Below are positions 1-64,000 of a stretch of 64,000 bases of DNA, one piece after another. Positions within the stretch are counted from its first letter, which is position 1. The number at the start of each line of letters is the position of its first letter. The position numbers and the translations under genes are program-made. The notes beneath the pieces were generated by a model. That model was given only the letters and a program-made list of their open reading frames with translations, was not told where the DNA came from and did no database searches. Source of the stretch: an uncultured Gammaproteobacteria bacterium (lineage in GTDB: Bacteria; Patescibacteriota; Microgenomatia; Levybacterales; GWA1-39-11). The DNA is taken from NCBI GenBank assembly GCA_964531275.1, contig CAZHDZ010000001.1, positions 144,945 to 208,944 of the forward strand, given 5' to 3'.

Positions 1-451
1 CTCCACTCACATTGGACTTGATGAAGTTGATTCTGGTCAATTTGATAAAGAGGAAAGTATATCCTTTGCAACTGGAGCCTGCCTTTTGTTAAAGCGTGAT
101 GTTATAGATGATTTAGGTCTTTTTGACGAGAGATACTTCTTATACTATGAAGACGCTGATTTAAGCACGAAACTTATTAAAAATGGATATAAGCTGTTAT
201 ATATACCAAAAGGGATTGTTTGGCATAATAACGCAGGTTCTTCTGGTTCGGGGTCGGCTCTTCACGATTACTATTTAACCCGCAACAAGCTAATTTTTGG
301 TATGAAATATGCAAGTCCCAAAGTAAAAATTTTGCTTATGAAAGAGGCAGCAAGAATATTACTGAGTGGGCGAGAATGGCAAAAAAACGCAGTGAAGGAT
401 TATATTATTCGCAAGCTTGGAAAAGGAAGTTATGCGCCTAAAAAAGCATGA
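1..451 (+). CDS. Glycosyltransferase family 2, C-terminal part (5'-truncated by the window edge; the reading frame is open from nt 2)
   Basis: The in-frame translation from nt 2 reads ...SFATGACLLLKRDVIDDLGLFDERYFLYYEDADLS..., which is the classic GT2 C-terminal catalytic region (acceptor loop plus the ED motif). The stop overlaps the next gene's start (ATGA). Confidence 0.75.
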   Translation, partial: STHIGLDEVDSGQFDKEESISFATGACLLLKRDVIDDLGLFDERYFLYYEDADLSTKLIKNGYKLLYIPKGIVWHNNAGSSGSGSALHDYYLTRNKLIFGMKYASPKVKILLMKEAARILLSGREWQKNAVKDYIIRKLGKGSYAPKKA

Positions 452-2094
452 AAAATAAATTGTTATTTCTGGTCATCTTCTTAGGTTTACTTCCGTTATT
501 TAATCTTCTAACTCCTGGACTTCCAATAACACACGATGGAACTGATCACGTAGCTCGCATTGCAAATTTTTATACAGGTCTTTCAGATGGGGTACTATTC
601 CCTAGATGGGGTGGGAATTTGAACTGGGGTTATGGTCATCCCGTTATGATGTTTTTGTATCCATTTTCATCTTATTTGGCTTCCTTTTTTCATTTAGTAG
701 GATTCACATTTGTAGATTCACTGAAAATATTATTTGCATTAGGATTTGTCGCAAGCGGAATAACAATGTATTTATGGGTAAAAGAACAATTCGGAGAAAA
801 ATACGCTGTGGTGAGCGCAGTAATTTATATGTACGCTCCTTATAGGTTTGTAGATCTCTATGTGAGGGGTGCAATAGGAGAGCATATGGCATTTATTTTT
901 CCGCCGCTAATTTTATATTTTGCATATAGATATTTTCAGGACAAACAATATGTGTGTCCGTCGCTTATTGGTATAAGCATATCTTTTGGCCTATTACTAC
1001 TTGCCCATAATGCGATTAGTCTAATGTTCTTTCCTGTATTTTTTCTGTACGTTCTATTTTTGGGGTTAAGTCAAAAAAAATATAAGAAGTTCGTTTTTAT
1101 TGGCCTATCATTTTTGATTGGGTTTTTACTTTCTTCTTTTTTTGTTATTCCAGCTTTCTTAGAAGGTAAATTTACCTTGCGAGATATTGTAACTGGAGAG
1201 GAGTATAAGGATCGATTCATCACGAATCCGCTTTCCTTATTGTATGGAGGATGGAATTATGGAATTACGGGTCAATTTACTACACAAATTGGGTTAGTAA
1301 ATATATTAGGATTGATACTTTCTCCGATATTCTTTTTAAGAAGTAAATCAAAAGAAATGCGAATATTCTTTGGCATTATATTGTTATTGATAGCTTCCTC
1401 GTTATTTCTGACAATTTCATATTCGAATTTTATTTATGATTTAATAACCACATTTAAGAAGTTCCAGTTTCCATGGAGGTTCTTGAGTCTATCTGTATTC
1501 TTAACTGCCGTTCTAACACCAGCAGTTCTTCTTACCATCAAAGACAAAAAGCTACAAAAAATACTCATGGTTTTACTGATACTTATTGCCATTATTCCTA
1601 CCGCTACATATTGGAGAGCAAAGGAGTATAAGACAATTCCAGACTCTTTCTATGAAGGCATATACTACGGTACAACAGACACCGGAGAAAGCGCCCCCAT
1701 ATGGTCAGTAAGATTTATGGAAAGGGTTCCGACTGCACAATCCGAAATTATTGAAGGGAGTGGAAGCATAAAGACAATTAATAGATCGTCTATAGTCCAT
1801 GAATATGAAATAGAAGCCTTCACAAAGTTAAGAGTGAGGGAAAATACGCTATATTTTCCGGGATGGAGCGTGCTTGATAACGGAAAAAAATTAGAAATTG
1901 AATTCCAGGACCCATCGAATAGAGGGCTTATAACGTATTATCTAGAACCTGGCACTCATCAGATAAAGATTGTATTCTTAGATACAAAATTGAGGTCATT
2001 TGCCAATGCACTTTCGATACTTTCCTTAGTAAGTATTATCGGTATGTGCATTTATTTTATTTATCAAAAGTATGGCGCAAGCAAGAAAAAATAA
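448..2094 (+). CDS. Polytopic membrane glycosyltransferase-like protein (GT-C fold), YfhO-like, with an extracytoplasmic C-terminal domain and a C-terminal TM anchor
   Basis: 548 aa with more than 10 predicted TM helices. The C-terminus (YFPGWSVLDNGKK...LEPGTHQIKIVF plus a hydrophobic tail) matches the C-terminal motif shared by the YfhO-like paralogs at 2072, 6542, 37827 and 41462. It is ATGA-coupled to the upstream GT2. Confidence 0.55.
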   Translation: MKNKLLFLVIFLGLLPLFNLLTPGLPITHDGTDHVARIANFYTGLSDGVLFPRWGGNLNWGYGHPVMMFLYPFSSYLASFFHLVGFTFVDSLKILFALGFVASGITMYLWVKEQFGEKYAVVSAVIYMYAPYRFVDLYVRGAIGEHMAFIFPPLILYFAYRYFQDKQYVCPSLIGISISFGLLLLAHNAISLMFFPVFFLYVLFLGLSQKKYKKFVFIGLSFLIGFLLSSFFVIPAFLEGKFTLRDIVTGEEYKDRFITNPLSLLYGGWNYGITGQFTTQIGLVNILGLILSPIFFLRSKSKEMRIFFGIILLLIASSLFLTISYSNFIYDLITTFKKFQFPWRFLSLSVFLTAVLTPAVLLTIKDKKLQKILMVLLILIAIIPTATYWRAKEYKTIPDSFYEGIYYGTTDTGESAPIWSVRFMERVPTAQSEIIEGSGSIKTINRSSIVHEYEIEAFTKLRVRENTLYFPGWSVLDNGKKLEIEFQDPSNRGLITYYLEPGTHQIKIVFLDTKLRSFANALSILSLVSIIGMCIYFIYQKYGASKKK

Positions 2095-4423
2095 CCATTT
2101 CTTATCAGAGTACCTAAAAATGTTAAGAGCTTTTAAATATTTCATTCTGATATTTATAGCTTGGGGGATATTCTCTTCTCCCTTTCTTTTCTTAGGCAAA
2201 ACTCCTTTCCCCTCTGATTATCAAGTAAATTTTTTTCAGCCTTGGACTCAATACCCAGGGATGGCAGGTCCCGTAAAGAACAATGCACAGCCTGATATTG
2301 TTGGTCAAATTTATCCATGGAGGTATTTTGCAATCGATCAACTAAAACATGGTTCAGTGCCATTCTGGAATCCATATAGTTTTGCGGGAACGCCCCATCT
2401 AGCAAATTATCAGTCCGCTGTTCTTTCTTTTTACAATATTTTTTTCCTACTTCCCATAAAATTTATAACTGCGTGGGGAGTGCTCGTATTGCTACAACCA
2501 CTTCTTGCGGGTATATTTACCTATCTTTTTGCAAGAACCCAAAAAATATCAGAGTTAGGTAGTCTACAAGCTGCCATCTCCTTTATGTTTTGCGGCTTTA
2601 TCGTTACATGGATGGGCTATGCAACCTTAGCCTATGCCATACTCCCATTGCCGTTAGCATTTTTTGCTATTGAGAAATTTGTTGGTTCTCAAAGACATAG
2701 GTACGCGATTCTATTATCATTTTGCATTCCGCTCTCTTTTTTTAGCGGTCATTTTCAAACAAGCCTGTACTTTTTAGGTGGGGTAATATTTTATCTAATT
2801 TTTAACTCTATCGTATCGAAAGAGAAAAAGAGATACCTTCATTTATTTGTATATATATTTTTTGGTATTTTATTATGTGCACCACAGGTATTGCCTTCCA
2901 TAGAGTTTTACACCCAAAGCGTGCGAAGCGGATTATTCCAAAAATTTGAGGCAATTCCATGGGGATATTTGCCGACATTTATCGCACCTGATTACTATGG
3001 CAACCCAGTTACAAGAAATGACTGGTTTGGCCATTACGCAGAGTGGAATGGTTATTCAGGCGCAATTACAATTCTTTTGGCATTAGGATCAGCTTTTGTT
3101 GTCAGGAATAAAAAAGTCATATTTTTTGTTTTCTTGCTTATTTTGTCTTTGCTTCTTGCATATGATACACCCCTTTTAACGTTGTTGGTCAATCTAAAAG
3201 TGCCTGTTCTTTCAACGAGTGCAGCAAGTAGGATTGTGGTTTTATTTAGTTTTTCAGTAGCTATATTAAGTGGTTTTGGAATCGATGCGATTACAACAGC
3301 ACTTTCTAAAAGAAGTAAAAAGGTGATCTTGATTGCATCTATTTTTCTTTGTGTATTATTGCTAGTTGCTGTTTTTCCTTTTCTTGGTGTGTTGCCAACA
3401 GATAAAGCTCTAATTGCAAAGAAAAATATGATACTGCCTGTCGGCATTTCAGTATTTGCTATTGTGCTTTTAGCTTTTGCCTATCTTAAAAATACAGGCA
3501 AGATATTTAGAATTCTTCTCATGGGTGTTGTTATTTTATCTCTATTAGAGATGCTACGATTCTCTACCAAATGGCAATCTTTCAATGATACAAAGCTGGC
3601 TTACGTGTCTGTACCTATTACAAAATTTTATAACTCAATGAATCACTACGATCGAGCTATTGGACTTTCAGGGGGAGAAGATGCAGTTTATTATAAAGTA
3701 CCTATTTTAAGAGGGTACGACCCTCTGTACATTGAGCGATATGGAGAGTATGTTGGTTATGTTGCTTATGGAAAGTTGCAGCCACCAGAAAGATCAGTAG
3801 TGAATTTTCCCATAGCTTCAGATAGAACTGCACAAGCTATCTCATTTTTAGGAGTAAAAACTGTTGTCCATAAAATATCTGATGGAACATTCCCATGGGC
3901 ATTTCCATTCGATAAGTATCCACTTCAGCAATTTACAAAAGTATATGAAGATTCAGCATATAGAGTCTTTAGGAATAATAGTGCCCAGGACAAAGTATTT
4001 GTCGTTAATGATGTAAAAATTGTAAAAGAAAAGCAAAAGGCTTTAGACCTTTTATTTTCCTCTGATACAAAAAATACGGCTGTAGTTTCAGAAGAAATTG
4101 GACAAATTGATGCAGCTTCATTGTCATCAGCTAAAGTCGAAAAATATGAACCCAACAGAATAGAAATAAAAGCAAAATCTACGGGAAATAGTTTGCTAGT
4201 ACTTACCGATAATTATTATCCAGGCTGGAAGGCAACGGTTAATGGTATTTCTTCAAAAATTTATATAACTAATTACTCTTTTAGGGGGGTAGTAATACCA
4301 GAAGGTGAAAGTAAGGTCATCTTTTCTTACTTGCCTGAAAGCTTCATGATTGGGGTCTATGTATCTCTTATCGGATTAATGGGTATAATAATTCTTGGAA
4401 TACTGCGGATATTTAAAAAATGA
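2072..4423 (+). CDS. YfhO-family membrane glycosyltransferase-like protein
   Basis: 783 aa. The N-terminal loop reads QPWTQYPG...YPWRYFAIDQLKHGSVPFWNPYSFAGTPHLANYQS, a YfhO-type WNPY..G.P motif. It has many TM helices. The C-terminus reads TDNYYPGWKATVNG...FRGVVIPEGESKVIFSY plus a TM anchor. Confidence 0.7.
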   Translation: MAQARKNNHFLSEYLKMLRAFKYFILIFIAWGIFSSPFLFLGKTPFPSDYQVNFFQPWTQYPGMAGPVKNNAQPDIVGQIYPWRYFAIDQLKHGSVPFWNPYSFAGTPHLANYQSAVLSFYNIFFLLPIKFITAWGVLVLLQPLLAGIFTYLFARTQKISELGSLQAAISFMFCGFIVTWMGYATLAYAILPLPLAFFAIEKFVGSQRHRYAILLSFCIPLSFFSGHFQTSLYFLGGVIFYLIFNSIVSKEKKRYLHLFVYIFFGILLCAPQVLPSIEFYTQSVRSGLFQKFEAIPWGYLPTFIAPDYYGNPVTRNDWFGHYAEWNGYSGAITILLALGSAFVVRNKKVIFFVFLLILSLLLAYDTPLLTLLVNLKVPVLSTSAASRIVVLFSFSVAILSGFGIDAITTALSKRSKKVILIASIFLCVLLLVAVFPFLGVLPTDKALIAKKNMILPVGISVFAIVLLAFAYLKNTGKIFRILLMGVVILSLLEMLRFSTKWQSFNDTKLAYVSVPITKFYNSMNHYDRAIGLSGGEDAVYYKVPILRGYDPLYIERYGEYVGYVAYGKLQPPERSVVNFPIASDRTAQAISFLGVKTVVHKISDGTFPWAFPFDKYPLQQFTKVYEDSAYRVFRNNSAQDKVFVVNDVKIVKEKQKALDLLFSSDTKNTAVVSEEIGQIDAASLSSAKVEKYEPNRIEIKAKSTGNSLLVLTDNYYPGWKATVNGISSKIYITNYSFRGVVIPEGESKVIFSYLPESFMIGVYVSLIGLMGIIILGILRIFKK

Positions 4424-5175
4424 ACAATTTAACAGTAATAATTATCTCAAAAAATGACGAAGAAGTTCTTCCTGAAGCCATAGCCTCTGCAAAAGGTTTT
4501 GGGGAGATAGTAGTAATTGATGCAAGCAACACAGATGATACTCAGCAATTATGCATGAAGCTTAAAGTAAAATGTGTGAGGCATACTTTCAAAGATTTTG
4601 CCGATCAAAGAAATTTTGGTATGTACCATGCATTTAACGAGTGGGTGCTTTTTCTTGACTCTGATGAGAGACTGACTGATCCATTTAAGAAAGAGGTACT
4701 ATCCGTTATCAAGCAATATAATCCTGATAGTGAGATAGCTGGACATTTTATTCATAGAAAGACATTTTTTTATGGAAAAGATTGGAATTTTAGTGATCGC
4801 GTACAGAGACTTTTTTATAGAAAGAAGTTTATCGAATGGGAAGGCGTTGTCCATGAAACCCCAAAAGTAAATGGCAAATTAGGACAGATCGAGGCTCCCG
4901 TTCTTCATTTTACACACAGGCATTTATCTCAAATGGTAAAAAAAACAAACGAATGGTCTTTATATGAAGCAAAATTGAGGATCACCGCACAACATCCTAG
5001 ACTTGCGCCATGGCGCTTCCTAAGAGTGATGGGAAGTGAATTCATAAATTCTTATGTTAAAAATAAGGGCTATAAAAACGGAACACACGGGCTTATTGAA
5101 GGAATTTATCAGTCTTTTTCTATATTTATAACGTATGCAAAGCTTTGGGAACTCCAGCAACAAAAGAAGATTTAG
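4420..5175 (+). CDS. Glycosyltransferase family 2 (WaaE/KdtX-like small GT2)
   Basis: The N-terminus is TVIIISKNDEEVLPEAIASAKGFGEIVVIDASNTDDT, and LDSDE serves as the DxD motif. It is a paralog of the ORF at 21416..22195. Confidence 0.8.
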   Translation: MNNLTVIIISKNDEEVLPEAIASAKGFGEIVVIDASNTDDTQQLCMKLKVKCVRHTFKDFADQRNFGMYHAFNEWVLFLDSDERLTDPFKKEVLSVIKQYNPDSEIAGHFIHRKTFFYGKDWNFSDRVQRLFYRKKFIEWEGVVHETPKVNGKLGQIEAPVLHFTHRHLSQMVKKTNEWSLYEAKLRITAQHPRLAPWRFLRVMGSEFINSYVKNKGYKNGTHGLIEGIYQSFSIFITYAKLWELQQQKKI

Positions 5176-5417
5176 TTTTTTCTAAAATTTAACCACGAAG
5201 AGATTTCCGCAAGTGTCAGTCTTTTCTTAGCAAATTTGAAAAGATAAAGAATTTCAACAATTCCAAATTCGTTAATAGGGATTAATACAAATAGCACAAT
5301 AAACCAGTTACGCTGCTTTCCTTGGGATGCTCTCCAAAGTGCAAACCCTTTTATCGAAAGTTGTATAACAGAAATTATAATAATAAGTGTAAGACTTAAT
5401 GGATCCGGTGTTTTCAT
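5172..5417 (-). CDS. Small hydrophobic protein (2 predicted TM helices), hypothetical
   Basis: An 81-aa minus-strand ORF fills the otherwise empty 308-bp gap between two + strand genes. It is hydrophobic (IIIISVIQLSIKGFALW...FIVLFVLIPINEFGIVEILYLF). No clear SD sequence is present. Confidence 0.35.
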   Translation of the reverse strand: MKTPDPLSLTLIIIISVIQLSIKGFALWRASQGKQRNWFIVLFVLIPINEFGIVEILYLFKFAKKRLTLAEISSWLNFRKN

Positions 5418-5483
5418 AATTAAACTCTAGCATATGAGCTTTTCTTGTGCAATATTGATAGAATATAAAAAAGGATAGAAAGT

Positions 5484-6548
5484 ATGAATATAGGAATTTA
5501 TTCGCCGTATTTAACGACATTAACAGGTGGAGAGAAGTATATATTTACGGCTGCGTCCTGTCTTGCATCTGAGCATAAAGTGTCAATTTTTTGGGATGAC
5601 CCTGATATATTGGAGAAGGCTTCAAGAAAATTTGATCTGGATCTTTCAAAAGTTACCGTTGTCCCTAGTTTATTTTCAGAAAAGACCTCTTTTTTTAAAA
5701 GATTTTTTTCTACGTTCAAATACGACCGTTTGTTGTACCTTTCAGATGGTAGTATCCCAATTGTTCCTTGCCGACTTCTTATACATTTTCAATTTCCTGT
5801 AGAGTGGCTAGATACAAACAGCTTTATTTTTCTTTTTAAAAAGTCGAGGATTTCCAAGATAATATGCAACTCTCATTTCACAAAGCACTTTATTGACAAA
5901 AAATTTAATACTGAAAGTTTTGTGCTGTATCCCCCAGCCTCCACAAATAAAGAAGAAATTGCAGAAAAAGAAAAAATCATACTTACCGTAGGAAGATTTA
6001 GTATGCTTCCGAACGGGACAGATTTTAAAAAACTCTCCTCACTTGTTGAGTCCTTTAAGAAATTTCAGAAAAAAAGACTGAAGGGATGGAAAATGGCCAT
6101 TGTTACAAGTGTTTCTGACGACTCGCTGGAAGCATACAATCAATTCGAGTCAAGCATCAAGAGTTCTTACATAACAGTATATAAAAATGCAGAACACCAA
6201 AAAATTGTTGAGTTGTATAAAAAAGCAAGTATTTATTGGCATGCATCTGGGTTTGGAGAAGACTTGCAGAAGTACCCAGAAAGAGCAGAACATTTCGGTA
6301 TTTCAACCGTTGAGGCGATGTCGTTTGGCGCAGTCCCTATTGTAATTAATTCAGGAGGTCAACCTGAGATTGTGAAGAATAAAGAAAATGGATTTCTATG
6401 GAATGACCAAGAAGAGCTTATAAATCAAACACATAAAGTAGCAGTAGATCAAGATCTGTATAAAAAAATTCAAGAGAGTGCGATTGAGTCTTCACAAAGA
6501 TTTACCAAAGAAAGATTTTGCGAAGAGCTTAGTCATCTCATATGGTAG
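5484..6548 (+). CDS. Glycosyltransferase family 4 (GT-B, retaining)
   Basis: The C-terminal domain motif is EHFGISTVEAMSFGAVPIVINSGGQPEIVKNKENGFL (E-x7-E). A good RBS (AAGGA) lies 8 nt upstream of the ATG. Confidence 0.8.
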   Translation: MNIGIYSPYLTTLTGGEKYIFTAASCLASEHKVSIFWDDPDILEKASRKFDLDLSKVTVVPSLFSEKTSFFKRFFSTFKYDRLLYLSDGSIPIVPCRLLIHFQFPVEWLDTNSFIFLFKKSRISKIICNSHFTKHFIDKKFNTESFVLYPPASTNKEEIAEKEKIILTVGRFSMLPNGTDFKKLSSLVESFKKFQKKRLKGWKMAIVTSVSDDSLEAYNQFESSIKSSYITVYKNAEHQKIVELYKKASIYWHASGFGEDLQKYPERAEHFGISTVEAMSFGAVPIVINSGGQPEIVKNKENGFLWNDQEELINQTHKVAVDQDLYKKIQESAIESSQRFTKERFCEELSHLIW

Positions 6549-8770
6549 AAAAGTTCAAAAAGATATTGTTTCCACTATTTCTCTTAATAGTTATAGCTTT
6601 TTTTTATGCACCCTTTCTGTTGTTTGGAAAGATTCCAATTCCTGCAGATACGTTAGTGGGTCTATACCATCCATACAGAGATTTTTATAGTCGGGAATAT
6701 CCTCGAGGTATCCCTTTTAAAAATTTCTTAATAACAGATCCTGTAAGACAAACATATATTTGGAAAGAACTTTCTATAGATCTTTTGAAAAGGTTGGAAA
6801 TGCCATTATGGAATCCATACGAGATGGCCGGCAAGCCTTTGGCGGGTAACATTCAGTCTTCCCCATACTACCCGTTGAATGTAGTATTCGCCATTTTACC
6901 TATGAGTATAGGATGGGGGGTTTTTATTTTTTCCCAGACAATCCTAAGTAGTATCTTTACGTATCTCTACCTGAGGAATTTGAAACTGAACAATGCCGCC
7001 TCAGCTTTCGGAGCTATAGCATTCTCTTTTAGTGGTTTTGTTGTCGCTTGGTTGACATGGGGAAATGTGGTGCACACAGCGTTATGGTTGCCTCTCGTGC
7101 TTTTGGGTATCGATAAGATAACTTCAAATAGTAAGTATAAAAAAGCATGGATTTTCCTTTTAGCATTTGGATTGTCTAGTGCTCTTTTAGCCGGACATAC
7201 TCAAACATTTTTATACATATTCTTTCTTTCTTTTCTTTATTTTTTACTCAGATGGCGGAAGAACGCAAAGAACTTTATTATTTACATATTAATTTGCTTG
7301 GGTGTGGGAATAGTTACGTTTATTCAGTGGTATCCTTCGTTGATGTTCTTGGCTAACTCCGCAAGGGGAACAGATCGACAATTTCTTGACGTTGAAGGAT
7401 GGTTCATTCCTTGGAAACATCTAGTTCAATTTTTATCACCTGACTTCTTTGGTAATCCAGCCACACTTAACTACTTTGGAATTTTTAATTACGCAGAATT
7501 TGTCGGATATATAGGGGTCTTGCCGATTCTATTTGCATTTCTCGCATTGGTAAAAAGGAATAATACAATTAATTTTTTTGTTGGTGTAGTCTTGTTTTGT
7601 CTTGTTTTTAGTTTGCCTACTGGATTGTCCTCCATTCCGTATCTTTTATCAGTTCCTATTATTTCAAGTTTGCAGCCGACACGTTTGATTTTTTTGATCT
7701 GTTTTGGATTGTCAATCTTATCAGCTTATGGTCTTAACACAATCATGCATGAGAAGTTACGAATCAAAAATCTTCTCTTTCCAGCAATATTTCTAGCTTT
7801 TTGTTATGTGACGCTATTGCTATTTGCAATTTTTCCAAACTCTTCTTTCTTCGAACATGCCCAGCAGGCAAAGATTGCTTTAAGAAATTTAGTTCTTCCT
7901 CTCGCTTTATTTCTTATGGGTGTTGTCTGTATATTTTCTATTGTCTTAATTAAGAATCGTAATATAAAAATGTTTCTCGTTATTGTCTTATTTGCTCTTA
8001 CATCATTTGATCTTACTCGGTTCGCCCAAAAATTCACCCCATTTACATCAAGTGCATATCTGTATCCATCAACAAAAACACTAGAATTTTTAAAGTCAAA
8101 ACAAAATATATTTAGAGTAGCTGTTATGGATCGAAGAATTCTTGCACCAAACTTTTTAACACACTATAAAATACAGACAATTGAGGGTTACGATCCACTA
8201 TATTTGAATGCTTATGCTGAATTTATTGCTTCTCTTGAGAGAGATAAACCTGATATACAACCACCTTTTGGATTTAACAGAATTATTACACCGCATAACT
8301 ACAATTCTCAGATGTTTGATTTTCTTAATACAGAATACGTTTTGTCCTTAGATTCCATTGATTCACCAAAGCTTAAAAAAGTTTTTGAAGAAGGAGAGAC
8401 TAAGATTTATAAAAATTTGGGAGCATATCCACGTGCATTTTTTGTAAAAGATGTTTCCAGTGCTAACAATTCAATAAGACAAATATATAGCAGTGATCTG
8501 AAAAGCACGGCAATCGTTGAAGGTCTTGGCTCAATGACAAATCTAGCTATTGGAGAAGCGAGGATAACTCATTATTCGGAAAGCAGAATTGAAATAAGTA
8601 CGTACAACAAGGGAAATGGATTTTTAGTTATTTCAGACTCATTTTATCCCACATGGAAAGTCTACATAGATGGCAGGAAGACTACGTTATACAAAACAAA
8701 CCACGCATTTAGAGGGGTATATATTCCTGCGGGTAATCACACTATACTATTTAAAGATGGCTTACTGTAA
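6542..8770 (+). CDS. YfhO-family membrane glycosyltransferase-like protein
   Basis: 742 aa. The loop motif is PLWNPYEMAGKPLAGNIQSSPYYP. The C-terminus is SDSFYPTWKVYIDGRKTTLYKTNHAFRGVYIPAGNHTILF. It is a paralog of the ORF at 2072..4423. Confidence 0.7.
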   Translation: MVEKFKKILFPLFLLIVIAFFYAPFLLFGKIPIPADTLVGLYHPYRDFYSREYPRGIPFKNFLITDPVRQTYIWKELSIDLLKRLEMPLWNPYEMAGKPLAGNIQSSPYYPLNVVFAILPMSIGWGVFIFSQTILSSIFTYLYLRNLKLNNAASAFGAIAFSFSGFVVAWLTWGNVVHTALWLPLVLLGIDKITSNSKYKKAWIFLLAFGLSSALLAGHTQTFLYIFFLSFLYFLLRWRKNAKNFIIYILICLGVGIVTFIQWYPSLMFLANSARGTDRQFLDVEGWFIPWKHLVQFLSPDFFGNPATLNYFGIFNYAEFVGYIGVLPILFAFLALVKRNNTINFFVGVVLFCLVFSLPTGLSSIPYLLSVPIISSLQPTRLIFLICFGLSILSAYGLNTIMHEKLRIKNLLFPAIFLAFCYVTLLLFAIFPNSSFFEHAQQAKIALRNLVLPLALFLMGVVCIFSIVLIKNRNIKMFLVIVLFALTSFDLTRFAQKFTPFTSSAYLYPSTKTLEFLKSKQNIFRVAVMDRRILAPNFLTHYKIQTIEGYDPLYLNAYAEFIASLERDKPDIQPPFGFNRIITPHNYNSQMFDFLNTEYVLSLDSIDSPKLKKVFEEGETKIYKNLGAYPRAFFVKDVSSANNSIRQIYSSDLKSTAIVEGLGSMTNLAIGEARITHYSESRIEISTYNKGNGFLVISDSFYPTWKVYIDGRKTTLYKTNHAFRGVYIPAGNHTILFKDGLL

Positions 8771-8772
8771 AA

Positions 8773-9705
8773 ATGGAAGTTGATATTGTAATACCAAACT
8801 ATAACGGAGCTCATTTATTTGAAAAAAACCTACCCAAGGTTCTAGAGGCTCACGATGGGTATAAGGGCAAAATTATTGTTGTTGATGATGGTTCAAAAAA
8901 AGAGGACAAGCAAAGACTTAGGGAAGTTATAGCAGTGATAAAAAGTAATAAGCTAATTCTAGTAGAACATCATCTCAACAAAGGCTTTTCATCAGCCATA
9001 AATACTGGAGTGCATAAATCCGAAGCAAAGTTTGTTGTGCTTTTGAATAGTGATGTTGTTCCTAAGAAAAATTTCCTATTAGCATTACTTGAAAAAATGA
9101 ATTCAGACTCACTGTATTTTGGTGTAGGGTGTCTCGACGAAAGCTATGAGGGTGGAAAAATTGTAAAACGGGGTCGTGGCGTTGGCTCATGGAAGAGTGG
9201 TATGGTTGTTCACAGTAAAGGAGATGAGAGTAGTGAAGAGACATTTTGGATATCTGGTGGTAGTTGTATCTTAAGGCGTGAACTATTTGTAAAACTTGGA
9301 GGGATGGATACGTTATTTAACCCATTCTATTGGGAGGATATAGATCTCTCGTATAGGGCAGTAAAATCTGGATATAAGATATCATTTGATAAGAAATCAG
9401 TTGTAGAACACTATCACAATGAGGGTGCAATAATAACAGGCTTTAAAAAAGAGCGAATAACTCGTGCTGCATATCGAAATCAGTTCATATTTATATGGAA
9501 AAATATCACATCCCCAAATCTGCTTGCAAATCATATTTTGCTTCTTCCAATTAATATGGCAAGAGCATTAAAGAGAAGTGATTTAGAATTTTTTAATGGA
9601 TTATTCCTTGCCCTGATTAAGTTACCTGCTATAATTAAAAGACGTAAGATGCAGCAGAAATTCTACCAACGTTCTGATGCCCAGCTCTTACATAGCATCA
9701 CATGA
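8773..9705 (+). CDS. Glycosyltransferase family 2
   Basis: The sequence contains VDIVIPNYNGAHLFEKNLPKVLEA...IIVVDDGSKKED and FYWEDIDLSYR. Confidence 0.8.
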   Translation: MEVDIVIPNYNGAHLFEKNLPKVLEAHDGYKGKIIVVDDGSKKEDKQRLREVIAVIKSNKLILVEHHLNKGFSSAINTGVHKSEAKFVVLLNSDVVPKKNFLLALLEKMNSDSLYFGVGCLDESYEGGKIVKRGRGVGSWKSGMVVHSKGDESSEETFWISGGSCILRRELFVKLGGMDTLFNPFYWEDIDLSYRAVKSGYKISFDKKSVVEHYHNEGAIITGFKKERITRAAYRNQFIFIWKNITSPNLLANHILLLPINMARALKRSDLEFFNGLFLALIKLPAIIKRRKMQQKFYQRSDAQLLHSIT

Positions 9706-10430
9706 ATTCATCTAAAAAACTTCTTTCTATTGTCATTCCCGTATATAACGAAGAAAAAACAATAGGTATAGTCCTTGATAAGTTGCACAAACTACAAATT
9801 CCAAAACTTGAGGTTGAAATTGTCGTTGTCGATGATGGTTCAAAGGATAACTCTGCAAAAATTATTACTGAAAAAAAGAAAAAGATAGCAAATATCCATT
9901 TTATTCAGCACAAAGTTAACCAAGGAAAAGGTGCGGCGGTTATTACCGGATTTAATAACGCAAAGGGTTCCGTGCTTTTGATACAGGATGCAGATCTTGA
10001 GTATAATCCTGAAGAAATACCTATGCTTCTTGAACCAATTCTGAAAGGTATAGAAAAAGTTGTGTATGGAACTCGGTTGAGACGCAATTTTTCACTTTTT
10101 GGTAAGGAAAGAACCCCGCTCCCATTTCACTTTATTGGGAATAAATTTCTAAGCCTGGCCACAACAGTTCTTTATGGGGAAAGTATTACTGATATGGAAA
10201 CCGGCTATAAACTATTTTTAAAATCTGCACTTGATGGGATTAGTCTTAAGTCGAGATCTTTTGATTTTGAGCCTGAAATCACAGCGAAAATCTTGAAAAA
10301 AGGTATACACATCCTAGAGCTTGATATAACGACGAATCCGCGAGGTTATGATGAAGGGAAGAAAATAAGACCGGTTCACGATGGAACGATCGCACTTTGG
10401 ACACTTATTAAGTATAGATTTACTTCATGA
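9702..10430 (+). CDS. GT2 polyprenyl-phosphate sugar synthase (Dpm1/GtrB/CsbB-like, short form without C-terminal TM helices)
   Basis: The sequence contains LSIVIPVYNEEKTIGIVLDKL...VVDDGSKDNS...LLIQDADLEYNPEEIPMLLEPI, a Dpm1-like architecture. It is embedded among YfhO-like and GT-C genes. Confidence 0.7.
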   Translation: MNSSKKLLSIVIPVYNEEKTIGIVLDKLHKLQIPKLEVEIVVVDDGSKDNSAKIITEKKKKIANIHFIQHKVNQGKGAAVITGFNNAKGSVLLIQDADLEYNPEEIPMLLEPILKGIEKVVYGTRLRRNFSLFGKERTPLPFHFIGNKFLSLATTVLYGESITDMETGYKLFLKSALDGISLKSRSFDFEPEITAKILKKGIHILELDITTNPRGYDEGKKIRPVHDGTIALWTLIKYRFTS

Positions 10431-11662
10431 AAACCCAGCGCTTTTCGCTATCAAGCGTTATTTTGGCAGCACTCATTGTCCCCGTGATAATGACGTATCA
10501 AATTTTTCCAGGAGATACTAATTATATTCAATTTGGCCTTATTTTTGCCGGAATATTTTTGAACTTCCTAATCGACATAGTACCCTTTCAAGAAAAAAGA
10601 TACTATTTCATAAAGTATGTTTTATTCTGGACAATCCTTTTCCTTGCAGTAGGTGGGGCATTTATATCGGCAGTTATGGTGCGTCACAAGGTTGCACCTC
10701 TTTTTCAAATTCACGACATCATATTGCAACTTGAAGCTGCAATCCGTTTCTTTTTAGACGGAATTAACCCTTGGGCTGCAACGTATCACAACACTTTTAT
10801 GGCTCAATGGCACTATAGTGATACGGCTATTAATCCCGCACTCTATCATTTTGTAATGATGCCGTTTTATCTCCTTTTTTCACTACCTTTTTATTTTGTT
10901 TCTAACCACACAATTGGCTATTTTGATGGCCGTATTCCTCTATTTTTCCTATACCTGTCTCTTTGTATAAGTGCCTTTTACTTCATAAAGGACAAAGAGC
11001 AAAAGCTTATTGCGACAACTCTTCTTGCGCTAAATCCTGCAATGTTTGCATACACCTTAGAGGGTAGAAGCGATGTTTTTATGTTCGCATTTTTCTTCGT
11101 TGCCATGATTATGCTTTCAAGAAAGAATTTTCTACTGGCAGGTTTGCTTCTTGCACTTGCATTTACAGTGAAGCAGTCCATATGGCCATTTATTCCACTC
11201 TATATAGCCTATGTATATTTTGTTTCAGCAAGCCTACGATCTACAATAACAAGACTAAGTCCATTCTTTGTTTTATTCGCTATTCTGGTAGCCCCTTTTT
11301 TCCTATGGAATCCTAGCGCTTTTCTGAACAGTACGGTTTTTTACCTTTCAGGCAATACGCAACACAGCTACCCAATTTCCGGCTATGGATTAGGGATGGT
11401 TCTGTATCAACTTGGATTTATTAAAGATCTTAATGGGACGTATCCCTTTATCATATGGCAGGTACTATTTGTGGCTCCTCTCTTAGTCGTTCTCCTTCGC
11501 TTTTTAAAAAAACACCCACAAGTTAAAACACTCATATTTACTTATGGCATATTAGTTTTTGTTTATTGGTATACCTCACGTTACTTTAATAATAGTCATG
11601 TTGGTTATTTAACTATGGTATTTCTTACAGCGTATTTATGGCCAGATCGTCATGAAAAATAG
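10427..11662 (+). CDS. Polytopic membrane protein, probable GT-C-type glycosyltransferase (family uncertain, GT87/DUF2029-like size and topology)
   Basis: 411 aa with about 11 hydrophobic segments. It is ATGA-coupled to the upstream Dpm1-like GT2. Confidence 0.5.
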   Translation: MKTQRFSLSSVILAALIVPVIMTYQIFPGDTNYIQFGLIFAGIFLNFLIDIVPFQEKRYYFIKYVLFWTILFLAVGGAFISAVMVRHKVAPLFQIHDIILQLEAAIRFFLDGINPWAATYHNTFMAQWHYSDTAINPALYHFVMMPFYLLFSLPFYFVSNHTIGYFDGRIPLFFLYLSLCISAFYFIKDKEQKLIATTLLALNPAMFAYTLEGRSDVFMFAFFFVAMIMLSRKNFLLAGLLLALAFTVKQSIWPFIPLYIAYVYFVSASLRSTITRLSPFFVLFAILVAPFFLWNPSAFLNSTVFYLSGNTQHSYPISGYGLGMVLYQLGFIKDLNGTYPFIIWQVLFVAPLLVVLLRFLKKHPQVKTLIFTYGILVFVYWYTSRYFNNSHVGYLTMVFLTAYLWPDRHEK

Positions 11663-11664
11663 CC

Positions 11665-13644
11665 ATGCACAATTTACTCTCTTTTGAATTTATTTTCTTT
11701 TTTATTTATTCCTTCATTGCAATTTTTCTTGCTGTTTTTATACCTGGAGCCGTTACTCTTCGTATTTCTAAATTCAATCTACCTCCCATTGCGTCATTTG
11801 TCTCTTCAATTGTCGTTGGGACAGCTTTATGGGTGCTCATAGGATTTGTTCTTGGCTTTTTGAATATCCGTTTTTTAACGTACCCCTACATACTAGTTGC
11901 AGTACTGTACTGGTTAACTACAAATGGCAAACTGAAAAAACCAAAATTGCACCTAACAGCGCCCAAATATCTCATTATCGGCTTGATCATCGTCGGATCA
12001 CTAATGCAAATGTCTTTTGGGATATTTATGGGCGCAACCGATCCGAAAGGACTTTCCTTTTGTTGCATCGATGCTAGTGATAATTTATATTTTCTTTCTT
12101 TAAGCCGAGAACTTATTCACAATATCCCTCCAACTGAACCAGGATTGGCAGGCGTAGTAGTTAACAACTATCACTATTTGTCCAATGTATTTATCGCTGA
12201 TTTAAGTAGAATTTTTTTCATTCCAGTAAATATTTTGCAATACCAAGTCTCAGCGGTTTATCTTCCTATTCTTTTAGGGCTTGGTGTTCTAGCTTTTTCT
12301 TTAAGTATTACTAAAAAATTGCGTTATGCATTTTGGTTACTCTTTTTTATCTACTTTGGAGGGGACTTTATTTGGTTGCTTATGATAATTCTCCAAAAAG
12401 GAACTAACTTTTTCAGCATGAGCTCCCTTGAAGACGGTGCAAAATTCCTAAGTAATCCTCCTCGCTCTTTTGCAACTATACAATTATTTGGAGCACTTAC
12501 ATTATTCATGTATTGGCTTGTCAAAGATAGAAATATTAAAAAAGCGGTTGTTATTGGCATAGTATTTGGAACTCTTGTAGGGTTCAAGGTATATATCGGG
12601 ATATTTGCAATGATGGGTCTTGGAGCTCTCTCTATTTGGTGGATATTCAAGAAGGAATATTGGAGATTAATTCTTCCCTTTGTGTCTGTTATTGTTGTTA
12701 TGACAGTCTATTTACCGGTGAATGTTGGCGCAGGGGGGCTATATTTTACCTCGTTTTGGTTTTTTGAAAACTTTATTGTACAGCCATACCTTCAACTTGA
12801 AAGGTTAGAATTAGCTCGAAGAATATTTTTGGATGACAACAAGCAAGTTAAAGCCCTTGCTTTCGAATTGCTATATGTTGCTATTGTAGTATTCGCGTTA
12901 TTTGGAACTAAGTTGATAGGTTTTATCCAGTCAAGAAAAAGTATTAAATTATTACCCCTAGAGTTGCATATCCTACTTATTGCTGGAATTATTCCAAGTA
13001 TCATAGTCGGATTTTTCTTCCAACAAACCTCTGGAGGTTCTAACACCTTTAACTTTTTAGTAAATGTATTTGTTTTTGGGAGTATTTACACCGCAGCAAC
13101 TGCATTCTGGCTAACTTCTTATAGAAAAAGCTTCACAATATTTGTTGTAATTTTTATTGTGGGGCTTACTATTCCTAGGGTGGTTTTTGAAACAAAGCAA
13201 AATATTAAAAGACTTGCTACACACCAAGTAATGACATTTAGTCACAATCAACTGAATGCTTTTCAATTTCTTAAAAAACAAGAAAAGGGACTTGTAGTTG
13301 TAGATCATACTTATTTTGGGCTTGATAGGACAAGTCCACTTATCGCTTATTTTACAGAACAGCCAATGTTTTTATCTGGTATTCAAATCCTTGAGAGTCA
13401 TAATATTAAGGTAGGCAAGCGCTTAAGAGTTTATGAAACAATTCTTAATGGTTCAGATATAGCTTCAGCAAAAGCTTTAAAAAGTAATAATATTACGTAT
13501 CTTATTCTTGGCATAACAACCCAGCTTTCTGCAACCCACTCAGCTCAGTTCCTAGATACTATTTATAAAAATAGGGAAGTGAGAGTGCTTAAGGCCAACA
13601 GGCAAAAAATTGATATTATATTAAGTGATAGATCAATGAGATGA
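11665..13644 (+). CDS. Polytopic membrane protein with a soluble C-terminal domain, GT-C-like (family uncertain)
   Basis: 659 aa. The N-terminal roughly 480 aa are highly hydrophobic. It lies in the coupled gene chain. Confidence 0.5.
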   Translation: MHNLLSFEFIFFFIYSFIAIFLAVFIPGAVTLRISKFNLPPIASFVSSIVVGTALWVLIGFVLGFLNIRFLTYPYILVAVLYWLTTNGKLKKPKLHLTAPKYLIIGLIIVGSLMQMSFGIFMGATDPKGLSFCCIDASDNLYFLSLSRELIHNIPPTEPGLAGVVVNNYHYLSNVFIADLSRIFFIPVNILQYQVSAVYLPILLGLGVLAFSLSITKKLRYAFWLLFFIYFGGDFIWLLMIILQKGTNFFSMSSLEDGAKFLSNPPRSFATIQLFGALTLFMYWLVKDRNIKKAVVIGIVFGTLVGFKVYIGIFAMMGLGALSIWWIFKKEYWRLILPFVSVIVVMTVYLPVNVGAGGLYFTSFWFFENFIVQPYLQLERLELARRIFLDDNKQVKALAFELLYVAIVVFALFGTKLIGFIQSRKSIKLLPLELHILLIAGIIPSIIVGFFFQQTSGGSNTFNFLVNVFVFGSIYTAATAFWLTSYRKSFTIFVVIFIVGLTIPRVVFETKQNIKRLATHQVMTFSHNQLNAFQFLKKQEKGLVVVDHTYFGLDRTSPLIAYFTEQPMFLSGIQILESHNIKVGKRLRVYETILNGSDIASAKALKSNNITYLILGITTQLSATHSAQFLDTIYKNREVRVLKANRQKIDIILSDRSMR

Positions 13645-15263
13645 AAAAATACATACGACACAAAACATTAATTCTTTTTGGAATTGTTCTTATAGCCGCT
13701 TTTTTCAGGTTGTTCAGTCTCTCTACTAACCCACCATCACTTACCTGGGATGAGGTTTCCTGGGGCTACAACGCATATTCGTTGGGGATTGATGGCCGTG
13801 ATGAATTTGGAAAATTCTTGCCCATAACATATCTTGAATCCTTTGGAGACTTTAAGCCTCCACTATACGCATATCTTGACATTCTGCCAGTCAAAATCCT
13901 GGGCATGAGCGAATTGGCAGTAAGATTGCCATCAGCTTTTGCTGGTATTTTGACTGTAGCCCTTACATACTTGCTTGTCGTTCAAATATTTGGCCGAGAA
14001 AAAGAGAAAGAAGCATTCGTAGCAGCTTTTATAGTTGCTATCTCGCCATGGCACATAATGCTTTCCCGAGCGGCTTTTGAAGCAAATGTTTCAACCGCTT
14101 TGATTGTATTGGGACTATACTTATTCTTAAAAAGCAAGAATGACAAGATCATACTGTTGCCCTTTTCAGTAGTTTCGTTCGTTGCTTCTTTGTACACATT
14201 TAATTCGGCTAGGGTGATAGTCCCAATTATAGTTATTGTTCTTGCAATTGTATTCTATAGATTTTTATTGAAAAATTTAGTAATTGCATGTGTTTCCGCA
14301 TTGCTTGGTTTCTTACTTTTTCTCCCTCTTTTTATATTCCTTCAGTCTCCTCAGGCAAAATTGCGTTTTGATGAAGTGAATATTTTTTCAGATATTAACG
14401 TTATTAATAGAACAAATCAAGAGATTGCAAATGACGATAACTCAGCATTTTCAAAGGTGATTCACAATAGAAGATTTGCTTATGGAGTAGAATACTTAGG
14501 CCATTATTTTGACAATCTCACTCCAAAATTTCTTTTCTTTAGCGGGGATGGAAATCCTAAATTTTCAATTCAGGACGTGGGGCAGGTTTATTTATGGGAA
14601 GCTCCTTTTCTGCTCCTTGGAGTCTTGTTATTATTTAGACAAAGGCGAAAGTACTGGTGGATAGTTCCCTTCATGATTGTAGTGGCAATTGTTCCCGCAG
14701 GATTTGCTCGCGAAACACCACACGCGTTAAGGACGGAAAGTGTAGTCCCTTTTTTACAAATAGTAACAGCAATCGGTGTTTGTGCCTTTATAGATTGGTT
14801 TAGAGGAAAAATACAAATCTTTTCAAAAGTATGCCTAACTCTTGTTATATTTATTTCCCTAATGTACTTTGCTCACAATCTTTTCTTCCATTACCCAAAA
14901 GAATATTCGGGTGAATGGCAATATGGATATAAAGAGTCTTTGGAGTATGTGAAAGGTCAACAAAATAATTACCAAAAGGTATATATAACAGAAGCTTTGG
15001 GTAGGCCGTATGTTTATGCACTTTTTTACTTAAAATATAGTCCACAAAAATTTCGCCAAGAAGCAAATATTTACAGAGAGGCATTAGGTTTTGTCCATGT
15101 AAGAAGTTTTTCGAATATTTATTTTGAAGAAGAGATTGAGAAGGTAAATACACAGAATTCTCTTTATCTTGCACAACCAGACAGTGTCCCTGTAAGTGGT
15201 AAAATTCTTAAAGAATTCAAATTATTAAATGGCAAGACTATACTTGTTGCCTACTCTTTATGA
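13641..15263 (+). CDS. Lipid-carrier-dependent protein/glycan glycosyltransferase, PMT/ArnT superfamily (GT39/GT83)
   Basis: The first loop is LTWDEVSWGYNAYSLGIDGRDEFGKFLPI...GDFKPPLYAYL, carrying the DE and KPPL signatures of PMT/ArnT. It has many TM helices and is a paralog of 15260 and 19747. Confidence 0.75.
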   Translation: MKKYIRHKTLILFGIVLIAAFFRLFSLSTNPPSLTWDEVSWGYNAYSLGIDGRDEFGKFLPITYLESFGDFKPPLYAYLDILPVKILGMSELAVRLPSAFAGILTVALTYLLVVQIFGREKEKEAFVAAFIVAISPWHIMLSRAAFEANVSTALIVLGLYLFLKSKNDKIILLPFSVVSFVASLYTFNSARVIVPIIVIVLAIVFYRFLLKNLVIACVSALLGFLLFLPLFIFLQSPQAKLRFDEVNIFSDINVINRTNQEIANDDNSAFSKVIHNRRFAYGVEYLGHYFDNLTPKFLFFSGDGNPKFSIQDVGQVYLWEAPFLLLGVLLLFRQRRKYWWIVPFMIVVAIVPAGFARETPHALRTESVVPFLQIVTAIGVCAFIDWFRGKIQIFSKVCLTLVIFISLMYFAHNLFFHYPKEYSGEWQYGYKESLEYVKGQQNNYQKVYITEALGRPYVYALFYLKYSPQKFRQEANIYREALGFVHVRSFSNIYFEEEIEKVNTQNSLYLAQPDSVPVSGKILKEFKLLNGKTILVAYSL

Positions 15264-16945
15264 TTATAAAATTTTTACAAAAACCTTTATTTATACTTTT
15301 TATAATTCTTGCCCTAGCAAGTTTTTTGCGACTATATGACCTGGGGCGCACTCCTGCAAGTCTTAACTGGGATGAAGTTGCTCTTGGGTATAACGCGAAG
15401 TCAATTCTTGAGACCGGAAAAGATGAATATGGAGAATTATTACCAGTAGTATTGAGATCCTATGATGACTACAAACCTGCACTCTATTCATACTTTGACA
15501 TACCATTTGTAGGAGTTCTTGGCTTAACGGAGGTTGCAGTAAGACTGCCTTCAGCAATTGCCGGAATAATAGCGGTTTTTCTCGTATATTTTGTAGTCAA
15601 GCAGCTTTTAGGTGAGAAGAGAATAGTCATTGGTACTATTGAGATAAATTCCTACTGGGTTGCGCTTTTAGCTTCATTCCTGCTTGCTATTTCACCGTGG
15701 CACATTCAGTTTAGTCGAATTGCATTCGAGTCAAATGTAGGTCTTACGCTAAATATAGCTGCCTTTTACCTCTTCTTAAAAGGCTTAAAGAAAGGTATAT
15801 ATCTTCCCTTCTCTTTTGCTCTTGCGGCTTTAAATTTACATATGTATCAAAGCGATAGAGTTTTTTCTCCATTGTTAATAATCGTACTGTCGATCATTTT
15901 TTATAAAACAATATTTAAGAAAAAGAAGATGTTAGTTGTCTCTCTTCTTGCAGCATTTGTAATAGCTCTACCGCTTATTTTCTACATACTAACAAACAGT
16001 AATGCTTTGATGAGGGCAAAGGGAGTAAGTGTTTTTTCAGAACAGTCAGTTGTAAAAAGATCCTCAGAAAAACTCTTGAGAGATTCCCAATCAAATAATG
16101 TCCTTGGGAAAGTCTTTGACAACAGACGCGTTGAATACATCAAAGCAGTCTCATACGGATATTTATCGCATTTTGATCTCAATTGGTTATTTATAACTGG
16201 AGATATAGCACGTCACCACGCCCCATTTATGGGGCTTTTGTATATTTTTGAATTTCCTTTGCTTCTTATTGGTGTATATACGTTAATTTTCTTAAAAATT
16301 GAAAAAAAATATAAGGCAGCCTTTTTTGCTTATTTTTTGTTAGTTCCTATTCCAGCGTCAATAACTAGTGGTGTGCCTCATGCAGTGAGGACATTAAATT
16401 ATGTATGGACTTATGAGTTAATGATCGCATTAGGTATTGTTGCATGTATAGTATTTATTCTCACTCAAAAACAAAAAATAATTCGGCATTCCCTAGTCGC
16501 TCTATCCTTTTTGTTTTGCGTTCTGGCGGTGTTAAATGTTCTTTATTATTTAAATCAATACTTTGTTCAGTTGGATTATTATTATGCTAGGGATTGGCTT
16601 TATGGATATAAGCAGGCAATTGCCTATACAGAAGAAAATGCAGGCAAGTATGACAAGATCATTGTCGAAAATGAAACCCCTTTCGACCAATCATATATGT
16701 TCTTTCTTTTTTACTTAAATATGGATCCTGGTGAATATCAAAAGCTCGGAGGAACCGCAAGCGGCGGATGGAAAGAAAAGCATAAAGGTTTTGGTAAATA
16801 TACCTTTGAACCCATCAAAGACGCAAAATATGACGGGAAAGTTTTGTATATAGGGGAGCCTTCTGATATGCCAAATGGCTCAAAGATTAAAAAGAATATA
16901 TTGCTTCCTGATGGTTCAGTTGGGGTTACTATATCTGAATCATGA
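15260..16945 (+). CDS. PMT/ArnT superfamily GT-C glycosyltransferase
   Basis: The first loop is LNWDEVALGYNAKSILETGKDEYGELLPVVLRSYDDYKPALYSYF. It is a tandem paralog of 13641. Confidence 0.75.
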   Translation: MIIKFLQKPLFILFIILALASFLRLYDLGRTPASLNWDEVALGYNAKSILETGKDEYGELLPVVLRSYDDYKPALYSYFDIPFVGVLGLTEVAVRLPSAIAGIIAVFLVYFVVKQLLGEKRIVIGTIEINSYWVALLASFLLAISPWHIQFSRIAFESNVGLTLNIAAFYLFLKGLKKGIYLPFSFALAALNLHMYQSDRVFSPLLIIVLSIIFYKTIFKKKKMLVVSLLAAFVIALPLIFYILTNSNALMRAKGVSVFSEQSVVKRSSEKLLRDSQSNNVLGKVFDNRRVEYIKAVSYGYLSHFDLNWLFITGDIARHHAPFMGLLYIFEFPLLLIGVYTLIFLKIEKKYKAAFFAYFLLVPIPASITSGVPHAVRTLNYVWTYELMIALGIVACIVFILTQKQKIIRHSLVALSFLFCVLAVLNVLYYLNQYFVQLDYYYARDWLYGYKQAIAYTEENAGKYDKIIVENETPFDQSYMFFLFYLNMDPGEYQKLGGTASGGWKEKHKGFGKYTFEPIKDAKYDGKVLYIGEPSDMPNGSKIKKNILLPDGSVGVTISES

Positions 16946-18471
16946 ATAAAAAACTGACAAAGCTTATTATTCCCATTGCTCTAGGTCTCTTAATACTTCT
17001 TGGGATTTTTTCAAGGAGCGTAGAAGTTATTAATGGAAATTATATCTTCGGTTTTGATCACGGAAGGGATTATCTCCTGGCACGGGAAATAGCACACGAT
17101 CATAACCTTCGTCTGATTGGAACTCCTTTGGGGGCAGGTAGCGCGGGTATACAGGGTATTTTTCATGGACCGGGATACTATTACATTCTTGCGATATTCT
17201 ATATTCTGTTTGGCGCAGATCCATACGGTGGTGTTGTGGCGATGTTATTATTCGGCGTCGCGGCAATAATTGCTAGCTACTTATTAGGGAAAAGGCTATT
17301 TGGAAGTCTAGGTGGGTTATTGGTTGCAACTTTCATTGCTTTGTCTCCGCCGCTCATTTCTCAGTCTAGGTCTATTTGGAATTCACACCCAACGACTGTT
17401 TTTATTGTTCTTACCTTTTTATTCATATACGCGTCTCTAAAGGACAATAAGCATAGAGCCTTGTATGCATTTCTTGCAGCCTTCTTTGCTGGATTTACTT
17501 ATAATTTTGAGTTTGCTGTGGGAATACCTCTGACAATTGCTCTTCTTTTGTATTCAATTTTCATGTACAAAACCAAACTTATAAAATATTTGCCTATAGT
17601 AGGGGGGAGCATCATTGCCTATGCACCTATGGTTATTTTTGAAATAAAACATAAGTTCATGGCAATAAGTGGATTGTTGTCTTATTTAGGGAATCCACAA
17701 AAGAGCAAAAGTGAGCTTTCATTCGTTGAAAATAACATCGATCACGCACACTCATTCCTTTTTAATTTTGTAGACTCTTTTCCTAGGCAATCTACATTTC
17801 CTGGTCCAATAATTCTAGCTGTTTTTATTCTCGGATTTATTTTAGTGATACGAAGAGAAAAGAATAAGGATCTGAAAAGCTTTTTTATCTTTTTGGCGAG
17901 CTTGCCGTTGGTTTCTTTTGCAATATTTTCTCTATTGAGAAATGCTGTCTACCATTATTATTTGGTTCATCTTAACGTAGCCTATATACTTCTTGCTGTT
18001 TTTATCATTTTTGGATGTTTTCGAAATTTTAAAAATAAGTTTGTACAGATTGCTATTGTTGTTATTCTAGTCTTTTTTGGGCTTAATGCAGTTGGAACAT
18101 ATACAAAAATGATTTCATACGATTTGTATGATTACGGTGGAGACGCAAAAATACAAGGAAAACTCGACGCAATTAATTACGTATACAATGATGCAGAATC
18201 TAATGATTTTGGGGTTTTAGTATTCTCACCACCGGTTTATATATATCCATACGAATATTTATTCTTGTGGAAAGGTAAAAGTCAGTATGGTTATATGCCA
18301 CCGTTTGAAAAAAAGAAGATAACATATCTCATTATTGAGGTTGACCCGGCAAAGCCCTGGTCATATAAAGGATGGCTTGAAACTGTTATAAAGGATGGGA
18401 AGGTGTTACAGACTACTACGAGAAAAAGCGGTTTAATCATCCAAAAAAGATATTATGAAGAAAAAAACTAA
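16942..18471 (+). CDS. ArnT-like GT-C membrane glycosyltransferase
   Basis: The N-terminal loop reads FGFDHGRDYLLAREIAHD...PGYYYILAIFYILFG. It is polytopic and 509 aa. Confidence 0.6.
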   Translation: MNKKLTKLIIPIALGLLILLGIFSRSVEVINGNYIFGFDHGRDYLLAREIAHDHNLRLIGTPLGAGSAGIQGIFHGPGYYYILAIFYILFGADPYGGVVAMLLFGVAAIIASYLLGKRLFGSLGGLLVATFIALSPPLISQSRSIWNSHPTTVFIVLTFLFIYASLKDNKHRALYAFLAAFFAGFTYNFEFAVGIPLTIALLLYSIFMYKTKLIKYLPIVGGSIIAYAPMVIFEIKHKFMAISGLLSYLGNPQKSKSELSFVENNIDHAHSFLFNFVDSFPRQSTFPGPIILAVFILGFILVIRREKNKDLKSFFIFLASLPLVSFAIFSLLRNAVYHYYLVHLNVAYILLAVFIIFGCFRNFKNKFVQIAIVVILVFFGLNAVGTYTKMISYDLYDYGGDAKIQGKLDAINYVYNDAESNDFGVLVFSPPVYIYPYEYLFLWKGKSQYGYMPPFEKKKITYLIIEVDPAKPWSYKGWLETVIKDGKVLQTTTRKSGLIIQKRYYEEKN

Positions 18472-19732
18472 TAATATGATTAATAGATTATTCTCAAGTA
18501 GGATTTACCTCATCTTTTTTGCGTTACTTCTTACGGTACTGATAGTAACACGTTTTATAATGCCTGAATCAAAGAGTGGATTTGGATACGATCAGGTTGA
18601 TAACGCTTGGGCTGCAAAAGATATATTAATTGACGGAAAATTACCTCTTACTGGAATGCAGGCTAAAGGTAATACCGGATTCTATATTGGACCTCTTTAT
18701 TACTATTTCCTAGTTCCTTTTTACTTTCTAACTGGAATGGACCCGATTGCTTCGGCAATCGCAGCCCTAGTTGTTGCGATTTTTTCATTTTTTGTTGCTT
18801 ACTTTGTAACCAAAAGTATATTTGGCGAGAAAGCAGCTGTAATTGCAGCTTTTATTACAACATTTTCTTCCTACGTTTTGATTTTAGATCGTGTCCAGTG
18901 GCCGGTTAATTTTATTGTTCCGATATCATTTATTGTCTTTTTATGTGTTTATAAGATTTGCAATGGTAGTGTGAAGTATTTAATTCCGCTTTCAGTAGCG
19001 CTTGGATTTTCTCTTCATATTCATTTCACGTCTGTTTTCTATTTTATAATAATGATTCTTGCTATTCCTTTTTTTCCGCGAAAAAAAGAGCTAATAAAAC
19101 CATTAGTTATATCAATTGGAGTATTCATTCTTTTTGTCTCCCCAATTATTCTTAATTATGCTATTACGCGGCAGGCCACTACTGCATCTTCTTATTTAGG
19201 AAGTACTTTTCATGGTTTTCATATGCGGAGAGTGTTGCAGCTTCTGAAAGATGCTGTTATAGAATTTAATTCGATATTAACAATTCCTTATTCTCATTTT
19301 GCATCTTTTCTAATAGTTCCTCTATCTTTTTACCTTCTTCTTAAGGAAAAGTTATCACGAGAGAACATTATCTTGGTTTATTTATTTATACTTTGGTTAA
19401 TCATTCCATGGTTCGCTTTTTCTACATACTCCGGCGAGTTGACAAACTATTATTTTGCTCTCACAAGACCAGTCGCGATTTTAATAATTTCATATCTTTT
19501 TATGAGGCTGATTAATACTAGGAAAAACTACATATATGTTATTCTTGGAGTTGTGGCTATAGCATACATATATATAAATTTAGGTATCTTTAATGATCAA
19601 AGGCCGCAAAGTTTGTCAATGTATAGAAAGATTGTTAGTGACAAAATCTCAAGAGGGGAGAAAATTGAATTTGTTCAAGGAGACCCTCAATCTTACTTAT
19701 ATTATTTCTATACTACGATACAGAAGCAATAA
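18455..19732 (+). CDS. ArnT-like GT-C membrane glycosyltransferase
   Basis: The N-terminal loop reads GFGYDQVDNAWAAKDILIDGKLPLTG...GFYIGPLYYYFLVPFYF. It is polytopic. An alternative start is at 18476, just after the upstream stop. Confidence 0.55.
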   Translation: MKKKTNNMINRLFSSRIYLIFFALLLTVLIVTRFIMPESKSGFGYDQVDNAWAAKDILIDGKLPLTGMQAKGNTGFYIGPLYYYFLVPFYFLTGMDPIASAIAALVVAIFSFFVAYFVTKSIFGEKAAVIAAFITTFSSYVLILDRVQWPVNFIVPISFIVFLCVYKICNGSVKYLIPLSVALGFSLHIHFTSVFYFIIMILAIPFFPRKKELIKPLVISIGVFILFVSPIILNYAITRQATTASSYLGSTFHGFHMRRVLQLLKDAVIEFNSILTIPYSHFASFLIVPLSFYLLLKEKLSRENIILVYLFILWLIIPWFAFSTYSGELTNYYFALTRPVAILIISYLFMRLINTRKNYIYVILGVVAIAYIYINLGIFNDQRPQSLSMYRKIVSDKISRGEKIEFVQGDPQSYLYYFYTTIQKQ

Positions 19733-19746
19733 ATGTATATCTAAAG

Positions 19747-21387
19747 ATGTATAAAAAAACTGTCATATTTTTTTTGTTCCTTATTATTGCACTTGGGTTT
19801 TTCTTTAGAGTGTATAAGATCAATGAAATACCACCTCATCCATCTTTAGATGAGGCAACAATAGGTTATAACGCTTATTCAATACTAATTACTGGTAAAG
19901 ATGAATTCAAAACTCCCTTTCCCATATTGCTAAGAGCATATGACGATTACAGACCTGCCTTATACGTATATTTAGTTATTCCGTTTGTAAAAATATTAGG
20001 TCTTACAGTTGAGGCCGTTCGGTTGCCATCAGTGATTTTGTCGACAATTTCACTCCTTTCTTTCTATATTGTCGCTCGTAGAATTTTTAAGAAATTGGGT
20101 GTGGTGCGACCTGAGGCACTCTCGCTTCTACCAGTCTTTCTTATGAGCATTTCACCTTGGCACATCTATATTTCTCGACTGGGCCATGAGGTAAATGCCT
20201 TTCAAGCATTCTTTATTATTGGCCTAGGATTCTTTTTGAATTCTATTAAGAAAGAAACCGTTAACTTGAAGCATTTAATTTTTGCAGCAATTTTTCTTGG
20301 ATTGTCATTTGATGCCTATCAAAGTGGGAAAGTGTTTATTCCATTATTCCTTCTGCTTTTATTTATTTGGTACTTCAATTTGATTAAGAAGAATTGGAAA
20401 AAATTTGCATTAGCATCTGCAATAGGATTCGTGGTTATTCTGCCAATTCTCGTAGTTTCGTTTCAGCCTGAAGCTCTAATTCGTTTTAAGGCCACCAGCG
20501 TCTTTAATGTTCCTTTCGAGGTTGGTTACGAAAATGCCCAAAAACTGGTGGAATTTAGGAAAAATAATGACTACCTCAATATAGTTCTTTTTAATAGGAA
20601 TGTAGTACCCATAACTAATTTTATAAAATCTTTTCTCTCGCATTTTTCTTATGATTTCTTATACCGAAGCGTGGAAAATGCACAATTTAGAATTCCTGGC
20701 TTTGGACTTTTATATTTATTAGAGTTACCATTGCTTATTGGAGGTATTTTACTATTTGTCGTAAAGAGAAAATGGAAATGGATGTTGTTTCTTTTTCTTT
20801 GGTACGTAATTGGAATCCTTCCAAGCGCTTTGACTACGGACGCCCCCCAGCCTATGAGGGCGTTTGCCGCAATTGGCGCGGTTATGCTTCTTGCAGGTGC
20901 TAGTCTGGGACTTGTTAAGCGCTATACAAAAAAGAACAAGGTCTTTATGGTGGGATTGGCCTCTTTTTTCTGCTTGATTGCAACAATTAGTATTTCTCAG
21001 TTCTATATTTCTTATTTCAATGTTTTCCCTAAAAAATATTCAAACCAATTCCAATACGGAGTCATACAGTCGTTTGAATATCTAGATAGCCTTAATAAGC
21101 GACCCGCAAAAATTTACGTATCAAATACAAGAAATCTTGCTGCGAGTTATATGTTCTATCTTTTCTATAAAAAATATGACCCTATCAAGTATCAGAAAGA
21201 AGGGGGCTCGGTTTCGGGTTGGTTCAACTATGATCATAAGATTGATAACCTTTATTTTACAAATCCAGCCAACACACAAGAAGGTGCCCTATTGGTTGTA
21301 TCTTCAGGCGAATACACGTCAGGTAGAGTGTTGGCCGAAATCAAGGATTTAGACGGTAATACAGCTATACAAATTGTCGAGAAGTAG
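19747..21387 (+). CDS. PMT/ArnT superfamily GT-C glycosyltransferase
   Basis: The first loop is PSLDEATIGYNAYSILITGKDEFKTPFPILLRAYDDYRPALYVYL. It is the third copy of the family found at 13641 and 15260. Confidence 0.75.
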   Translation: MYKKTVIFFLFLIIALGFFFRVYKINEIPPHPSLDEATIGYNAYSILITGKDEFKTPFPILLRAYDDYRPALYVYLVIPFVKILGLTVEAVRLPSVILSTISLLSFYIVARRIFKKLGVVRPEALSLLPVFLMSISPWHIYISRLGHEVNAFQAFFIIGLGFFLNSIKKETVNLKHLIFAAIFLGLSFDAYQSGKVFIPLFLLLLFIWYFNLIKKNWKKFALASAIGFVVILPILVVSFQPEALIRFKATSVFNVPFEVGYENAQKLVEFRKNNDYLNIVLFNRNVVPITNFIKSFLSHFSYDFLYRSVENAQFRIPGFGLLYLLELPLLIGGILLFVVKRKWKWMLFLFLWYVIGILPSALTTDAPQPMRAFAAIGAVMLLAGASLGLVKRYTKKNKVFMVGLASFFCLIATISISQFYISYFNVFPKKYSNQFQYGVIQSFEYLDSLNKRPAKIYVSNTRNLAASYMFYLFYKKYDPIKYQKEGGSVSGWFNYDHKIDNLYFTNPANTQEGALLVVSSGEYTSGRVLAEIKDLDGNTAIQIVEK

Positions 21388-21415
21388 AAATTATTCTTGG
21401 TTATAATGTATATAT

Positions 21416-22195
21416 ATGAAAAAAATATCAGTAGTTCTTGCTACATTTAACGAAGAAGAGAATTTGCCAAGATGTTTGGATTCTGTAAAAAATTTAGCAA
21501 GCGAAATAGTTATCGTAGATGGTACTTCTAAGGATAAAACAGTCGAAATAGCTAGGTCATATGGCGCTAATGTTCATGTCACGACAAACCCTCCAAATTT
21601 TCACATAAATAAGCAAAAGGCAATCGATTACGCTACAGGAGACTGGATATTACAAATGGATGCTGATGAAGTTGTTTCTGAGGAGCTTTCTTCAGAAATA
21701 AAAAAAGTTGTAGCAAAAGACCCACAAGAAAATGGTTACTGGATGCCGAGGAAGAATTATTTTTTAGGAAGATTTCTTTTAAAGGGTGGCCAATATCCTG
21801 ATTATACGGTTAGATTATATAAAAAAGGGCTAGGATATCTCCCGCAAAAAGATGTACATGAGCAGGCAGTTATTGAAGGCAAGGTGGGTTATCTAAAAGA
21901 AGCCTTATTGCATTACCCATATAAAGACTTTGCTTTTTATTGTAAAAAGTGGATGCGATACAATCATCTTCTTGCTATGCAAATCAATGAAGATCTAAAG
22001 AAGAAGAATTTTATTTTGAAAATAATTTTAGGAATTGGGTATACACTTGCAAAACCAGCTCACTGGATGTTAACGGCATATGGAAGACACAAAGGTTTTA
22101 TGGATGGATGGCAAGGATTCGTTTTTGCCCTAATGTCAGCGCTTCGATTTCCCGTGTCATATATACTATACTTAAGAAAGGACTTTAGAAATTAG
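21416..22195 (+). CDS. Glycosyltransferase family 2 (small, WaaE-like)
   Basis: The N-terminus reads ISVVLATFNEEENLPRCLDSVKNLASEIVIVDGTSKDKT, followed by QMDADE. It is a paralog of 4420..5175. Confidence 0.8.
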   Translation: MKKISVVLATFNEEENLPRCLDSVKNLASEIVIVDGTSKDKTVEIARSYGANVHVTTNPPNFHINKQKAIDYATGDWILQMDADEVVSEELSSEIKKVVAKDPQENGYWMPRKNYFLGRFLLKGGQYPDYTVRLYKKGLGYLPQKDVHEQAVIEGKVGYLKEALLHYPYKDFAFYCKKWMRYNHLLAMQINEDLKKKNFILKIILGIGYTLAKPAHWMLTAYGRHKGFMDGWQGFVFALMSALRFPVSYILYLRKDFRN

Positions 22196-22196
22196 T

Positions 22197-23171
22197 ATGG
22201 ATAAAAAAATATTAGTCACAGGAGGGGCAGGGTATATTGGTAGCTTTATGACACGAGCGCTTCTTAACAAAGGATATCAAGTTATTGTTCTTGATAGTCT
22301 TGAAAGGGGCAATCAAGATGTAATTCCCGAAAATGTAGCTTTTTATCAAGGCAAAGTCGGTGATCGTGAACTTCTTCACAAAATATTTCAAGAGAACCCA
22401 TTTGAGGCAGTCATACATTTCGCTGCTTATATTTCCATGAAAGAATCTATGGAAAATCCTGGCCTTTATTTTGAACAGAACACTCATCAAACGCAAATGC
22501 TACTAGATATCTTGCATGAATTAGGAGTCAAAAATATAATCTTTTCTTCAACTGCAGGAGTCTATGGTAATCCTGAAAGAGTACCTATACGGGAAGATGA
22601 CCGCAAAGATCCTACTAATCCTTATGGAGAAAGTAAATTAATGGTGGAAAAAATGCTTGCTTGGCATAATAAAATTTATGGTCTTAATTATGCTGTCTTA
22701 AGGTATTTTAATGCTTGTGGTGCATTATCTGATGGTAGCTTGGGCGAAAGGCACACTCCCGAAACGCATATAATTCCAATAGCTCTAAAATCCGCAAGGG
22801 AAGGTCAAGATTTTGTAATATATGGAAATAACTACAATACTCCTGATGGGACCTGCGTGCGAGACTACATCCACGTTCTAGATCTTGCAGAGGCACATTT
22901 ATTAGCTCTTGAAAAAATAATGGAGCAACCTGGAGGGTATACATATAATGTAGGCACAGGAAAGGGACACAGCAATAAAGAGGTGGCAAGCACAATTCAG
23001 GAAGTAACGGGACTTGCGCTTACAATTCGATTTGAAGACAGAAGACCCGGAGATGCCGATGAGCTAGTTGCAGATGTAAGTAGAATAAAAGACGAACTTC
23101 ACTTCGAGCCCAAATACTCCGACCTCCCAACTATTATCAGGAGTGCATTTGCGTGGCACAGTAATAATTAA
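22197..23171 (+). CDS. galE: UDP-glucose 4-epimerase
   Basis: The sequence contains KILVTGGAGYIGSFMTRALLNKGYQVIVLD and the catalytic YGESK (YxxxK). The overall length (324 aa) and motif order match GalE. Confidence 0.85.
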   Translation: MDKKILVTGGAGYIGSFMTRALLNKGYQVIVLDSLERGNQDVIPENVAFYQGKVGDRELLHKIFQENPFEAVIHFAAYISMKESMENPGLYFEQNTHQTQMLLDILHELGVKNIIFSSTAGVYGNPERVPIREDDRKDPTNPYGESKLMVEKMLAWHNKIYGLNYAVLRYFNACGALSDGSLGERHTPETHIIPIALKSAREGQDFVIYGNNYNTPDGTCVRDYIHVLDLAEAHLLALEKIMEQPGGYTYNVGTGKGHSNKEVASTIQEVTGLALTIRFEDRRPGDADELVADVSRIKDELHFEPKYSDLPTIIRSAFAWHSNN

Positions 23172-23180
23172 CAGTAAGTT

Positions 23181-24245
23181 ATGCTCATTGCAGTCGACGT
23201 TGCCCCTATAAGTTCCCAGACAGATAGTCAACACAAGGTTCGTGGTGTAGGAATGTACTTAAGCCTTTTGAAAGATAATCTTGAAAAGTATGACAGAAGG
23301 AATAACTATATCTTTAGTTCTAACATCCGGGAGGATGGCAAAGAGGCAGATATAGTACATTATCCATACCTCGATCCTTTTTTTGTAACCTTTCCTATTT
23401 TTAAAAAGAAAAAAACGGTAATTACTGTACACGATCTTATCCCAATTTCATATCCAAAACATTTTCCTGCAGGCGTAAAAGGTAAGATATCTTGGCAAAT
23501 AAATAGAAAAATCCTACATCAAGCAGACCTTATCTTGGCAGACTCAGAAGCTTCCAGGGAAAATATAGTAAAGTTTGTTGGTGTTTCCCACCAAAAAGTT
23601 AAAAGTGTTCTCTTGGGTGTTTCAGAGCATTTTAGGAAAGTAAATCTTCACCAAAATGACAGCGCAGCTATTTCTGAAAAGTACAATCTTCCAAAGAATT
23701 TTTTCTTGTATGTAGGAGATGTCACATGGAATAAAAATCTGCCTACGCTTATTAAAGCCGTTAAAGAGGTTAATATTCCAATCGTCATGGTTGGAAAAGC
23801 TCTGGTTACAGATTTTGACAAATCGAACATGTGGAACAAAGACAGAATAGTAGTTAGTTCAGAGACTAGCTCTAAGCTTTTTATTAAGCCGGGCTTTGTG
23901 AGCGAGGAAGAATTAGTAAAGCTTTACAATATGGCTATTGCAGTATGCATGCCTTCGGTGGATGAAGGATTTGGACTTCCCGTTCTTGAAGGGATGAGTT
24001 GCGGAACTCCAGTTATTGTCTCAGGTAGGGGTAGCTTGCCTGAAGTTGCTGGTGAAGCAGGCATATACGTTGACCACGCTAATTATCTGGATATTGCTTC
24101 TAAAATGCGTGATGTAGCTAACAACCGCGCTGTATATCAAAAATACAGCGACCTTTCCTTGAAGAGGTCACATTTTTTTTCAATTGAAAAAATGATAAGA
24201 GAGACGATTAGTGCATACGAACTTTTAAATGAAAAAACATCTTAA
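23181..24245 (+). CDS. Glycosyltransferase family 4
   Basis: The C-terminal domain motif is PSVDEGFGLPVLEGMSCGTPVIVSGRGSLPEVAGEAG. Confidence 0.8.
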   Translation: MLIAVDVAPISSQTDSQHKVRGVGMYLSLLKDNLEKYDRRNNYIFSSNIREDGKEADIVHYPYLDPFFVTFPIFKKKKTVITVHDLIPISYPKHFPAGVKGKISWQINRKILHQADLILADSEASRENIVKFVGVSHQKVKSVLLGVSEHFRKVNLHQNDSAAISEKYNLPKNFFLYVGDVTWNKNLPTLIKAVKEVNIPIVMVGKALVTDFDKSNMWNKDRIVVSSETSSKLFIKPGFVSEEELVKLYNMAIAVCMPSVDEGFGLPVLEGMSCGTPVIVSGRGSLPEVAGEAGIYVDHANYLDIASKMRDVANNRAVYQKYSDLSLKRSHFFSIEKMIRETISAYELLNEKTS

Positions 24246-25482
24246 TAAAGCTCTCAAAAACCCTCTTTTTGCAGGTTCATTCTTCCTGTTTTCGGGGGGT
24301 CTTTTAGCTAACTTCTTTAACTTTCTTTTTAACTTACTTATGAGTAGAAATTTAATTGTTGAAGAATATGGTCTCCTAACAAGCATTGTTTCATTAATAA
24401 CGTTACTCTCAATTCCCGCAGGTGCAGTAACACCAACAGTTGTAAGCACCGCAGGAGAATATTTTGCGAATAAAAAGAATAATTTTCTTCATGCGTTTTA
24501 TATTAAGCTTTTTCGACCTCTAGCTATTTCAGGAGTAATACTAATGGTGCTGTTCTTCGTTTTTTCAAAACAAGCTGAGGCTTTTTTTAACATTCACAAT
24601 CCACTTTTATTTTTTATAGCAATTATTTGTGTTCTTATTTCATATATGACAACGCTCAATAATTCTTTTGCACAAGCAAGTCTTGCTTTTAGATATTTAT
24701 CTTTCTCAAACGCTATAGCTGCTTTTGTGAAAGTTGCTTGTGCTTTTTTGCTTGTATTAATGGGGTGGGGCTTATATGGGGCAATTTTTGGATTTGTGGC
24801 ATCCACACTCGTTCTATTTGGCTTTGGGATTTATTACCTGAGAGGTATTATATTTTTTAAAGCTGATGCAGTTCCAAGCATTTCATACAAAGAACTTATC
24901 TCATTTGGGATTCCATCAGCGGTAATAATATTTTGCTTGAATGCTCTTATCTCAAACGACATTTTATTAGTTAAGCACTTATTTAGTGCCTATGAAACTG
25001 GGCAATATGCAGGTCTATCGTTAGTTGGCAGAGTTATTTTTTATATTAGTGCTCCCGTAAGTACTGTCATGTTCCCAATCTTAATAAATAGGTATGCTTC
25101 CAACCAAAATTACAAAGGAGTATTGTATCTTTCAATTTTTATAGTCGGTTCTTTCTGTCTGCTGATAACGTTGTTTTATTCCCTTTTTCCTGAGTTTGCT
25201 ATACTTTTCTTCCTTAAAAACAAAGAATACCTCGAAATAAGTAAGTACCTTCCGTTGTTTGGCATATTCATAACTTTATATTCTGTGCTTTCTCTATTTG
25301 CTTACTATTTTCTTTCGATTAAAAAAACAAGTTTTGCTTGGATTCTTCTTTCCGGAACGATTACCCAGGCAGTACTAATATACACATTTCATGCAGATTT
25401 TGGCCAAATTGTGTTATCCTCAATAGCTGTTGCAGCAAGCCTTCTTTTAGTATCTATATATCTACTAAAAGCACAAAAATAG
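24229..25482 (+). CDS. Wzx-like polysaccharide/oligosaccharide flippase (MOP superfamily)
   Basis: 417 aa with about 12 TM helices. The N-terminus (...NFLFNLLMSRNLIVEEYGLLTSIVSLITLLSIP) is typical of the polysaccharide biosynthesis protein family. It lies in the glycan locus. Confidence 0.6.
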   Translation: MKKHLNKALKNPLFAGSFFLFSGGLLANFFNFLFNLLMSRNLIVEEYGLLTSIVSLITLLSIPAGAVTPTVVSTAGEYFANKKNNFLHAFYIKLFRPLAISGVILMVLFFVFSKQAEAFFNIHNPLLFFIAIICVLISYMTTLNNSFAQASLAFRYLSFSNAIAAFVKVACAFLLVLMGWGLYGAIFGFVASTLVLFGFGIYYLRGIIFFKADAVPSISYKELISFGIPSAVIIFCLNALISNDILLVKHLFSAYETGQYAGLSLVGRVIFYISAPVSTVMFPILINRYASNQNYKGVLYLSIFIVGSFCLLITLFYSLFPEFAILFFLKNKEYLEISKYLPLFGIFITLYSVLSLFAYYFLSIKKTSFAWILLSGTITQAVLIYTFHADFGQIVLSSIAVAASLLLVSIYLLKAQK

Positions 25483-25543
25483 TTTTTTCTTCTTTAAGGT
25501 CATTGCTTAATAACGCGAGCTAACTTAAAATAGCAGAAAGTCG

Positions 25544-27424
25544 ATGAACAAAGGAAAAATTCGAAGAATCTCCCTCATTATTCCTGCCTACAAACAAGAA
25601 AAAACGATAGTTTCAAATGTCAAAAAGCTGGTTACTGTTATGAAAGAGCTTAAATATGCGTTTGAAATAATTATTGTCGTAGACGGAAGGCTGGACAAAA
25701 CATATGAGAGAATAAAAGAGCATCAGTCATCACGAATCCGAGTTTACCAGTATAAGGACAATCAAGGAAAGGGTTATGCTGTGAAGTTTGGTGCGGCAAA
25801 GGCTAGGGGGGATGTCATTGGTTTTCTGGATGCAGGACTTGATATTGATCCCACAGGGGTCTCGATGCTGTTAAATCATATGATTTGGTATGACGCAGAC
25901 GTTATAGTCGGAAGCAAAATGCATCCAGCGTCACAAGTTGACTATCCATTTTATAGAAAAATGTTTTCGTGGGGATATAGAACTTTTACTCACTTGCTTT
26001 TTGGACTGAGAGTTAAAGACACTCAGGCAGGTATCAAATTTTACAAAAAAAAAGTAGTTGAGGATGTTTTTCCAAGGCTTCTTGTAAAAAATTTTGCATT
26101 TGATATCGAAATTTTGGCTCTTGCTTACGCTCTTGGCTACAAAAGGATTTACGAGGCTCCTATTAGACTACAATTTACAGGCGTAAGCTCAATCACTTCC
26201 AGAAGTCTTTGGAAAATTATTTCATTAATGATAATTGATACTATCGCAATATTTTATAGAGTAAGAATTATAAAATATTACCGAAACAGTAATAAAACGA
26301 ATTGGCTAACGAATAAGAAATCAAGAATATTAGTTCTCAACTGGCGTGATCCCTATCATCCTCTTGCAGGTGGAGCCGAAATATCTTTGAATCAGCACGT
26401 TAAGTATTGGGTAAAAAAAGGCATAGACGTTACGTGGTGCACCTCAAGATACGAAGGAAGCCTGCCAATCGAACGACGCGATGGGATTACCTTTATAAGA
26501 AAGGGAAATCATTTCACAAGCTTTATGATATTTCTCTTTTATTTCAACTTTCACAGAGACAGATACAGCCTCATAATCGATAGTTTTCACTTTTTTCCAT
26601 ACTTTTCAGTTTTTTATAAGAATAAGCCGGAAATTGTAGGACTTATAAATGAAGTTGCGGGAAAAATTTGGTTCAAAAATCTTATTTTCCCCTTGGCTCT
26701 TATTGGATATCTGCTTGAGCCATATATCATTAGACTTTATAAAGGTAGGACCTTCATTACAGGTTCTGAGTCAGCCAGAGACGACTTAGTTAAAATTGGA
26801 ATCTCTAAGAAAAAAATTCATGTTATACATCATGGATTTACGCCATCAAAAAAGTTACAAAAATCGAAAAAGAATCCATTTGGATTGGTGTTTCTTGCCA
26901 GGATATCAAAGGACAAAGGAATTGAGGACGCATTGGAAGTGGTCAAGAAAATATCAAAAAAACACAAAAAGATTGAGCTGACCGTAATTGGTAAAAGTGA
27001 ATCGGATAAATATCAAGCTTATGTTAAAAAACTTATTAAGGACAAAAAGATACAAAAAAATTGCAAGATTGTCGGTTTTGTGAATGAGCAGGAAAAATTT
27101 AGAATTCTGGCTCAGTCAAAGCTTTTGATCCATCCATCCATTAAAGAAGGATGGGGTCTTAACGTGATCGAAGCAAACTCCGTAGGCACTCCAGCAGTTG
27201 GTTACAAAGTTGAAGGATTGGTTGATTCCGTAGTGGATCGCGAAACAGGATTACTTGTACCGATGGATATCGACAACCTTTATGAAGCAACCCTTTCACT
27301 TTTGGATAATCAGGAATTGTACGAGCAGCTTTCGAGGAAAGCTATCGGCTGGTCAAAAAAGTTTAGTTGGAGTGAGGCAGGAAAAGAAAGCTACAATCTT
27401 CTTAAAAAAAGAATGTCGCTTTGA
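25544..27424 (+). CDS. Bifunctional glycosyltransferase: an N-terminal GT2 (Dpm1-like, with TM segments) fused to a C-terminal GT4
   Basis: The N-terminal part reads ISLIIPAYKQEKTIVSNVKKL...IIVVDGRLDKT...DAGLDIDPTG. The C-terminal part reads LIHPSIKEGWGLNVIEANSVGTPAVGYKVEGLVDSVVDRETGLL. A hydrophobic linker lies between the two halves. Confidence 0.75.
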   Translation: MNKGKIRRISLIIPAYKQEKTIVSNVKKLVTVMKELKYAFEIIIVVDGRLDKTYERIKEHQSSRIRVYQYKDNQGKGYAVKFGAAKARGDVIGFLDAGLDIDPTGVSMLLNHMIWYDADVIVGSKMHPASQVDYPFYRKMFSWGYRTFTHLLFGLRVKDTQAGIKFYKKKVVEDVFPRLLVKNFAFDIEILALAYALGYKRIYEAPIRLQFTGVSSITSRSLWKIISLMIIDTIAIFYRVRIIKYYRNSNKTNWLTNKKSRILVLNWRDPYHPLAGGAEISLNQHVKYWVKKGIDVTWCTSRYEGSLPIERRDGITFIRKGNHFTSFMIFLFYFNFHRDRYSLIIDSFHFFPYFSVFYKNKPEIVGLINEVAGKIWFKNLIFPLALIGYLLEPYIIRLYKGRTFITGSESARDDLVKIGISKKKIHVIHHGFTPSKKLQKSKKNPFGLVFLARISKDKGIEDALEVVKKISKKHKKIELTVIGKSESDKYQAYVKKLIKDKKIQKNCKIVGFVNEQEKFRILAQSKLLIHPSIKEGWGLNVIEANSVGTPAVGYKVEGLVDSVVDRETGLLVPMDIDNLYEATLSLLDNQELYEQLSRKAIGWSKKFSWSEAGKESYNLLKKRMSL

Positions 27425-27461
27425 CAGAGAGCTAAATATTGTGTAATCTAGACGAATTGAA

Positions 27462-28619
27462 ATGAATAAGTTTATACATTTTGCGCAACCTCTTTTTGGT
27501 GACGAGGAAAAAAAGGAGGTCATAAAGGCACTTGATTCAGGTTGGGTAACCTTAGGCCCGGGTACAAAAGCATTTGAAGAGCAATTTGCCAGCTATACAG
27601 GTGCTAAATATGCGGTGGCACTTAGTTCATGCACAGCAGCACTTCATTTAGCCCTTATCGCGGCAGGCATAGGCCCAGGCGACGAAGTAATCACTACAAT
27701 TTTTACATTTTCAGCCACAATAAATCCAATACTTCACGTAGGAGGAATACCAGTGCTTGTCGACATAGATGAAAAGACAATGAATATAGACCCGGAACTG
27801 ATAGAGCAGAAGATAACTTCAAAAACAAAAGCAATTATCCCAATGCACTACGGAGGATATCCGTGCGATATGGATAAAATTATGAAGATTGCCAGAAAGC
27901 ATAAGCTCATTGTTATAGAGGATGCTGCTACTGCAATTGGTACAACTTTCAAGAATAAAAGAGTTGGTAATATTGGAGATATGACCTGTTTTTCTTTTCA
28001 CCCAATTAAAAATATGTCAACTGGAGACGGTGGGATGCTTACTACAAATAGTAAGGGGTATGCAGAAAAAGTTGCTCTTTTAAGACTGCATGGAATGAGT
28101 AAAGAAGCATGGAAAAGACATACGGCGGCAGGTTCCTGGAAATATGACATTGTTGTGCCGGGTTTTAAATACAACATGACAGACATTCAGGCAGCATTGG
28201 GAAGAGTGCAACTTAGAAGGCTTGATAAATTTAACCAAACAAGGAAAAAATACGCAAAAATTTATAACAAAGAACTGTCAAAGATTTCTGAAATAACAGT
28301 TCCAACTTTTTCCGAGGATTCAGGTTCTTCCTATGATCTATATACGATAAGGATTAATACAAAAAAACTTTCAGTCTCACGAGATCAGATTGTTGACCTA
28401 CTTAAGGAGAAGGGAATAGGGGTAAGTGTTTATTACATTCCATTATTCGAGTTCAGTTACTTTAAGAGAGAATTGGGTCTTAAGAAAGCTAACTATCCAA
28501 AAGCAGCAAGGGTGTATGAAAATATGATGTCACTTCCTTTGTATCCCAAAATGAGTACTGATGATTTAAAGCGTGTTATAGCTACTCTTTCTGGAATAAT
28601 TAATTCTCACCGTAAATGA
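27462..28619 (+). CDS. PLP-dependent nucleotide-sugar aminotransferase, DegT/DnrJ/EryC1/StrS family (WecE/ArnB/PglE-like)
   Basis: The sequence contains LFGDEEKKEVIKALDSGWVTLGPGTKAFEEQFASYTGAKYAVALSSCTAALHLAL. The PLP-lysine motif FSFHPIKNMSTGDGG is intact. Confidence 0.85.
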   Translation: MNKFIHFAQPLFGDEEKKEVIKALDSGWVTLGPGTKAFEEQFASYTGAKYAVALSSCTAALHLALIAAGIGPGDEVITTIFTFSATINPILHVGGIPVLVDIDEKTMNIDPELIEQKITSKTKAIIPMHYGGYPCDMDKIMKIARKHKLIVIEDAATAIGTTFKNKRVGNIGDMTCFSFHPIKNMSTGDGGMLTTNSKGYAEKVALLRLHGMSKEAWKRHTAAGSWKYDIVVPGFKYNMTDIQAALGRVQLRRLDKFNQTRKKYAKIYNKELSKISEITVPTFSEDSGSSYDLYTIRINTKKLSVSRDQIVDLLKEKGIGVSVYYIPLFEFSYFKRELGLKKANYPKAARVYENMMSLPLYPKMSTDDLKRVIATLSGIINSHRK

Positions 28620-29317
28620 ACCCTCAATACGCCTGGTCTCCAAATAATTTTGATGCAGAAATACTTGGTGTCAATGTTGCAAAAATAACGACAGTTAACG
28701 ATTTAGGATCTATAAAAAAAATGCTCATTGAACTAGCTGATAATAAAATTGAATATGCACATTACAGATTAAAATCTAATGAAATAGAGATTATCCAAGA
28801 GCTTGAGAGAAATGGATTTATTTTTGTTGATGGTACGATTGCATTTATTAATGAGAATTTAGGTAATGATGATAGAATTAATTCAATCCGACTGGTAGAT
28901 CCAAAGGAAATAGAAAATCTTAAAGAAATCGCCTCGACCTTTCATGGCACGCGTTTTTTTAATGATTCACGAATTGATAAGAGAACGGCAACCGAAATAT
29001 ACAAAAGGTGGATCGAAAATTCAGTGAAGGATGAGACGGTCCAGGTTTTTGTATATACTGATGATGAAAAAATTTCAGGATTTGTGACTGTCCAAGATGA
29101 CCATATTGTTCTCATTGCAGTAAAGTCAGAAATGCAGGGTCGAGGGATAGGCAAAAAATTAGTTAAGCATGCCTTAGCTGTTATTAAAAAAAATGGTTTT
29201 AACTCGGCTTATATAGAAACCCAAATGCAGAACATCCCTGCTATTGGTGCCTATATCTCAAACGGATTCAAGGTGCTTGATACTTATGTAACTCTTGCAT
29301 GGGGAAAGACGCCTTAG
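28616..29317 (+). CDS. GNAT N-acetyltransferase, WecD-like (amino-sugar N-acetyltransferase)
   Basis: 233 aa. It has a C-terminal GNAT motif (EMQGRGIGKKLVKHALAVIKKNGFNSAYIETQMQNIPAIGAYISNGF). It is ATGA-coupled directly downstream of the DegT aminotransferase, as in the wecE-wecD arrangement. Confidence 0.6.
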   Translation: MNPQYAWSPNNFDAEILGVNVAKITTVNDLGSIKKMLIELADNKIEYAHYRLKSNEIEIIQELERNGFIFVDGTIAFINENLGNDDRINSIRLVDPKEIENLKEIASTFHGTRFFNDSRIDKRTATEIYKRWIENSVKDETVQVFVYTDDEKISGFVTVQDDHIVLIAVKSEMQGRGIGKKLVKHALAVIKKNGFNSAYIETQMQNIPAIGAYISNGFKVLDTYVTLAWGKTP

Positions 29318-29330
29318 TACAATGCAATCC

Positions 29331-30797
29331 ATGATCCTTTTAGGTCTTATTATCCCCGCGATCGCTATCATTTTTGAATCCTATCCAAGATTAGTTAATA
29401 GAAAGTTTGGGGTGGATATATGGACACATCTTCTTTATCTTAGGGAATACAGAAAACAAAATCGGATTCCTCAAAAAATAACTCATGGATTTCTCGTGCC
29501 GGGAGTTTATGATTACCCACCAGCATTTATATTTATAATGTCTAAATTTCCTGAAAAACTTGTAAAAAAGTATGAATTTTTGTTTTCGCCAATATTTGAT
29601 GCCTTACATCTTTTTTTGATCTTCATCCTAATCGTGAGTATTACGCAGAATATCTATCTAGCTCTTTTAACACAACTGCTTTATGTTGTAACCCCCATTG
29701 TAGTACTTGAGAATTCAAGCGCTACTCCAAGATCTCTTGGATATACCTTATTTTCAATTGTTTTTATGCTTTTGTATTTCTTCGGAGTTAGTCAAAATTT
29801 TTATTACTTTTTAGCCGCAATACTTGCAGGATCACTAATATTCCTATCACATAGATTCACATCTCAAGGATTTCTTTTTTACTCGGTTATTTTTTCGCTG
29901 TATTTTTTAACTCCAAATTTCATCATAGCATTTGTGTTGTCATTTCTTCTTGCTATAGTCTTTTCAAGAAAGTTTTACCTCACAGTTCTTCGTGGCCATT
30001 TGGGAAACTTAAAATTTTGGTATCAAGTAATAGCCTTTAGGTTTTACCATCAGGTTAAAGGAGAGTCTCGAAAGAATTCAAGTAATGATTTTGTCTTTAA
30101 TTTATACAATCAGTTTCTGAAGTTTCCGCCTTTTATTCTTGCTATTACTAACCCTTGGGTAATAGCTAGCGTTTATGGTATTTTGATTGGTACGCACAGT
30201 TCCCTTGTAAGTTATTTCATTGTATGGGTGATCACGTCATATGTATTGGCAATTCTAACTCTGTGGGTTCCCAAATTAAGATTTCTTGGAGAAGGGCAAA
30301 GATATCTGGAATTATCTGCTTTTCCTGCGGCATTTGTTGCAGCTCAACTATTTCTAGAATTCTTTAATAGTAAAAACCCCTTTGTTGTAGCTCTATACTC
30401 TTTTATATCAACTCTTTGCATAGTAACAATAGTTGTAATCCAAAGAAAGGCAATTATTAAAGATAGACTTAGAACAATTACTCCTGAGCTTTCAAATATG
30501 TTTGTTTATCTTAGAGCTCTTAAGAAAAAGCCAAAATTATTATGTATTCCACATCAAATAACTACGAATGTGATTTATCACACAGGATGTCCTGTATTTG
30601 TAAATGCGGACTACACGCATATATCAAGAATTTCAGATGTTTACCCTTATTTAAAATTACCAATTAAAAAAATCATGAAAAAATATGGCCTTGAGATGGT
30701 TCTTCTAAATGAAGAGTATGCAACGGTGAAAGACCTAAGGATACATAAATACAAAATTGTAAAGAGGTTTAGCAATTACGTATTAATTTCAATCTAG
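29331..30797 (+). CDS. Polytopic membrane protein, family unknown (paralog of the ORF at 30800..32287)
   Basis: The ORF track starts at 29295, but alignment with the minus-strand paralog (MILLIAIIVPVLGFILQSYPRLFN versus MILLGLIIPAIAIIFESYPRLVN) favours the ATG at 29331. About 12 TM helices are predicted. Confidence 0.6.
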   Translation: MILLGLIIPAIAIIFESYPRLVNRKFGVDIWTHLLYLREYRKQNRIPQKITHGFLVPGVYDYPPAFIFIMSKFPEKLVKKYEFLFSPIFDALHLFLIFILIVSITQNIYLALLTQLLYVVTPIVVLENSSATPRSLGYTLFSIVFMLLYFFGVSQNFYYFLAAILAGSLIFLSHRFTSQGFLFYSVIFSLYFLTPNFIIAFVLSFLLAIVFSRKFYLTVLRGHLGNLKFWYQVIAFRFYHQVKGESRKNSSNDFVFNLYNQFLKFPPFILAITNPWVIASVYGILIGTHSSLVSYFIVWVITSYVLAILTLWVPKLRFLGEGQRYLELSAFPAAFVAAQLFLEFFNSKNPFVVALYSFISTLCIVTIVVIQRKAIIKDRLRTITPELSNMFVYLRALKKKPKLLCIPHQITTNVIYHTGCPVFVNADYTHISRISDVYPYLKLPIKKIMKKYGLEMVLLNEEYATVKDLRIHKYKIVKRFSNYVLISI

Positions 30798-30799
30798 AA

Positions 30800-32287
30800 T
30801 CAGATTTTGATAAGCTTTATGTCTCCTTCTCTAAAAACCACCTTTGATTTAGGAAGAGAAAGATCACTTTCTCTGGCAAAGCTTTCTCTTAGTAAAATGT
30901 AGTTCAAGGAGTACTCCTTCTTAAGGTTATAAATAGAGTCTTTGAGTATAGGAAAGAACTTTTCTAATTTCATAAGCCCTGGGTTATCAGCATTCACTAA
31001 CACATCTGCTTTTGTATTAAAAACAGTCATTGTTGTTACTTGATGTGGTATGCACATGATACGAGGGTTTCCGGGTAGTTTATTTATGAAAGCGTATACT
31101 TTTTCAAGCTCAGGAGTTAGAGACCTATTCTTATCTTTGATAATCCCCTTAATTTGTATATATATTGTCATGCATAGATTTATCAGCACTAAAGAAGTGA
31201 AACCAACAACTACGAGAGTCCCATATAGTCCGTATAAATAAAACACTAAAAAAGATGTAAGGATTGAGGCTGGCACTGTGCACATCTCAAGATACCTCTG
31301 GCCTTCACCTATAGGAATTAGGAATTTAAATCGCAAAACAAAACAGCCTAAAATATAGAAAAATAATATCCATAATGCAAAATAGGAGAGTATAGGATCT
31401 GCGTCAAGTAAATTATTAGCGTGATATAAGTATAAAAATACAAATGAGGAAGCAGCCCACACGTTTGTTATCAGTAAAAATATAGGCGAGAAGTCGGAAA
31501 GCAATTTATAAACTATTCCAACCCAGTCTGACTTTTTGTTACTTGAGAGGCCATATATTTGGTGTGCAAATCTGAAGCGATAATTAATAACCCAGAAATA
31601 AATATTGGAAAGGTGTCCATGCGCAACTCTTAGGTAATAACCCCTTGTTGTAATTACAGCTAGAGTAAATCCAAGAATTGGAACAGCTACAAAATGAACT
31701 GAACCAAGCAGCGATGCCATAAATACGCATATGAACAAGTACGCTTGCAATGCAAATCGGTGTGTAAGAAATAATATTGTTGAAGTGATTACTGCAATGA
31801 GTATTGTGGTATTTGTAGGATTAAGTTGATATGAAATTAACGGATAGAAAGCAATAGTAAAAGAAAGATAGCCTAGAGATCTAGGTGTGAGATAGCTATT
31901 TTCGACTACAACCATTGGGGTCATAATATAGACAAGCTGTGCTACTAATGACATAGCTATTGAATTTGTCATCTGATAGCAAATTACAAAGACTAGTATT
32001 GTTTGGAGAGAATCAATAAGAGGAGAGATAAAACCCTGATACTTAAGAATTGTTTTCTTAGAAAAGAAGGAAAACAGAAAAGGAAAGACTGGAGGGTAGT
32101 CAAAATTACCGGGAATTATAAAACCTTTTTCAACTTTATTTGGAATTCTGTGGTGGGCGTTTCTAAATGCCTGAATTTCAAGAAGCCGAGTCCAAACATC
32201 GACTCCAAAAGAACGATTAAATAGTCTTGGGTATGATTGAAGAATGAATCCCAGGACAGGTACAATAATTGCTATCAATAAAATCAT
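30800..32287 (-). CDS. Polytopic membrane protein, family unknown (paralog of 29331..30797)
   Basis: 495 aa with conserved blocks (SYPRLFNRSFGVDVWT, GFIIPGNFDYPPVFPF, GEGQRYLEMC, MCIPHQVTT). It is convergent with its paralog; the two stops are 2 nt apart. Confidence 0.6.
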   Translation of the reverse strand: MILLIAIIVPVLGFILQSYPRLFNRSFGVDVWTRLLEIQAFRNAHHRIPNKVEKGFIIPGNFDYPPVFPFLFSFFSKKTILKYQGFISPLIDSLQTILVFVICYQMTNSIAMSLVAQLVYIMTPMVVVENSYLTPRSLGYLSFTIAFYPLISYQLNPTNTTILIAVITSTILFLTHRFALQAYLFICVFMASLLGSVHFVAVPILGFTLAVITTRGYYLRVAHGHLSNIYFWVINYRFRFAHQIYGLSSNKKSDWVGIVYKLLSDFSPIFLLITNVWAASSFVFLYLYHANNLLDADPILSYFALWILFFYILGCFVLRFKFLIPIGEGQRYLEMCTVPASILTSFLVFYLYGLYGTLVVVGFTSLVLINLCMTIYIQIKGIIKDKNRSLTPELEKVYAFINKLPGNPRIMCIPHQVTTMTVFNTKADVLVNADNPGLMKLEKFFPILKDSIYNLKKEYSLNYILLRESFARESDLSLPKSKVVFREGDIKLIKI

Positions 32288-32289
32288 TA

Positions 32290-33249
32290 TTAGTAAGCAT
32301 CTTTTTTCCAGCCATATTCATCAACTAGTTCAAGAATTTCTTTTATGCCTTCTTCAATACCATACTGGGGGCTAAAATCTAGAAAGCCTTTTGCCTTTGT
32401 AATATCTTGCGCTCCACGAAAAACCTGTTGGACAGTGGGCTCTTTAACCTCATAAGAAAATTTTGGAAAATGTTTTTTAAGAATTTCTGCAAAATCTGTA
32501 GCAGATCTTGGTTCTCCTCTGGATATATTAAAAGTCTGGTATACAGCACTTGGTCTTTCTACTGTTAATGCAAATCCCTCGGCTACATCCTCAACGTATG
32601 AAAAGTCTAACGTCTCTCCTCTAACCACCCATGCAGATTTACTTGTCAGTGCGGCATCAAGGAGAAGCTGCGTCACACGGTTTGCTGCATCTGTGTATCC
32701 GTATACAGAGGTTGGTCTTACAATTACCCATTCTTTTTTTGAAAGCCTTACGAAATATTCTCCTGCAGCCTTGCATGCACCATAGCTATTTATAGGATTA
32801 AGGATAACGTCTTCGGGTTGTGGGCTTTTTGTGAAATGACCATAAGTCATGCTTGAAGAAGTGTAAATTATCTTTGTAGCGCTACTGGATTTTTCAAATT
32901 CTTCCAGAACATTAAGCGTTCCATATAGTGTGATTGGAATCATCTCATCTTCAAATTCTGGGAGAGGTCTTGCCATAGGAATTGCCGCAAGATGAATAAC
33001 GATGTTGGGATTGAATTCATCAAAGGCTTTCTTGACATGTGCTTTATTTCTAATATCACCTTTTAGACTGTATGAGATTTTATTTTTATAGAGTTTTTTC
33101 CTATGTAATAACGCTGCCTTATGATATTTTGGTTTGTTAATAAAGCTAGAATTGTTATCAAGCACCCCAACTTCATAACCTCGTCCAAGGAGTTTGTGTG
33201 CGACTGCACTTCCAATTAGTCCATTGCCTCCAGTTATGAGTACTTTCAT
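32290..33249 (-). CDS. NAD-dependent sugar-nucleotide epimerase/dehydratase (extended SDR)
   Basis: The sequence contains MKVLITGGNGLIGSAVAHKLLGRGYEVGVLDN and the catalytic YGACK (YxxxK). It forms a minus-strand operon with 30800..32287. Confidence 0.8.
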   Translation of the reverse strand: MKVLITGGNGLIGSAVAHKLLGRGYEVGVLDNNSSFINKPKYHKAALLHRKKLYKNKISYSLKGDIRNKAHVKKAFDEFNPNIVIHLAAIPMARPLPEFEDEMIPITLYGTLNVLEEFEKSSSATKIIYTSSSMTYGHFTKSPQPEDVILNPINSYGACKAAGEYFVRLSKKEWVIVRPTSVYGYTDAANRVTQLLLDAALTSKSAWVVRGETLDFSYVEDVAEGFALTVERPSAVYQTFNISRGEPRSATDFAEILKKHFPKFSYEVKEPTVQQVFRGAQDITKAKGFLDFSPQYGIEEGIKEILELVDEYGWKKDAY

Positions 33250-33321
33250 ATGTCCTTGATTGTAGACAAAGAATATGGTTTTATCAATATGTTAGTTTGG
33301 TAAGATAATTAAGATATTATT
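33250..33321. promoter_or_regulatory. AT-rich divergent intergenic region, probable bidirectional promoter region
   Basis: This is the only divergent junction in the window (a minus-strand SDR operon faces the + strand methyltransferase operon). The 72 bp are AT-rich. No confident -35/-10 pair was identified. Confidence 0.3.
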
Positions 33322-34020
33322 ATGCAAAGTAGAATGAAGTTTCTTGCTAAAAGAGATGGGAAGAATGTGCTTGTTCCGGGACATTACTTTCTCTTTAATT
33401 GGGTAAAGCCATATATAAAAGGAAAGTCAGTTTTGGATATTGGTTGTTGGAGTGGACCGTTAGAGGAATTACTACAAAGCGTGAAATGTAAAGTGACAGG
33501 CATCGACATAGAGACCGCTCCATTAAAAGTAGCGAGTAGAAGATTTCCTGACTTCATCTTTTTCAAACATTCAATAATAGAGCAATTACCAATTCAAAAA
33601 AACCTATTTGATGTAGTTTTATATTTTATGGTAATAGAGCATATTCCAAGAGGCAGCGAATTAGTATCTTTGTTAAATATAAACAGAAGCATGAAAAAGG
33701 GGGGAGTGTTATTCATAAATACAATGAATAATAATTTACTATCCAATATTTTGGATCCCGCGTTTCTTTTTGGCCATAGGCATTATTCAAAAAAAGAATT
33801 ATACTCACTATTAAACCTTTCAGGGTTTGAAGTCAAAGAAACAAAATTCAATGCTGGTTTTTATACAACACTATCAATATTAATTTTATACTTCTGCAAG
33901 CACATATTACATATTCCGGAGCCGAGAAATCGTGTTATAGATGCCCTTGTCAGGAGAGACTATCAAGATAAAGGTTTTGCGGAAATTGATATAAGGGCTA
34001 TTAAGATTAAAAACTTATGA
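33322..34020 (+). CDS. Class I SAM-dependent methyltransferase
   Basis: Motif I is VLDIGCWSGPLEELL, and the remaining Rossmann-type motifs follow downstream. Confidence 0.7.
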   Translation: MQSRMKFLAKRDGKNVLVPGHYFLFNWVKPYIKGKSVLDIGCWSGPLEELLQSVKCKVTGIDIETAPLKVASRRFPDFIFFKHSIIEQLPIQKNLFDVVLYFMVIEHIPRGSELVSLLNINRSMKKGGVLFINTMNNNLLSNILDPAFLFGHRHYSKKELYSLLNLSGFEVKETKFNAGFYTTLSILILYFCKHILHIPEPRNRVIDALVRRDYQDKGFAEIDIRAIKIKNL

Positions 34021-35027
34021 AAAAAGTGTCAATAATAATCGTAAATTGGAATGGTCTTTCACATTTAAAAAAGTGCTTGCCAACACTCAAGAAAGTCACG
34101 TACAAGAACTTAGAGATTATACTCGTAGATAATGCTTCAAAAGATGATTCAGTTGCGTATGTTACCAAAAACTTTCCAAATATTAAGATAATTAAATGTA
34201 AAAAAAATCTAGGTTTCGCCGGTGGCAATAATGCAGGACTACCAGCAGTTACAGGGGATTATGTGCTTCTCCTTAATAATGACACAGTTGTTACCAAAGA
34301 TTTCGTAACAGAGTTGGTTGCGGCAGTGGAGGAAGACGATGAAATCGGGATAGTTCAGAGCAAAATACTATCTATGGATTATCCAAATAAGCTCGATTCA
34401 GTAGGTGCATTTTTAACATATACCGGCTTTTTATATCACTACGGGTATTTCCAGATTGATAAACGGAAATATGACAAGACAAAGTATCTTTATACTGCAA
34501 AAGGGGCATGCATGTTGGTGCGAGCAGACTTAATAACTCGGCTAGGACTTTTTGACGATGACTTCTTCGCATATTTTGAAGAAACAGACCTGTGCAATAG
34601 AGTTTGGATGGCAGGATATACCATAGTGTATGCTCCCAAATCTGTCATATATCATAAGGTTGGTGGCACGTCTAATGGAATGGAAAATGCATTTATTCAA
34701 TTTCATTCATTCAAAAATAGAATCAACTCTTATATTAAAAACCTAGAAGTAAAGAACTTAGCGTTAATATTACCCATTCACATTATTCTTTGTGAAGTGG
34801 CCGCAATTAGTTTTATTTTCAAATCAAGAATAGATTTATTTATGGCAATTAACAAAGCACTTCTATGGAACATAGCCAATCTTGAAAAGACATTAGCGAA
34901 AAGAAAGAAAATTCAAAAAATGAGAAAAGTATCTGATAGTGAATTTTTTCCAAAGGTTTTGAGAAATCCAAATCTTAATTACTATTATTCCCTATTTGCT
35001 AAAAGCTTGATAGGCTATAAGGAATGA
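34017..35027 (+). CDS. Glycosyltransferase family 2
   Basis: The sequence contains VSIIIVNWNGLSHLKKCLPTLKKVTYKNLEIILVDNASKDDS and DTDLCNR. Confidence 0.8.
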   Translation: MKKVSIIIVNWNGLSHLKKCLPTLKKVTYKNLEIILVDNASKDDSVAYVTKNFPNIKIIKCKKNLGFAGGNNAGLPAVTGDYVLLLNNDTVVTKDFVTELVAAVEEDDEIGIVQSKILSMDYPNKLDSVGAFLTYTGFLYHYGYFQIDKRKYDKTKYLYTAKGACMLVRADLITRLGLFDDDFFAYFEETDLCNRVWMAGYTIVYAPKSVIYHKVGGTSNGMENAFIQFHSFKNRINSYIKNLEVKNLALILPIHIILCEVAAISFIFKSRIDLFMAINKALLWNIANLEKTLAKRKKIQKMRKVSDSEFFPKVLRNPNLNYYYSLFAKSLIGYKE

Positions 35028-37063
35028 AAAAATATCTACTTTTTCTTGTATTCCTTGGACTAACATTCCTCTACTACCACAAAACTCTGAGCTCGTATTT
35101 CGAAGGTGATGAGTGGTTTTATTTCTCGGAATACTTTCCGCTTTTGATTAATCCATTTCTAGGTTTTTTCGTGGCTATTACGAAAGGAGTAACTGATGCA
35201 TATTGGATTTCAGCGGGCGGTCATGTTACGCCGTTGCAAAGTTTGCTTTGGTTTTTTCTCATAGTATTTTTCAAGCTCAACTTCAAGTTCTATGCTGTAA
35301 GCTCGTTAGTTTTGCATGCAGTGAATGTATTTTTGCTCTATGCATTAACAAAACAAATAATAAAAGATAAATTTTTCGCCTTCTGTGTAGCTGCTTTTTT
35401 TCTTACGAACTCTGCCCATTTCCAAGCAGTCAATTGGGCTATGGTTATAGTCTATGACCTTTTTCTAACAACTCTAATTCTTTTGTCTTTGCTGAGTCTT
35501 TTAAAATTTGGAAAGAATCAGCGATGGGTAGTTATCTCTACTGTTTGTTTTGTAAGTGCTCTTATGATTAAAGAAACAGCTGCCATCTTATTTATTATCT
35601 ATCCATTATTCTCTGCTTTTTTTAAGGCTAAGTATTTTAAAAAAAGCTTGTTTGTAACTGCTGCAATCTTTGTGTCCTACGTGCCCTTTAGATTCATTCT
35701 CCCACGTTTTTTTTCTGAGGGTAAACTGTTTCAAAACAATCTTGAGATAGGAATAAAAACTCTCCAAGATTTTCAACTTATTGTTACTAATATGTTTGTG
35801 CAGGATATTTACCCTTCAACGCTTGGATTGATTAAGATTCACCCCATGAATATGGTTGTTGTAGCTGCTTTAATTCTGGGAATGGTCTTGTTCAATCGTC
35901 AATATATGGGTGCAAGGATTGTTGTTTTTGGTATAGCAATTACACTTCTGAATGCTTCTTTAATTCTTCTTACTTCCCTCTTTTCACCCAGGCAACTTTC
36001 TTTTGAAATTGTTGATTCTAGATATTTATATTTAGTTTCAATTAGCGTTTCTTTAATAATTATAGGTATATATGTGATTATTATTGAAGGTTTAGCCATA
36101 AAGACTAAGTTGCGATATGTCCCTTTGTCCTTATTAGTTTTTCTCATGGCAATATTTAATTACAATTTATTGCAAAGAATATTAACGCCATATGTTGAGA
36201 CAGCCAAGATGAGACAGGATATTCTCAATTCTATTTTTGATGAAGTTAAGACACCTAGCGATAGATCAATTTTTTTGGTAGAAAGTAGCGGAAATTATTA
36301 TGGCTTTGCTCAGATTCCGCCATTTCAAACAAATCTAGGGCAAGTGCTTGCAGTTCACTATTTTAGCAGTGGAAATCTAAATAAAAGATTTATAAATGAT
36401 AGATCAGTACAAAAGAATCCGCTAGACAAAAATTGGCTTCTTGTTGATGGAAATAAGTCATTTGGATATTACCTCAGTAGAGAGCAGCTTATACAAGATG
36501 CACTGAAATTTAATATAAGCCCTCAAACTGTTCATGCATACACATGGGAGCCTGAGGAGAAAAAACTTGAAAGAAATACAGAAAAATTCATTCCAGAGTT
36601 AGAGCTAGAACTTTCTCAGAGACAACAACTACGTGAATGGAAGAAAGTACATCTTGATAGTTTTAGTTTTAAGATAGACCCATCCTATTCTGAAACGCAT
36701 TTAGGGCAGGATTCAGTAGTTCTAGGACATAATGAAACAATAACTGTTAAACGCATGACTAAGGATCCATCTATTTTTTTCCATGACTTTGCTCCTAGTA
36801 TATTTGACAGCAATGGAGACAAGATCTTAGACAGGACAAAGTTGTTAAATATTACTAAAGAAAATGGCGAGTTGGTAACTACACTCTATGTTCTTTCAGG
36901 AAACTACCCAATGTATTTGATTCCAATTAGTGATGGTATTTCTTATATAGAAATTTCAGCTAATGGGAATAGGTTCTATAGAGACGTCGACTCGCTCGAT
37001 GAAGAAAAAAGAAATAGTTTTATTGAGTTAATAATCAAATCTATTATTCTTAAGAGTTCTTGA
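35024..37063 (+). CDS. Polytopic membrane protein with a large soluble C-terminal domain (GT-C-like, family uncertain)
   Basis: 679 aa. The N-terminal roughly 390 aa are hydrophobic. The C-terminal roughly 290 aa are hydrophilic. Confidence 0.5.
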   Translation: MKKYLLFLVFLGLTFLYYHKTLSSYFEGDEWFYFSEYFPLLINPFLGFFVAITKGVTDAYWISAGGHVTPLQSLLWFFLIVFFKLNFKFYAVSSLVLHAVNVFLLYALTKQIIKDKFFAFCVAAFFLTNSAHFQAVNWAMVIVYDLFLTTLILLSLLSLLKFGKNQRWVVISTVCFVSALMIKETAAILFIIYPLFSAFFKAKYFKKSLFVTAAIFVSYVPFRFILPRFFSEGKLFQNNLEIGIKTLQDFQLIVTNMFVQDIYPSTLGLIKIHPMNMVVVAALILGMVLFNRQYMGARIVVFGIAITLLNASLILLTSLFSPRQLSFEIVDSRYLYLVSISVSLIIIGIYVIIIEGLAIKTKLRYVPLSLLVFLMAIFNYNLLQRILTPYVETAKMRQDILNSIFDEVKTPSDRSIFLVESSGNYYGFAQIPPFQTNLGQVLAVHYFSSGNLNKRFINDRSVQKNPLDKNWLLVDGNKSFGYYLSREQLIQDALKFNISPQTVHAYTWEPEEKKLERNTEKFIPELELELSQRQQLREWKKVHLDSFSFKIDPSYSETHLGQDSVVLGHNETITVKRMTKDPSIFFHDFAPSIFDSNGDKILDRTKLLNITKENGELVTTLYVLSGNYPMYLIPISDGISYIEISANGNRFYRDVDSLDEEKRNSFIELIIKSIILKSS

Positions 37064-37141
37064 AATTATTGCAAGCATTATTTCGTTATCACTTTAAAGA
37101 AAAACATCATAAGTGATTCTATTAATAGCGTTATTATTATG

Positions 37142-37147
37142 TATAAT
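37142..37147 (+). promoter_or_regulatory. Candidate -10 element (TGTATAAT context) 8 nt upstream of the ATG at 37156
   Basis: TATAAT, preceded by TG, lies in the 92-bp gap that breaks the coupled gene chain. The -35 is weak (CTATTA/TTCTAT). It would give a near-leaderless mRNA. Confidence 0.25.
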
Positions 37148-37155
37148 CAATTGAA

Positions 37156-37830
37156 ATGAAAGCAAAAAAATTTGAAGAGTCTTATTTTAAAGGGTGGTAT
37201 AAGAGTGCTGTTGGCAATTTTACAGCAGAAGATTTAAAAATTTCGAAGCGTTGGTTTTACGCTTGGCTTGTAAAGCTTAATGAATATGTGCCTTTACAAA
37301 AGGGTCATGGGAAGAGGGTTCTTGAGATAGGTTGTTCCATAGGTGCAGTATCTAACTTGCTTTCTGAAAGAGGGTTTAGTGTTTGGGCAACAGACATCTC
37401 AAGTTATGCAGTAAAAAAAGCTCAGAAATTGACTCCAGCTGCTAAATTTTCAGTTTTAGATATTCAGCAAAAGATAACTCTAAAAGAGAAATTTGATTAC
37501 ATTATCGCATTTGAAGTTGTAGAGCATTTAGACAAACCAGAGAAGAGTATAAAGAATATGTATGATGCACTTATACCACGGGGGAAAGTAATCGTTTCAA
37601 CACCTTTTCCGTATCCTTGGAATTTTCGAGACCCAACCCACATAAATGTTAAATACCCAAATGAATGGGTTGCTATCATGAAAGAGGTAGGATTTAAAAA
37701 GGTGTCATATCATAGATTTACCCTTATACCATTCTTCTACAGATTTAATAAAAGATTTCAATTTATAATTCCATTTGCTATACCGCTCCCATATTTAAAC
37801 AGTCCTATTTTCTTTATTGGTACTAAATGA
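37156..37830 (+). CDS. Class I SAM-dependent methyltransferase
   Basis: Motif I is VLEIGCSIGAVSNLLSERGFSVWATDIS, and the post-I motif is IIAFEVVEHL. Confidence 0.7.
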   Translation: MKAKKFEESYFKGWYKSAVGNFTAEDLKISKRWFYAWLVKLNEYVPLQKGHGKRVLEIGCSIGAVSNLLSERGFSVWATDISSYAVKKAQKLTPAAKFSVLDIQQKITLKEKFDYIIAFEVVEHLDKPEKSIKNMYDALIPRGKVIVSTPFPYPWNFRDPTHINVKYPNEWVAIMKEVGFKKVSYHRFTLIPFFYRFNKRFQFIIPFAIPLPYLNSPIFFIGTK

Positions 37831-40800
37831 AACGAATCAAAAGAAGCAGGGTCGAGATTATCGTTATTATTTTGCTTGGATTAATTCCGTTGCTGTGGTT
37901 TCGTGGCACAGAAGTTATATTAGGACATGATTCAGGTCTACCTCTATCACCGATACCCCACTTCTTAGACCGTCTATACGCATGGACTGTAAGATTTGGA
38001 TTTGGCAACGATCAGACATATGCAATTCCCGGCTTCTTTATTCATGGTTTGGAAGCTTTAGTTTCTTCCTTGGGATTTGATTTGCAGTCAATGCAAAAAA
38101 TTACTTTTTCCATTTGGTTTGTTCTCCCCGGAGTTACTATGTATTACTTAGGAAGCCGTCTTGAAAAAAAACTAAAGATTAATTTTCTAAGTCTGCCTGC
38201 AGCAGTTTTTTACATGATTAATCATTTTTTATTGCAGGGATGGTTTGTGGCAGAAAGAACTAAATTTTCAGTATATGCTGCGCTTCCTCTCATGATAGCG
38301 ATCCTATTAGATTGGAGTGACGGAAGGAGGAAGACGTTTACCGCTGCCGTATTAATTGCTCTGATATTTTTTGTACTGAATGGTTTGGCAAGCTTACCAC
38401 TATTTGGAGGGGTGATTATTGCCTTGATTGTTTTTATTTTTTACTATTTATATCAGCAGTTTTCATGGATAAGGATAGGATCACTCTTTCAACTTTTTGG
38501 TGTAACGTTAGTAGTAAGCGTTGCGCTTCATGCATACTGGCTGGTACCTTTTGTATTTTCATTAAAAACTTCCTATAGCGAGTCTGTGACTTTTTTTGGC
38601 GGGAAGGAGGGAATTCTTGATTGGGTAAAATACGCAAGCCTTAATAGCTCCTACAATAATCTATTGCGCCTGCAAGGGGTTCCTGAGTGGTACCAAAATC
38701 CTGGTCACCCATATGCAAATAATTTCTTAACTAATCCTCTGCTTATTTTTATTAGTGTTGCAATCCCCATTTGTGTTTTTTCAACACTTCTTATTTTTAA
38801 GAAGAGCGCTGAAAAAAAAGTAATACTTTTTTTTGGCCTTCTGGCTATAGTCTCTTTGCTATTCGTTGCAGGTGCACATCCACCTTTCGGAACTTTGTAT
38901 ATTTTCTTAATGCAAAATATTCCAGGGTTTATAGCATTCAGAAATCCATTCTACAAATTTTCTCCCTCATTATGGCTTGCATATGCTGTTCTTATTGGCT
39001 TTTTTATAAGCTTTATCATGAGTAGGGTCGTTGTAATAAACAAAAAAATTGCTTATGTTTTTTATTCGTTCGTAATAATTGGAATAGTACTTTATAGCTA
39101 CCCATTCCTTAATGGTACTTTTTTTGATTATGTTAAAAACGAACGCTCAAATAGAGTTGTGGTTCCATCCTATATTATGGACTTTGGTAAATGGAGTGAG
39201 AGTAGGGAGAGGATAGATAAAAAAACTTTAATGTTGCCCCCTCCGAATATTGATGGAACTGTGGAGGAATACACCTGGGGATATTGGAGTCTAGCACCAA
39301 TCAGTACGCTTTTGACAAATGCTCCAATTCTTAATAATAGCCTGTTCCTGGGTAAAAACGAAAAGACCATGCTTACCACTCTATATTCAATGATGGAAAA
39401 GGATGAGCAAGGTTGGGAACAGCTAGCTAAAATAATGGGGATAGACTCTTTTGTTGTAAGAGATGATTTTGTTTGGGATAATCCCTCTTCGCCTTCAGTA
39501 AATCCTGCCGTTTATCAAAAAGCATTAACATCCAAAAATGTTCAAAAGGTAAAAGAATTTGAGAAGTGGCATATATACGATCTCAAAGAAGGACGGGATG
39601 ATTTTCTCCAATATAACACCTATTCTTTTGTAGCCGGTGATGTAGGAACTATTGGAAAAATTGCATCTCTTCCTGGGTATTCTTATGAAGAGCCTTTAGT
39701 AGCAGATACGAACGGAAATAGTTTGCTCAAAATGAGTCCAAACACCTACTATCTTGATAGTTATTGTGTGATGTGTGATTTGCAGTGGAAATTTATAAAT
39801 ACACTTGCTTATACACCAACAATTACGCAAGGGTCATTTATGTACCCTATCATAGGGAGGAATGTGTATCAAGAAATTTCTTTGCTGGATCAACCGCAGG
39901 AACTGGCTATATATTATTCAGAAAAGGCGCTGCGAGATATATTAGGTCTACAAAAAAGTATTGATTTAGCAGAAAAAGATGACGTTTTAAAAGAGATAAT
40001 AACCGACATCGAGGAGGACTTATTTAATATAAGAAGAACGGTGCAGTTAAGTCAAAATGAAATTAATAATGTCACGAAACTAGACATACTATCATTCATA
40101 AGAACGCAAAAAGTAGTTATTAGCCAAATTAAGGAAAAAAATTTAAGTTCGATTTCTATGGATAAGATGCTTAAGGCAATCGAAATTAATGAAAGTTTTT
40201 TAAATCAAATTACCTTTAGAACCTCATCAGAAACAAAGAAGCAACTATTGGTAACTTCGCCAATAGCCCATGAATATAGTGTGTATTATCGACCTAATGA
40301 TAATATTGAAGATAGCAATTCTGTAAGCATTTCAATAAATAATCAGCAGCTTATTTTACCTGTTCTTGAAGAAGATGGGCGGTGGAGAAAGCTTTCTGAA
40401 GTAAATTTAAATAAAGGTCTGAATACTATAGTTGTTCAACAGCCAATTAATGATATTCAGAAGCAAAAATCAGTCAGGCTTGTTGAGTCAACCAATGGTT
40501 GTTATTATTCCGAGAAGATTGATTCAAAACGTGGAGATATATTTAAGCTTACATTTGATCATAGACTTTTATCCAGCTACGATAAGTTCTTCGTAACATT
40601 TGTACCTGCTGGAGAAAGCGTTGATAAGGCACCTAGTATAGATTCTCTAACATCGGTAAAAGGCAGTAGACTCTATGAGACTACATACGCGCCAATTGCT
40701 GGACGTAGCTTTCAATTCGTTATTTGTAACACTTCTATACACAATGACCCTAAGCATTCCGATATACAAATTGAGAATATAAGTATGCGAAAAATAGCTG

Positions 40801-41144
40801 TTCCGGACCTGATATTTGTTAAACAAGGAGCTCAGTCAAAATCTAGCCAACCAAGAATTCTAGAGAGAAGCAATACTTCATACACACTAGAAGGGACAAA
40901 TGTGAATGGATCCAGCGTTCTTACTTTTTCCCAATCGTACAATAATAATTGGAAAAGTGACACATATGAGCACTTTATTGTTAATGGTTTCTCTAATGGA
41001 TGGATTTTGCCTAGTGAGACTCAGAAAGTACGTGTAAAATACAAGATACAGGACTTATTTATCATTGGAGTAACGATCACAAGTATTTCGTTGGTAGGGA
41101 CTCTAATTATTTTAATAGGTATTTATAAAAAACGATCTAAATGA
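37827..41144 (+). CDS. Giant (1105 aa) YfhO-like membrane protein: an N-terminal GT-C-type polytopic module, an extracytoplasmic domain of roughly 650 aa, and a C-terminal TM anchor
   Basis: The N-terminal roughly 430 aa have more than 10 TM helices. The C-terminal end (SQSYNNNWKSD...NGFSNGWILPSETQKVRVKY plus IIGVTITSISLVGTLIILIGIY) parallels the YfhO-like C-terminal motif. An AftD-like (DUF3367) architecture is possible but unverified. Confidence 0.55.
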   Translation: MKRIKRSRVEIIVIILLGLIPLLWFRGTEVILGHDSGLPLSPIPHFLDRLYAWTVRFGFGNDQTYAIPGFFIHGLEALVSSLGFDLQSMQKITFSIWFVLPGVTMYYLGSRLEKKLKINFLSLPAAVFYMINHFLLQGWFVAERTKFSVYAALPLMIAILLDWSDGRRKTFTAAVLIALIFFVLNGLASLPLFGGVIIALIVFIFYYLYQQFSWIRIGSLFQLFGVTLVVSVALHAYWLVPFVFSLKTSYSESVTFFGGKEGILDWVKYASLNSSYNNLLRLQGVPEWYQNPGHPYANNFLTNPLLIFISVAIPICVFSTLLIFKKSAEKKVILFFGLLAIVSLLFVAGAHPPFGTLYIFLMQNIPGFIAFRNPFYKFSPSLWLAYAVLIGFFISFIMSRVVVINKKIAYVFYSFVIIGIVLYSYPFLNGTFFDYVKNERSNRVVVPSYIMDFGKWSESRERIDKKTLMLPPPNIDGTVEEYTWGYWSLAPISTLLTNAPILNNSLFLGKNEKTMLTTLYSMMEKDEQGWEQLAKIMGIDSFVVRDDFVWDNPSSPSVNPAVYQKALTSKNVQKVKEFEKWHIYDLKEGRDDFLQYNTYSFVAGDVGTIGKIASLPGYSYEEPLVADTNGNSLLKMSPNTYYLDSYCVMCDLQWKFINTLAYTPTITQGSFMYPIIGRNVYQEISLLDQPQELAIYYSEKALRDILGLQKSIDLAEKDDVLKEIITDIEEDLFNIRRTVQLSQNEINNVTKLDILSFIRTQKVVISQIKEKNLSSISMDKMLKAIEINESFLNQITFRTSSETKKQLLVTSPIAHEYSVYYRPNDNIEDSNSVSISINNQQLILPVLEEDGRWRKLSEVNLNKGLNTIVVQQPINDIQKQKSVRLVESTNGCYYSEKIDSKRGDIFKLTFDHRLLSSYDKFFVTFVPAGESVDKAPSIDSLTSVKGSRLYETTYAPIAGRSFQFVICNTSIHNDPKHSDIQIENISMRKIAVPDLIFVKQGAQSKSSQPRILERSNTSYTLEGTNVNGSSVLTFSQSYNNNWKSDTYEHFIVNGFSNGWILPSETQKVRVKYKIQDLFIIGVTITSISLVGTLIILIGIYKKRSK

Positions 41145-41458
41145 AAAATATTTCAAAATTTGTGCTATGTTCTCTAATAACGCTCACTGTTTATTTTGCG
41201 TTGCAATTACCATATATTAACATTCTCCAAATCTTCTTTACCGGATTTGTTCCTTTAACGTTCTTAATTTCTTTTCTCATGCTGTTTCGGCCAAGCAAAA
41301 AGAAAATTCTTATGAGTGCGCTGCTAATGCTTTTCTTTAATTTATTCTTCATTCTTTTTAGAAACCAAGAGATTGCAGAACATATAGCAGTTTTAAGTTA
41401 TTTCTTAATATTCTTATATATTGTGCTTTCACTTCCCGTTCTTAAAAGCAAAAAATAA
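41141..41458 (+). CDS. Small membrane protein (3 predicted TM helices), hypothetical
   Basis: 105 aa and hydrophobic. It is ATGA-coupled to the giant upstream gene. Confidence 0.45.
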   Translation: MKNISKFVLCSLITLTVYFALQLPYINILQIFFTGFVPLTFLISFLMLFRPSKKKILMSALLMLFFNLFFILFRNQEIAEHIAVLSYFLIFLYIVLSLPVLKSKK

Positions 41459-41461
41459 AAT

Positions 41462-43315
41462 ATGGATATTGTAAGAGGTGACTGGAGATTCTTCTGGCCG
41501 GATAGCTTGTTATCTTTCATTGGGATTCCATCCGCCTGGGATTCATCACTTAATACAGGTCTTGGAATGCAAGCAACGAATACGATGTGGATTACTAGCT
41601 ATCTACATCTATCAGCCACAATTTCTAGTCTGGGCTTGGGATGGCTCTGGACAACATTTTTATTTTGGCTTATTCCGATTATTCTTATATCAATTCTTTC
41701 ATCATATTTTTTATCCAGGTATGTGCTTCGCAATAAATCGCCCTTACTATCTCTTGTTTCAGGTGTAATTTATGCAACAAATACTTATTTTCTATTAATT
41801 TTCTTTGGTGGTCAGTTAGGTGTTGCGTTTGCATACTCTTTGGCTCCCGTCGTTATTCTTTCCTATTTATATTATGCGGAAAAAATAACCTTAAGCCGAG
41901 GGATTTTAGTTGGTATCGTAGCTGCAATACAATTAGTATTTGATCCGCGCCTTACGATGCTTACTCTTTCTGCCGCATATGCAGTTCTACTTATTAGTCG
42001 AATAGGGCTTCTGAAACTCCTTAAAATTTCTATAGTACCGGTTATAGTTGCTCTTTCCTTGCATGCCTTCTGGATAATACCGACAATTCTTTTCCACTCA
42101 AAAACGCCGTATGAAATGCAATCAGGTGCAACCGTCTCTTTTTTAAGTTTTGCCTTATTGGAAAATACAATAAGTCTTTTGCATCCCAATTGGCCTCAAA
42201 ATATATTTGGCAAGGTTTATTTCATGAAACCCGAATATTTAATTATTCCAATTATTGCATATCTGCCTATTGTGTTAGGTAAATCAAAAGAAGTAAGAAA
42301 AGAATTACTCGCATTCGCCTTCATTGCGCTTATCGGAGCGTTTTTGGCAAAAGGTGTAAATGAACCATTTGGCTTTGTTTATCAATTTATGAGTGGCTAT
42401 ATTCCCGGATTTACAATGTTTCGGGATCCAACAAAATTTTACTTATTAATTGCACTTTCCTATTCAGTTCTCATCCCCTATGGGATTTATACGGTATATG
42501 GTTTTTGCAAGAAGAGATTTAATGGAAAAATAGTATTAAACCACTTAATACTGTTATTTTTAGCGATATGGATCTTTCTTCAGAGGGATGTTTTTCTCGG
42601 TACAGTACATACTCCATCTCCACAAAAAATACCTCCAGGCTATGAACGGCTTGCACAATTTATAAGTAATCAGAATAATGACTTTCGTACTCTTTGGATT
42701 CCCCAATGGCAGAGATATGGATATTTTTCAAATCAGAATCCTGCTATTGGCAGAGGTGAAATTCCTATGAATAAAATAAACGACGAAAGACTTGATCTTC
42801 ATTCGATAAAGTATGTCATGGTCCCATTTGATTCAGAGGGCGAGATATTCATAAATGACGGAAAATACTCCGAGAAGCTTTTCAAAGATACAGTCCAAAA
42901 GATTCAAATTCTACCTTATCTCAGGCAAGTGGAAGAATTCGGAAAAATTATAGTTTTTGAGAACTTCGATTTTAGAAAAAGATTTTATGTTAGCGACAGT
43001 TCTTCTGATATTACTTTTTCAAGAAAGAATTCTATCTATGATCTAATACTCAATAAAACAAAAGACAAGAAAACCATTGTATTTACTGATAATTATTCTC
43101 AATATTGGTATGCTTCGTACCAAAATAAAACTTTTAAGTCTCAGAATTATCGGGGAGTAAATAGTTTTATAATACCAGGAGACGTAACTCAGATACGAAT
43201 TAGTTACGGGGTACAAAAAGTGGTTAATATTAGTTTTATTATTAGTCTACTGTCTTTATTTTTTCTATTAGGTTTTTTGGCGTTTTCAAAAATAAAAAAT
43301 GATAAAACTCACTAA
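41462..43315 (+). CDS. YfhO-like polytopic membrane protein with a C-terminal beta-sandwich-like domain and a TM anchor
   Basis: 617 aa. The C-terminus reads TDNYSQYWYASYQNKTFKSQNYRGVNSFIIPGDVTQIRISY plus a hydrophobic tail. Confidence 0.55.
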   Translation: MDIVRGDWRFFWPDSLLSFIGIPSAWDSSLNTGLGMQATNTMWITSYLHLSATISSLGLGWLWTTFLFWLIPIILISILSSYFLSRYVLRNKSPLLSLVSGVIYATNTYFLLIFFGGQLGVAFAYSLAPVVILSYLYYAEKITLSRGILVGIVAAIQLVFDPRLTMLTLSAAYAVLLISRIGLLKLLKISIVPVIVALSLHAFWIIPTILFHSKTPYEMQSGATVSFLSFALLENTISLLHPNWPQNIFGKVYFMKPEYLIIPIIAYLPIVLGKSKEVRKELLAFAFIALIGAFLAKGVNEPFGFVYQFMSGYIPGFTMFRDPTKFYLLIALSYSVLIPYGIYTVYGFCKKRFNGKIVLNHLILLFLAIWIFLQRDVFLGTVHTPSPQKIPPGYERLAQFISNQNNDFRTLWIPQWQRYGYFSNQNPAIGRGEIPMNKINDERLDLHSIKYVMVPFDSEGEIFINDGKYSEKLFKDTVQKIQILPYLRQVEEFGKIIVFENFDFRKRFYVSDSSSDITFSRKNSIYDLILNKTKDKKTIVFTDNYSQYWYASYQNKTFKSQNYRGVNSFIIPGDVTQIRISYGVQKVVNISFIISLLSLFFLLGFLAFSKIKNDKTH

Positions 43316-44474
43316 ATCAACTTTTTACAAAGAGAAAGAAACGAAGCAACGTCTTGCAAAATTCATAGTGGAGTCGCATCAACTAAGCTTTGGAGCTGAG
43401 TGCGAAAAATTTGAATTGGCTTTCGCGAATTACCAAAGGCGGAAATACTGCATATTTCTTAATTCCGGTAGTTCTGCAAATCTTGCATTAGTTCAGGCAC
43501 TACTTAATATGGGCAAATTAAAACATGGGGATAAGGTTGGTTTTTCTGCGCTTACATGGTCCACCAATGTGATGCCGATAATACAATTGGGCCTGTTAGC
43601 AGTTCCAATTGATGTGGAGCTTAATACTCTAAATGTATCCTCTTCTCAGATAAAAAAAGTATTGAAAAAACACAAGCTAAAAATGATATTCCTTACAAAT
43701 TTACTCGGTTTTTGTGATGACATTGATGTAATTAAATCTTTGTGTGACAAAGAAAAGATACTATTAGTCGAAGATAACTGTGAGTCGTTAGGCACTATAT
43801 TTAAAGGAAGATTATTGGGTAATTTTGGCATTTCAAGTACTAACTCTTTTTATGTTGGACATCACATGTCAACTATAGAGGGGGGAATGATAGCAACAGA
43901 CAGTCTGAGCCTTGCTAATCAACTGAGGATTGTGAGGGCTCATGGTTGGGATAGAAATTTATCCAGCTCAAAGCAATCAAAAATGAGAGATAAGTTTAAT
44001 GTTAATTCTACGTTCTATTCGCGATACACTTTTTATGAACAAGGATTTAATCTTAGGCCAACTGAAATAAGCGGCTTTATAGGAAACATTCAAATCAAAT
44101 ATCTTGATGAAATAACAAAGATAAGAAATAAGAATTTTCTAGAGCTTGCTGTTCCTATATATAATGATAGCAGTAGGTACCATGCAATAAAGTATGATCA
44201 TATTGATTTCCTTTCAAATTTTGCAGTGCCAATCGTTTGTAGGTCCAAGCGTATCCGTGATGAATTGGTAAAGAAATGTGATGGACAGGTGGAAATTCGA
44301 CCTATTGTTGGTGGAGATATGACTAATCAGCCTTTTTTTGCAAAACATAGTAAGGGGTTAGTGTTCGATTGTCAAAATGCTCGGCTTGTACATGAGCAGG
44401 GTTTATATTTCCCAAATAACCCAGAGCTTACCCATAGAGAGAAAAAAATTATGCTTAAGATATTCACGTCTTAA
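43299..44474 (+). CDS. PMP-dependent nucleotide-sugar 3-dehydratase of the ColD/E1 type (GDP-4-keto-6-deoxy-D-mannose 3-dehydratase-like), a DegT-fold enzyme
   Basis: It has a DegT-like fold (SGSSANLALVQAL, LTWSTN, VEDNCESLG, VRAHGWDRNL). At the position of the PLP-lysine it has His188-His189 (SFYVGHHMSTIEGG; codons CAT CAC at 43860..43865). The 391-aa length matches ColD. Confidence 0.8.
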   Translation: MIKLTKSTFYKEKETKQRLAKFIVESHQLSFGAECEKFELAFANYQRRKYCIFLNSGSSANLALVQALLNMGKLKHGDKVGFSALTWSTNVMPIIQLGLLAVPIDVELNTLNVSSSQIKKVLKKHKLKMIFLTNLLGFCDDIDVIKSLCDKEKILLVEDNCESLGTIFKGRLLGNFGISSTNSFYVGHHMSTIEGGMIATDSLSLANQLRIVRAHGWDRNLSSSKQSKMRDKFNVNSTFYSRYTFYEQGFNLRPTEISGFIGNIQIKYLDEITKIRNKNFLELAVPIYNDSSRYHAIKYDHIDFLSNFAVPIVCRSKRIRDELVKKCDGQVEIRPIVGGDMTNQPFFAKHSKGLVFDCQNARLVHEQGLYFPNNPELTHREKKIMLKIFTS

Positions 44475-44476
44475 TT

Positions 44477-44689
44477 ATGAAACCACAAGACATTTTCTTT
44501 GTTATAGTTCTTTTGATTCTTCTTTTGAAGAGGTCTTATAAAATTTCTGTGTATGTGGGATTGGCTTTCATTTTGGCTTCAATGCCATTCTTCTTGTTTC
44601 AAATATTCTTTACTGCGCAGAGATTTGTAACATATGGCTTTGCCTTCATTTTTCTTGGATCTCTTCTCTTGTTGGTTAATAAGAAGTAG
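44477..44689 (+). CDS. Small membrane protein (2 TM helices), hypothetical
   Basis: 70 aa and hydrophobic. It starts 3 nt after the upstream stop. Confidence 0.4.
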   Translation: MKPQDIFFVIVLLILLLKRSYKISVYVGLAFILASMPFFLFQIFFTAQRFVTYGFAFIFLGSLLLLVNKK

Positions 44690-44722
44690 ATTCTTAGCAT
44701 TAAGTTTTTTCATATTCAATCT

Positions 44723-44746
44723 CTTCTTTTATTCTCATAAAAGAAG
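44723..44746 (+). promoter_or_regulatory. Perfect 10-bp inverted repeat (CTTCTTTTAT-tctc-ATAAAAGAAG): an RNA hairpin or operator-like element 12 nt upstream of the ATG at 44759
   Basis: It is directly visible in the sequence. It is followed by the AT-rich stretch TAATATTTATATAT. It may be a weak intrinsic terminator for the upstream operon or a translational control hairpin. Confidence 0.35.
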
Positions 44747-44758
44747 TAATATTTATAT

Positions 44759-45667
44759 ATGGTAGTTCCGTCTCAAATTGCGATTGTGGGTATTACGTAT
44801 GAGAAGAAGTGGTATAGTGGGCCGCTTAAAAGTATAAAGCATACGGATAAGGTACGAGGAGATCTTATACTATACGCTTTGAGATATGCCACTGGAGTTG
44901 GATATAAGGTTGTAGTTGTTGACGGCGGAAGCGCCAAGACCTTAGTCTCTGCAATAAAAAAAATACAGGGGGTAAAATTATTCCAATCAAAAAAGCCAAA
45001 AAGATCTCCAAATAGAAGGAAGGCTATATTTGAAGCATCACAGATAGAAGATGTCAGAGCAATTGTTATGACAGAGCTTGAAAAAGTTTCTGTTATTACT
45101 GATTGCATTGAGATGATCGTTGACCCAATTATAAATGGTGATGCTGACTTAGTTATTCCAAAAAGAGATGATTTATTATTCAAAAAAACCGTTCCATCAT
45201 ATATGTATGAGTCGGAATCTGAAGGGAATCTGCTCTATTGCGAAGCATTAAGGGCAAATTCTCTGCTTTCTCCCAACTCCCCCGACCTAGATGTATTTTT
45301 TGGCGTTAGAGTTTTTAGAAATGATAAAAAACTTTTAAAGTCCTTGCTCTCGCATTATGAATCGAATCCATTTAACTCACTGTTGGAGCATAGGTTATTC
45401 GATTTTGAGGAGTACTCAAACGGCCAATTTTTCCCAGTAGTCAAAGCACTACAAAAGAAGAAAAAAGTAATTTCGGTTACTATTCCATTTACATACCCTG
45501 CCACTCAAATGGAAAATGAATTAAAGGGTCAGCGTGATTTTTTCATTTTAAAAAGAAGGTATCAGCGGCTTACAATACTAATAGAATTAATGCATTTTTT
45601 AGGGTACATCAACCATGAAGTCACTCGTAAAATAAAAAAAGGAAGTACAGTATTTACTAACGTTTAA
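44759..45667 (+). CDS. Hypothetical protein, possible nucleotide-diphospho-sugar transferase (GT-A-like) fold
   Basis: 302 aa and soluble. It contains ...YKVVVVDGGSAKTL... and ...INGDADLVIPKRDD..., reminiscent of GT-A folds. No confident family assignment was made. Confidence 0.45.
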   Translation: MVVPSQIAIVGITYEKKWYSGPLKSIKHTDKVRGDLILYALRYATGVGYKVVVVDGGSAKTLVSAIKKIQGVKLFQSKKPKRSPNRRKAIFEASQIEDVRAIVMTELEKVSVITDCIEMIVDPIINGDADLVIPKRDDLLFKKTVPSYMYESESEGNLLYCEALRANSLLSPNSPDLDVFFGVRVFRNDKKLLKSLLSHYESNPFNSLLEHRLFDFEEYSNGQFFPVVKALQKKKKVISVTIPFTYPATQMENELKGQRDFFILKRRYQRLTILIELMHFLGYINHEVTRKIKKGSTVFTNV

Positions 45668-45668
45668 A

Positions 45669-46202
45669 ATGGCAAAAATAGGAATTGATGTAAGCCAACT
45701 TACCTATCAAAATACAGGTGTAGCAAATTATCTTGGTAATTTGATTGAGGAAATGATAAAGAATAAAGAGCACGATTATATTTTGTTCTTCTCTTCATTA
45801 AGACGCTCAATACCGCCAAGGCTTCAGGAATTTTCTAAAAGTTCTAACGTGACTGTTGTTAGAAAGAAGTTGCCGCCAAGTGTTTTGCATATACTATGGA
45901 ATGTTATGCATATTATGCCAATCGAAAAGTTTTTGGGTTCAATAGATATGTTCATATCCTCAGATTGGTCAGAGCCGCCGACACGTAAAGCAAAAAAGGC
46001 AACTATACTATACGACCTAATTGTTTATAAATACCCTGAAGAAACAGCAAAAAAGATAGTCTTCGTGCAGACAAAAAAACTCTCATGGGTTCAGAAAGAG
46101 TCTGATATTGTTTTTTGCATTTCCGAATCAACGAAAAATGATGCGAAAAGTATTTTAGGTATCAGTGAGGCTAAGCTAAAAGTTGTTCTTCCTGGATTTT
46201 AG
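45669..46202 (+). CDS. Truncated GT4 glycosyltransferase (N-terminal Rossmann domain only); possible pseudogene or gene remnant
   Basis: 177 aa. The N-terminus (MAKIGIDVSQLTYQNTGVANYLGNL) aligns with the N-terminal domains of the GT4 genes at 47791 and 57016. The ORF stops (..KLKVVLPGF*) exactly where the C-terminal catalytic domain should begin. The stop overlaps the stop of a convergent minus-strand gene. Confidence 0.5.
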   Translation: MAKIGIDVSQLTYQNTGVANYLGNLIEEMIKNKEHDYILFFSSLRRSIPPRLQEFSKSSNVTVVRKKLPPSVLHILWNVMHIMPIEKFLGSIDMFISSDWSEPPTRKAKKATILYDLIVYKYPEETAKKIVFVQTKKLSWVQKESDIVFCISESTKNDAKSILGISEAKLKVVLPGF

Positions 46203-47782
46203 AGTTTGTATTTCGTTCCAGCAATCTTTTCTCTCTTCTCAAAAGAAATTGAACTTGCTTTATCTTTTCTAATGAGGATGCAGCTTTTGTCTTTAGCTGG
46301 ATTTATTTGGATGTAATTATTATATAGACTTCGGGATGCCTTGCTGCCTTCTTTTGCAAGAACCTTTAGGCATTTGCCATAGTAAAAATCAGGAATACTG
46401 TTTTCAAGTAATGTATTCCTCTCATGTTCATACAGCTCAACTTTTGGCATATATGAGGTATACCACGTATATTTATATGCTGAAGGGAGCTTTGCTTCCC
46501 AGATAATTAGATCGTCATATCCATCTACAAATAGTGTGTCATCGGAGTTTGCCAAATTTCTTATTGTTGTCCCTGTGTCCATTATATTTGAAAAATTTGT
46601 AAAGTATTCTGAGCTTGTATCAACTTTTTCATACATAAAGTAGCTCTTATTGGTCAATAAAAATATGGCAGATAAGGCTAATAACGCAATACTGATTACA
46701 CCTAGTCTTCGGGACTTTTTAAGTATCTCGATTGTTAGAAGACTCATGGTGAAGGTAAAAACTAAAAGCCAAGGAGCAACATGAAATGCCTCATAAAATG
46801 TCTGGTTTGCCCCTACTGGTCGAAGATTTACTAAAAAAAGTGTCGCCAATATAAAAAGACTTATTAATACATTTTTTTCCATCTTTGCATAAATAAGCAT
46901 GAGTAATAAAAAACAAATAGAATAAAGAATAAAAAGAATTCGAAGGAAGCCAAATCCGCCCGGAGTGGCTATGAGCACCACGGGATAAAAAATAGAGGTA
47001 AGTAGACTTATAAGTGGAGTAATGCCGGAAGCATCAGGAGCTATAACAAGTTTATTTACAGTAACTAAGTTGAGATAGTAGAACGCAAAATCATAGGTGA
47101 GAAAAATTGAAAAGGGAGCAATGAATATAAGAAGAGAGATAATAGGAATTTTTTTGGTAACTTTTTTAACGAGTGTTAAATATGTTGCTAGCAGAAAAAT
47201 AGCAGCAGGAATAAAAGGTTCCCTGAAGAAAATTATCAAAAAAGCGAGAAAAGGTACCACATATAAATCATATTTGCTTATTCTCCCTTTTAATGCATAA
47301 AAGCAAACACCTACCATATATATAATAAGGTAGCCGACAATGCTTTCAGCCAAGAATCTGTCTCCAAATACATAAAATTTAAATGGTTCGTAAAGAATTG
47401 CTGAAATAAGTATTGGATAACGAAATTTGAGAAAAAGACACATAGTTGAAGCAAAGGAAATAAGAAAAATAATTTGTCTGTGTCTCAGTATGAGGTCCGG
47501 AATTGAAGATGTATTAAGGAGATTTTGGATACCCGCACTAAGATAGGCCATTCCCGGTTGATGATTGAAGAAAAAATCTAAAAATATACGCTTTCCGGAA
47601 TTAATGAAATATCCTCCAAGATAATTAAAGCAATCATCAAAGCATCCAAATGCATTAACTCTCGGGATGTAGAGTTTGTATAGTGCTCCGAAGAGCACAA
47701 TAATTAGGAATATAGAAATGAAGAATAATAGATTCTTTTTGGTCATTTTGTATCTATCCTTTTGCAAATATTGTATCATCAA
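46199..47782 (-). CDS. Polytopic membrane protein with a soluble C-terminal domain, hypothetical
   Basis: 527 aa, the only minus-strand gene in this sub-region. It has more than 10 hydrophobic segments. Its C-terminal roughly 150 aa are hydrophilic. Confidence 0.55.
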   Translation of the reverse strand: MMIQYLQKDRYKMTKKNLLFFISIFLIIVLFGALYKLYIPRVNAFGCFDDCFNYLGGYFINSGKRIFLDFFFNHQPGMAYLSAGIQNLLNTSSIPDLILRHRQIIFLISFASTMCLFLKFRYPILISAILYEPFKFYVFGDRFLAESIVGYLIIYMVGVCFYALKGRISKYDLYVVPFLAFLIIFFREPFIPAAIFLLATYLTLVKKVTKKIPIISLLIFIAPFSIFLTYDFAFYYLNLVTVNKLVIAPDASGITPLISLLTSIFYPVVLIATPGGFGFLRILFILYSICFLLLMLIYAKMEKNVLISLFILATLFLVNLRPVGANQTFYEAFHVAPWLLVFTFTMSLLTIEILKKSRRLGVISIALLALSAIFLLTNKSYFMYEKVDTSSEYFTNFSNIMDTGTTIRNLANSDDTLFVDGYDDLIIWEAKLPSAYKYTWYTSYMPKVELYEHERNTLLENSIPDFYYGKCLKVLAKEGSKASRSLYNNYIQINPAKDKSCILIRKDKASSISFEKREKIAGTKYKL

Positions 47783-47790
47783 ATGTATCT

Positions 47791-48903
47791 ATGGTTATTG
47801 GAATTGATGCAAATGAAGCAAACGTATCAAAAAGAGTTGGCATTTCTGAGTATGCGTACCAAATTTTAACGAAGCTTTATGAATTTCGAAATAAAGGACA
47901 AACCACACATTCATTTGAGATCTACCTAAAAGCAAGGCCTCTTGATTTGCTTCCAAAAGAAGAGAGTTGGTGGAAATACAAAATAGTAAAGCCCCAAAAA
48001 ATGTGGACACAGATAGGCTTGCCATTAAATTTATTCTTCTCGAAGAGACCAGATGTTTTTTTAACTCTTACTCACTACGCACCAAGATTTTCCATGGTTC
48101 CAACGATTGTTTCCGTTATGGACTTATCGTTTTTACATTTTCCCGAAACATTCAAAAAGAATGATCTATATCAATTAACCAGTTGGACAAAATATTCGGT
48201 ACTAAATTCAAAGAGGGTTATTACAATTAGTGAAAGCAGTAAAAATGATATAATTAAATTCTATAAAGTGCCCGAAAATAAGGTAAGAGTTGTTAACATG
48301 GGCCTAAAAGAAATCAAAATGGATTCAGTAAGTAAATCACTCGAAGAGTTTGGTGTAACGAAGAAATTTATACTATTTGTGGGGACTTTGCAGCCAAGAA
48401 AGAATATAGTTCGTCTTATCCAGGCATATTCTATTCTTCCGCAAAATATAAAAGATTCTCATCAATTAGTAATAATTGGTAAAAAAGGTTGGTTATATGA
48501 TGAAATTCTTGAAACTCCAAAAAAATATGGTGTTGAGGAGAGTACTTTATTCTTAGACTATATTACTGATCAGGATCTTCCCTCGTTCTACAAGAAAGCT
48601 TCGGTATATATTCTTCCTAGTCTTTATGAAGGGTTTGGTCTCCCAATTCTTGAGGCTATGCGTTACGGATGCCCAGTACTGACTAGTAATGTTTCAAGTA
48701 TGCCTGAGGCAGGTGGAGATGCTGCAATTTATTTTAATCCCGAAAACACTCAGGATATAGAAGAAAAAATGGAGAAAGTACTTACTGATCACACATTGAG
48801 AGATAGAATGAAAGAGAGAGGGCTTATTCATTATAAGAAATTTACTTGGGAAAAAGCTGCGCGTGAAGTACTGAGTGTTATTGAGGAGGTTATCCAAAAA
48901 TAA
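47791..48903 (+). CDS. Glycosyltransferase family 4
   Basis: The C-terminal domain reads PSLYEGFGLPILEAMRYGCPVLTSNVSSMPEAGGDAAIYF. Confidence 0.8.
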   Translation: MVIGIDANEANVSKRVGISEYAYQILTKLYEFRNKGQTTHSFEIYLKARPLDLLPKEESWWKYKIVKPQKMWTQIGLPLNLFFSKRPDVFLTLTHYAPRFSMVPTIVSVMDLSFLHFPETFKKNDLYQLTSWTKYSVLNSKRVITISESSKNDIIKFYKVPENKVRVVNMGLKEIKMDSVSKSLEEFGVTKKFILFVGTLQPRKNIVRLIQAYSILPQNIKDSHQLVIIGKKGWLYDEILETPKKYGVEESTLFLDYITDQDLPSFYKKASVYILPSLYEGFGLPILEAMRYGCPVLTSNVSSMPEAGGDAAIYFNPENTQDIEEKMEKVLTDHTLRDRMKERGLIHYKKFTWEKAAREVLSVIEEVIQK

Positions 48904-48905
48904 AT

Positions 48906-49460
48906 ATGGGAAAAGTCAAAAGAAGATTAAGTGCCATATTACTGGAAGCTATATGCGCTAAGCTTCGTTGTGCAGGATATGTGCCGCTACATCACTATAG
49001 AAGATTTATCTATAGACTTTTTGGTGTGCAGATAGGTAGAGGCTCTACTATACACATGTTTGCAAGTTTTTATAATCCATTTAATATAAAAATTGGCATC
49101 GACACAATTATTGGAGAATGGTCAGTTCTTGATGGGCGAGCACCTTTGGTAATAGGAAACCATGTTGATATCGCTTCAAACGTAATGATTTATAACGCGG
49201 AGCATGACATACATTCAAAAGATTTTACAAAAGCTCGAATGGAAAAAGTTATTATTGAGGATTACGTTTTTATAGGCCCCCGTGCTATTATTTTGCCTGG
49301 CGTAACAATAGGGCGTGGTAGTGTTGTTGCTGCTGGGGCAGTTGTAACTCGAAGTGTTCCACCACTGACAATTGTTGGCGGTGTACCAGCAAAGGAAATT
49401 AGCACTCGAGAAGAAGGCAGTCTAACTTATAAGCTTGGCAGGGCAGCCTGGTTCCGTTAA
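48906..49460 (+). CDS. Hexapeptide-repeat (LbH) sugar O-acetyltransferase (WbbJ/WcaF/maltose O-acetyltransferase-like)
   Basis: Hexapeptide repeats are present: IGNHVDIASNVMIYNAEHDI...IGPRAIILPGVTIGRGSVVAAGAVVTRSVPPLTIVGGVPAKEI. Confidence 0.8.
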   Translation: MGKVKRRLSAILLEAICAKLRCAGYVPLHHYRRFIYRLFGVQIGRGSTIHMFASFYNPFNIKIGIDTIIGEWSVLDGRAPLVIGNHVDIASNVMIYNAEHDIHSKDFTKARMEKVIIEDYVFIGPRAIILPGVTIGRGSVVAAGAVVTRSVPPLTIVGGVPAKEISTREEGSLTYKLGRAAWFR

Positions 49461-49464
49461 AGCT

Positions 49465-50334
49465 ATGCCCTTTTCATTTATCATTCTTACGTATAACTCC
49501 TCCTCATATATAAGAGGCATTTTAGATTCAATTTTTGATATCGCGGGAGACATAATTTCAAAAGGTCAGGCTGAGGTTCTCGTTGTTGATAACGAATCTT
49601 CTGATGATACTTTAAAAATTGCATATGAATATGGCGAAAAGATTCATATCAAACAATCAGGTGGAAATTTAGGATATGCAAAAGGAATAAACAAAGCAGT
49701 AGAGTTTGCAAAAGGAGACTTTTTGGTAATAGTTAACCCTGACGCAAAGCTTCTCGAATTTGAATACGGGAAAATACTGGACACTTTTGAAAGAGACAAA
49801 AAATTAGCTGCAGCAGGGCTTTCTATTCAAAATTTTGAAGGTATTCATGAAGAGACATGTGGAAATTTTTTTAACCCTTTTACATTCCTTTTGTATGCAA
49901 TGGGATTTGAGAAATTGGCAAAAGTGAGGTTTGCCGGACATAAGGTGCAATACGTAGATTTTGTTAGTGGTGGTTTTATTATTTTTCGAAAATCATACTT
50001 TGACGAACTTAAAGGTTATGATGAGGATTATTTCATGTATGTTGAGGATATGGATATTTGCAAGAGGATTTACAAAAAGGGGCTAAAGACAGCCTTTTTA
50101 CCATATGGCAAAATATTACATAAAGGACAAGGTAGTTCTAGCAGACAGTTTGCAATTGTAAATATCTATAAAGGATTAGTCACTTTTTACTCAAAACACT
50201 CTAACTTTTTCGGCTTGCTGTATGTAAAAATCTTGCTTAGAATAAAAGCGGTACTTATAATTTTTATAGGAACTTTCCTTGGTAAAAAGGATACTATCGG
50301 AGCGTATACGAAAGCTTTGAAGGCAATATCATGA
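49465..50334 (+). CDS. Glycosyltransferase family 2
   Basis: The sequence contains MPFSFIILTYNSSSYIRGILDSI...VLVVDNESSDDT and YFMYVEDMDICKR. The ORF track starts at 49435, but the Met at 49465 gives a canonical GT2 N-terminus and avoids overlap with the upstream gene. Confidence 0.75.
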   Translation: MPFSFIILTYNSSSYIRGILDSIFDIAGDIISKGQAEVLVVDNESSDDTLKIAYEYGEKIHIKQSGGNLGYAKGINKAVEFAKGDFLVIVNPDAKLLEFEYGKILDTFERDKKLAAAGLSIQNFEGIHEETCGNFFNPFTFLLYAMGFEKLAKVRFAGHKVQYVDFVSGGFIIFRKSYFDELKGYDEDYFMYVEDMDICKRIYKKGLKTAFLPYGKILHKGQGSSSRQFAIVNIYKGLVTFYSKHSNFFGLLYVKILLRIKAVLIIFIGTFLGKKDTIGAYTKALKAIS

Positions 50335-53300
50335 AATTAGTCAATAAGATTTTTAAGAATGCGCTTCCAATAATTACATTACTTTTATTGCTCTTTATTC
50401 CTCTTTATCCAAAGCTTCCTTTGATAGATATAAAAAATACATGGGTTTATATTAGGTTCGAGGATTTTCTTGTGCTTTTTGCTATATTTTTTTGGTTCAT
50501 TTTATTGCTTCGCCGTGAGGTTACTTTAAAGACTCCGCTTACCATACCCATCTTGGCGTTTTGGATAATAGGTGCAATTGTCACGATGCATGGGGTAGTT
50601 ATTATTTTCCCAACAATTGCCACAGTTTTTCCTAATGTTGCTCTTCTTGCGTATCTTCGGCATATAGAGTATTTGTCAGTATTTTTTATAGCTTATTCAG
50701 CAGTTAAGAATAAAAAATTCGTAATGGCTTCAATTTGGACAGTCGTAATAACACTTCTGCTCGTAACCCTATACGGTTTTGGACAGAAGTATTTGTCCTT
50801 TCCTGCTTACCTTACGATGAACGAGGAATATGCAAAAGGAATCCCTATAATAATATCCCCACTTAACAGAATATCTTCAACCTTTGCAGGCCATTACGAT
50901 CTGGCAGCATATTTAGTTCTTATTATTCCAATTCTTGCAAGTCTTATTTTCGGGTTTAAAAGTATTATGGCAAAAGCATTTCTTGCTGTTGTCGCGCTTC
51001 TAGGAGTTGTTCTCCTTTTTATGACAGTATCTCGGGTTTCATTCTTTGTGCTATTTATCGCTTTATTTTTTGTTCTGTGGTTTCAAAAGAGAAAACTTGT
51101 TTTTATATTTCTTCCTTTCATTATTATTGGAGGGCTATTTTTTGCTGTTTCAAATTCTTCGCTTATCGAGAGATTTGGAAGCACAGTAAAGGAGGTTGAT
51201 GTATTAGTCGATGCTCAATCTGGAGCTCCAATAGGACACGTAGAGCTTCAACCACGTAAATATTTTGCCGATAAGACTATCCTTGACGAAAAAATAGAGG
51301 CGACCCCTTCGGGTTTTTTAAGACGTGGACGCATAAAGCTTGAGCCAGATGTTCCGCCACAGCTTTCAAAGTATGCAATTCCGAGAAAAATTGGAATTGT
51401 TCAGGCGAAAATAACTTCGACAGGCGAGACTCTGCCTCAAGGAAGTAGCTATATCAATTTGTCGTTGTCTCCTGTTACCGGTAGAATTAATAGTTTTTTC
51501 TATGAATATCCTCCCAATGAAGCGACTAGCCAGGCACAGCTTCGAATTGTCCCCGGAGACTATTTAGTTAAAAGAGCTTCAGCATATGACCTATCATTCA
51601 CTACAAGATTCCAGGGGGAGTGGCCCCATGCGCTCATGGCTTTTGGAAGGAATATACTTTTCGGAAGTGGATATGGTTCCGTTAGTCTTGCCGTTGATAA
51701 CAACTACTATAGAATGCTTGGAGAGACTGGATTATTGGGAACAACCGCATTTCTTGTGCTGTTTGTAATAACAGGAATCTATATAAGAAAGATGCTTCCT
51801 ACGACGGAGTCTCGTGTAATACGGAGCTTTGCCATGGGTTTTGGCGCTGGTTTGATCGGTCTTTCTCTCAATGCAGTGCTTATAGATGTGTTTGAAGCTT
51901 CCAAGGTAGCTTTTGTTCTTTGGTTGCTAACAGGATTAGTGATAGGAGCCTTATCTCTCAATCAGTCTCGGCATTTCAATACATACAAAGAGCTTTTAAA
52001 AGCTGCATACTCTCCTGCCGCTTTTATTGTTTATTTTCTTCTTCTTACGGTTACTATATTTTCTACGACTTTGGTTACTTATTTTAGTGGTGACGACTTC
52101 ACCTGGTTCAGATGGGCTGCTGATTGCAAATTAGGAAACGACTGTGCAAGTATGCTCTCAACAGTAGCTCATTATTTCCTCAATTCTGATGGCTTTTTCT
52201 ACAGACCCGGAACAAAGACGTACTTCCTACTCATGTACCCTTTGTTTTGGCTAAATCAAGTTATGTACCATTTTGTATCTGTCGCCCTCCATTTTGTCGT
52301 AGTAATCCTGCTATATCAACTTGCAAGAAAGATATTTAAGAACGAAATATTGGCAGCTGGTAGTGCTTTTTTATTCCTCATATTAAGTAGTTATCTTGAA
52401 GTAGTTCTTTGGGTTGCAGGTACAGGCCATCTATTCAATGCTGTTTTCATTTTGGCAAGCCTGCTGCTTTTTATTAAATGGGATGAGTCAAAGAACAAAT
52501 TTTATCTTGTTGGAAGTCTTGCGGCAGCGCTTTTATCTGTTGCTTTCCATGAGCTTGGAATAATAACTCCGTTCCTTGCAATTGCATATAAAATTTCTAT
52601 TGCACCAATTGGACTTAAATCATGGCTCAGCCTTGTAAGGGATAAAATATATCTGCTGTTATTTACTCCAGTCATTTTATACCTTCTGATAAGGTACTTT
52701 TCGCATACACATTGGTTCAATGGAGACTACTCTTACAATATCTGGAAATTTCCATTCAATGCTATTGGTAATTCATTTGGATACGCACTCATATCAGCAT
52801 TTGGTCCACTTACTTATCCTGTGTACGAAAAAGTAAGGGATATTCTAAAAACAAATATTCCATTTGCATTAATTTTTGGAATTACAATTATTGCAGTCTT
52901 ATATTTAGTAACACGGTTTGTTTCAAAGCGACTTGATACGCAATCAAAGAAGGTTATTATATTTGCAATTTTGTTTTTCGTAGTATGTCTTATTCCATTT
53001 CTAGGACTTGGGAATATCACATTCAGATATTCATATCTTGCATCTTTCGGAATAGTTATGATACTTATGCTTTGCGTTAATAAGTTATATCAATACTTAT
53101 TTTCTTATGGTCGAGACATAGCGCTTTTTGTAGTAATAGTGATATTTTCAGTATTTAGCTTGGTTCACATAATTCAGGCACAGCAAACAATGATTGAATG
53201 GCGTGGCGCTGGAGGTAGAGTTGAGAAATTTTTAAATTCACTAGACTCCTTATATGAAGATTCATGGTCTCATAATAAAGTTGACTTATACTTTACAAAT

Positions 53301-53516
53301 GTGCCGCTTAAAAACGGAAATGCATGGATTTTTCCAGTGGGACTTGATGATTCTGTTTGGTTTGCTTTTAAAAATAACAATATCGTAACGCACCAGGTTG
53401 CGACCTCTGCTGAGATTCCAAAAGCAATATTTCAGACTCCAACAAGTTGGGTATTCGAGTTTCAGGAGGATGGTAGTCTTAGGAGAGTTTATTTGGAGGA
53501 AAAGCAAAATGATTAA
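50331..53516 (+). CDS. Fusion membrane protein: an N-terminal O-antigen ligase/polymerase-like (Wzy_C) module plus a C-terminal GT-C-like polytopic module
   Basis: 1061 aa. Residues 1-540 are polytopic with a periplasmic loop. The segment ...HALMAFGRNILFGSGYGSVSLAVDNNYYRMLGETGLLG... is typical of the Wzy_C family. Residues 560-1061 form a second set of about 10 TM helices with loop YFSGDDFTWFRWAAD. Confidence 0.6.
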   Translation: MKLVNKIFKNALPIITLLLLLFIPLYPKLPLIDIKNTWVYIRFEDFLVLFAIFFWFILLLRREVTLKTPLTIPILAFWIIGAIVTMHGVVIIFPTIATVFPNVALLAYLRHIEYLSVFFIAYSAVKNKKFVMASIWTVVITLLLVTLYGFGQKYLSFPAYLTMNEEYAKGIPIIISPLNRISSTFAGHYDLAAYLVLIIPILASLIFGFKSIMAKAFLAVVALLGVVLLFMTVSRVSFFVLFIALFFVLWFQKRKLVFIFLPFIIIGGLFFAVSNSSLIERFGSTVKEVDVLVDAQSGAPIGHVELQPRKYFADKTILDEKIEATPSGFLRRGRIKLEPDVPPQLSKYAIPRKIGIVQAKITSTGETLPQGSSYINLSLSPVTGRINSFFYEYPPNEATSQAQLRIVPGDYLVKRASAYDLSFTTRFQGEWPHALMAFGRNILFGSGYGSVSLAVDNNYYRMLGETGLLGTTAFLVLFVITGIYIRKMLPTTESRVIRSFAMGFGAGLIGLSLNAVLIDVFEASKVAFVLWLLTGLVIGALSLNQSRHFNTYKELLKAAYSPAAFIVYFLLLTVTIFSTTLVTYFSGDDFTWFRWAADCKLGNDCASMLSTVAHYFLNSDGFFYRPGTKTYFLLMYPLFWLNQVMYHFVSVALHFVVVILLYQLARKIFKNEILAAGSAFLFLILSSYLEVVLWVAGTGHLFNAVFILASLLLFIKWDESKNKFYLVGSLAAALLSVAFHELGIITPFLAIAYKISIAPIGLKSWLSLVRDKIYLLLFTPVILYLLIRYFSHTHWFNGDYSYNIWKFPFNAIGNSFGYALISAFGPLTYPVYEKVRDILKTNIPFALIFGITIIAVLYLVTRFVSKRLDTQSKKVIIFAILFFVVCLIPFLGLGNITFRYSYLASFGIVMILMLCVNKLYQYLFSYGRDIALFVVIVIFSVFSLVHIIQAQQTMIEWRGAGGRVEKFLNSLDSLYEDSWSHNKVDLYFTNVPLKNGNAWIFPVGLDDSVWFAFKNNNIVTHQVATSAEIPKAIFQTPTSWVFEFQEDGSLRRVYLEEKQND

Positions 53517-54981
53517 GAAAATTTCAGAGTCTAAATGGATAATAATAATGTTTTTAGTTCTGTTTACTTTTCTAGGTTTTATTTTTCGTCTATACAAATT
53601 AGACAACCCAATAGCGGATTGGCACTCGTGGAGGCAAGCAGATACAGCAGCAGTCTCAAGAAACTTTATTAAAGATGGATTTAACCCTCTTTATCCTCAA
53701 TATGATGCTTTAAATCCGCTCAATGAAATCGGACATAATCCACAAAGATACTTCTTTGCGGAATTTCCCCTATATAACATAATCACTTACTATGCGTATC
53801 TTAATTTTGGAATTGATGAACGTTATGCACGAGCAATAAGCGCAATCTTTGCATCACTCACGATCCCTGTGCTTTATCTATTGGCCTCTCGTTATTCTAA
53901 TAAACGTGTTGCCCTGGCATCTTCCTTTTTCTTTGCCGTGCTTCCTTATAACGTATATTACGGTAGGGTGATTATGGCAGATCCGTTATATATATTCTTT
54001 GGTGTATCTGCATTGTATCTTGCTTCAAAATGGATTGAGAAAAATAACATTTTTTTCATGGTACTCGCAAGTATTTCTTTTGCACTCGCCATTCTTACAA
54101 AACCCTACGCTTTAGTTCTTCTTCTTCCTCTTGCATACCTAATTATTAGAAGATGGAAGCTGAAGGCGATTACCACATGGACGATCTACATATATCTTGC
54201 GATTGCAATTATTCCTTTTCTTCTGTGGAGACATCACATCAATCAGTACCCGGAAGGCATGTTTGGTACTGAGTGGTTGTATAACCAGGGTAACATTCGT
54301 TTTACCGGTGCTTATTTTAGGTGGCTTATTTTTGAGCGTATGAACAAACTTATATTTGCAACTGGAGGGTTTGTATTGGTTTTTCTGGGAATAGTAAGAT
54401 CAACATCAAAGAAAGAAGGGTATTTTTATCTTTTATGGCTTGCTGCAATTTTAGGGTTTTTTGTCGTAATTGCACGAGGAAATGTAACACACGATTACTA
54501 TCAATTGCCTATCGTACCCATAGGATGCATTCTTATGGCATTGGGTTTCGATTACCTCATAACTCATGGACAGAGCTATGTTAATAGAGCCTTAAATATA
54601 GGTATTGCCTTGTCTTTGGTTGTACTTATGCTTGCCTTCGGCTGGTATGAGGTGAGGGGCTATTACAACATAAATCATCCAGAAATAGTTGAAGCTGGAA
54701 AGGCGGTAGACCGGTTATTGCCAAAAGACGCTATTGTTATTGCTCCCTACGATAATGATTCCGCATTTTTATACCAAACAAATAGGCATGGCTATACATT
54801 CGGAGGAGATAAGGTTGAGAAATACATGCTTGAAGGTGCTACTCATTTAGTTTCGGTTAATTTTGACGATGTAACGAATTTTTGGATGCAAAAATGCGAT
54901 ATAGTTGAAAAAACATCCTCATATGTCATTGTCGATCTTAGACTTTGCAAGCAAGATGGAAAGGTATTGTCCTCACTATGA
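53509..54981 (+). CDS. ArnT/PMT-like GT-C membrane glycosyltransferase
   Basis: The ORF track starts at 53398, which would overlap the upstream gene by 119 nt. The ATG at 53509 (MIKKISESKW...) overlaps the upstream stop in an ATGATTAA arrangement. The loop reads DWHSWRQADTAAVSRNFIKDGFNPLYPQYD. Confidence 0.65.
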   Translation: MIKKISESKWIIIMFLVLFTFLGFIFRLYKLDNPIADWHSWRQADTAAVSRNFIKDGFNPLYPQYDALNPLNEIGHNPQRYFFAEFPLYNIITYYAYLNFGIDERYARAISAIFASLTIPVLYLLASRYSNKRVALASSFFFAVLPYNVYYGRVIMADPLYIFFGVSALYLASKWIEKNNIFFMVLASISFALAILTKPYALVLLLPLAYLIIRRWKLKAITTWTIYIYLAIAIIPFLLWRHHINQYPEGMFGTEWLYNQGNIRFTGAYFRWLIFERMNKLIFATGGFVLVFLGIVRSTSKKEGYFYLLWLAAILGFFVVIARGNVTHDYYQLPIVPIGCILMALGFDYLITHGQSYVNRALNIGIALSLVVLMLAFGWYEVRGYYNINHPEIVEAGKAVDRLLPKDAIVIAPYDNDSAFLYQTNRHGYTFGGDKVEKYMLEGATHLVSVNFDDVTNFWMQKCDIVEKTSSYVIVDLRLCKQDGKVLSSL

Positions 54982-56150
54982 ACGTTTTGTTTGTAACATA
55001 TGATTTTCCTTATCCAACTAATTCAGGTGGAAAAAATAGAGCTTACCATCTAATAAAGCATACGGCATCAAAAGCTAATATTTTCCTTTTTTCTTTTGTT
55101 CGTGATGACTATAATCCTGAGCATAATGAAGAGCTGATAAAAATTGGAATAAAGGGAATAAAGGTTGTTAAGAGAAAAAAACTGTCTTCATTTTCAAATT
55201 TTCCTAAAACCCTCCTACATAATTCCTCAATATTTAAAACTTTGTATTTCAGTAAAGATATTTTGCAGGATATTGAGGATTTTATTAAAAAAGAAAAAAT
55301 TGATGTTGTCCACTTCGAATCTTCCTATACGGGCTACTACATAGGTAAAGAATTAAAAAAGCTAGGCGTAAGGCAAGTACTAGGCACCGAAAATATTGAG
55401 TTTAGGCTTTATTTTGACTACGCAAAATCCTTTAAAAAACCAATAGTAAGACCATTTATTTCTTACCAGGCAAACAGATTAAAAAATGAGGAATTGGGGA
55501 TGGTGGTTGGAGCAGACTCTGTCACAACAATAACTCAGGAGGAGGCAGACTTCTTAAAGGTTTTGACAAAAGTTACATCTTCAGTAGTTGCAAACGGAAT
55601 CGAGCCTTCCACATATTCTTATAAGTATGATAGATCAATTAAAAAAAACATTCTTTTTGTTGGGAATTTTAGTTATTTTCCAAATGTCGAAGCTGTTGAG
55701 TTTTTCTACAATGAAGCGTTCCCTAAATTGAGAGATGATATTACGCTTACTATTATTGGAAAAAATTGTAAAGACAAATTCCATTTTGAGGATAAACGCA
55801 TTATTATGAAAGATTTTGTAGAAGATATAATTACAGAATATAGAAATGCAGACGCCTTAGTATTTCCAATTCGCATTGGAGGAGGTACAAATTTTAAAGT
55901 TCTTGAGGCAATGTCTTTGGGGGTACCAATAATTGCTCAACCGGAGCGACTTTCGGGATTACGAGCAGTGCCCGGCGAACACTTTCTCAGCGCTATAACC
56001 GGTCAAGAATATGCTGAACAAATTAATGTACTATATGCGGATGGGAAATTAAGAGAGAAATTAGCGGTTAATGCAAGAACGTTAATAGATAAATATTATT
56101 CATGGGAAAAAATTGGCCAAAGCCTTCTTAACGTATGGACATCTCAATAA
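54978..56150 (+). CDS. Glycosyltransferase family 4
   Basis: The protein begins MNVLFVTYDFPYPTNSGGKNRAYHLIKH, and the C-terminal part reads FPIRIGGGTNFKVLEAMSLGVPIIAQP. The start at 54978 gives an ATGA overlap. The ORF track begins at 54945. Confidence 0.8.
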   Translation: MNVLFVTYDFPYPTNSGGKNRAYHLIKHTASKANIFLFSFVRDDYNPEHNEELIKIGIKGIKVVKRKKLSSFSNFPKTLLHNSSIFKTLYFSKDILQDIEDFIKKEKIDVVHFESSYTGYYIGKELKKLGVRQVLGTENIEFRLYFDYAKSFKKPIVRPFISYQANRLKNEELGMVVGADSVTTITQEEADFLKVLTKVTSSVVANGIEPSTYSYKYDRSIKKNILFVGNFSYFPNVEAVEFFYNEAFPKLRDDITLTIIGKNCKDKFHFEDKRIIMKDFVEDIITEYRNADALVFPIRIGGGTNFKVLEAMSLGVPIIAQPERLSGLRAVPGEHFLSAITGQEYAEQINVLYADGKLREKLAVNARTLIDKYYSWEKIGQSLLNVWTSQ

Positions 56151-57013
56151 TCATAGTTGCGTATAATTCAGAGCAAACAATCAGAGATTGCATAGATTCT
56201 GTTATTGGGACCGTAAAAAAACACAGCTTTGAAATACTAATATCGGATAATAGCCGGAACAATAATACAAAGGAATTAGTGGAAGGACATTACGGAAAAA
56301 ATGTCATTTATTTTCAAAATGAAGACAATCTAGGCTTTTCAAAAGGAAATAATAGGGCAGTTGTGAAATCAAAAGGAACGTATGTCCTTTTCTTAAACCC
56401 TGATACAAAGGCATACGCAGGAACTATTGATGGAATGCTGGATTTTATGCAGCAAAATCCTAAGTGTGGAATATCTACCTGTTTTGTCGAATTGCCAGAT
56501 GGATCTTTGGACGACTCCTCTCACCGAGGATTCCCGACGCCCTGGAGAGCACTTATGCACTTTACCGGTATGTCAAAAGTTTTTCCTGCGAGCAAGTTGT
56601 TTGGGGGATATAACTTAACATATCTTGATATAACAAAAACGCACGAAATTGAGGCAGCAGCCGGATCTTTTATGCTCGTTCCGCGTACAGTAGGAGATGA
56701 AATTGGTTGGTGGGATGAAGATTATTTTTTCTATGGTGAGGATATAGATTTTTGTTATACCGTCAAAAATCGAGGTTATGCAGTGTATTTTGTCCCTGAG
56801 TTTAGAGCTTTGCACATGAAAGGAATTTCTAGCGGGATTAAGAAAGTTTCACAAAATGTAACAAAGGCAAGTGCGGAGACCAGAAAATTTGCTACACATC
56901 ATAGATTTAGGGCAATGGAAATTTTTTACGACAAACACTACAAAGATAAATATCCATTTCTTGTAACCCTTCTCGTGAAGGCTGGGATAAAATTTAAAAG
57001 AAAGATTGCATAG
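56135..57013 (+). CDS. Glycosyltransferase family 2
   Basis: The sequence contains MDISIIIVAYNSEQTIRDCIDSV...ILISDNSRNN, NPDTK and YGEDIDFCY. Confidence 0.8.
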   Translation: MDISIIIVAYNSEQTIRDCIDSVIGTVKKHSFEILISDNSRNNNTKELVEGHYGKNVIYFQNEDNLGFSKGNNRAVVKSKGTYVLFLNPDTKAYAGTIDGMLDFMQQNPKCGISTCFVELPDGSLDDSSHRGFPTPWRALMHFTGMSKVFPASKLFGGYNLTYLDITKTHEIEAAAGSFMLVPRTVGDEIGWWDEDYFFYGEDIDFCYTVKNRGYAVYFVPEFRALHMKGISSGIKKVSQNVTKASAETRKFATHHRFRAMEIFYDKHYKDKYPFLVTLLVKAGIKFKRKIA

Positions 57014-57015
57014 TT

Positions 57016-58113
57016 ATGGCAAAAAAGATTGGTATAGATGGAAGGCTTTGGAATGAAAGTGGCGTTGGTCGCTACATACGTAATTTAGTTTTGGGGATTG
57101 ATGCAGCCAAGACAGAAGACTCCTATTTTATCTTCTTAACTCAGGAGACATATGGCAAAGTTATGTTCAAGAACCCTAAATTTACAAAGGTTTTATCAAA
57201 TTCTCGCTGGCATACTGTTTCAGAACAATGGAAATTTAAGGAGGAAATAGAAAGGGAGAATCTGGACCTAATGCATTTTACTTATTTTTCCTATCCTATT
57301 CTTTACAACAGACCATTTGTTATTACTATTCACGATTTGATAATTGACCATTTTCCGACTGGGGTCGCAAGTTCCCTGCCTGCACCAATTTATAAGCTAA
57401 AGCACTTCGGATACAAAAGAATAGTTGCTTCTTCGGTAAATAATGCCAAAAAAATTATTGTTCCATCTGTTGCAACAAAAGACGAGCTCATTGATCATTA
57501 CAAGGCAAAGCCTTCAAAGATTGAAGTTATATATGAAGGGTTTGATGCAGCCATTTCTGGCGGAAAAGGTGGAAAGCTTGTAACCAACAAGGATTTTATT
57601 TTATATGTTGGTAATGCGTATCCTCATAAAAACTTGTCTGTGCTCTTTAAAGCGTTTTCCAAATTAAGAAAAAACTATGATCAGATTGAGCTTGTGTGTA
57701 TCGGTCGTAAAGACTTTTTCTATGACAGAATTCAAAGTGAGGCACCAGAGGGTATTCATTTTCTGAACAATGTTGATGATGCTGCACTTTTCGACTATTA
57801 TAAGAGCGCAAGTCTCTTTGTGATGCCAAGTCTTATGGAAGGATTTGGATTGCCCCTTCTTGAAGCTATGAGTCTTTCGCTTCCTGTTATTAGTTCTGAT
57901 ACTCCTGCTCTAAGAGAAATTGGTGGGGATGCTGTCCTCTATTTTCACCCACATGATTCAGATGAGTTGGAAGAAAAGATAACTATTTTGCTTAGTGATA
58001 AGAAGCTTAGCGCAAAATTAATAGAAAATGGGCAAATGCGATCCCGCAAATTTTTGTGGCAAGAGGCAGTCAGCAAGACAATAAAAGTATATGAAAGTTG
58101 CAATAGTGTATGA
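57016..58113 (+). CDS. Glycosyltransferase family 4
   Basis: The sequence contains MAKKIGIDGRLWNESGVGRYIRNL and PSLMEGFGLPLLEAMSLSLPVISSDTPALREIGGDA. Confidence 0.8.
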   Translation: MAKKIGIDGRLWNESGVGRYIRNLVLGIDAAKTEDSYFIFLTQETYGKVMFKNPKFTKVLSNSRWHTVSEQWKFKEEIERENLDLMHFTYFSYPILYNRPFVITIHDLIIDHFPTGVASSLPAPIYKLKHFGYKRIVASSVNNAKKIIVPSVATKDELIDHYKAKPSKIEVIYEGFDAAISGGKGGKLVTNKDFILYVGNAYPHKNLSVLFKAFSKLRKNYDQIELVCIGRKDFFYDRIQSEAPEGIHFLNNVDDAALFDYYKSASLFVMPSLMEGFGLPLLEAMSLSLPVISSDTPALREIGGDAVLYFHPHDSDELEEKITILLSDKKLSAKLIENGQMRSRKFLWQEAVSKTIKVYESCNSV

Positions 58114-59176
58114 CAGGGTTAATAAGATAGGTGGAGCCGAGAGGGTTCTTGAATCTATAAAAGATCTTTTTCCTGATTCAGTGCTTTTTACCTCAGTTTT
58201 TGATAGTAAAAGAGCGCCTTGGTCGAAAAAATTCACTATCAAAACTTCATTTCTACAGCGCCTTCCTTTCCTGAAAAACCACCACGAATTAATACCATAT
58301 CTTATGCCTATGGCATTTGAATCATTCAGATTCGATGAATTTGAATTAGTTCTATCTGTGACTAGTGAAGCATCAAAAGGTGTGATTGTTCCTCCAAATG
58401 TCAACCATGTTTGCATTTGTCTAACACCAACGAGGTATTTATGGAGTGGATATGATGAGTATTTTAAAAATTCAGTGCTACGTTTTTTAGCGAAGCCTGC
58501 AATTTGGTATTTAAAAAAATGGGATATTCTTGCTTCAAAAAGGCCTGATGATATCATTGCTATATCAAAAACCGTCCAAGATCGAATTAGTAAATATTAC
58601 AAGAGAGATAGTGAAATAATCTACCCACCTTCTGATAGATTATTCAGAGACAAACATAAAGTTATTGCAATAGATGAAAAAAATTACTTTTTGGTGGTTT
58701 CTCGCTTAGTGGATTATAAAAGAGTTGATTTGGCAGTTCGTGCATGCACCAAGTTAAAATTGCCACTTGTAGTTGTAGGTGAAGGCTCAGAAATGGAACG
58801 ACTGGAGGCAATAGCCGGAGATACGATTGTATTTAAGGGAAAGGTTGACGAAGAGAATCTTATCTCCTACTACAATAATTGTCGTGCACTAATATTCCCT
58901 GGTATAGAGGATTTTGGAATAACCATGGTCGAGGTGCAATTGGCAGGAAAACCTGTTATCGCACTTAAAAAGGGTGGAGCAAGTGAAATTGTTATTGAAG
59001 GTAAAACAGGCACCTTTTTTACAAAGCAAAACGTGCAAGCTCTATGTGATGTCTTGATAAATTTTGACGACAATCGTTATAATGGGAAGGAATGTCAAAA
59101 GAATGCTAGGCGTTTTTCTGAACAAAAGTTCAGAACGAGCCTTCTTTCATTTTTAAAGAGACACAAATATATATGA
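58091..59176 (+). CDS. Glycosyltransferase family 4
   Basis: The sequence contains MKVAIVYDRVNKIGGAERVLE and FPGIEDFGITMVEVQLAGKPVIALKKGGASEIV. Confidence 0.8.
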   Translation: MKVAIVYDRVNKIGGAERVLESIKDLFPDSVLFTSVFDSKRAPWSKKFTIKTSFLQRLPFLKNHHELIPYLMPMAFESFRFDEFELVLSVTSEASKGVIVPPNVNHVCICLTPTRYLWSGYDEYFKNSVLRFLAKPAIWYLKKWDILASKRPDDIIAISKTVQDRISKYYKRDSEIIYPPSDRLFRDKHKVIAIDEKNYFLVVSRLVDYKRVDLAVRACTKLKLPLVVVGEGSEMERLEAIAGDTIVFKGKVDEENLISYYNNCRALIFPGIEDFGITMVEVQLAGKPVIALKKGGASEIVIEGKTGTFFTKQNVQALCDVLINFDDNRYNGKECQKNARRFSEQKFRTSLLSFLKRHKYI

Positions 59177-60258
59177 AGGTTGTAATTTTTGCGGGTGGTG
59201 TTGGGACACGTTTGTGGCCTTTATCTAGAAAAAGTGCTCCTAAACAGTTTGAGAAAATTGTAGGAGATCAGTCAATGCTTCAGATTGCAGTAGCGAAACT
59301 TTTTCCTGAGTTCTCTTGGAATGATATTTATATATCTACAGGGACGCATTATGAGTCAATCGTTAGGGAGCAGCTTCCACAGCTTCCTGCAGAGAATATT
59401 CTCATTGAACCTGAAATGCGTGACGTTGGTCCTGCAGTAGGTCTTGTTACAGCACTTTTTGCTAAAAGATTTCCAAATGAACCCTTTGCTATTCTTTGGG
59501 GAAGCGACCATCTTGTAAAAAACGAAGAAGAATTTAGGCGCGCACTTCGCTCTGCTGAGCAAATTGTTAATGAAAACCAAGAAACAATAGTTTTTGTGGG
59601 CCAGAAGCCACGCTTTGCAAATCAGAACTTAGGATATATTGAATTTGGAAAAGAAATTGGTACATATAATGATTTGCCCGTTTTTTCCTTTACTGGTTTT
59701 CAGTATCGTCCCCACTTATCAACGGCAGAGCGTTTTGTAAAAGATGGTCATCACGCATGGAATCTCGGTTATTTTGTTACTACTCCCCAATTTTTATGGA
59801 GCCTTTTTGAAAGATATGCAGGAGATCTACATGTTCAATTGAGACAAATTTATGATGCGTCAGACACTCCTCAATATCAAGAGGTTCTTATGAATATTTA
59901 CCCACAAATCGAGAAAATTTCTTTTGATAATGCAATATTAGAAAAGATGGATGTAAGCTATGGGCGAGTATTATCAGTTGATATAGGGTGGAGCGATATT
60001 GGTGCTTGGGAAGCGTTGAAAGAGGCGTTGAGTAATTCTCAAGAAGAAAATGTTACAAAAGGAAAGGTAATGGTTGAGGATTCTTCTGATAGCTTAGTCT
60101 TTAACTATACGAACCAACTCGTAGTTGGAATAGATCTACAAGGGTATCTTGTTATAAATACAGACGATGTTGTTCTTGTCTGTCCAAAGGATTCTGTTCC
60201 AAAAATAAAGAAGCTTGTAGAAAGTCTTTCAGGCACAGAACACGAATCCCTTACGTAG
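59173..60258 (+). CDS. manC: Mannose-1-phosphate guanylyltransferase (GDP-mannose pyrophosphorylase, no PMI domain)
   Basis: The sequence contains MKVVIFAGGVGTRLWPLSRKSAPKQF and ...GYIEFG.... It is 361 aa and nucleotidyltransferase-only. Confidence 0.8.
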   Translation: MKVVIFAGGVGTRLWPLSRKSAPKQFEKIVGDQSMLQIAVAKLFPEFSWNDIYISTGTHYESIVREQLPQLPAENILIEPEMRDVGPAVGLVTALFAKRFPNEPFAILWGSDHLVKNEEEFRRALRSAEQIVNENQETIVFVGQKPRFANQNLGYIEFGKEIGTYNDLPVFSFTGFQYRPHLSTAERFVKDGHHAWNLGYFVTTPQFLWSLFERYAGDLHVQLRQIYDASDTPQYQEVLMNIYPQIEKISFDNAILEKMDVSYGRVLSVDIGWSDIGAWEALKEALSNSQEENVTKGKVMVEDSSDSLVFNYTNQLVVGIDLQGYLVINTDDVVLVCPKDSVPKIKKLVESLSGTEHESLT

Positions 60259-60260
60259 CT

Positions 60261-60899
60261 ATGATGTATGATGTATCAAAACGCCTGCTTGATATTATCA
60301 TTTCGATAATTGCTCTCATTATTTTTTCCCCAATAATTTTACTTACTGCAATAGCAATTAAACTTAATACGAAAGGCCCGCTTTTAGCAGATACACCTCC
60401 TCGTGTAGGTGAGGGTGGTCATTCTTTTAGAATGTATAAATTCCGTTCAATGGTGGCAAATGCTCATGGAATGCTAACTTCTGACCCTAAGTTTAAAAGC
60501 CTTTTGGACGAATATAAGAAGGGTGGATACAAACTAAAGGGAGATCCACGCATAACCTCCGTTGGTAAATTTATTAGAAAGTATTCTCTTGATGAGATCC
60601 CTCAGTTTGTAAATGTTCTAAGGGGAGATATGAGTGTTGTGGGGCCACGCGCTTATTATCAAGATGAATTACGAGATCAGCAAAAAAAATATCCCCACAC
60701 AAGAGATGCTGTGAAAGTTGTGTTGTCTGTTAAGCCAGGAATTACCGGTGTGTGGCAGGTGTCTGGGAGAAGCGATATTAACTTTGATAAAAGAATTCAA
60801 CTCGATGCACATTATGCCAAAAAGAGATCTATTGTCTATGACGTCCTTTTGATTTTAAAAACCCCACAAGCAATGTTCTCTGGCAAAGGCGCAATGTGA
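60261..60899 (+). CDS. Polyprenyl-phosphate sugar phosphotransferase (small bacterial sugar transferase, PglC/WecP/WbaP-C-terminal type), the initiating enzyme
   Basis: It has a single N-terminal TM helix (LLDIIISIIALIIFSPIILL) and the conserved motifs YKFRSM and DEIPQFVNVLRGDMSVVGPR. Confidence 0.85.
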   Translation: MMYDVSKRLLDIIISIIALIIFSPIILLTAIAIKLNTKGPLLADTPPRVGEGGHSFRMYKFRSMVANAHGMLTSDPKFKSLLDEYKKGGYKLKGDPRITSVGKFIRKYSLDEIPQFVNVLRGDMSVVGPRAYYQDELRDQQKKYPHTRDAVKVVLSVKPGITGVWQVSGRSDINFDKRIQLDAHYAKKRSIVYDVLLILKTPQAMFSGKGAM

Positions 60900-60940
60900 G
60901 GCTAAATGCTGGTTTTTTTATGGCGACACGGTGCAATAAA

Positions 60941-60968
60941 TGACTTTAGTTGCCTGAAGGGGTATAAT
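60941..60968 (+). promoter_or_regulatory. Candidate sigma70-type promoter (-35 TGACTT, 16-nt spacer, -10 TATAAT) upstream of the DUF4012 gene
   Basis: It lies in the 154-bp intergenic gap. TGACTT is at 60941..60946 and TATAAT is at 60963..60968. Confidence 0.35.
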
Positions 60969-61053
60969 AGTTTGAATCAGTAGCGCTTCATAATAGTACC
61001 CTTGTATTGCAATCAACTTTCAAAATATGTTTAAATTAACTGTATTTTGATTA

Positions 61054-63018
61054 TTGGAAATGGCTATGGACGAAAAAGGATTTCAAAAAATTGATCTGAA
61101 TTCACGAGAAGATGCGGTAACACCTCAACCAATGGAGGATAGAGTTATGAGAAAAAAGAAAAAGTTTTCAATTAAAAATAAAAAAATCTTTATGGGGGCA
61201 GGTATTGTAGTTGCAGTACTAGTTCTTCTTGGTGCTTTCGTAGGGTTTAAGGCATTGGGAGTGTACAAGCAAGCCATGAAGACAAAAGCTCAAGCAAGCG
61301 TTGCTTTCGCTAAATTGAAGGAGCAAGACATTGCTGGAGGACGAGAAGAATTGGCAAAAACCAAAATCGAAGTTGAAAGTCTAAAGAAGGAGCTTCAGGG
61401 TATGGCCTTTCTTAAATTTGTGCCATTAGCCAGTGGTTACTTTAATGACGTAGATCACTTAGTCAAAGCTTCTACGTATGGTATTAATGCAGGTATTATT
61501 GGTGCAGATGCTTTAATTCCTTATGTTGACGTGCTTGGTCTAAAGGGTAAGGGTACATTTACGGGTGGCACAGCCCAAGACAGAATCAGAACCGCAGTTC
61601 AAACAATGGGTAAGGTTGTTCCACAGATAGATAGTATTGAGAAGGAATTGGTAAGTGCTCAAAAAGAAATCGACCAGGTTGACCCGGGACATTATCCTCC
61701 TATTGGAAAAGTAAAAAAGGTGCGTGAGCAGCTCCAGCAAGTAAAGGATATTACAAATGGCGCAGTAATTGCGGTCGGCCAGGGAAAACCACTTATCAAA
61801 TCATTGCCATCGCTTCTGGGTGAAAAAGAAGGAAAGAAGTACTTATTATTGTTCCAAAATGACGCTGAGTTGAGACCTACTGGAGGATTTTTGACTTACT
61901 ACGCAATTTTTAGGGTAGAAGAAGGAGATATAAAAGTAGATAGCTCATCCGATATCTACAATCTTGATAACAGCATCTCTGCTCATCCAGCTCCTTCATC
62001 AATCATTAAGCAATACTTCCCTAGTGTTAAGAGTGCTTTCATTAGGGACAGTAACCTTTCCCCTGATTTTGTTGTTGCGATGAAAGATTTTGAATCGCTT
62101 TATGAAAAGTCTTCGCTTAAAAATGACGTTGATGGCATTATTGCAATCAACACCCACTTTTTTGTTAATATCATAAAAATTTTAGGAGAGGTTGAGGCTT
62201 CAGGACTTAAATTCACTGCAGAAAATGAGCCAAAATGTAACTGTCCGTCAGTTGTATACACCCTTGAGAATGAAATTTCTCGTCCTGTTAACTATGTGAA
62301 GACTAATAGAAAAGGTCTTATTGGAGACTTGATGTTTGCAACTCTGGATAAGGCTCTTAAATCATCGCCAAAGCTTTATTGGGGACAACTTTTCCAGCAA
62401 TTTATTGTTGATGCAAATGAGAAGAATATTATGTTCCACTTATATGACAAAGAAGCACAAAAAGGAATTGAAGCATTGAATTGGGCAGGTAGGGTAAGTG
62501 ATTTTAATGGAGACTATATGTACATAAATGACGCTAACTTTGGAGGACAGAAATCAAACCTTTTCGTTGAAAAGACTTTGACGGTAGATTACACCGTAAG
62601 CAATGGTGAAATTAAGAAGAAGGTAACTATTGAATATAAGAACCCAATGCCATACTCTGACTGTAATTTAGAAAGAGGAGGGCTTTGCCTTAATGCAACA
62701 TTAAGGAATTATCAAAGAATGCTAGTTACCAAAGGAAGTGTTTTGGATAACTCGAAAGGATCACAGGTTAAGGTTGGCACATCAGAAGATCTTGGCAAAA
62801 CTGTATTTGATGCCTTTTTCACGGTTAACCCTCTTGGAAAAGCTTCTATGACTTATGAGTATACACTGCCATTTAAAACAACTGATAAGACTCTTCCTGT
62901 TTATATCCAAAAGCAGCCAGGTGTTGACAATATTCCTACAACGATAACGGTAAATGGCAAGAAAGTACAAACCTTCGACCTCAGAGCAGATAAGAAGCTC
63001 GACCTTTCCGGATTCTAA
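61054..63018 (+). CDS. DUF4012-domain protein (membrane-anchored, coiled-coil N-terminal region); polysaccharide-locus associated
   Basis: It has an N-terminal TM helix (IFMGAGIVVAVLVLLGAFVGF). The motif LLLFQNDAELRPTGGFLTYYAIFRVEEGDI resembles the DUF4012 NNAExRPTGG core. Confidence 0.55.
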   Translation: MEMAMDEKGFQKIDLNSREDAVTPQPMEDRVMRKKKKFSIKNKKIFMGAGIVVAVLVLLGAFVGFKALGVYKQAMKTKAQASVAFAKLKEQDIAGGREELAKTKIEVESLKKELQGMAFLKFVPLASGYFNDVDHLVKASTYGINAGIIGADALIPYVDVLGLKGKGTFTGGTAQDRIRTAVQTMGKVVPQIDSIEKELVSAQKEIDQVDPGHYPPIGKVKKVREQLQQVKDITNGAVIAVGQGKPLIKSLPSLLGEKEGKKYLLLFQNDAELRPTGGFLTYYAIFRVEEGDIKVDSSSDIYNLDNSISAHPAPSSIIKQYFPSVKSAFIRDSNLSPDFVVAMKDFESLYEKSSLKNDVDGIIAINTHFFVNIIKILGEVEASGLKFTAENEPKCNCPSVVYTLENEISRPVNYVKTNRKGLIGDLMFATLDKALKSSPKLYWGQLFQQFIVDANEKNIMFHLYDKEAQKGIEALNWAGRVSDFNGDYMYINDANFGGQKSNLFVEKTLTVDYTVSNGEIKKKVTIEYKNPMPYSDCNLERGGLCLNATLRNYQRMLVTKGSVLDNSKGSQVKVGTSEDLGKTVFDAFFTVNPLGKASMTYEYTLPFKTTDKTLPVYIQKQPGVDNIPTTITVNGKKVQTFDLRADKKLDLSGF

Positions 63019-63024
63019 TCTTGT

Positions 63025-63558
63025 ATGACATATCTTTCCGATATTGGCTTTGTAATAAGACGCGTTAACCTGGGCGAAGCTGATAGATTCGTTACTATTT
63101 TTACCCAAAACAATGGTAAGGTTGAAGTGCTTGCGAAAGGTGTAAGAAAGATTACAAGTAAAAGATCCTCTCACATTGAGCTTCTCAATCTGGTGCGTTT
63201 TCATTCAGTCAAAACTTCAAAAAACTTCATCCTTACAGAAGTTGAGCTAATGGATTCATATGAAGGAAGAAAAGCAGATTTAAAGCAATGCGAGATTGCA
63301 TTTTTTGTTTGCGAGTTGATAGACAACTTGTGCCCTCATGGGCAAGTTAGTTCGGAGCTCTTCTCCGTTGTTATTAGATTTTTAAAGCGCGGTGAGCATG
63401 ACGATGAGGCACTTTTGGAATTTGAGACACAGATTCTTTCAATTTTAGGGTACTGGAATGTTGAGAAGAAATTTAGCAACGAAGAAGAGTCACGGATTTT
63501 CATAGAATCTTTGATTGAGAAAAAGATGAAGTCACGGATAATTGGCAATTTCTCCTAA
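63025..63558 (+). CDS. recO: DNA repair protein RecO (compact form)
   Basis: The N-terminal OB-fold signature is MTYLSDIGFVIRRVNLGEADRFVTIFTQNNGKVEVLAKGVRK. It is only 177 aa. Confidence 0.65.
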   Translation: MTYLSDIGFVIRRVNLGEADRFVTIFTQNNGKVEVLAKGVRKITSKRSSHIELLNLVRFHSVKTSKNFILTEVELMDSYEGRKADLKQCEIAFFVCELIDNLCPHGQVSSELFSVVIRFLKRGEHDDEALLEFETQILSILGYWNVEKKFSNEEESRIFIESLIEKKMKSRIIGNFS

Positions 63559-63585
63559 GCAATATCTGTGATACAATAGCCTCAA

Positions 63586-64000
63586 ATGGAAAATAATTCC
63601 CTACAAAAAATTGTTGCCCTTGCAAAGCGTCGTGGATTTATCTACCCCGGATCTGAAATATATGGGGGAGTTGCAAACACATATGATTACGGTCCAGTTG
63701 GGGCTGAACTGATGCGTAACATTCGGACATTATGGTGGGAGACCTTTGTACATAGGAGACGAGATATAGTGGGGCTGGACGCCTCTCTTATTTCCCACCA
63801 GGAGGTTTGGAAGTCGTCTGGTCATACTGCTGGTTTTGCTGATGCTTTAATTGACTGCAGGAATTGTAAGCTTAGAATGCGCGCAGATCATCTGATTGAG
63901 GATTGGCTTGAGAAGAACGCAAAAGATTTTATAGAGAAACAGCCTTCGACAAATAAAATTGAAAAAGAAGAGCTTTCAAGCGCTTTATCTTCAGGTAAAG
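63586..64000 (+). CDS. glyQS: Glycine--tRNA ligase (dimeric GlyQS type), N-terminal part; the 3' end runs off the window
   Basis: Manual translation from the ATG at 63586 gives [55 protein letters not shown]...[26 protein letters not shown], which is the GlyRS class II N-terminal signature. This ORF is not in the supplied ORF track because it is open-ended. Confidence 0.85.

Follow-up and report, generated by a model that had tools for sequence, protein, structure and literature searches.

Paralogous convergent membrane proteins of a Patescibacteria surface-glycan locus are predicted GT-C class A glycosyltransferases

Introduction

According to PMC13503287, membrane glycosyltransferases of GT-C class A, as defined by Alexander & Locher, combine a conserved N-module of seven transmembrane (TM) helices with a C-terminal module that varies. 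That source further describes a first loop made of two helices, the first of which carries the catalytic base (Asp or Glu), an isoprenoid-phosphate-linked sugar donor and an extracytoplasmic active site. The oligosaccharyltransferases (OSTs) STT3, AglB and PglB (CAZy GT66) belong to this class; they are multi-pass proteins of 640–870 aa with 13 TM helices, have one conserved acidic residue in outer loop 1 and more in loops 2 and 5, and end in a soluble C-terminal domain of several hundred residues that follows the last TM helix. ArnT (GT83), the GT-C enzyme that goes with the Arn pathway (ArnB, ArnA, ArnC, ArnD and ArnE/F), is of the same fold class. In three-component systems, such as GtrA/GtrB/GtrC, CsbB/YfhO and those with GT136, a GT2 enzyme acts as the loader that couples a sugar to polyprenyl phosphate, and once a flippase has exported this sugar, a GT-C enzyme adds it, outside, to a finished glycan; new GT-C families of these systems are typically recognised by fold only (PMC11127046, PMC8035078). 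GT-C enzymes also occur as anciently duplicated paralogs, as in Pmt1–Pmt2 and EmbA–EmbB, which are encoded side by side (the emb genes, which are co-directional) or are heterodimeric, with the catalytic residues retained in both copies.

Here we analyse two paralogs, A and B, encoded tail to tail mid-way in a ~60-kb cell-surface glycan locus of an uncultured bacterium of the Patescibacteria (CPR). The window, the whole stretch of DNA analysed, is 64,000 nt long.

Results

A and B share a predicted GT-C class A fold

The gene pair is organised as follows.

29322..30797, + strand: paralog A, 491 aa from ATG 29322 (488 aa from ATG 29331); predicted membrane glycosyltransferase of GT-C class A fold (ORF, AlphaFold, Foldseek)
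30798..30799: 2-nt spacer separating the convergent stop codons, terminator-free by sequence and by promoter/terminator scan
30800..32287, − strand: paralog B, 495 aa; predicted membrane glycosyltransferase of GT-C class A fold (ORF, BLASTP, AlphaFold, Foldseek)

The ORF of A (+ strand, ending at 30797) has three possible starts, 29295, 29322 and 29331; 29322 is the more likely one, because a 100% identical database protein, P0001, is 491 aa long. As the sequence-only reading had proposed, A and B are homologous end to end: BLASTP aligns them over the whole length with 37% identity and 59% positives (E = 2e-115), which makes them true paralogs of one family. The motifs it had quoted (SYPRL.NR.FGVD.WT, GEGQRYLE and CIPHQ) are there, and across 69 family members they vary hardly or not at all. 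Across these 69 A and B sequences 55 columns are invariant, including (A numbering) D29, D61, E127, R134, H174-R175, H223, R237, E321, R324, E327 and C405-x-P-x-Q, and both copies retain the complete set of putative catalytic residues.

The family had been called unassigned, and at the level of sequence it is. Neither A nor B matched Pfam (E ≤ 0.01) or NCBIfam, scans of ten distant members against the same collections gave no known family, and a profile search of PDB sequences with the family returned chance matches only and no GT-C. The kind of protein is, however, recognisable from structure. AlphaFold models of A (pLDDT 91.6, pTM 0.91) and B (pLDDT 91.9, pTM 0.91) gave 24–26 significant PDB matches in Foldseek, every one a GT-C enzyme and the same for both proteins: STT3, AglB, PglB, DPY19, ArnT, ALG9/12, Pmt4, AftA/B and Emb. 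Alignments of more than 500 columns to STT3 and DPY19 reached TMq values of up to 0.64. By predicted structure, A and B are thus glycosyltransferases of GT-C class A fold.

The details of the models agree with this class. Seven hydrophobic helices, reaching to about residue 211, are followed by four more and by a C-terminal alpha/beta domain, which is the module layout of GT-C class A. The first loop contains two helices: in A, TM1 (2–22) is followed by a helix at 28–43 beginning at D29, a helix at 64–70 and then TM2, and in B the first-loop helices span 29–43 and 67–72. The Asp in this loop (D29 in A, D30 in B), invariant in the 69 sequences, stands where the class has its catalytic base and may have the same role. 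The earlier count of 12 TM helices was not established by the models, which are best read as 11 membrane-spanning helices plus interfacial ones. A count from hydropathy only might yield 12. The C-terminal domain lies on the face opposite to the N-terminus. Nearly all Lys and Arg residues of A and B are on the face assumed to be outside, and the positive-inside rule is not followed in this assumed, fold-derived orientation.

The closest structural matches of A and B are STT3, AglB and PglB (E ~1e-6, TMq 0.52–0.64), with which they share the multi-pass architecture, the conserved acidic residues of outer loops 1, 2 and 5, and the soluble domain after the last TM helix. In contrast to these OSTs, A and B are short (~490 aa), with ~11 TM helices and a C-terminal domain of only ~110 aa; sequence similarity is undetectable, and both the STT3-type WWDYG motif (searched as W.D[YFW]G or WWD) and an SVSE/TIXE-type loop-5 motif are absent. 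ArnT was matched with E ~2e-5 and a TM-score of 0.39–0.44, below the OSTs or DPY19. A and B also differ from the ArnT/PMT_2/PMT enzymes (GT83, GT39) in that PF13231 and PF02366 are not matched, and hhalign of the family alignment against the window's six PMT_2/PTPS paralogs was not significant (probability 0.4%, E 0.15). This non-significant alignment places D29 with the invariant Asp of the window's PMT_2 paralogs.

Gene context of A and B

The genes around the pair, and two more distant ones considered below, are listed here.

9702..10430: AglJ/ArnC/PpgS-like GT2, candidate polyprenyl-phosphate sugar synthase (NCBIfam matches below cut-offs), 19 kb from A/B
23181..24245, + strand: GT4 (Pfam), conserved upstream block of the module
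24229..25482, + strand: Wzx-type flippase (Pfam), conserved upstream block
25544..27424, + strand: GT2+GT4 fusion (Pfam), conserved upstream block
27462..28619, + strand: DegT-type sugar aminotransferase (Pfam; PseC/ArnB/WecE-like NCBIfam matches below cut-offs)
28616..29317, + strand: WecD-like GNAT N-acetyltransferase (Pfam; NCBIfam below cut-offs), directly upstream of A
32290..33249, − strand: extended SDR, GalE-like (Pfam Epimerase 1.5e-36; NCBIfam matches all far below cut-off)
33250..33321: divergent intergenic region, 72 nt, with back-to-back promoter-like sites (consensus matches only)
33322..34020, + strand: methyltransferase (Pfam), conserved block on the far side of SDR–B
34017..35027, + strand: GT2 (Pfam), conserved block beyond SDR–B
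35024..37063, + strand: U679, a 679-aa multi-pass membrane protein (TM-like peaks; no Pfam match)
41141..41458: 105-aa four-TM protein, putative small flippase (no family match)

The window also holds a Bac_transf initiating transferase and at least 10 other GT-C-like proteins; its PMT_2-type paralogs number six. The GT-C-like membrane enzymes of the locus add up to over a dozen, and several of them match no catalogued family. Only 2 nt separate the SDR stop codon from the start of B on the same strand, an adjacency repeated in related loci. The best promoter-like match of the divergent intergenic region (− strand, 33287..33259, 10/12) points towards SDR–B, and another (+ strand, 33281..33309, 9/12) towards methyltransferase–GT2–U679, both being consensus matches only. 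Co-transcription of B with the SDR gene, as had been suggested, is plausible from the 2-nt spacing and the promoter-like site upstream of the SDR. The SDR itself carries GxxGxxG, 'SSSMTYG' and YxxxK, the motifs of a Ser-Tyr-Lys enzyme. We considered whether it could be a 4,6-dehydratase feeding the DegT and GNAT enzymes, and rejected this, as it has the GalE-like SSS...YxxxK and lacks the dehydratase Asp-Glu.

As possible partners of the GT-C enzymes in a three-component system, the window offers three GT2 candidates (9702..10430, the GT2 half of 25544..27424, and 34017..35027) and two flippase candidates (Wzx and the 105-aa four-TM protein). The DegT and GNAT genes are kept beside the A/B slot in related loci, and distant members of the family adjoin formyltransferase, DegT, SDR, deacetylase and EamA genes. 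The family's neighbourhoods (aminotransferase, N-acyl, i.e. acetyl or formyl, transferase, SDR, GT2, deacetylase and EamA-type small transporter) parallel the Arn pathway.

Possible activities of A and B

The best explanation, which we hold with moderate confidence, is that A and B are two paralogous GT-C class A membrane glycosyltransferases that act as separate extracytoplasmic enzymes, both drawing on lipid-linked sugars but now differing in the acceptors they serve. The invariant Asp at the start of the first helix in loop 1 would serve as the catalytic base, with the lipid phosphate held by invariant Arg and His residues. As donor we consider most likely an N-acylated amino sugar, which the aminotransferase and acetyltransferase encoded next to the pair would make. 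The proposed logic is that of the three-component systems, from which the locus differs in having two paralogous GT-Cs instead of one, its best loader candidate 19 kb off, and a putative small flippase without a family match. Several results count against this explanation. The best structural matches, the OSTs, are users of lipid-pyrophosphate-linked oligosaccharides and not of lipid-phosphate-linked monosaccharides. Pfam, NCBIfam, the PDB profile search and hhalign all failed to connect the family by sequence to a characterised GT family. Finally, the obvious candidate for the polyprenyl-phosphate sugar synthase is the remote 9702..10430, and Wzx is the sole identified flippase.

It is possible, though rather unlikely, that A and B instead use a lipid-pyrophosphate-linked oligosaccharide, as an OST, ligase or polymerase for the repeat unit flipped by Wzx. 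Such an activity would supply the Wzy/WaaL/OST function that the locus lacks; the family is found consistently in Wzx loci without a recognisable Wzy or ligase, the top structural matches of both proteins are STT3, AglB and PglB, loops 1, 2 and 5 have numerous invariant acidic residues, reminiscent of the OST metal site, and some Wzy families (clan GT-C3) likewise have a long loop near the N-terminus (PMC10920833). The Dol-P-Man enzyme DPY19 (E 1e-5, TMq 0.63), however, scores too close to the OSTs (E ~1e-6, TMq up to 0.64) for the structural comparison to tell them apart. The missing WWDYG and loop-5 motifs, the small C-terminal domain and the lack of an STT3 Pfam match also argue against an OST. 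As for ligases and polymerases, neither model has WaaL or a SEDS protein (RodA/FtsW) among its 50 best listed PDB matches, and there is no Wzy_C-type Pfam match. The tight coupling to amino-sugar tailoring genes, as seen with ArnT in the Arn pathway, is a further point against this reading.

Age and distribution of the paralogs

In the family tree the A and B clades are reciprocally monophyletic and sister to each other, the two genes are only 50% identical in DNA, and third codon positions agree at only 42% of identical residues, i.e. are near-saturated. From these comparisons we take the duplication to be ancient. The inverted duplication that had been proposed as the origin of the pair is thus reasonable, but as an old event and not a recent one. 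Column conservation is 0.71 for A and 0.69 for B. Twenty-three positions are fixed differently in the two types, and most of these belong to the outer loops or the C-terminal domain; together with the invariant catalytic set, this fits one chemistry being directed to two acceptors or linkages.

The gene order GT4, Wzx, GT2/GT4, DegT, GNAT, [A], B, SDR, methyltransferase, GT2, U679 is conserved in many species, and the convergent arrangement of A and B is found in ~16 related loci. B is the more widely distributed type and stands alone in many genomes. Sixteen assemblies have a B-type copy without A, 11 of which, by the gene-order table, have the same syntenic locus with the A slot empty; the B-only genomes are incomplete MAGs. 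The methyltransferase–GT2–U679 block is syntenic in B-only loci too. B is probably the ancestral, widely kept copy, residing in an inverted two-gene SDR–B unit, and A an extra copy that is present only in some lineages.

The sequence-only reading raised the possibility of a heterodimer with antisense cross-regulation, i.e. A and B pairing in the manner of Pmt1–Pmt2 or EmbA–EmbB, with overlapping convergent transcripts balancing the expression of the subunits. GT-C paralog pairs are known to heterodimerise, both Pmt1–Pmt2 and EmbA–EmbB are among the structural matches, all conserved residues are kept in both copies, and among the fetched loci each A with enough flank has a B on the opposite strand, no more than 3.5 kb away; at the junction there is no room for a terminator. 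We nevertheless find this doubtful. Paralogs of an obligate heterodimer should always co-occur, and the 16 B-only assemblies, mostly with the same locus and an empty A slot, show that these do not; unlike the emb genes, A and B are convergent and B is frequently alone. An A–B fusion was not seen among the 150 best family representatives. As regards antisense regulation, the spacing is variable, as A and B overlap by 33 nt at one extreme and lie 3.4 kb apart, with inserted genes between them, at the other, and in one locus (L012) the two are divergent. B abuts whichever gene is at its 3′ end, with gaps to GNAT of −14 to +11 nt, and is equally close to GNAT where A is absent or displaced. Judging solely from the B-only genomes, which are incomplete, A and B most likely work as separate enzymes.

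A combination of the OST-like and heterodimer readings, in which the family would be a new, CPR-wide GT family and the missing end-step enzyme of Wzx-dependent loci, a minimal WWDYG-less relative of OSTs that transfers a lipid-pyrophosphate-linked glycan to surface proteins or wall polymers, with A and B forming a Pmt1–Pmt2-like heterodimer where both are present, also seems improbable to us. The charge distribution, and that solely, suggests an extreme variant of it, in which the fold is inserted with its conserved face to the cytoplasm.

The tail-to-tail junction

A stops with TAG at 30795–30797 and B with TGA (TCA on the + strand) at 30800–30802, so that, as first noticed, only the 2 nt at 30798–30799 separate the stop codons. 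The remark that this leaves no room for terminators also holds: no terminator-like site or unusual RNA structure was found at the junction (RNA fold z = +0.5). The locus had been thought to change strand only here, which proved wrong, as a further gene is on the minus strand.

46199..47782, − strand: second minus-strand gene, 527 aa, ~10 TM

The 3′ end of this gene overlaps the + strand ORF 45669..46202 by 4 nt, thereby forming a second convergent junction. Coding sequence fills ~99% of the window, the median gap is −4 nt and 36 of 48 junctions are at ≤5 nt, i.e. abutting or overlapping genes are the rule. Because of this, the abutment of A and B is no evidence for antisense regulation or for a heterodimer, and is most likely a side effect of the extreme compaction of the genome, without a regulatory function.

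The odd look of the junction is all that speaks for faulty assembly (an inverted or wrongly joined contig) or for a recent inverted duplication with one decaying copy, and both can practically be discounted: a second assembly by a different assembler (Logan, SRR12762304) is 100% identical to window positions 28999..31797, spanning the junction, composition is even across it, the arrangement recurs in at least 14 other species-level genomes, both ORFs are intact, equally conserved and each have their own orthologs at 55–78% identity, and beyond the 50% DNA identity only one residual inverted repeat (59 nt at 71%) is left.

Discussion

The A/B family is uncatalogued and abundant in Microgenomates-type Patescibacteria (CPR), comprising ~1,465 clusters at 50% identity. 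Literature searches brought up no relevant work on GT-C enzymes or oligosaccharyltransferases of Patescibacteria or Levybacteria. Since these ~1,465 clusters have no Pfam, NCBIfam or, as far as searchable, literature entry, the family is clearly a candidate to enter CAZy as a new GT family. The tail-to-tail layout per se has no special meaning. The pair is of interest as a natural experiment on how acceptor specificity evolves in GT-C enzymes, with an invariant catalytic set and 23 switched positions in mostly outer parts of the protein. A CPR bacterium with a tiny genome devotes ~60 kb almost wholly to surface-glycan genes, and the A/B family offers a handle on how such episymbiotic bacteria build the surface that contacts their hosts.

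The gene pair and its junction

Two genes of the window, paralog A and paralog B, converge, and an SDR gene precedes B on the same strand, its stop 2 nt before the start of B:

29295 (TTG), 29322 (ATG) or 29331 (ATG) to 30797, + strand: paralog A, with its three candidate starts
30800..32287, - strand: paralog B
32290..33249, - strand: SDR

ATG 29322 is the likelier start of A, because a 100% identical database protein (P0001) has 491 aa. The stop codons, TAG for A (30795-30797) and TGA for B (30800-30802; TCA on the + strand), are separated by two bases, as the sequence-only reading had stated. That reading had also described homology along the whole length and quoted shared motifs. The motifs are present, and BLASTP aligned A and B end to end with 185/496 identities (37%), 59% positives and 10 gap positions (E = 2e-115); judged by sequence, their homology is beyond doubt.

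A Logan assembly of SRR12762304, produced by a different pipeline, includes an 11,174-bp contig in which 2,799 bases equal window 28999..31797 with 0 mismatches, with the same genes and the same 2-nt spacing between A and B. This identical second assembly, and the side-by-side orthologs found elsewhere, refute an assembly error; the junction is real. Base composition is uniform across it. We looked there for a terminator or a stable RNA structure and found neither, in agreement with the earlier claim that no terminator separates the genes, so read-through is possible. Such read-through is not special to A and B, as it holds for most junctions of this genome; the window is ~99% coding, with a median intergenic gap of -4 nt and 36 of its 48 junctions at 5 nt or less. 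The arrangement of the two genes is ordinary for a compact genome.

Predicted fold of the family

Pfam and NCBIfam scans of A, B and ten distant relatives gave zero matches, the family profile found no GT-C among PDB sequences, and the literature that we searched held no description of the family. An exhaustive profile search returned 1,465 cluster representatives (50% identity) at E <= 1e-3 and 310 at E <= 1e-30, nearly all of ~500 aa; named members come from Levybacteria, Daviesbacteria, Roizmanbacteria and 'Patescibacteria group'.

We modelled both proteins with AlphaFold2 from a 69-sequence alignment (pLDDT 91.6 for A and 91.9 for B; pTM 0.91 for each). Foldseek against the PDB at E <= 1e-3 gave 24 matches for A and 26 for B, every one a GT-C glycosyltransferase: STT3 of yeast and human OST (E ~1e-6, TMq up to 0.64), archaeal AglB, bacterial PglB, the C-mannosyltransferase DPY19 (TMq 0.63), ArnT and, more weakly, ALG9/12, Pmt4, AftA/B, EmbA/B and AftD. 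No WaaL or SEDS-type entry was among the 50 matches listed for A or B. As the N-terminal seven helices make up 43% of the protein, a TMq of 0.63 suggests that the C-terminal half superposes as well. GT-C class A is defined by a conserved seven-TM module followed by a variable module, and its first luminal loop comprises two helices, the first bearing the catalytic base (PMC13503287). The model of A contains:

residues 2-22: TM1
residues 28-43: helix, starting at D29
residues 64-70: helix, after the invariant D61-Y-P and followed by TM2

On these models, A and B very probably have the GT-C class A fold. The label 'unknown family' holds in that Pfam and NCBIfam have no entry, but AlphaFold2 and Foldseek make the kind of protein recognisable. 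A and B are new members of a large uncatalogued family of known fold, typical of how new GT-C families get recognised, of which GT136 is an example. The proposed 12 TM helices become 11 spanning helices plus interfacial ones in the models, whose topology we infer from the fold. With 2-4 residues each, the five turns presumed to face the cytoplasm carry ~1 positive charge in total, and the Lys and Arg residues (~45 per protein) lie nearly all on the face with the invariant residues (A residues 1-488, family alignment A1). Under the canonical GT-C orientation, this distribution would be unusual by the positive-inside rule.

Fifty-five alignment columns are invariant in both paralog types, among them (A numbering) D29, D61, D90, E127-N128, R134, H174-R175, Q179, H223, R237, Q241, D253, E321, R324, E327, C405-x-P-x-Q and N425-A. 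A non-significant hhalign alignment with the PMT_2 paralogs of the window placed D29 opposite an Asp, and R134 opposite an Arg, that are invariant in those paralogs; this is suggestive only.

Proposed function

In every characterised GT-C class A enzyme, the sugar comes from a polyprenyl phosphate or diphosphate carrier and is transferred at the non-cytoplasmic face (PMC13503287, PMC11127046, PMC10920833). By analogy, A and B would perform the same transfer from a polyprenyl carrier on that face, with D29 (A) or D30 (B) as putative catalytic base and invariant Arg and His residues putatively binding the lipid phosphate. A polyprenyl-phosphate-linked N-acylated amino sugar would be the favoured donor, because the family repeatedly adjoins a sugar aminotransferase gene and adjoins an N-acetyl- or N-formyl-transferase (GNAT here; Formyl_trans_N in the related loci L041, L043 and L044), and because the neighbours in L041 (SDR, polysaccharide deacetylase, GT2 and an EamA-type small transporter beside the family member) resemble the ArnA-F/ArnT set. 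Taken as a whole, it is somewhat probable that A and B are two enzymes with one such chemistry and different acceptors or linkages.

The main alternative, which we consider rather unlikely, is that A and B use a Wzx-flipped lipid-PP-oligosaccharide as OST-, ligase- or polymerase-like enzymes. OSTs do rank first among the structural matches, and these loci have no recognisable Wzy or ligase; however, OST motifs are missing from A and B (neither WWDYG nor an SVSE/TIXE-type motif was found), and DPY19 is equally similar. The C-terminal domain of A and B has just ~110 residues.

Arrangement in other organisms

Loci were gathered by database look-ups and a scan of species-representative genomes, with ORFs typed by A- and B-specific HMMs; 19 were fetched, 17 of them distinct. 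Orthologs of A and B are neighbours in other organisms too, on opposite strands in every one of the 19 loci and convergent in all except L012 (4424..7479), where the two genes diverge head to head. In nine distinct loci the genes either have stops 2 nt apart, as in the window, or share 4-33 nt; in seven loci they are separated by other genes (PMT_2, GNAT or SDR) that span 0.8-3.4 kb. In sixteen assemblies the scan turned up a B-type gene without an A. Eleven keep the locus as in the window minus A, with B converging directly on another gene; when this partner is GNAT, the gaps measure +7, -14, +4 and +9 nt. L021 (Daviesbacteria), L025 and L033 carry a single B-like gene, co-directional, after GNAT, in the slot of A, and the remaining two (L032 and L035) are short or without conserved order. 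The variants in L012, L021, L025 and L033 show that small inversions recurred at this site.

An A-B heterodimer, as proposed from the sequence, is contradicted in its obligate form by the B-only genomes, and a facultative complex in lineages with both genes is unlikely. Nothing supports antisense cross-regulation specific to A and B, as B abuts whichever gene occupies that place and its distance from A varies between loci.

In the related loci L003 and L004, a 120-aa gene (1371..1733; Pfam 23S_rRNA_IVP / bAvd, a four-helix-bundle, Avd-like) is inserted between SDR and GT4 of an otherwise syntenic glycan locus. Many MAG records (TPA_asm; L007, L009, L012, L015-L017, L019-L036) are titled 'uncultured Gammaproteobacteria bacterium' despite a clearly Patescibacteria-type locus; these are probably placeholder or wrong names.

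History of the duplication

By neighbour joining, a crude method, A and B form reciprocally monophyletic sister clades with distant family members outside. Over aligned codons their DNA is 50% identical, third codon positions match at just 42% of identical residues, and a single residual inverted repeat is left (59 nt, 71%). From these comparisons the duplication is old, with no sign of gene conversion; an inverted duplication, as suggested earlier, is compatible as an old event. Judging from the B-only loci, the inverted SDR-B unit is old and widespread, with A an additional copy. This picture fits an inverted duplication beside B and then loss in some lineages, and it also fits a gain in a single lineage if A diverged fast early on.

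Both types are equally conserved (mean column identity 0.71 for A and 0.69 for B). Twenty-three positions are fixed within each type and differ between them, concentrated in loop 1 (33, 36, 60, 67, 82, 83) and loop 2 (131), and also in the loop 5 flanks (318, 319, 328) and the C-terminal domain (420, 428).

The surrounding glycan locus

The gene order GT4, Wzx, GT2/GT4, DegT, GNAT, A (+), B and SDR (both -), then methyltransferase, GT2 and U679 (a 679-aa membrane protein; all +), is kept across species. The 72-nt SDR/methyltransferase intergenic region has the neighbourhood's best promoter-like match, facing SDR-B, and a second facing the opposite way, both of them no more than matches to a consensus. 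Like GalE, the SDR has GxxGxxG, SSSMTYG and YxxxK; it lacks the Asp-Glu of 4,6-dehydratases.

Positions 1..60900, almost the entire 64-kb window, form one glycan super-locus. It also holds many GT2 and GT4, GalE, two DegT aminotransferases, a Wzx flippase, a nucleotidyltransferase and several large multi-pass proteins that match no family; at least 12 membrane proteins in this interval are GT-C-like. Its features include:

448..2094: PTPS_related
2072..4423 and 6542..8770: YfhO
9702..10430: AglJ/ArnC/PpgS-like GT2
10427..11662: GT87
11665..13644: 659-aa multi-pass membrane protein, no Pfam match
at 13641, 15260, 16942, 18455, 19747 and 53398: six PMT_2-type GT-C
35024..37063, + strand: U679, multi-pass, no Pfam match
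37827..41144: 1105-aa multi-pass membrane protein, no Pfam match
41141..41458, + strand: 105-aa membrane protein, four TM-like segments, no family match
41462..43315: 617-aa multi-pass membrane protein, no Pfam match
45669..46202, + strand: 177-aa ORF, N-terminal GT4 domain only
46199..47782, - strand: 527-aa membrane protein, ~10 TM helices, no Pfam match
47791..48903, + strand: complete GT4 gene
50331..53516: 1061-aa multi-pass membrane protein, ~21 TM-like peaks, no Pfam match
60261..60899: Bac_transf initiating transferase

The minus-strand ORF at 46199..47782 shows that the locus does not flip only at A/B, as had been thought. At its stop end it shares 4 nt with the preceding ORF, and 8 nt separate its start from the divergent GT4 gene. 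The product looks GT-C-like, given its ~10 TM helices, large first loop ('FDDCFNYLGGYF'), C-terminal soluble domain and lack of a Pfam match.

Two of the five large multi-pass proteins have weak MmpA-family NCBIfam matches, and the L040 homolog of the 1105-aa protein has a weak GT-C_AftD match. The 105-aa gene keeps its place between the 1105-aa and 617-aa genes in L040 as well; as a guess, it may be a small lipid-sugar flippase of the GtrA/SMR type, which its size and shape would fit. The ORF 53398..54981 (TTG start) overlaps the 1061-aa gene by 119 nt, and its true start is probably further downstream, because its PMT_2 match begins at residue 118-137.

For a CPR bacterium with a small genome, a glycan locus this large represents a remarkable investment.

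Follow-up and report, generated by a model that had tools for sequence, protein, structure and literature searches.

The gene at positions 43299..44474 of the 64-kb window, i.e. the whole stretch of DNA analysed here, probably encodes a ColD-type PMP-dependent nucleotide-sugar 3-dehydratase. Its likeliest substrate is GDP-4-keto-6-deoxy-D-mannose and its product would lead toward a GDP-3,6-dideoxyhexose; we assign this reading a probability of about 0.68. Several points speak for the ColD rather than the E1 type: ColD is the top match in the PDB, the cysteine segment of E1 is absent, the protein groups with ColD in a tree and its relatives stand in gmd-dehydratase-fcl-like operons. An earlier note on this DNA had proposed such a DegT-fold enzyme of the ColD type with histidine in place of the PLP lysine, and that proposal has held.

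Fold, nearest structures and the histidine at position 188

The product matches the Pfam family DegT_DnrJ_EryC1 (PF01041) at E 5.7e-55 (187 bits), with residues 13-381 on profile positions 4-351 of 360. E. coli ColD was the best PDB match in HMMER searches (E 6.5e-53, 183 bits, residues 19-374 on 20-374), followed by E1 as the second family (E 1.3e-37, 133 bits) and the putative 3-dehydratase 9wvy as the third (E 3.8e-31, 112 bits). The top seven PDB sequences (E 6.5e-53 to 3.8e-31) all come from these three dehydratase families, and the alignments to the ColD and E1 structures span the full length of the product. Identity to ColD is about 33%, and more than 150 clusters at 50% identity are closer in score than E. 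coli ColD. Pairwise BLAST margins are modest, with 170-176 bits between the window enzyme and ColD, 182 between ColD and E1 and 137-144 between the window enzyme and E1.

The open reading frame is present exactly as described before, intact and full length. I2, L4 and K6 are invariant in 120 homologues of 66-100% identity, all of about 390 aa, which confirms the ATG start. Around position 43860 the codons gga cat cac atg give G187-H188-H189-M190, with residue 188 in the context TNSFYVGHHMSTIEGGM. The window's true Lys-type DegT aminotransferase, encoded at 27462..28619 in the same cluster, reads FSFHPIKNMSTGDGG, and its lysine shares the His188 column in a MAFFT alignment (outgroup row CFSFHPIKNMSTGDGGM). 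HMMER places His188 on the first His of the ColD motif SHH, ungapped in that stretch; the mutant chains 3b8x (H188N), 2r0t (H188K) and 3gr9 (S187N/H188K) identify this residue as the catalytic His188 of ColD. Since a sequence scan found no lysine between K169 and K225, no adjustment of gaps can place one at the Schiff-base position. Alignments to ColD, to E1 and to the window aminotransferase thus agree on the exchange.

His188 is invariant in all 120 close homologues among the matches listed and in 119 of 119 members of a broader collection, ColD and E1 among them, and therefore it is not incidental. The DegT fold and the neighbouring Lys-type enzyme could be taken to mean that the gene encodes an ordinary sugar aminotransferase with a chance histidine, or an inactive relic, and SpnQ does transaminate under some conditions (PMC8987622). 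We regard this as very improbable, considering the intact frame, the invariance of the histidine in 119 diverse relatives and that of 12 of the 14 active-site motif positions in at least 119 of 120 members. Moreover, the best matches are dehydratases, while the first ordinary aminotransferase in the PDB appears only at E 3.5e-23, with at most 85 bits and over residues 31-220, i.e. the N-terminal half. S187N and H188K are combined in the 3gr9 chain, and both exchanges are reportedly required to turn ColD into an aminotransferase.

Table 1. Features of the window discussed in the text.
Feature	Position	Strand	Basis and remarks
Generic extended SDR, 319 aa, epimerase/reductase type	32290..33249	-	NCBIfam scores; sequence motifs
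Upstream gene, 617 aa, predicted GT-C-fold membrane glycosyltransferase	41462..43315	+	AF2 and Foldseek; overlaps the dehydratase start by 17 nt
Probable ColD-type PMP-dependent NDP-4-keto-6-deoxyhexose 3-dehydratase gene	43299..44474	+	ORF, Pfam and PDB matches; ATG start, 391 aa
EDNCE cofactor-binding strand, E158-D159-N160-C161-E162	43770..43784	+	Common to ColD (EDNCES)
Active-site motif S183-F-Y-V-G-H-H-M-S-T-I-E-G-G196	43845..43886	+	Family conservation
Catalytic His188 codon CAT, Schiff-base lysine position	43860..43862	+	Aligned to ColD His188 and E1 His220
Cysteine-free segment W217-D-R-N-L-S-S-S-K-Q-S-K-M-R230	43947..43988	+	Aligns with the E1 loop, HMMER against 3bcx
Conserved 70-aa hydrophobic ORF	44477..44689	+	tblastn; between the dehydratase and GT-A genes
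Downstream gene, 302 aa, predicted GT-A-fold protein	44759..45667	+	AF2 and Foldseek; most like polyprenyl-phosphate glycosyltransferases
ManC-like nucleotidyltransferase, guanylyltransferase domain only	59173..60258	+	Pfam NTP_transferase and ManC_GMP_beta-helix

Active-site motifs, proposed chemistry and the iron-sulfur question

ColD, also known as WbdK, is the GDP-4-keto-6-deoxy-D-mannose 3-dehydratase of E. coli O55 (PDB 2gms, 2gmu, 3b8x, 2r0t and 3gr9) and has the same fold as the window enzyme. The 390-residue PDB chain is nearly as long as the 391-aa window product and aligns with few gaps; the catalytic histidine carries the number 188 in both. The two proteins have in common the motifs SGS (S56-G57-S58), EDNCE, HH, EGG and RAHGW(D/T)RN as well as W87, D159, C161, E162, S183, E194, R219, N251, R253 and R334, the latter presumably equivalent to ColD Arg331. 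Arg219 and Arg334 are conserved, yet they are also found in E1 and do not, therefore, discriminate the type of substrate. D159, which as in fold-type I enzymes generally would be the partner of the pyridine nitrogen, is present in 119, C161 in 116 and E162 in 112 of 119 sequences. Within the active-site motif, at least 119 of 120 members agree at each of S183, Y185, V186, G187, H188, H189, M190, S191, T192, E194, G195 and G196. ColD reads S-S-F-Y-S-H-H-I-A-T-M-E-G-G and E1 reads S-F-Y-P-A-H-H-I-T-M-G-E-G-G at this place. Besides the low overall identity, the window enzyme differs from ColD in having F-Y-V-G-HH instead of S-F-Y-S-HH, i.e. Gly187 for Ser187; the V-G-H-H motif with G187 is common to the gmd-linked members of the family.

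By analogy with the ColD mechanism as reviewed in PMC8987622, PMP would condense with an NDP-4-keto-6-deoxyhexose at C4 to a Schiff base. His188 would take the cofactor's C4′ proton and the 3-hydroxyl would leave, giving a 3,4-ene intermediate whose hydrolysis and tautomerisation would free ammonia and an NDP-4-keto-3,6-dideoxyhexose. PMP would be regenerated from PLP with L-glutamate, so that the enzyme would need no iron-sulfur cluster and no reductase partner. The substrate GDP-4-keto-6-deoxy-D-mannose would be supplied by GMD, and an SDR of the Fcl/ColC class would reduce the product, either with C5 epimerisation or without it, to a GDP-3,6-dideoxyhexose, for example GDP-L-colitose, which would enter the cell-surface glycan made by the cluster. 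The fold, the invariant His-for-Lys exchange, the lack of the E1 cluster motif, the grouping with ColD and the gmd/fcl linkage in relatives are direct results, and from them we infer this chemistry, GDP specificity in the source genome and which sugar is made in the end.

E1 (DdhC, AscC or RfbH; CDP-6-deoxy-L-threo-D-glycero-4-hexulose 3-dehydrase; PDB 3bcx and 3bb8) has the DegT fold and His220 for the lysine, as has the window enzyme, and likewise leads to 3,6-dideoxyhexoses by PMP-dependent C3 deoxygenation (PMC8987622). It additionally has about 30 extra N-terminal residues and a [2Fe-2S] loop and needs the reductase E3; the window has none of these. The dTDP-sugar 3-dehydratases of antibiotic pathways, such as SpnQ with its [2Fe-2S] cluster and ferredoxin/flavodoxin reductases (PMC8987622), and 9wvy (putative NDP-4-keto-6-deoxyglucose 3-dehydratase) belong to the same superfamily with His for Lys and are more distant in sequence from the window enzyme (the alignment covered 9wvy).

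That the window enzyme is of this E1/RfbH/SpnQ type and acts on a CDP- or dTDP-sugar with an iron-sulfur cluster and an external reductase appears improbable to us. Several homologues in the NCBI and JGI databases do bear automatic names such as ‘CDP-4-keto-6-deoxy-D-glucose-3-dehydrase’ or ‘CDP-6-deoxy-D-xylo-4-hexulose-3-dehydrase’, others being called generic DegT aminotransferases. RfbH (NF011936) also scored best among the NCBIfam models, probably for want of a ColD model among the matches, but its 200 bits stay below the equivalog cut-off of 423. The cysteines 251, 253, 257 and 261 of the Cys-rich E1 loop (D250-C-Y-C-A-P-G-C-D-N-T-C-K262) align onto the cysteine-free segment W217-R230, in agreement with the earlier remark that no obvious [2Fe-2S] cysteine cluster of the E1 kind was seen. 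For three of the four E1 cysteines reported for the cluster there is no equivalent, and the EDxC cysteine C161 is kept in the window enzyme but in ColD as well. RAHGW(D/T)RN is common to ColD and the whole family, the window copy reading RAHGWDRN. To judge from sequence alone, a non-canonical cluster might be conceivable, as the family as a whole keeps C35, C149 and C161; the family-specific cysteines, however, correspond to Val or Ile in ColD, can be A, S, V, L or F in other family members and are not kept as a set. A ferredoxin-reductase or E3-type gene was not among the Pfam annotations of the window, and neither the window nor the surroundings of the relatives yielded a CDP-glucose 4,6-dehydratase, a cytidylyltransferase or an E3-type reductase; the relatives have GMD and Fcl-like genes instead. 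Finally, the family forms one clade with ColD as its sister and E1 outside in 200 of 200 bootstraps of a tree computed by neighbour-joining, a distance method, with few outgroup and reference taxa.

Gene neighbourhoods in relatives and in the window

The survey of operon context covered 36 species-level loci. In 11 of them (L029-L037, L039 and L042) gmd is found directly or closely upstream of the dehydratase gene, and in L012 it is 8.6 kb away, an example of the frequent dispersal of pathway genes in these genomes. All seven gmd genes tested exceeded the curated GMD cut-off (437-574 against 415 bits). Fcl-like SDR genes follow directly downstream in about 20 loci overall and in 10 loci of the closest clade, with a distance of 2.7 kb in an eleventh; the downstream SDRs of L030, L039 and L002 scored 466, 267 and 220 bits on the Fcl model. 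The downstream SDR of L024 is Gmd/Rmd-like, and those of L007, L013 and L015 are generic and non-Fcl. Relatives with adjoining gmd and GDP-fucose-synthase-like (ColC-class) reductase genes are 47-64% identical to the window copy, and it is this adjacency that points to GDP-4-keto-6-deoxymannose as the substrate. The gmd-linked members form a basal grade of the family tree, so that the linkage looks ancestral. These operons resemble known colitose gene sets.

The window dehydratase, unlike such sets, stands beside neither gmd nor colC. The window lacks gmd, any fcl/colC-like gene and every kind of 4,6-dehydratase, and the 3-dehydratase is not accompanied by dTDP-sugar genes (rmlA, rmlB, 2,3-dehydratase). 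The GDP-linked, colitose-like pathway suggested before is thus backed by the genes beside the relatives, while its GMD and ColC/Fcl-type partners are absent from the window, and for the source genome we infer it from the relatives. An uncertain candidate for a downstream 4-ketoreductase, the only one in the window, is the generic SDR, which reads SSSMTYG...YGACK, lacks the T-D-E triad of 4,6-dehydratases and reaches no NCBIfam equivalog (LegB 89, rmlD 68, gmd 51 against 415 and Fcl 28 against 500 bits).

The ManC-like guanylyltransferase in the same cluster had been counted toward a GDP-linked pathway, and it may be a source of GDP-mannose. It shares 32% identity with E. coli ManC (E 4e-48) and reaches 222 bits on the NCBIfam model GMP_PMI, against an equivalog cut-off of 373. 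The cluster around it is full of probable mannosyltransferases. The gene is there as the earlier note had it, but given this setting, its distance of 15 kb and its score, it says little about the pathway.

The window copy and those of L008, L018 and L048 constitute a Levybacteria-like sub-lineage that has lost the fcl-like neighbour and whose gene neighbours differ from the rest of the family. Here the dehydratase gene is inserted between the GT-C-fold transferase gene, which precedes it in all four, and the small membrane ORF plus the GT-A-fold gene, with overlapping or near-abutting frames. The GT-C product has no Pfam match; its AF2 model (pLDDT 91.0, pTM 0.90) found AftD first among PDB structures in Foldseek (E 6.9e-8, TMq 0.51), then STT3, AftA, AglB, PglB, ArnT and Emb, and the best 25 matches are all GT-C enzymes. 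All 59 sequences compared have D7, R9 and D27, in line with the conserved acidic residues of GT-C enzymes in the first extracytoplasmic loop, and these residues may have a catalytic role. The 70-aa ORF, probably a two-span membrane protein, recurs at the same intergenic place in L008 (44% identity, E 6e-17) and L018 (45%, E 4e-12). The downstream product has no Pfam or NCBIfam match and about 130 homologues, every one named ‘hypothetical’. A GT-A fold is supported by its AF2 model (pLDDT 91.3, pTM 0.89), for which Foldseek gave ArnC (E 1e-6) and DPMS (E 1.3e-6), although TM scores were only 0.42-0.47, nucleotidyltransferases of the same fold matched too and hhalign against a GT2 enzyme gave a probability of 4.9%. 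D55 is invariant and D130 present in at least 90% of 62 sequences. Homologues of this gene adjoin gmd-dehydratase operons in L030, L031 and L036; more distant ones (L046 and L047) have no adjacent dehydratase.

Relocation away from gmd and fcl-like genes into this GT-C/GT-A module might have brought with it another NDP-4-keto-6-deoxy sugar as substrate, or an end product other than colitose, for an otherwise ColD-fold 3-dehydratase. We see an appreciable but minor chance of this. The missing pathway genes and the distinct neighbours of the four copies would fit, as would the generic SDRs of L007, L013 and L015 and the substitutions F182N, A197M and C199A of the window copy relative to its own family, close to the catalytic histidine; in departures from the family consensus it ranks 7th of 120. 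On the other hand, it is 61-71% identical to L039, L012 and L002, which have an Fcl-like neighbour or gmd nearby, with identical catalytic and motif residues, the sub-lineage nests in the closest clade and has no long separate branch, and dispersed pathway genes as in L012 are frequent. A ColD-type enzyme acting on the GDP-sugar stays our preferred reading.

As to the fate of the sugar, a 3,6-dideoxyhexose might be loaded onto polyprenyl phosphate and, after flipping, be transferred by the GT-C enzyme onto a polymer or protein of the surface, outside the cell, a tentative idea to which we give a small chance. The set of GT-C transferase, small hydrophobic ORF and ArnC/DPMS-like GT-A protein is like ArnC/ArnE-F/ArnT, GtrB/GtrA/GtrC and CsbB/GtcA/YfhO, and the arn operon, too, has a DegT-fold sugar-modifying enzyme beside its transferases. 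The fold matches are moderate, however (TM 0.42-0.51), and no similarity of the 70-aa ORF to the flippases GtrA or ArnE/F is established. To our knowledge, no three-component route of the Arn/Gtr style has been described for colitose-type sugars, and we know of no three-component lipid-carrier glycosylation system for a 3,6-dideoxyhexose.

The family in Patescibacteria

The enzymology of the window gene alone is expected and unsurprising: it is a further member of a large, known and highly conserved family that is common in Patescibacteria, and not a rarity. The family comprises at least 120 clusters at 66-75% identity in many lineages of this group, including Levybacteria, Roizmanbacteria, Gottesmanbacteria, Saccharimonadales, Parcubacteria, Yanofskybacteria and others, so that the description of the product as a rare sugar for a CPR-like organism does not stand. 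The host of the window gene is likewise of the Patescibacteria type, with an envelope not known to contain LPS O-antigen, the classic site of colitose. Among the literature searched, no paper linked a colitose-like 3,6-dideoxyhexose branch with Patescibacteria.

These results correct an annotation habit, in that homologues named DegT aminotransferases or CDP-specific iron-sulfur E1 enzymes appear from the evidence to be cluster-free ColD-type GDP-sugar dehydratases. A 3,6-dideoxyhexose (colitose-like) branch would then be a common, conserved part of many surface-glycan gene sets in Patescibacteria. These ultra-small bacteria live on the surface of host cells, to which they are attached, and the glycans of their envelope may plausibly determine attachment and recognition by phages. 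If the polyprenyl-phosphate route were true, it would be a new decoration route in a group for which surface chemistry and the determinants of host attachment are scarcely known. Patescibacteria probably display dideoxy sugars of the immunodominant type, which would offer a concrete and testable chemical handle.

Catalytic histidine of the dehydratase ORF

In the reading frame of the dehydratase ORF, the DNA at positions 43857..43868 (gga cat cac atg) encodes G187-H188-H189-M190. The Lys-type DegT aminotransferase paralogue at 27462..28619 of the same window reads FSFHPIKNMSTGDGG, and its lysine falls into the His188 column of the multiple alignment. Since a sequence check found no lysine among the dehydratase residues between K169 and K225, the replacement of lysine by histidine is not an alignment artefact. 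These results bear out the earlier note, which had proposed that His188 takes the place of the Schiff-base lysine in the ORF 43299..44474.

The chain numbering of the PDB entry for ColD, the GDP-4-keto-6-deoxy-D-mannose 3-dehydratase of E. coli, carries two extra N-terminal residues, hence chain index 190 corresponds to native His188. The ColD mutant chains H188N, H188K and S187N/H188K mark the first His of the 'HH' pair as catalytic, and it is this residue that is aligned with His188 of the window protein. The only clear difference between the two active sites is at position 187, which is Ser in ColD and Gly in the window protein.

His188 is kept in all of the 120 best clusters (66-100% identical to the window protein), and the other positions of the motif S183-x-Y-V-G-H-H-M-S-T-x-E-G-G in at least 119 of them. 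An alignment of 119 sequences was built from 114 full-length representatives, three close family members including the window protein, ColD and E1. His188, D159 and E194 are each present in all 119 sequences, S183, R253 and R334 each in 118, N251 in 116 and R219 in 112. The refuting case raised in the earlier note, in which the closest homologues would be aminotransferases with an incidental His, does not hold: in these alignments His188 is a character of the whole family.

The window copy differs from its family at residues flanking the catalytic motif: it has N182, M197 and A199 (F182N, A197M, C199A), compared with F, A and C in 107-113 of 120 family members; unlike the window copy, ColD also has F at position 182. 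Departures from the family consensus number 12 in the window copy versus a median of 6. Decay of this copy was considered and rejected, because the reading frame is intact and every motif residue is kept despite the 12 departures.

Features of the window considered in this analysis
Feature	Position	Strand	Remarks
PMT_2, YfhO and PTPS_related membrane proteins	448..8770; 53398..54981		
Five consecutive paralogous PMT_2-type (GT-C-like) membrane proteins	13641..21387	+	in tandem
Lys-type DegT aminotransferase and WecD-like GNAT	27462..29317	+	PseC/ArnB-like, below both cut-offs
Second SDR	32290..33249	-	no equivalog match
1105-aa protein	37827..41144	+	paralogue of the 617-aa protein
Polytopic membrane protein, 617 aa, predicted GT-C fold	41462..43315	+	AF2 model, PDB fold matches
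Dehydratase ORF	43299..44474	+	ATG start, 391 aa
Residues 182, 197 and 199 of the dehydratase	43842..43844, 43887..43889, 43893..43895	+	flank the catalytic His motif
Hydrophobic ORF, ~70 aa	44477..44689	+	same position in L008 and L018; 44-45% identity, E 6e-17 and 4e-12
302-aa protein, predicted GT-A fold	44759..45667	+	AF2 model, PDB fold matches
1061-aa protein	50331..53516	+	
ManC-like gene	59173..60258	+	32% identical to E. coli ManC; below equivalog cut-off

Relationship to ColD and E1

The Pfam domain DegT_DnrJ_EryC1 covers the full length of the window protein (5.7e-55). Its best match among PDB sequences was E. coli ColD/WbdK (2gms; 183 bits, E 6.5e-53, residues 19-374 on 20-374), followed by E1 (3bcx; 133 bits) and 9wvy, a putative NDP-4-keto-6-deoxyglucose 3-dehydratase (112 bits), while the first ordinary aminotransferase was perosamine synthase with 85 bits over residues 31-220 only. 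The top NCBIfam model was RfbH (E1), but the score of 200 bits lies below the cut-off of 423, so that the window protein is not an RfbH equivalog.

Both E1 and SpnQ depend on a reductase and have a [2Fe-2S] motif of four cysteines; in ColD, which lacks the cluster, the intermediate is hydrolysed and PMP is regenerated with glutamate (PMC8987622). The cysteine segment of E1 (D250-C-Y-C-A-P-G-C-D-N-T-C-K262) is aligned to W217-DRNLSSSKQSKMR-230 of the window protein, in which there is no cysteine. The RAHGW(D/T)RN sequence flanking this Cys-free segment is common to ColD and the whole family. Neighbor-joining analysis rooted with the Lys-type paralogue yielded the topology (E1,(ColD,(this family))), with bootstrap values of 200/200 both for the monophyly of the family and for its grouping with ColD to the exclusion of E1. 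The margins in pairwise BLAST comparisons were modest (window protein-ColD 170-176 bits, ColD-E1 182, window protein-E1 137-144); the less derived family member in locus L030 scored 210 bits with ColD versus 168 with E1. The earlier suggestion that an E1-type cluster is missing and that the ColD type is favoured therefore holds, given the Cys-free segment and the tree.

Five cysteines (C35, C149, C161, C314 and C327) are invariant among the 120 best clusters; only C35, C149 and C161 are family-wide, and their equivalents in ColD are V, I and C. In wider relatives the family cysteines are swapped independently for V, T, A, L, P or F. A hidden Fe-S or metal site appears unlikely and was rejected as unsupported, as the cysteines vary independently and Val and Ile stand in ColD at the positions equivalent to C35 and C149.

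The window protein passed the sequence-based tests of membership in the 3-dehydratase superfamily (fold, His188, closest relatives) and, among those of the cluster-free ColD type, the ones on the missing cluster motif and on grouping with ColD; linkage to gmd and an Fcl-class SDR was seen in relatives but not in the window. It failed the tests for E1/RfbH and for aminotransferases. The protein is predicted to work like ColD, with which it shares ~33% identity. Among 5.8 billion proteins searched, >7,600 matched at E <= 1e-10; the best 120 clusters share 66-100% identity with the window protein and have a length of about 390 aa. When 1.84 billion cluster representatives were scanned exhaustively with HMMER, 571 clusters reached E <= 1e-30, and >150 of these outscore E. 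coli ColD. The best relative locus among GTDB representatives encodes a dehydratase 71% identical to the window protein. Judged from these searches, the window protein belongs to a distinct, widespread clade dominated by Patescibacteria, which contradicts the earlier view that such an enzyme would be rare for a CPR organism. In the literature searched, no paper linking Patescibacteria/CPR with colitose or dideoxyhexoses was found.

The surrounding glycan-assembly cluster

A single large glycan-assembly cluster of about 63 kb makes up the window. Besides at least 15 GT2/GT4 genes, it encodes PMT_2 proteins in a tandem run, YfhO proteins, a flippase, a priming phosphoglycosyltransferase, methyltransferases and acetyltransferases (two of each), and the Lys-type DegT aminotransferase together with a WecD-like GNAT. 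The density of lipid-carrier-dependent transferases is unusually high. One of the two SDRs passes the GalE cut-off (397 bits vs 262), and the T-D-E triad of 4,6-dehydratases is absent from both. Searching the 64-kb window by tblastn with Gmd, Fcl, RmlB and the Fcl-like SDR of locus L002 returned nothing beyond these two SDRs. The GMD and ColC homologues that the earlier note had proposed to look for elsewhere in the genome were both missing from the window (tblastn, SDR models, triad check), and the enzymes immediately upstream and downstream of the dehydratase in its pathway are not encoded there. The Lys-type aminotransferase also needs an NDP-4-keto sugar. With two keto-sugar branches and no 4,6-dehydratase of any kind found within 64 kb, the latter is encoded elsewhere, or not at all.

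In the window and in the loci L008, L018 and L048, the gene order is 617-aa membrane protein, dehydratase, ~70-aa hydrophobic ORF, 302-aa protein. The frames of the first two overlap by 17 nt in the window, whereas in L008 and L018 the overlap is 4 nt. The small ORF probably forms two membrane spans, and its product might serve as a small subunit of flippase-like or accessory type. Neither larger neighbour matched a Pfam or NCBIfam model; profile searches against PDB sequences gave chance matches only, and hhalign comparison with one GT2 and one YfhO protein of the window yielded probabilities of 4.9% and 6.6%. Both folds were resolved by structure models only, which were confident (AF2, pLDDT 91.0 for the 617-aa and 91.3 for the 302-aa protein).

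The top 25 PDB matches of the 617-aa model were all GT-C enzymes using lipid-linked donors, led by AftD (E 6.9e-8), then STT3, AftA, AglB, PglB, ArnT and Emb, and on this model we confidently predict a GT-C-fold glycosyltransferase; D7, R9 and D27 are invariant in 59 sequences. The modelled 302-aa protein has a GT-A fold most like ArnC and dolichyl-phosphate mannose synthase (E about 1e-6, TM 0.42-0.47). Its family is small (about 130 matches from Levy- and Roizmanbacteria, each annotated as 'hypothetical'). In L030, L031 and L036, GT-A homologues with 25-37% identity are neighbours of gmd-dehydratase operons. In L046 and L047 the GT-A gene (48-52% identity) keeps its downstream partners without an adjacent dehydratase, so the association is recurrent, not obligatory, which weakens the idea that the dehydratase has the GT-A/GT-C pair as its dedicated and obligatory partner. 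In L046, L047 and L048 the GT-A gene is always located 5' of a 177-180-aa ORF with a GT4 N-terminal domain, followed further 3' by a block that consists of GT4, a hexapeptide acetyltransferase, GT2, a roughly 1050-aa protein and PMT_2. In their genes and models, the GT-C protein, small ORF and GT-A protein resemble Arn/Gtr-type three-component lipid-carrier glycosylation; that they would form such a module together with the dehydratase is a low-probability hypothesis.

The 1061-aa and 1105-aa proteins had no Pfam match. Syntenic homologues of the former in L046 and L047 match Wzy_C weakly, hence the 1061-aa protein is possibly a polymerase or ligase-like protein of very large size.

Gene neighbourhoods in relatives and the likely substrate

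ColC is an Fcl-class enzyme. We compared 36 species-level loci, whose ORFs were classified against E. coli K-12 Gmd, Fcl, ManC and RmlA-D and the SDRs from this analysis. Nearly all are from Patescibacteria (Roizman-, Gottesman- and Yanofskybacteria, Saccharimonadales, Parcubacteria, Paceibacterota). The order gmd, dehydratase, Fcl-like SDR was found in L029-L037 (dehydratases 47-54% identical to that of the window) and L039 (61%), except that L036 has gmd without an adjacent Fcl-like SDR. In L042 gmd is directly upstream of the dehydratase and in L012 it is 8.6 kb away. Each of the seven gmd genes tested scored above the curated cut-off of the GMD equivalog (437-574 bits vs 415), and for the downstream SDRs the GDP-L-fucose synthase model was always the best, full-length match (L030 466 bits, L039 267, L002 220). 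The closest clade, with dehydratases 60-71% identical to the window protein, has L002-type Fcl-like SDRs as neighbours, directly downstream in L002, L010, L011, L016, L017, L019, L020, L022, L028 and L038, and 2.7 kb from the dehydratase in L014; in L024 the downstream SDR is Gmd/Rmd-like. Genes of the CDP- or dTDP-glucose pathways showed no consistent association with the dehydratase in the 36 loci.

Several TPA MAGs labelled 'uncultured Gammaproteobacteria' or 'Pseudomonadales' (L007, L008, L010, L018-L021, L024-L026, L029, L038) carry Patescibacteria-style loci with dehydratases 54-71% identical to that of the window, and these labels look unreliable. The record of L037 is titled Candidatus Woesearchaeota archaeon; its gmd - fcl-like - dehydratase operon (dehydratase at 9921..11111, 49% identical) on a DPANN-attributed contig could result from erroneous binning or from lateral transfer among ultra-small episymbionts.

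Automatic public names of the homologues (P0016, P0029, P0040, P0041 and others) read 'CDP-4-keto-6-deoxy-D-glucose-3-dehydrase', 'CDP-6-deoxy-D-xylo-4-hexulose-3-dehydrase' or generic (DegT) aminotransferase. Because the Fe-S motif is missing and the genes are linked to gmd and fcl, these names are probably mis-specified, in nucleotide as well as in subtype. In the tree, the basal grade of the family consists of its gmd-linked members, and so the linkage of this dehydratase family to GDP-mannose metabolism looks ancestral.

Follow-up and report, generated by a model that had tools for sequence, protein, structure and literature searches.

The window analysed here, i.e., the whole stretch of 64,000 nucleotides, carries a conserved operon that embeds a long reading frame encoding two membrane modules in tandem. 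The features are the following, all on the forward (+) strand:

47791..63018, +, conserved operon (Pfam assignments)
49435..50334, +, upstream GT2 glycosyltransferase, 299 aa, with one C-terminal hydrophobic helix, ATGA-coupled to the fusion gene
50331..53516, +, two-module membrane glycosyltransferase, 1061 aa, ATG start, about 24 membrane helices
50331..51965, +, N module, aa 1-545, 12 predicted TM helices (DSSP of the model), WaaL/Wzy_C-like (GT-C_B) fold
51186..51590, +, beta-rich soluble insert, aa 286-420, in the large outward loop between TM9 and TM10
51642..51740, +, catalytic-loop motif FGRNILFGSGYGSVSLAVDNNYYRMLGETGLLG, aa 438-470, with D456 at 51696-51698
51957..52013, +, linker LNQSRHFNTYKELLKAAYS, aa 543-561, short, joining the two modules on the predicted cytoplasmic side
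52014..53513, +, C module, aa 562-1061, polytopic glycosyltransferase with a GT-C_A fold in the model
52095-52097, +, D589 in GDDFTW, where the first outward loop begins, immediately behind the first membrane helix
53259..53513, +, small alpha/beta domain at the C-terminal end, aa 977-1061, beyond the last TM helix, outside the membrane by prediction
53509..54981, +, downstream GT-C gene (PMT_2/PMT), 490 aa, ATGATTAA-coupled to the fusion gene

The start codon of the fusion gene (ATG, 50331) and the TGA of the preceding GT2 gene overlap as ATGA, and the fusion gene, whose stop codon TAA occupies positions 53514-53516, overlaps in turn the ATG (53509) of the next gene (ATGATTAA), with a GGAGG located 9 nt 5' of that ATG. 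This overlapping neighbour had been read, from the sequence alone, as a second GT-C gene, and the Pfam search agreed, since it matched both PMT_2 (E 3e-13) and PMT (E 3e-12) above their thresholds. More than 1,290 homologues of the fusion protein were retrieved; the best 120 of them are nearly all full-length (about 1050-1096 residues), with an identity of 51-85%, and 500 relatives were found in the GTDB species genomes. The open reading frame 50331-53516 is a genuine gene, the homologues excluding a chance reading frame. Probing Pfam with the full-length 1061-residue query did not retrieve any match at all, and the AF2 model of the entire chain had a pLDDT of 78.7 and a pTM of 0.79.

Concerning the N module, both termini were predicted by the model to be cytoplasmic, and Foldseek matched the full-length model with WaaL (7tpg_B) at a probability of 1.00 and a TM(target) of 0.59; the match with RodA (6pl6) was weak (probability 0.47). 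The Wzy_C profile (PF04932) aligned with residues 221-276 only, at 17.3 bits (E 0.0044), below the Pfam gathering threshold of 31.7 bits; nevertheless, the same profile matched 25 out of 42 family members at E<=0.01 (best E 3.8e-7), and a precomputed PF04932 match is present in many stand-alone relatives. The DSSP strands of the beta-rich insert fall at residues 286-419, where the insert interrupts the Wzy_C match, and the insert is also harbored by stand-alone relatives of 500-555 residues. The outward loop spans residues 275-458 in the model. Confidence is lowest in the conserved loops of the N module, where the pLDDT drops under 50 in two stretches, 421-433 and 450-458. A BLASTP search within the 64-kb window did not reveal any paralogue of the N module.

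The loop segment FGRNILFGSGYGSVSLAVDNNYYRMLGETGLLG, which the sequence-only reading had assigned to the N-terminal half, is indeed located there, at residues 438-470. The motif of WaaL and of PglL-type O-OTases, enzymes that transfer an Und-PP-linked glycan to lipid A-core or to a Ser/Thr of a protein, is H[NSQ]X9GXX[GTY], the essential His being H338 of E. coli WaaL; the query reads D456-N-X9-G467-XX-G470, that is, with the WaaL spacing kept and the His replaced by an Asp. D456 occupies the site of the catalytic His of WaaL/O-OTases and, at the same time, that of the catalytic Asp of SEDS proteins; RodA D262 has been described as the analogue of WaaL H338 (PMC10449877), and the D..E.G..G spacing of the N module is the same as that of the WaaL motif and of the SEDS motif HTDF[IV]F..EE.G..G. 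The Asp replaces the His in 74 of the 80 loci and in every split and stand-alone relative examined, and all the fused, split, and stand-alone relatives matching the pattern have either D-N or D-S. This His-to-Asp change, which the sequence-only reading had overlooked, bridges the WaaL/PglL and the SEDS catalytic motifs and offers a handle on whether this residue is a generic base across the GT-C_B enzymes.

The profile built on the N catalytic loop of the family (A3) aligned with the O-OTase chain 9rmk_A (E 6.9e-4), the D falling on the H of SHN; this chain, named oligosaccharyltransferase by its depositors, is the sole PDB sequence match of the loop. Such a match would agree with an O-linked glycosylation of proteins, in which the N module would act as a PglL/WsaB-like O-oligosaccharyltransferase on an S-layer protein or a pilin, with the C module and the PMT_2 enzyme adding more sugars; the presence of ManC in the operon and the matching of the downstream gene with the PMT protein-mannosyltransferase profile point in the same direction. 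We regard this scenario as rather improbable: the defining His of WaaL and O-OTases gives way to an Asp in the relatives that matched the pattern, PMT and PMT_2 are generic GT-C profiles, and no gene for an acceptor protein is evident in the operon on the basis of the Pfam assignments.

The C-terminal 500 residues had been proposed to form an independent domain, and they fold alone as a GT-C enzyme according to both AF2 and Foldseek. The model of the C module (pLDDT 89.9, pTM 0.90) has about 12-13 TM helices and retrieved STT3, PglB, Pmt4, ArnT, DPY19, and Emb at a probability of 1.00, with TM values of 0.40-0.51 for the first five; the significant PDB fold matches are GT-C_A enzymes only. The oligosaccharyltransferases STT3 and PglB score a little better than Pmt4 and ArnT, which transfer monosaccharides, with Foldseek E-values only about tenfold apart. 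The position of STT3 and PglB at the top of the list would fit an en-bloc transfer as well as the addition of a sugar.

At the sequence level, the C half did not match any Pfam family, including PMT_2 (PF13231, gathering threshold 26.1 bits), which retrieved only 2 out of 42 family members, at E 0.0025. The comparison of the C module with the neighbouring PMT_2 protein through hhalign gave a probability of 88% (E 3e-6), a distant homology at the profile level; the same program found no match between the C profile and the PTPS_related GT-C encoded at 448-2094, and nothing relevant was retrieved from the PDB sequences with either the C-half or the full-length profile. The C module defines a large GT-C family that lies outside every curated profile. 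The motifs peculiar to it are GDDFTW, FFYRP..K, GDYSYN, and PFLGLGNI.RYSY, and its C-terminal domain carries the conserved AW.FPVGL.D..WF. The WWDYG motif, the criterion for PglB/STT3/AglB, is absent, and neither WW nor WWD occurs in the whole protein.

DDFTW is present in 75 of the 80 loci. Across the fused subfamilies, the C module has diverged more quickly than its partner (identity of 24-36% for C vs 37-41% for N), which, together with the lack of a match with curated families, might be expected of a non-catalytic scaffold or chain-length regulator merely resembling a glycosyltransferase. This is very unlikely, given that D589, an Asp at the canonical GT-C_A catalytic site, is invariant in 21 out of 21 divergent C modules, as are F585, F590, and P626, and that about 40 positions of the outward loops do not vary across the family.

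In the model, the 12 TM helices of the N module are followed by the short linker and by TM1 of the C module, so that D456 and D589 are predicted on the same outer side; the whole-chain pTM, taken by itself, suggests that the modules are arranged in a defined way. As proposed from the sequence, a Wzy_C/WaaL-like module is covalently tied to a distinct GT-C (ArnT/PMT/OST-like) module.

At least 80 species-level genomes, belonging to Levy-, Gottesman-, and Roizmanbacteria, contain the fusion. The gene order GT4, acetyltransferase, GT2, fusion, PMT_2, GT4, GT2, GT4, GT4, and ManC was checked in 80 genomes and upheld in all of them; the upstream GT2 itself precedes the fusion gene in most of these 80 loci and was undetected in seven. 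A search for split versions, which had been advised, retrieved adjacent N and C genes in the loci L003/L004, L085, and L088, where the C module is a separate gene between the N module and PMT_2. These versions have two in-frame stops and a start codon of their own, and the stop and the restart fall at the position of the linker. Two other candidates turned out to be artefacts, the gene being cut by the contig end in P0125 and broken in P0171 by a run of Ns at a scaffold gap, while P0275 is a distant stand-alone GT-C beside ATP synthase genes and is uninformative on this operon. Lastly, the operon L090, and also L089 and L091, lack any C module, the gene content being otherwise identical; the downstream PMT_2 gene is kept even there.

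Some homologues carry the NCBI name "O-antigen ligase family protein", as would be the case if the protein were a single long O-antigen polymerase or if two genes had been joined by an assembly or frameshift artefact. This explanation is hardly credible: the two halves fall in different fold classes, rather than in one known family without a second module, 80 independent genomes carry an uninterrupted fusion gene, and the split versions have the stops and the start codon described above. The gene product is a real membrane protein, found in Microgenomatia bacteria of the candidate phyla radiation, and consists of an O-antigen-ligase/polymerase-like module and an unrelated lipid-sugar transferase module. 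The fusion architecture is so far uncharacterised, whereas the folds of the component enzymes are already known; no paper was found in the literature that joined Wzy_C with PMT_2, or the CPR with an O-antigen ligase.

Since operons exist without a C module, with an adjacent one, or with a fused one, the C module appears as an accessory partner of the N module, seemingly one that serves decoration or specificity; the neighbouring split N and C genes support a functional coupling of the two.

The operon includes, in this order, GT4, hexapeptide acetyltransferase, GT2, fusion, PMT_2, GT4, GT2, GT4, GT4, a ManC-like NTP transferase, Bac_transf, and DUF4012, for a total of one priming phosphoglycosyltransferase (Bac_transf), one ManC, four GT4, and two GT2. 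Its gene-for-gene conservation across Levy-, Gottesman-, and Roizmanbacteria implies that it probably makes a major surface glycan. A Wzx-type gene is located elsewhere in the island (24229-25482), and a GT2 resembling polyprenyl-phosphate-sugar synthases lies at 9702-10430; neither a GtrA-type flippase nor a dedicated synthase adjoins the fusion gene. The upstream GT2 was considered as the synthase of a polyprenyl-phosphate-sugar donor and was dropped, its best matches being generic GT2 enzymes (TarS, chondroitin synthase). The generic type of this enzyme counts against a model based on sugar addition, and the failure of the query to reach the Pfam thresholds of Wzy_C and PMT_2, like the low confidence of the N-module loops in the model, is a further point against the explanation favoured below.

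Overall, we tentatively favour, at somewhat less than an even chance, an outward-facing enzyme with two active sites, in which the N module would polymerise or ligate a glycan linked to undecaprenyl diphosphate (Und-PP) and the C module would add a sugar outside the membrane; what the analysis shows are the two folds, the conserved residues, the outward-facing topology of the model, the operon, and the absent, split, and fused states, whereas the donors, the acceptors, and the choice between polymerase and ligase are inferred. The surface glycan would be built on Und-PP, the lipid being primed by Bac_transf, assembled by the GT4 and GT2 enzymes, and exported by the Wzx-type flippase. The N module, a putative WaaL/Wzy_C-fold transferase, would use the Und-PP-linked glycan as the donor and transfer it either to the next unit (polymerase) or to the final acceptor (ligase), with Asp456 as a SEDS-like general base where WaaL and PglL employ a His. 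The C module, a GT-C_A glycosyltransferase with Asp589 as the presumed catalytic residue, would have been recruited as an accessory partner and later fused to the N module; it would most likely move a sugar from a polyprenyl-phosphate-sugar onto the glycan handled by the latter, and decoration would then be coupled to polymerisation or ligation. GT-C enzymes of monoderm bacteria provide a precedent, as they act outside the membrane either to decorate glycans or to attach them (PMC9574508).

The sequence-only reading had put forward an OTase-like function, with transfer onto a protein or lipid acceptor. In the version considered here, the N module would polymerise the Und-PP-linked repeats and the C module would move the finished chain en bloc to a protein, to a peptidoglycan-bound glycan, or to a lipid anchor. 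The top folds of the C module, STT3 and PglB, use diphosphate-linked oligosaccharide donors, the split and fused states bind N to C functionally, and in Lactococcus lactis WpsI polymerises a lipid-linked glycan that WpsJ attaches to rhamnan (PMC9574508). We consider this possibility fairly unlikely, in that the C module has no WWDYG and a C-terminal domain of just 85 residues, and the about tenfold gap in Foldseek E-values hardly separates OSTs from Pmt4/ArnT. Moreover, the operons of identical content without a C module (L090, L089, and L091) make an indispensable ligation by this module unlikely, and the ever-present PMT_2 gene is a better candidate for such a step.

A self-contained assembly line, in which a polymerase with a WaaL scaffold and a SEDS-like dependence on Asp would pass its growing Und-PP-linked chain directly to the covalently attached C module for en-bloc ligation to a surface acceptor, has a low probability in our opinion. 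If true, it would represent a new kind of oligosaccharyltransferase/ligase, made of parts unlike those of PglL, PglB, or LCP enzymes, and would define the anchoring of the main surface glycan in Microgenomatia.

To our knowledge, the cell-envelope biosynthesis of candidate phyla radiation bacteria is almost unstudied. The protein represents a natural covalent pairing of two GT-C subclasses, the Und-PP-dependent ligase/polymerase type and the polyprenyl-phosphate-sugar transferase type, and the occurrence of the C module in three forms (missing, as a separate gene, or fused) amounts to a natural experiment on the coupling of glycan polymerisation to decoration or attachment outside the membrane.

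In comparison with known systems, the N module shares with WaaL, PglL, and Wzy (PF04932, GT-C_B) the 12 TM helices, the large outward loop before TM10, a conserved Arg (R235) near the start of the Wzy_C match, and the loop motif G.G..S...[H/D]N.{9}G..G, with identical spacing; it differs from them in the invariant Asp in place of the catalytic His, in the beta-rich insert of about 135 residues within the loop, in the score of the query below the Pfam threshold, and in the fusion to a second glycosyltransferase. SEDS proteins (RodA/FtsW) fall in the same fold class, with a weak match (6pl6, 0.47), and have a catalytic Asp at the same position of the motif and the E.G..G spacing; however, the remainder of the motif is different, no sequence-family match with the N module exists, their TM helices are 10 instead of 12, and the operon makes a Bac_transf-primed glycan rather than peptidoglycan.

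As for the C module, it shares with ArnT, PMT/Pmt4, PglB/STT3, and DPY19 the GT-C_A fold (for which a conserved N-terminal TM bundle and juxtamembrane helices in the first outward loop are the criterion), the Asp in the first outward loop after TM1, the number of TM helices (about 12-13), and a C-terminal soluble domain, whereas it lacks Pfam and PDB sequence matches, has its own motif set, and sits behind a Wzy_C-type module; furthermore, PglB/STT3/AglB harbor WWDYG in a large C-terminal soluble domain, in contrast to the only about 85 residues found here. Other close parallels are the multi-component systems for extracytoplasmic glycosylation (GtrABC, CsdAB, YfhO) and L. lactis WpsI/WpsJ. 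There, lipid-linked glycans are decorated, polymerised, or attached outside the membrane by GT-C enzymes whose sequences diverge fast with acceptor specificity (PMC9574508), which fits an accessory, fast-evolving C module; each of those GT-C enzymes is, however, a protein of its own.

The open reading frame at 50331-53516 (+) is genuine and encodes a protein of 1061 residues (the fusion protein), in which an N module (aa 1-545) is followed by a C module (aa 562-1061). Translation is coupled to both neighbours: the ATG overlaps the TGA of the upstream GT2 gene, and the TAA overlaps, within ATGATTAA, the start codon (ATG) of the gene that follows, which is preceded by a GGAGG at a distance of 9 nt. 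The downstream neighbour (53509-54981), regarded as another ArnT-like gene in the sequence-only reading, scored above the Pfam threshold for both PMT_2 and PMT. More than 1,290 homologues were retrieved; among the best 120, nearly every one is full-length, at 51-85% identity; they come from Candidatus Levybacteria and Patescibacteria and are named either "hypothetical" or "O-antigen ligase family protein". The G+C content of the window is 34-39%.

Probing Pfam with the full-length query did not retrieve any match, and the N half gave a sub-threshold Wzy_C match restricted to residues 221-276; NCBIfam returned a weak IctB match for the N module. Within the family, Wzy_C is matched by 25 members out of 42 (best E 3.8e-7), and most stand-alone relatives carry a precomputed PF04932 match. 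The AlphaFold model of the full-length protein (pLDDT 78.7, pTM 0.79) matched the WaaL ligase 7tpg_B in Foldseek (probability 1.00, TM(target) 0.59) and, weakly, RodA 6pl6. In this model the N module has 12 TM helices and a long loop at residues 275-458, embedding a beta-rich insert (286-420) because of which the Pfam Wzy_C match breaks off.

The loop segment on which the sequence-only reading had based a Wzy_C-type assignment lies at residues 438-470. The corresponding WaaL motif, H[NSQ]X9GXX[GTY], begins at the essential H338 (bioRxiv 10.1101/2022.10.31.514599); the query reads D456-N457-X9-G467-XX-G470, that is, the exact spacing with Asp in place of His. Pattern matching found D-N in 74 of 80 genome loci; all the stand-alone relatives inspected also have D-N at the His position, and the split versions have D-S. 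Profile A3, built on the N-module catalytic loop, retrieved a single PDB sequence (9rmk_A, E 6.9e-4), named an oligosaccharyltransferase by its depositors; EWP.A..AF...P..G.G aligned with EWNKALAAFQSAPIFGHG, and D456-N with the H-N of SHN. The solved SEDS polymerases 8bh1, 8tj3 and 6bar share the D..(8)..E.G..G spacing through their motif HTDF[IV]F..EE.G..G, and the study of E. coli RodA-PBP2 describes D262 as a base in catalysis that is "analogous to His338 in WaaL" (PMC10449877). The N module thus represents a distinct Asp-type clade within the WaaL/Wzy_C fold; in the strict sense, it is neither a WaaL nor a PglL. The Wzy_C-type assignment stands as far as the fold and the motif spacing are concerned, and falls short in that the query is below the Pfam threshold and lacks the His. 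The same missing His weakens the possibility that the N module itself plays an O-OTase role, which we rank among the lower alternatives.

Between TM11 and TM12, the N module has a short outward loop with a near-invariant IDVFEASK (window 51882-51905; aa 518-525), which is kept from the fused proteins to distant stand-alone relatives and may contribute to the active site as well (compare D389 in WaaL of E. coli).

The C module retrieved neither a Pfam match nor a PDB sequence. Modelled alone with 27 homologues (pLDDT 89.9, pTM 0.90), its confident PDB neighbours in Foldseek were only GT-C_A enzymes (STT3, PglB, Pmt4, ArnT and DPY19; TM 0.40-0.51), most with a probability of about 1.00, and Pmt1-Pmt2 and Emb as partial matches. 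The relation to PMT_2 is weak: two of the 42 family members match that profile, one distant TPR+PMT_2 protein was matched, and hhalign against the adjoining PMT_2 protein gave a probability of 88% (E 3e-6). The family motifs are GDDFTW, FFYRP..K, FHELG, GDYSYN, PFN..GN..GY, PFLGLGNI.RYSY and AW.FPVGL.D..WF; WWDYG is absent from the C module, and the C-terminal soluble domain has only about 85 residues. D589, in GDDFTW, directly follows the first TM helix, where the catalytic Asp of GT-C_A enzymes canonically lies. It is invariant in 21 C modules out of 21, from fused, split and divergent subfamilies, so that a non-catalytic C module is unlikely. According to an exhaustive profile search (at least 85,000 representatives at E<=1e-3 and 650 at E<=1e-30), the C module is part of a very large superfamily, including fused proteins of about 1000-1070 residues and stand-alone ones of 450-550, the latter also devoid of a Pfam label.

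Two further observations concern this family. The first outward loop of the C module contains a Cys-X6-Cys pair (CKLGNDCA, window 52125-52148; aa 599-606); this pair occurs in only part of the family, some lineages having a longer Cys-containing insert, and may represent a lineage-specific disulfide. A 679-residue polytopic protein at 35024-37063 (+), with no Pfam match, shares 31% identity over its first 138 residues with the beginning of the C module (E 5.5e-5), and may be a stand-alone paralogue in the same unlabelled GT-C family.

According to the order of the helices and the positive-inside loops, the N terminus is inside, the D456 loop outside, the linker LNQSRHFNTYKELLKAAYS inside and D589 outside, which would place both putative active sites on the same extracytoplasmic side. 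The pTM of 0.79 for the whole chain suggests that the two modules are arranged in a defined way relative to each other.

Searching for split versions, as the sequence-only reading had suggested, yielded genuine ones in loci L003/L004 (two samples), L085 and L088, where an N gene of 531-535 aa (35-38% identity to the N half of the query, E down to 2e-113) is followed in the same operon by a C gene of 464-470 aa, the two having stops and 12 nt of spacer between them, or else overlapping by a few bases. In three loci from more distant lineages (L089, L090 and L091), the N gene is directly followed by the PMT_2 orthologue and the locus is free of any C module; apart from this, L090 has the same operon, each gene being retained down to and including ManC and Bac_transf. 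In other fused subfamilies (870-930 aa), the C modules are shorter and more divergent (24-36% identity, vs. 37-41% for the N modules); one member has precomputed Wzy_C and PTPS_related matches. The absent, split and fused states and the faster divergence thus indicate that the C module is an accessory, fast-evolving partner, first inserted beside the N module and later fused to it. A single-family protein and an artefact are both excluded as readings of the fusion protein. Two apparent stand-alone C modules were rejected as artefacts: one is truncated where its contig ends, and a gap in the scaffold interrupts the other.

Scanning the GTDB species genomes yielded 500 relatives; the best 80 of the 500 are all fused and belong to Levy-, Gottesman- and Roizmanbacteria, i.e., to Microgenomatia. 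All 80 loci share, to the contig limits, the order GT4, hexapeptide acetyltransferase, GT2, fusion, PMT_2, GT4, GT2, GT4, GT4 and ManC, a few being without one of these genes, mostly the upstream GT2. In the window, ManC is followed in the operon by a priming phosphoglycosyltransferase (Bac_transf) and by a DUF4012 protein, for which chain-length control and attachment are possible roles. Many GTDB records with this Microgenomatia-type operon (loci L005-L084) are titled "uncultured Gammaproteobacteria bacterium", which looks like a bulk mislabel of submitted MAG records.

Almost the entire 64-kb window (1-63018) forms one island of glycan biosynthesis, mostly on the + strand. It harbors at least 13 polytopic GT-C-type genes (two YfhO, PTPS_related, six PMT_2 including the one directly downstream of the fusion, GT87 and several unlabelled), many GT2 and GT4, two DegT aminotransferases, epimerases, methyltransferases and one GNAT, as well as the following features:

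11665-13644 (+), polytopic ORF
24229-25482, Wzx-type flippase
29295-30797 (+), polytopic ORF
30800-32287 (-), polytopic ORF
37827-41144 (+), membrane protein of 1105 aa with about 9 TM helices, NCBIfam sub-threshold
41462-43315 (+), its 617-aa neighbour, NCBIfam sub-threshold
46199-47782 (-), polytopic ORF
61054-63018 (+), DUF4012 protein of 654 aa with one TM helix, last in the operon, between Bac_transf and recO

The four polytopic ORFs (8-11 predicted TM helices across the four) have no match in Pfam or NCBIfam; that at 46199-47782 is conserved beside the operon across several genomes, in one orientation or the other. The 1105-aa and 617-aa proteins have no Pfam match, gave only a sub-threshold NCBIfam match to "MmpA family trehalose lipid delivery protein" (E 5e-4 and 1e-8, respectively), and are not paralogues of the fusion protein according to BLASTP. 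Within 9702-11662 (+), a 242-aa AglJ/ArnC-like GT2 has its best NCBIfam matches, which are sub-threshold, to AglJ, ArnC, PpgS and dolichyl-phosphate hexose transferase, all of them synthases of lipid-phosphate sugars. Directly after it lies a GT-C gene resembling GT87, and the pair probably represents a donor synthase and its transferase.

The operon supplies the components of an Und-PP-linked, flippase-dependent pathway. Being its only Wzy_C-type enzyme, the N module would perform the polymerase or ligase step, and we infer, by analogy with RodA and WaaL, that Asp456 would act as the general base. The C module, in turn, might be an extracytoplasmic decorating transferase, moving a sugar from a polyprenyl-phosphate-sugar onto the glycan handled by the N module. 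Since the pathway is found without the C module, with the cytoplasmic glycosyltransferases unchanged, a decorating role is favoured; this specific mechanism is put forward as a tentative proposal. The strongest alternative is that the C module ligates the glycan en bloc, i.e., the OTase-like function advanced in the sequence-only reading: fold scores that are slightly better for OSTs, and WpsI/WpsJ as a precedent, speak for it, the dispensability of the C module speaks against it, and we consider it rather unlikely.

The literature search retrieved no paper on this fused architecture. Both folds are already known; what is new is that a GT-C_B and a GT-C_A module are covalently paired, in a series that runs from absent through split to fused, that a WaaL scaffold carries a catalytic motif of the Asp type, and that a GT-C family is without a covering profile. 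In the decorating role proposed here, the C module would add its sugar in the manner of Gtr/Csd-type systems (PMC9574508).
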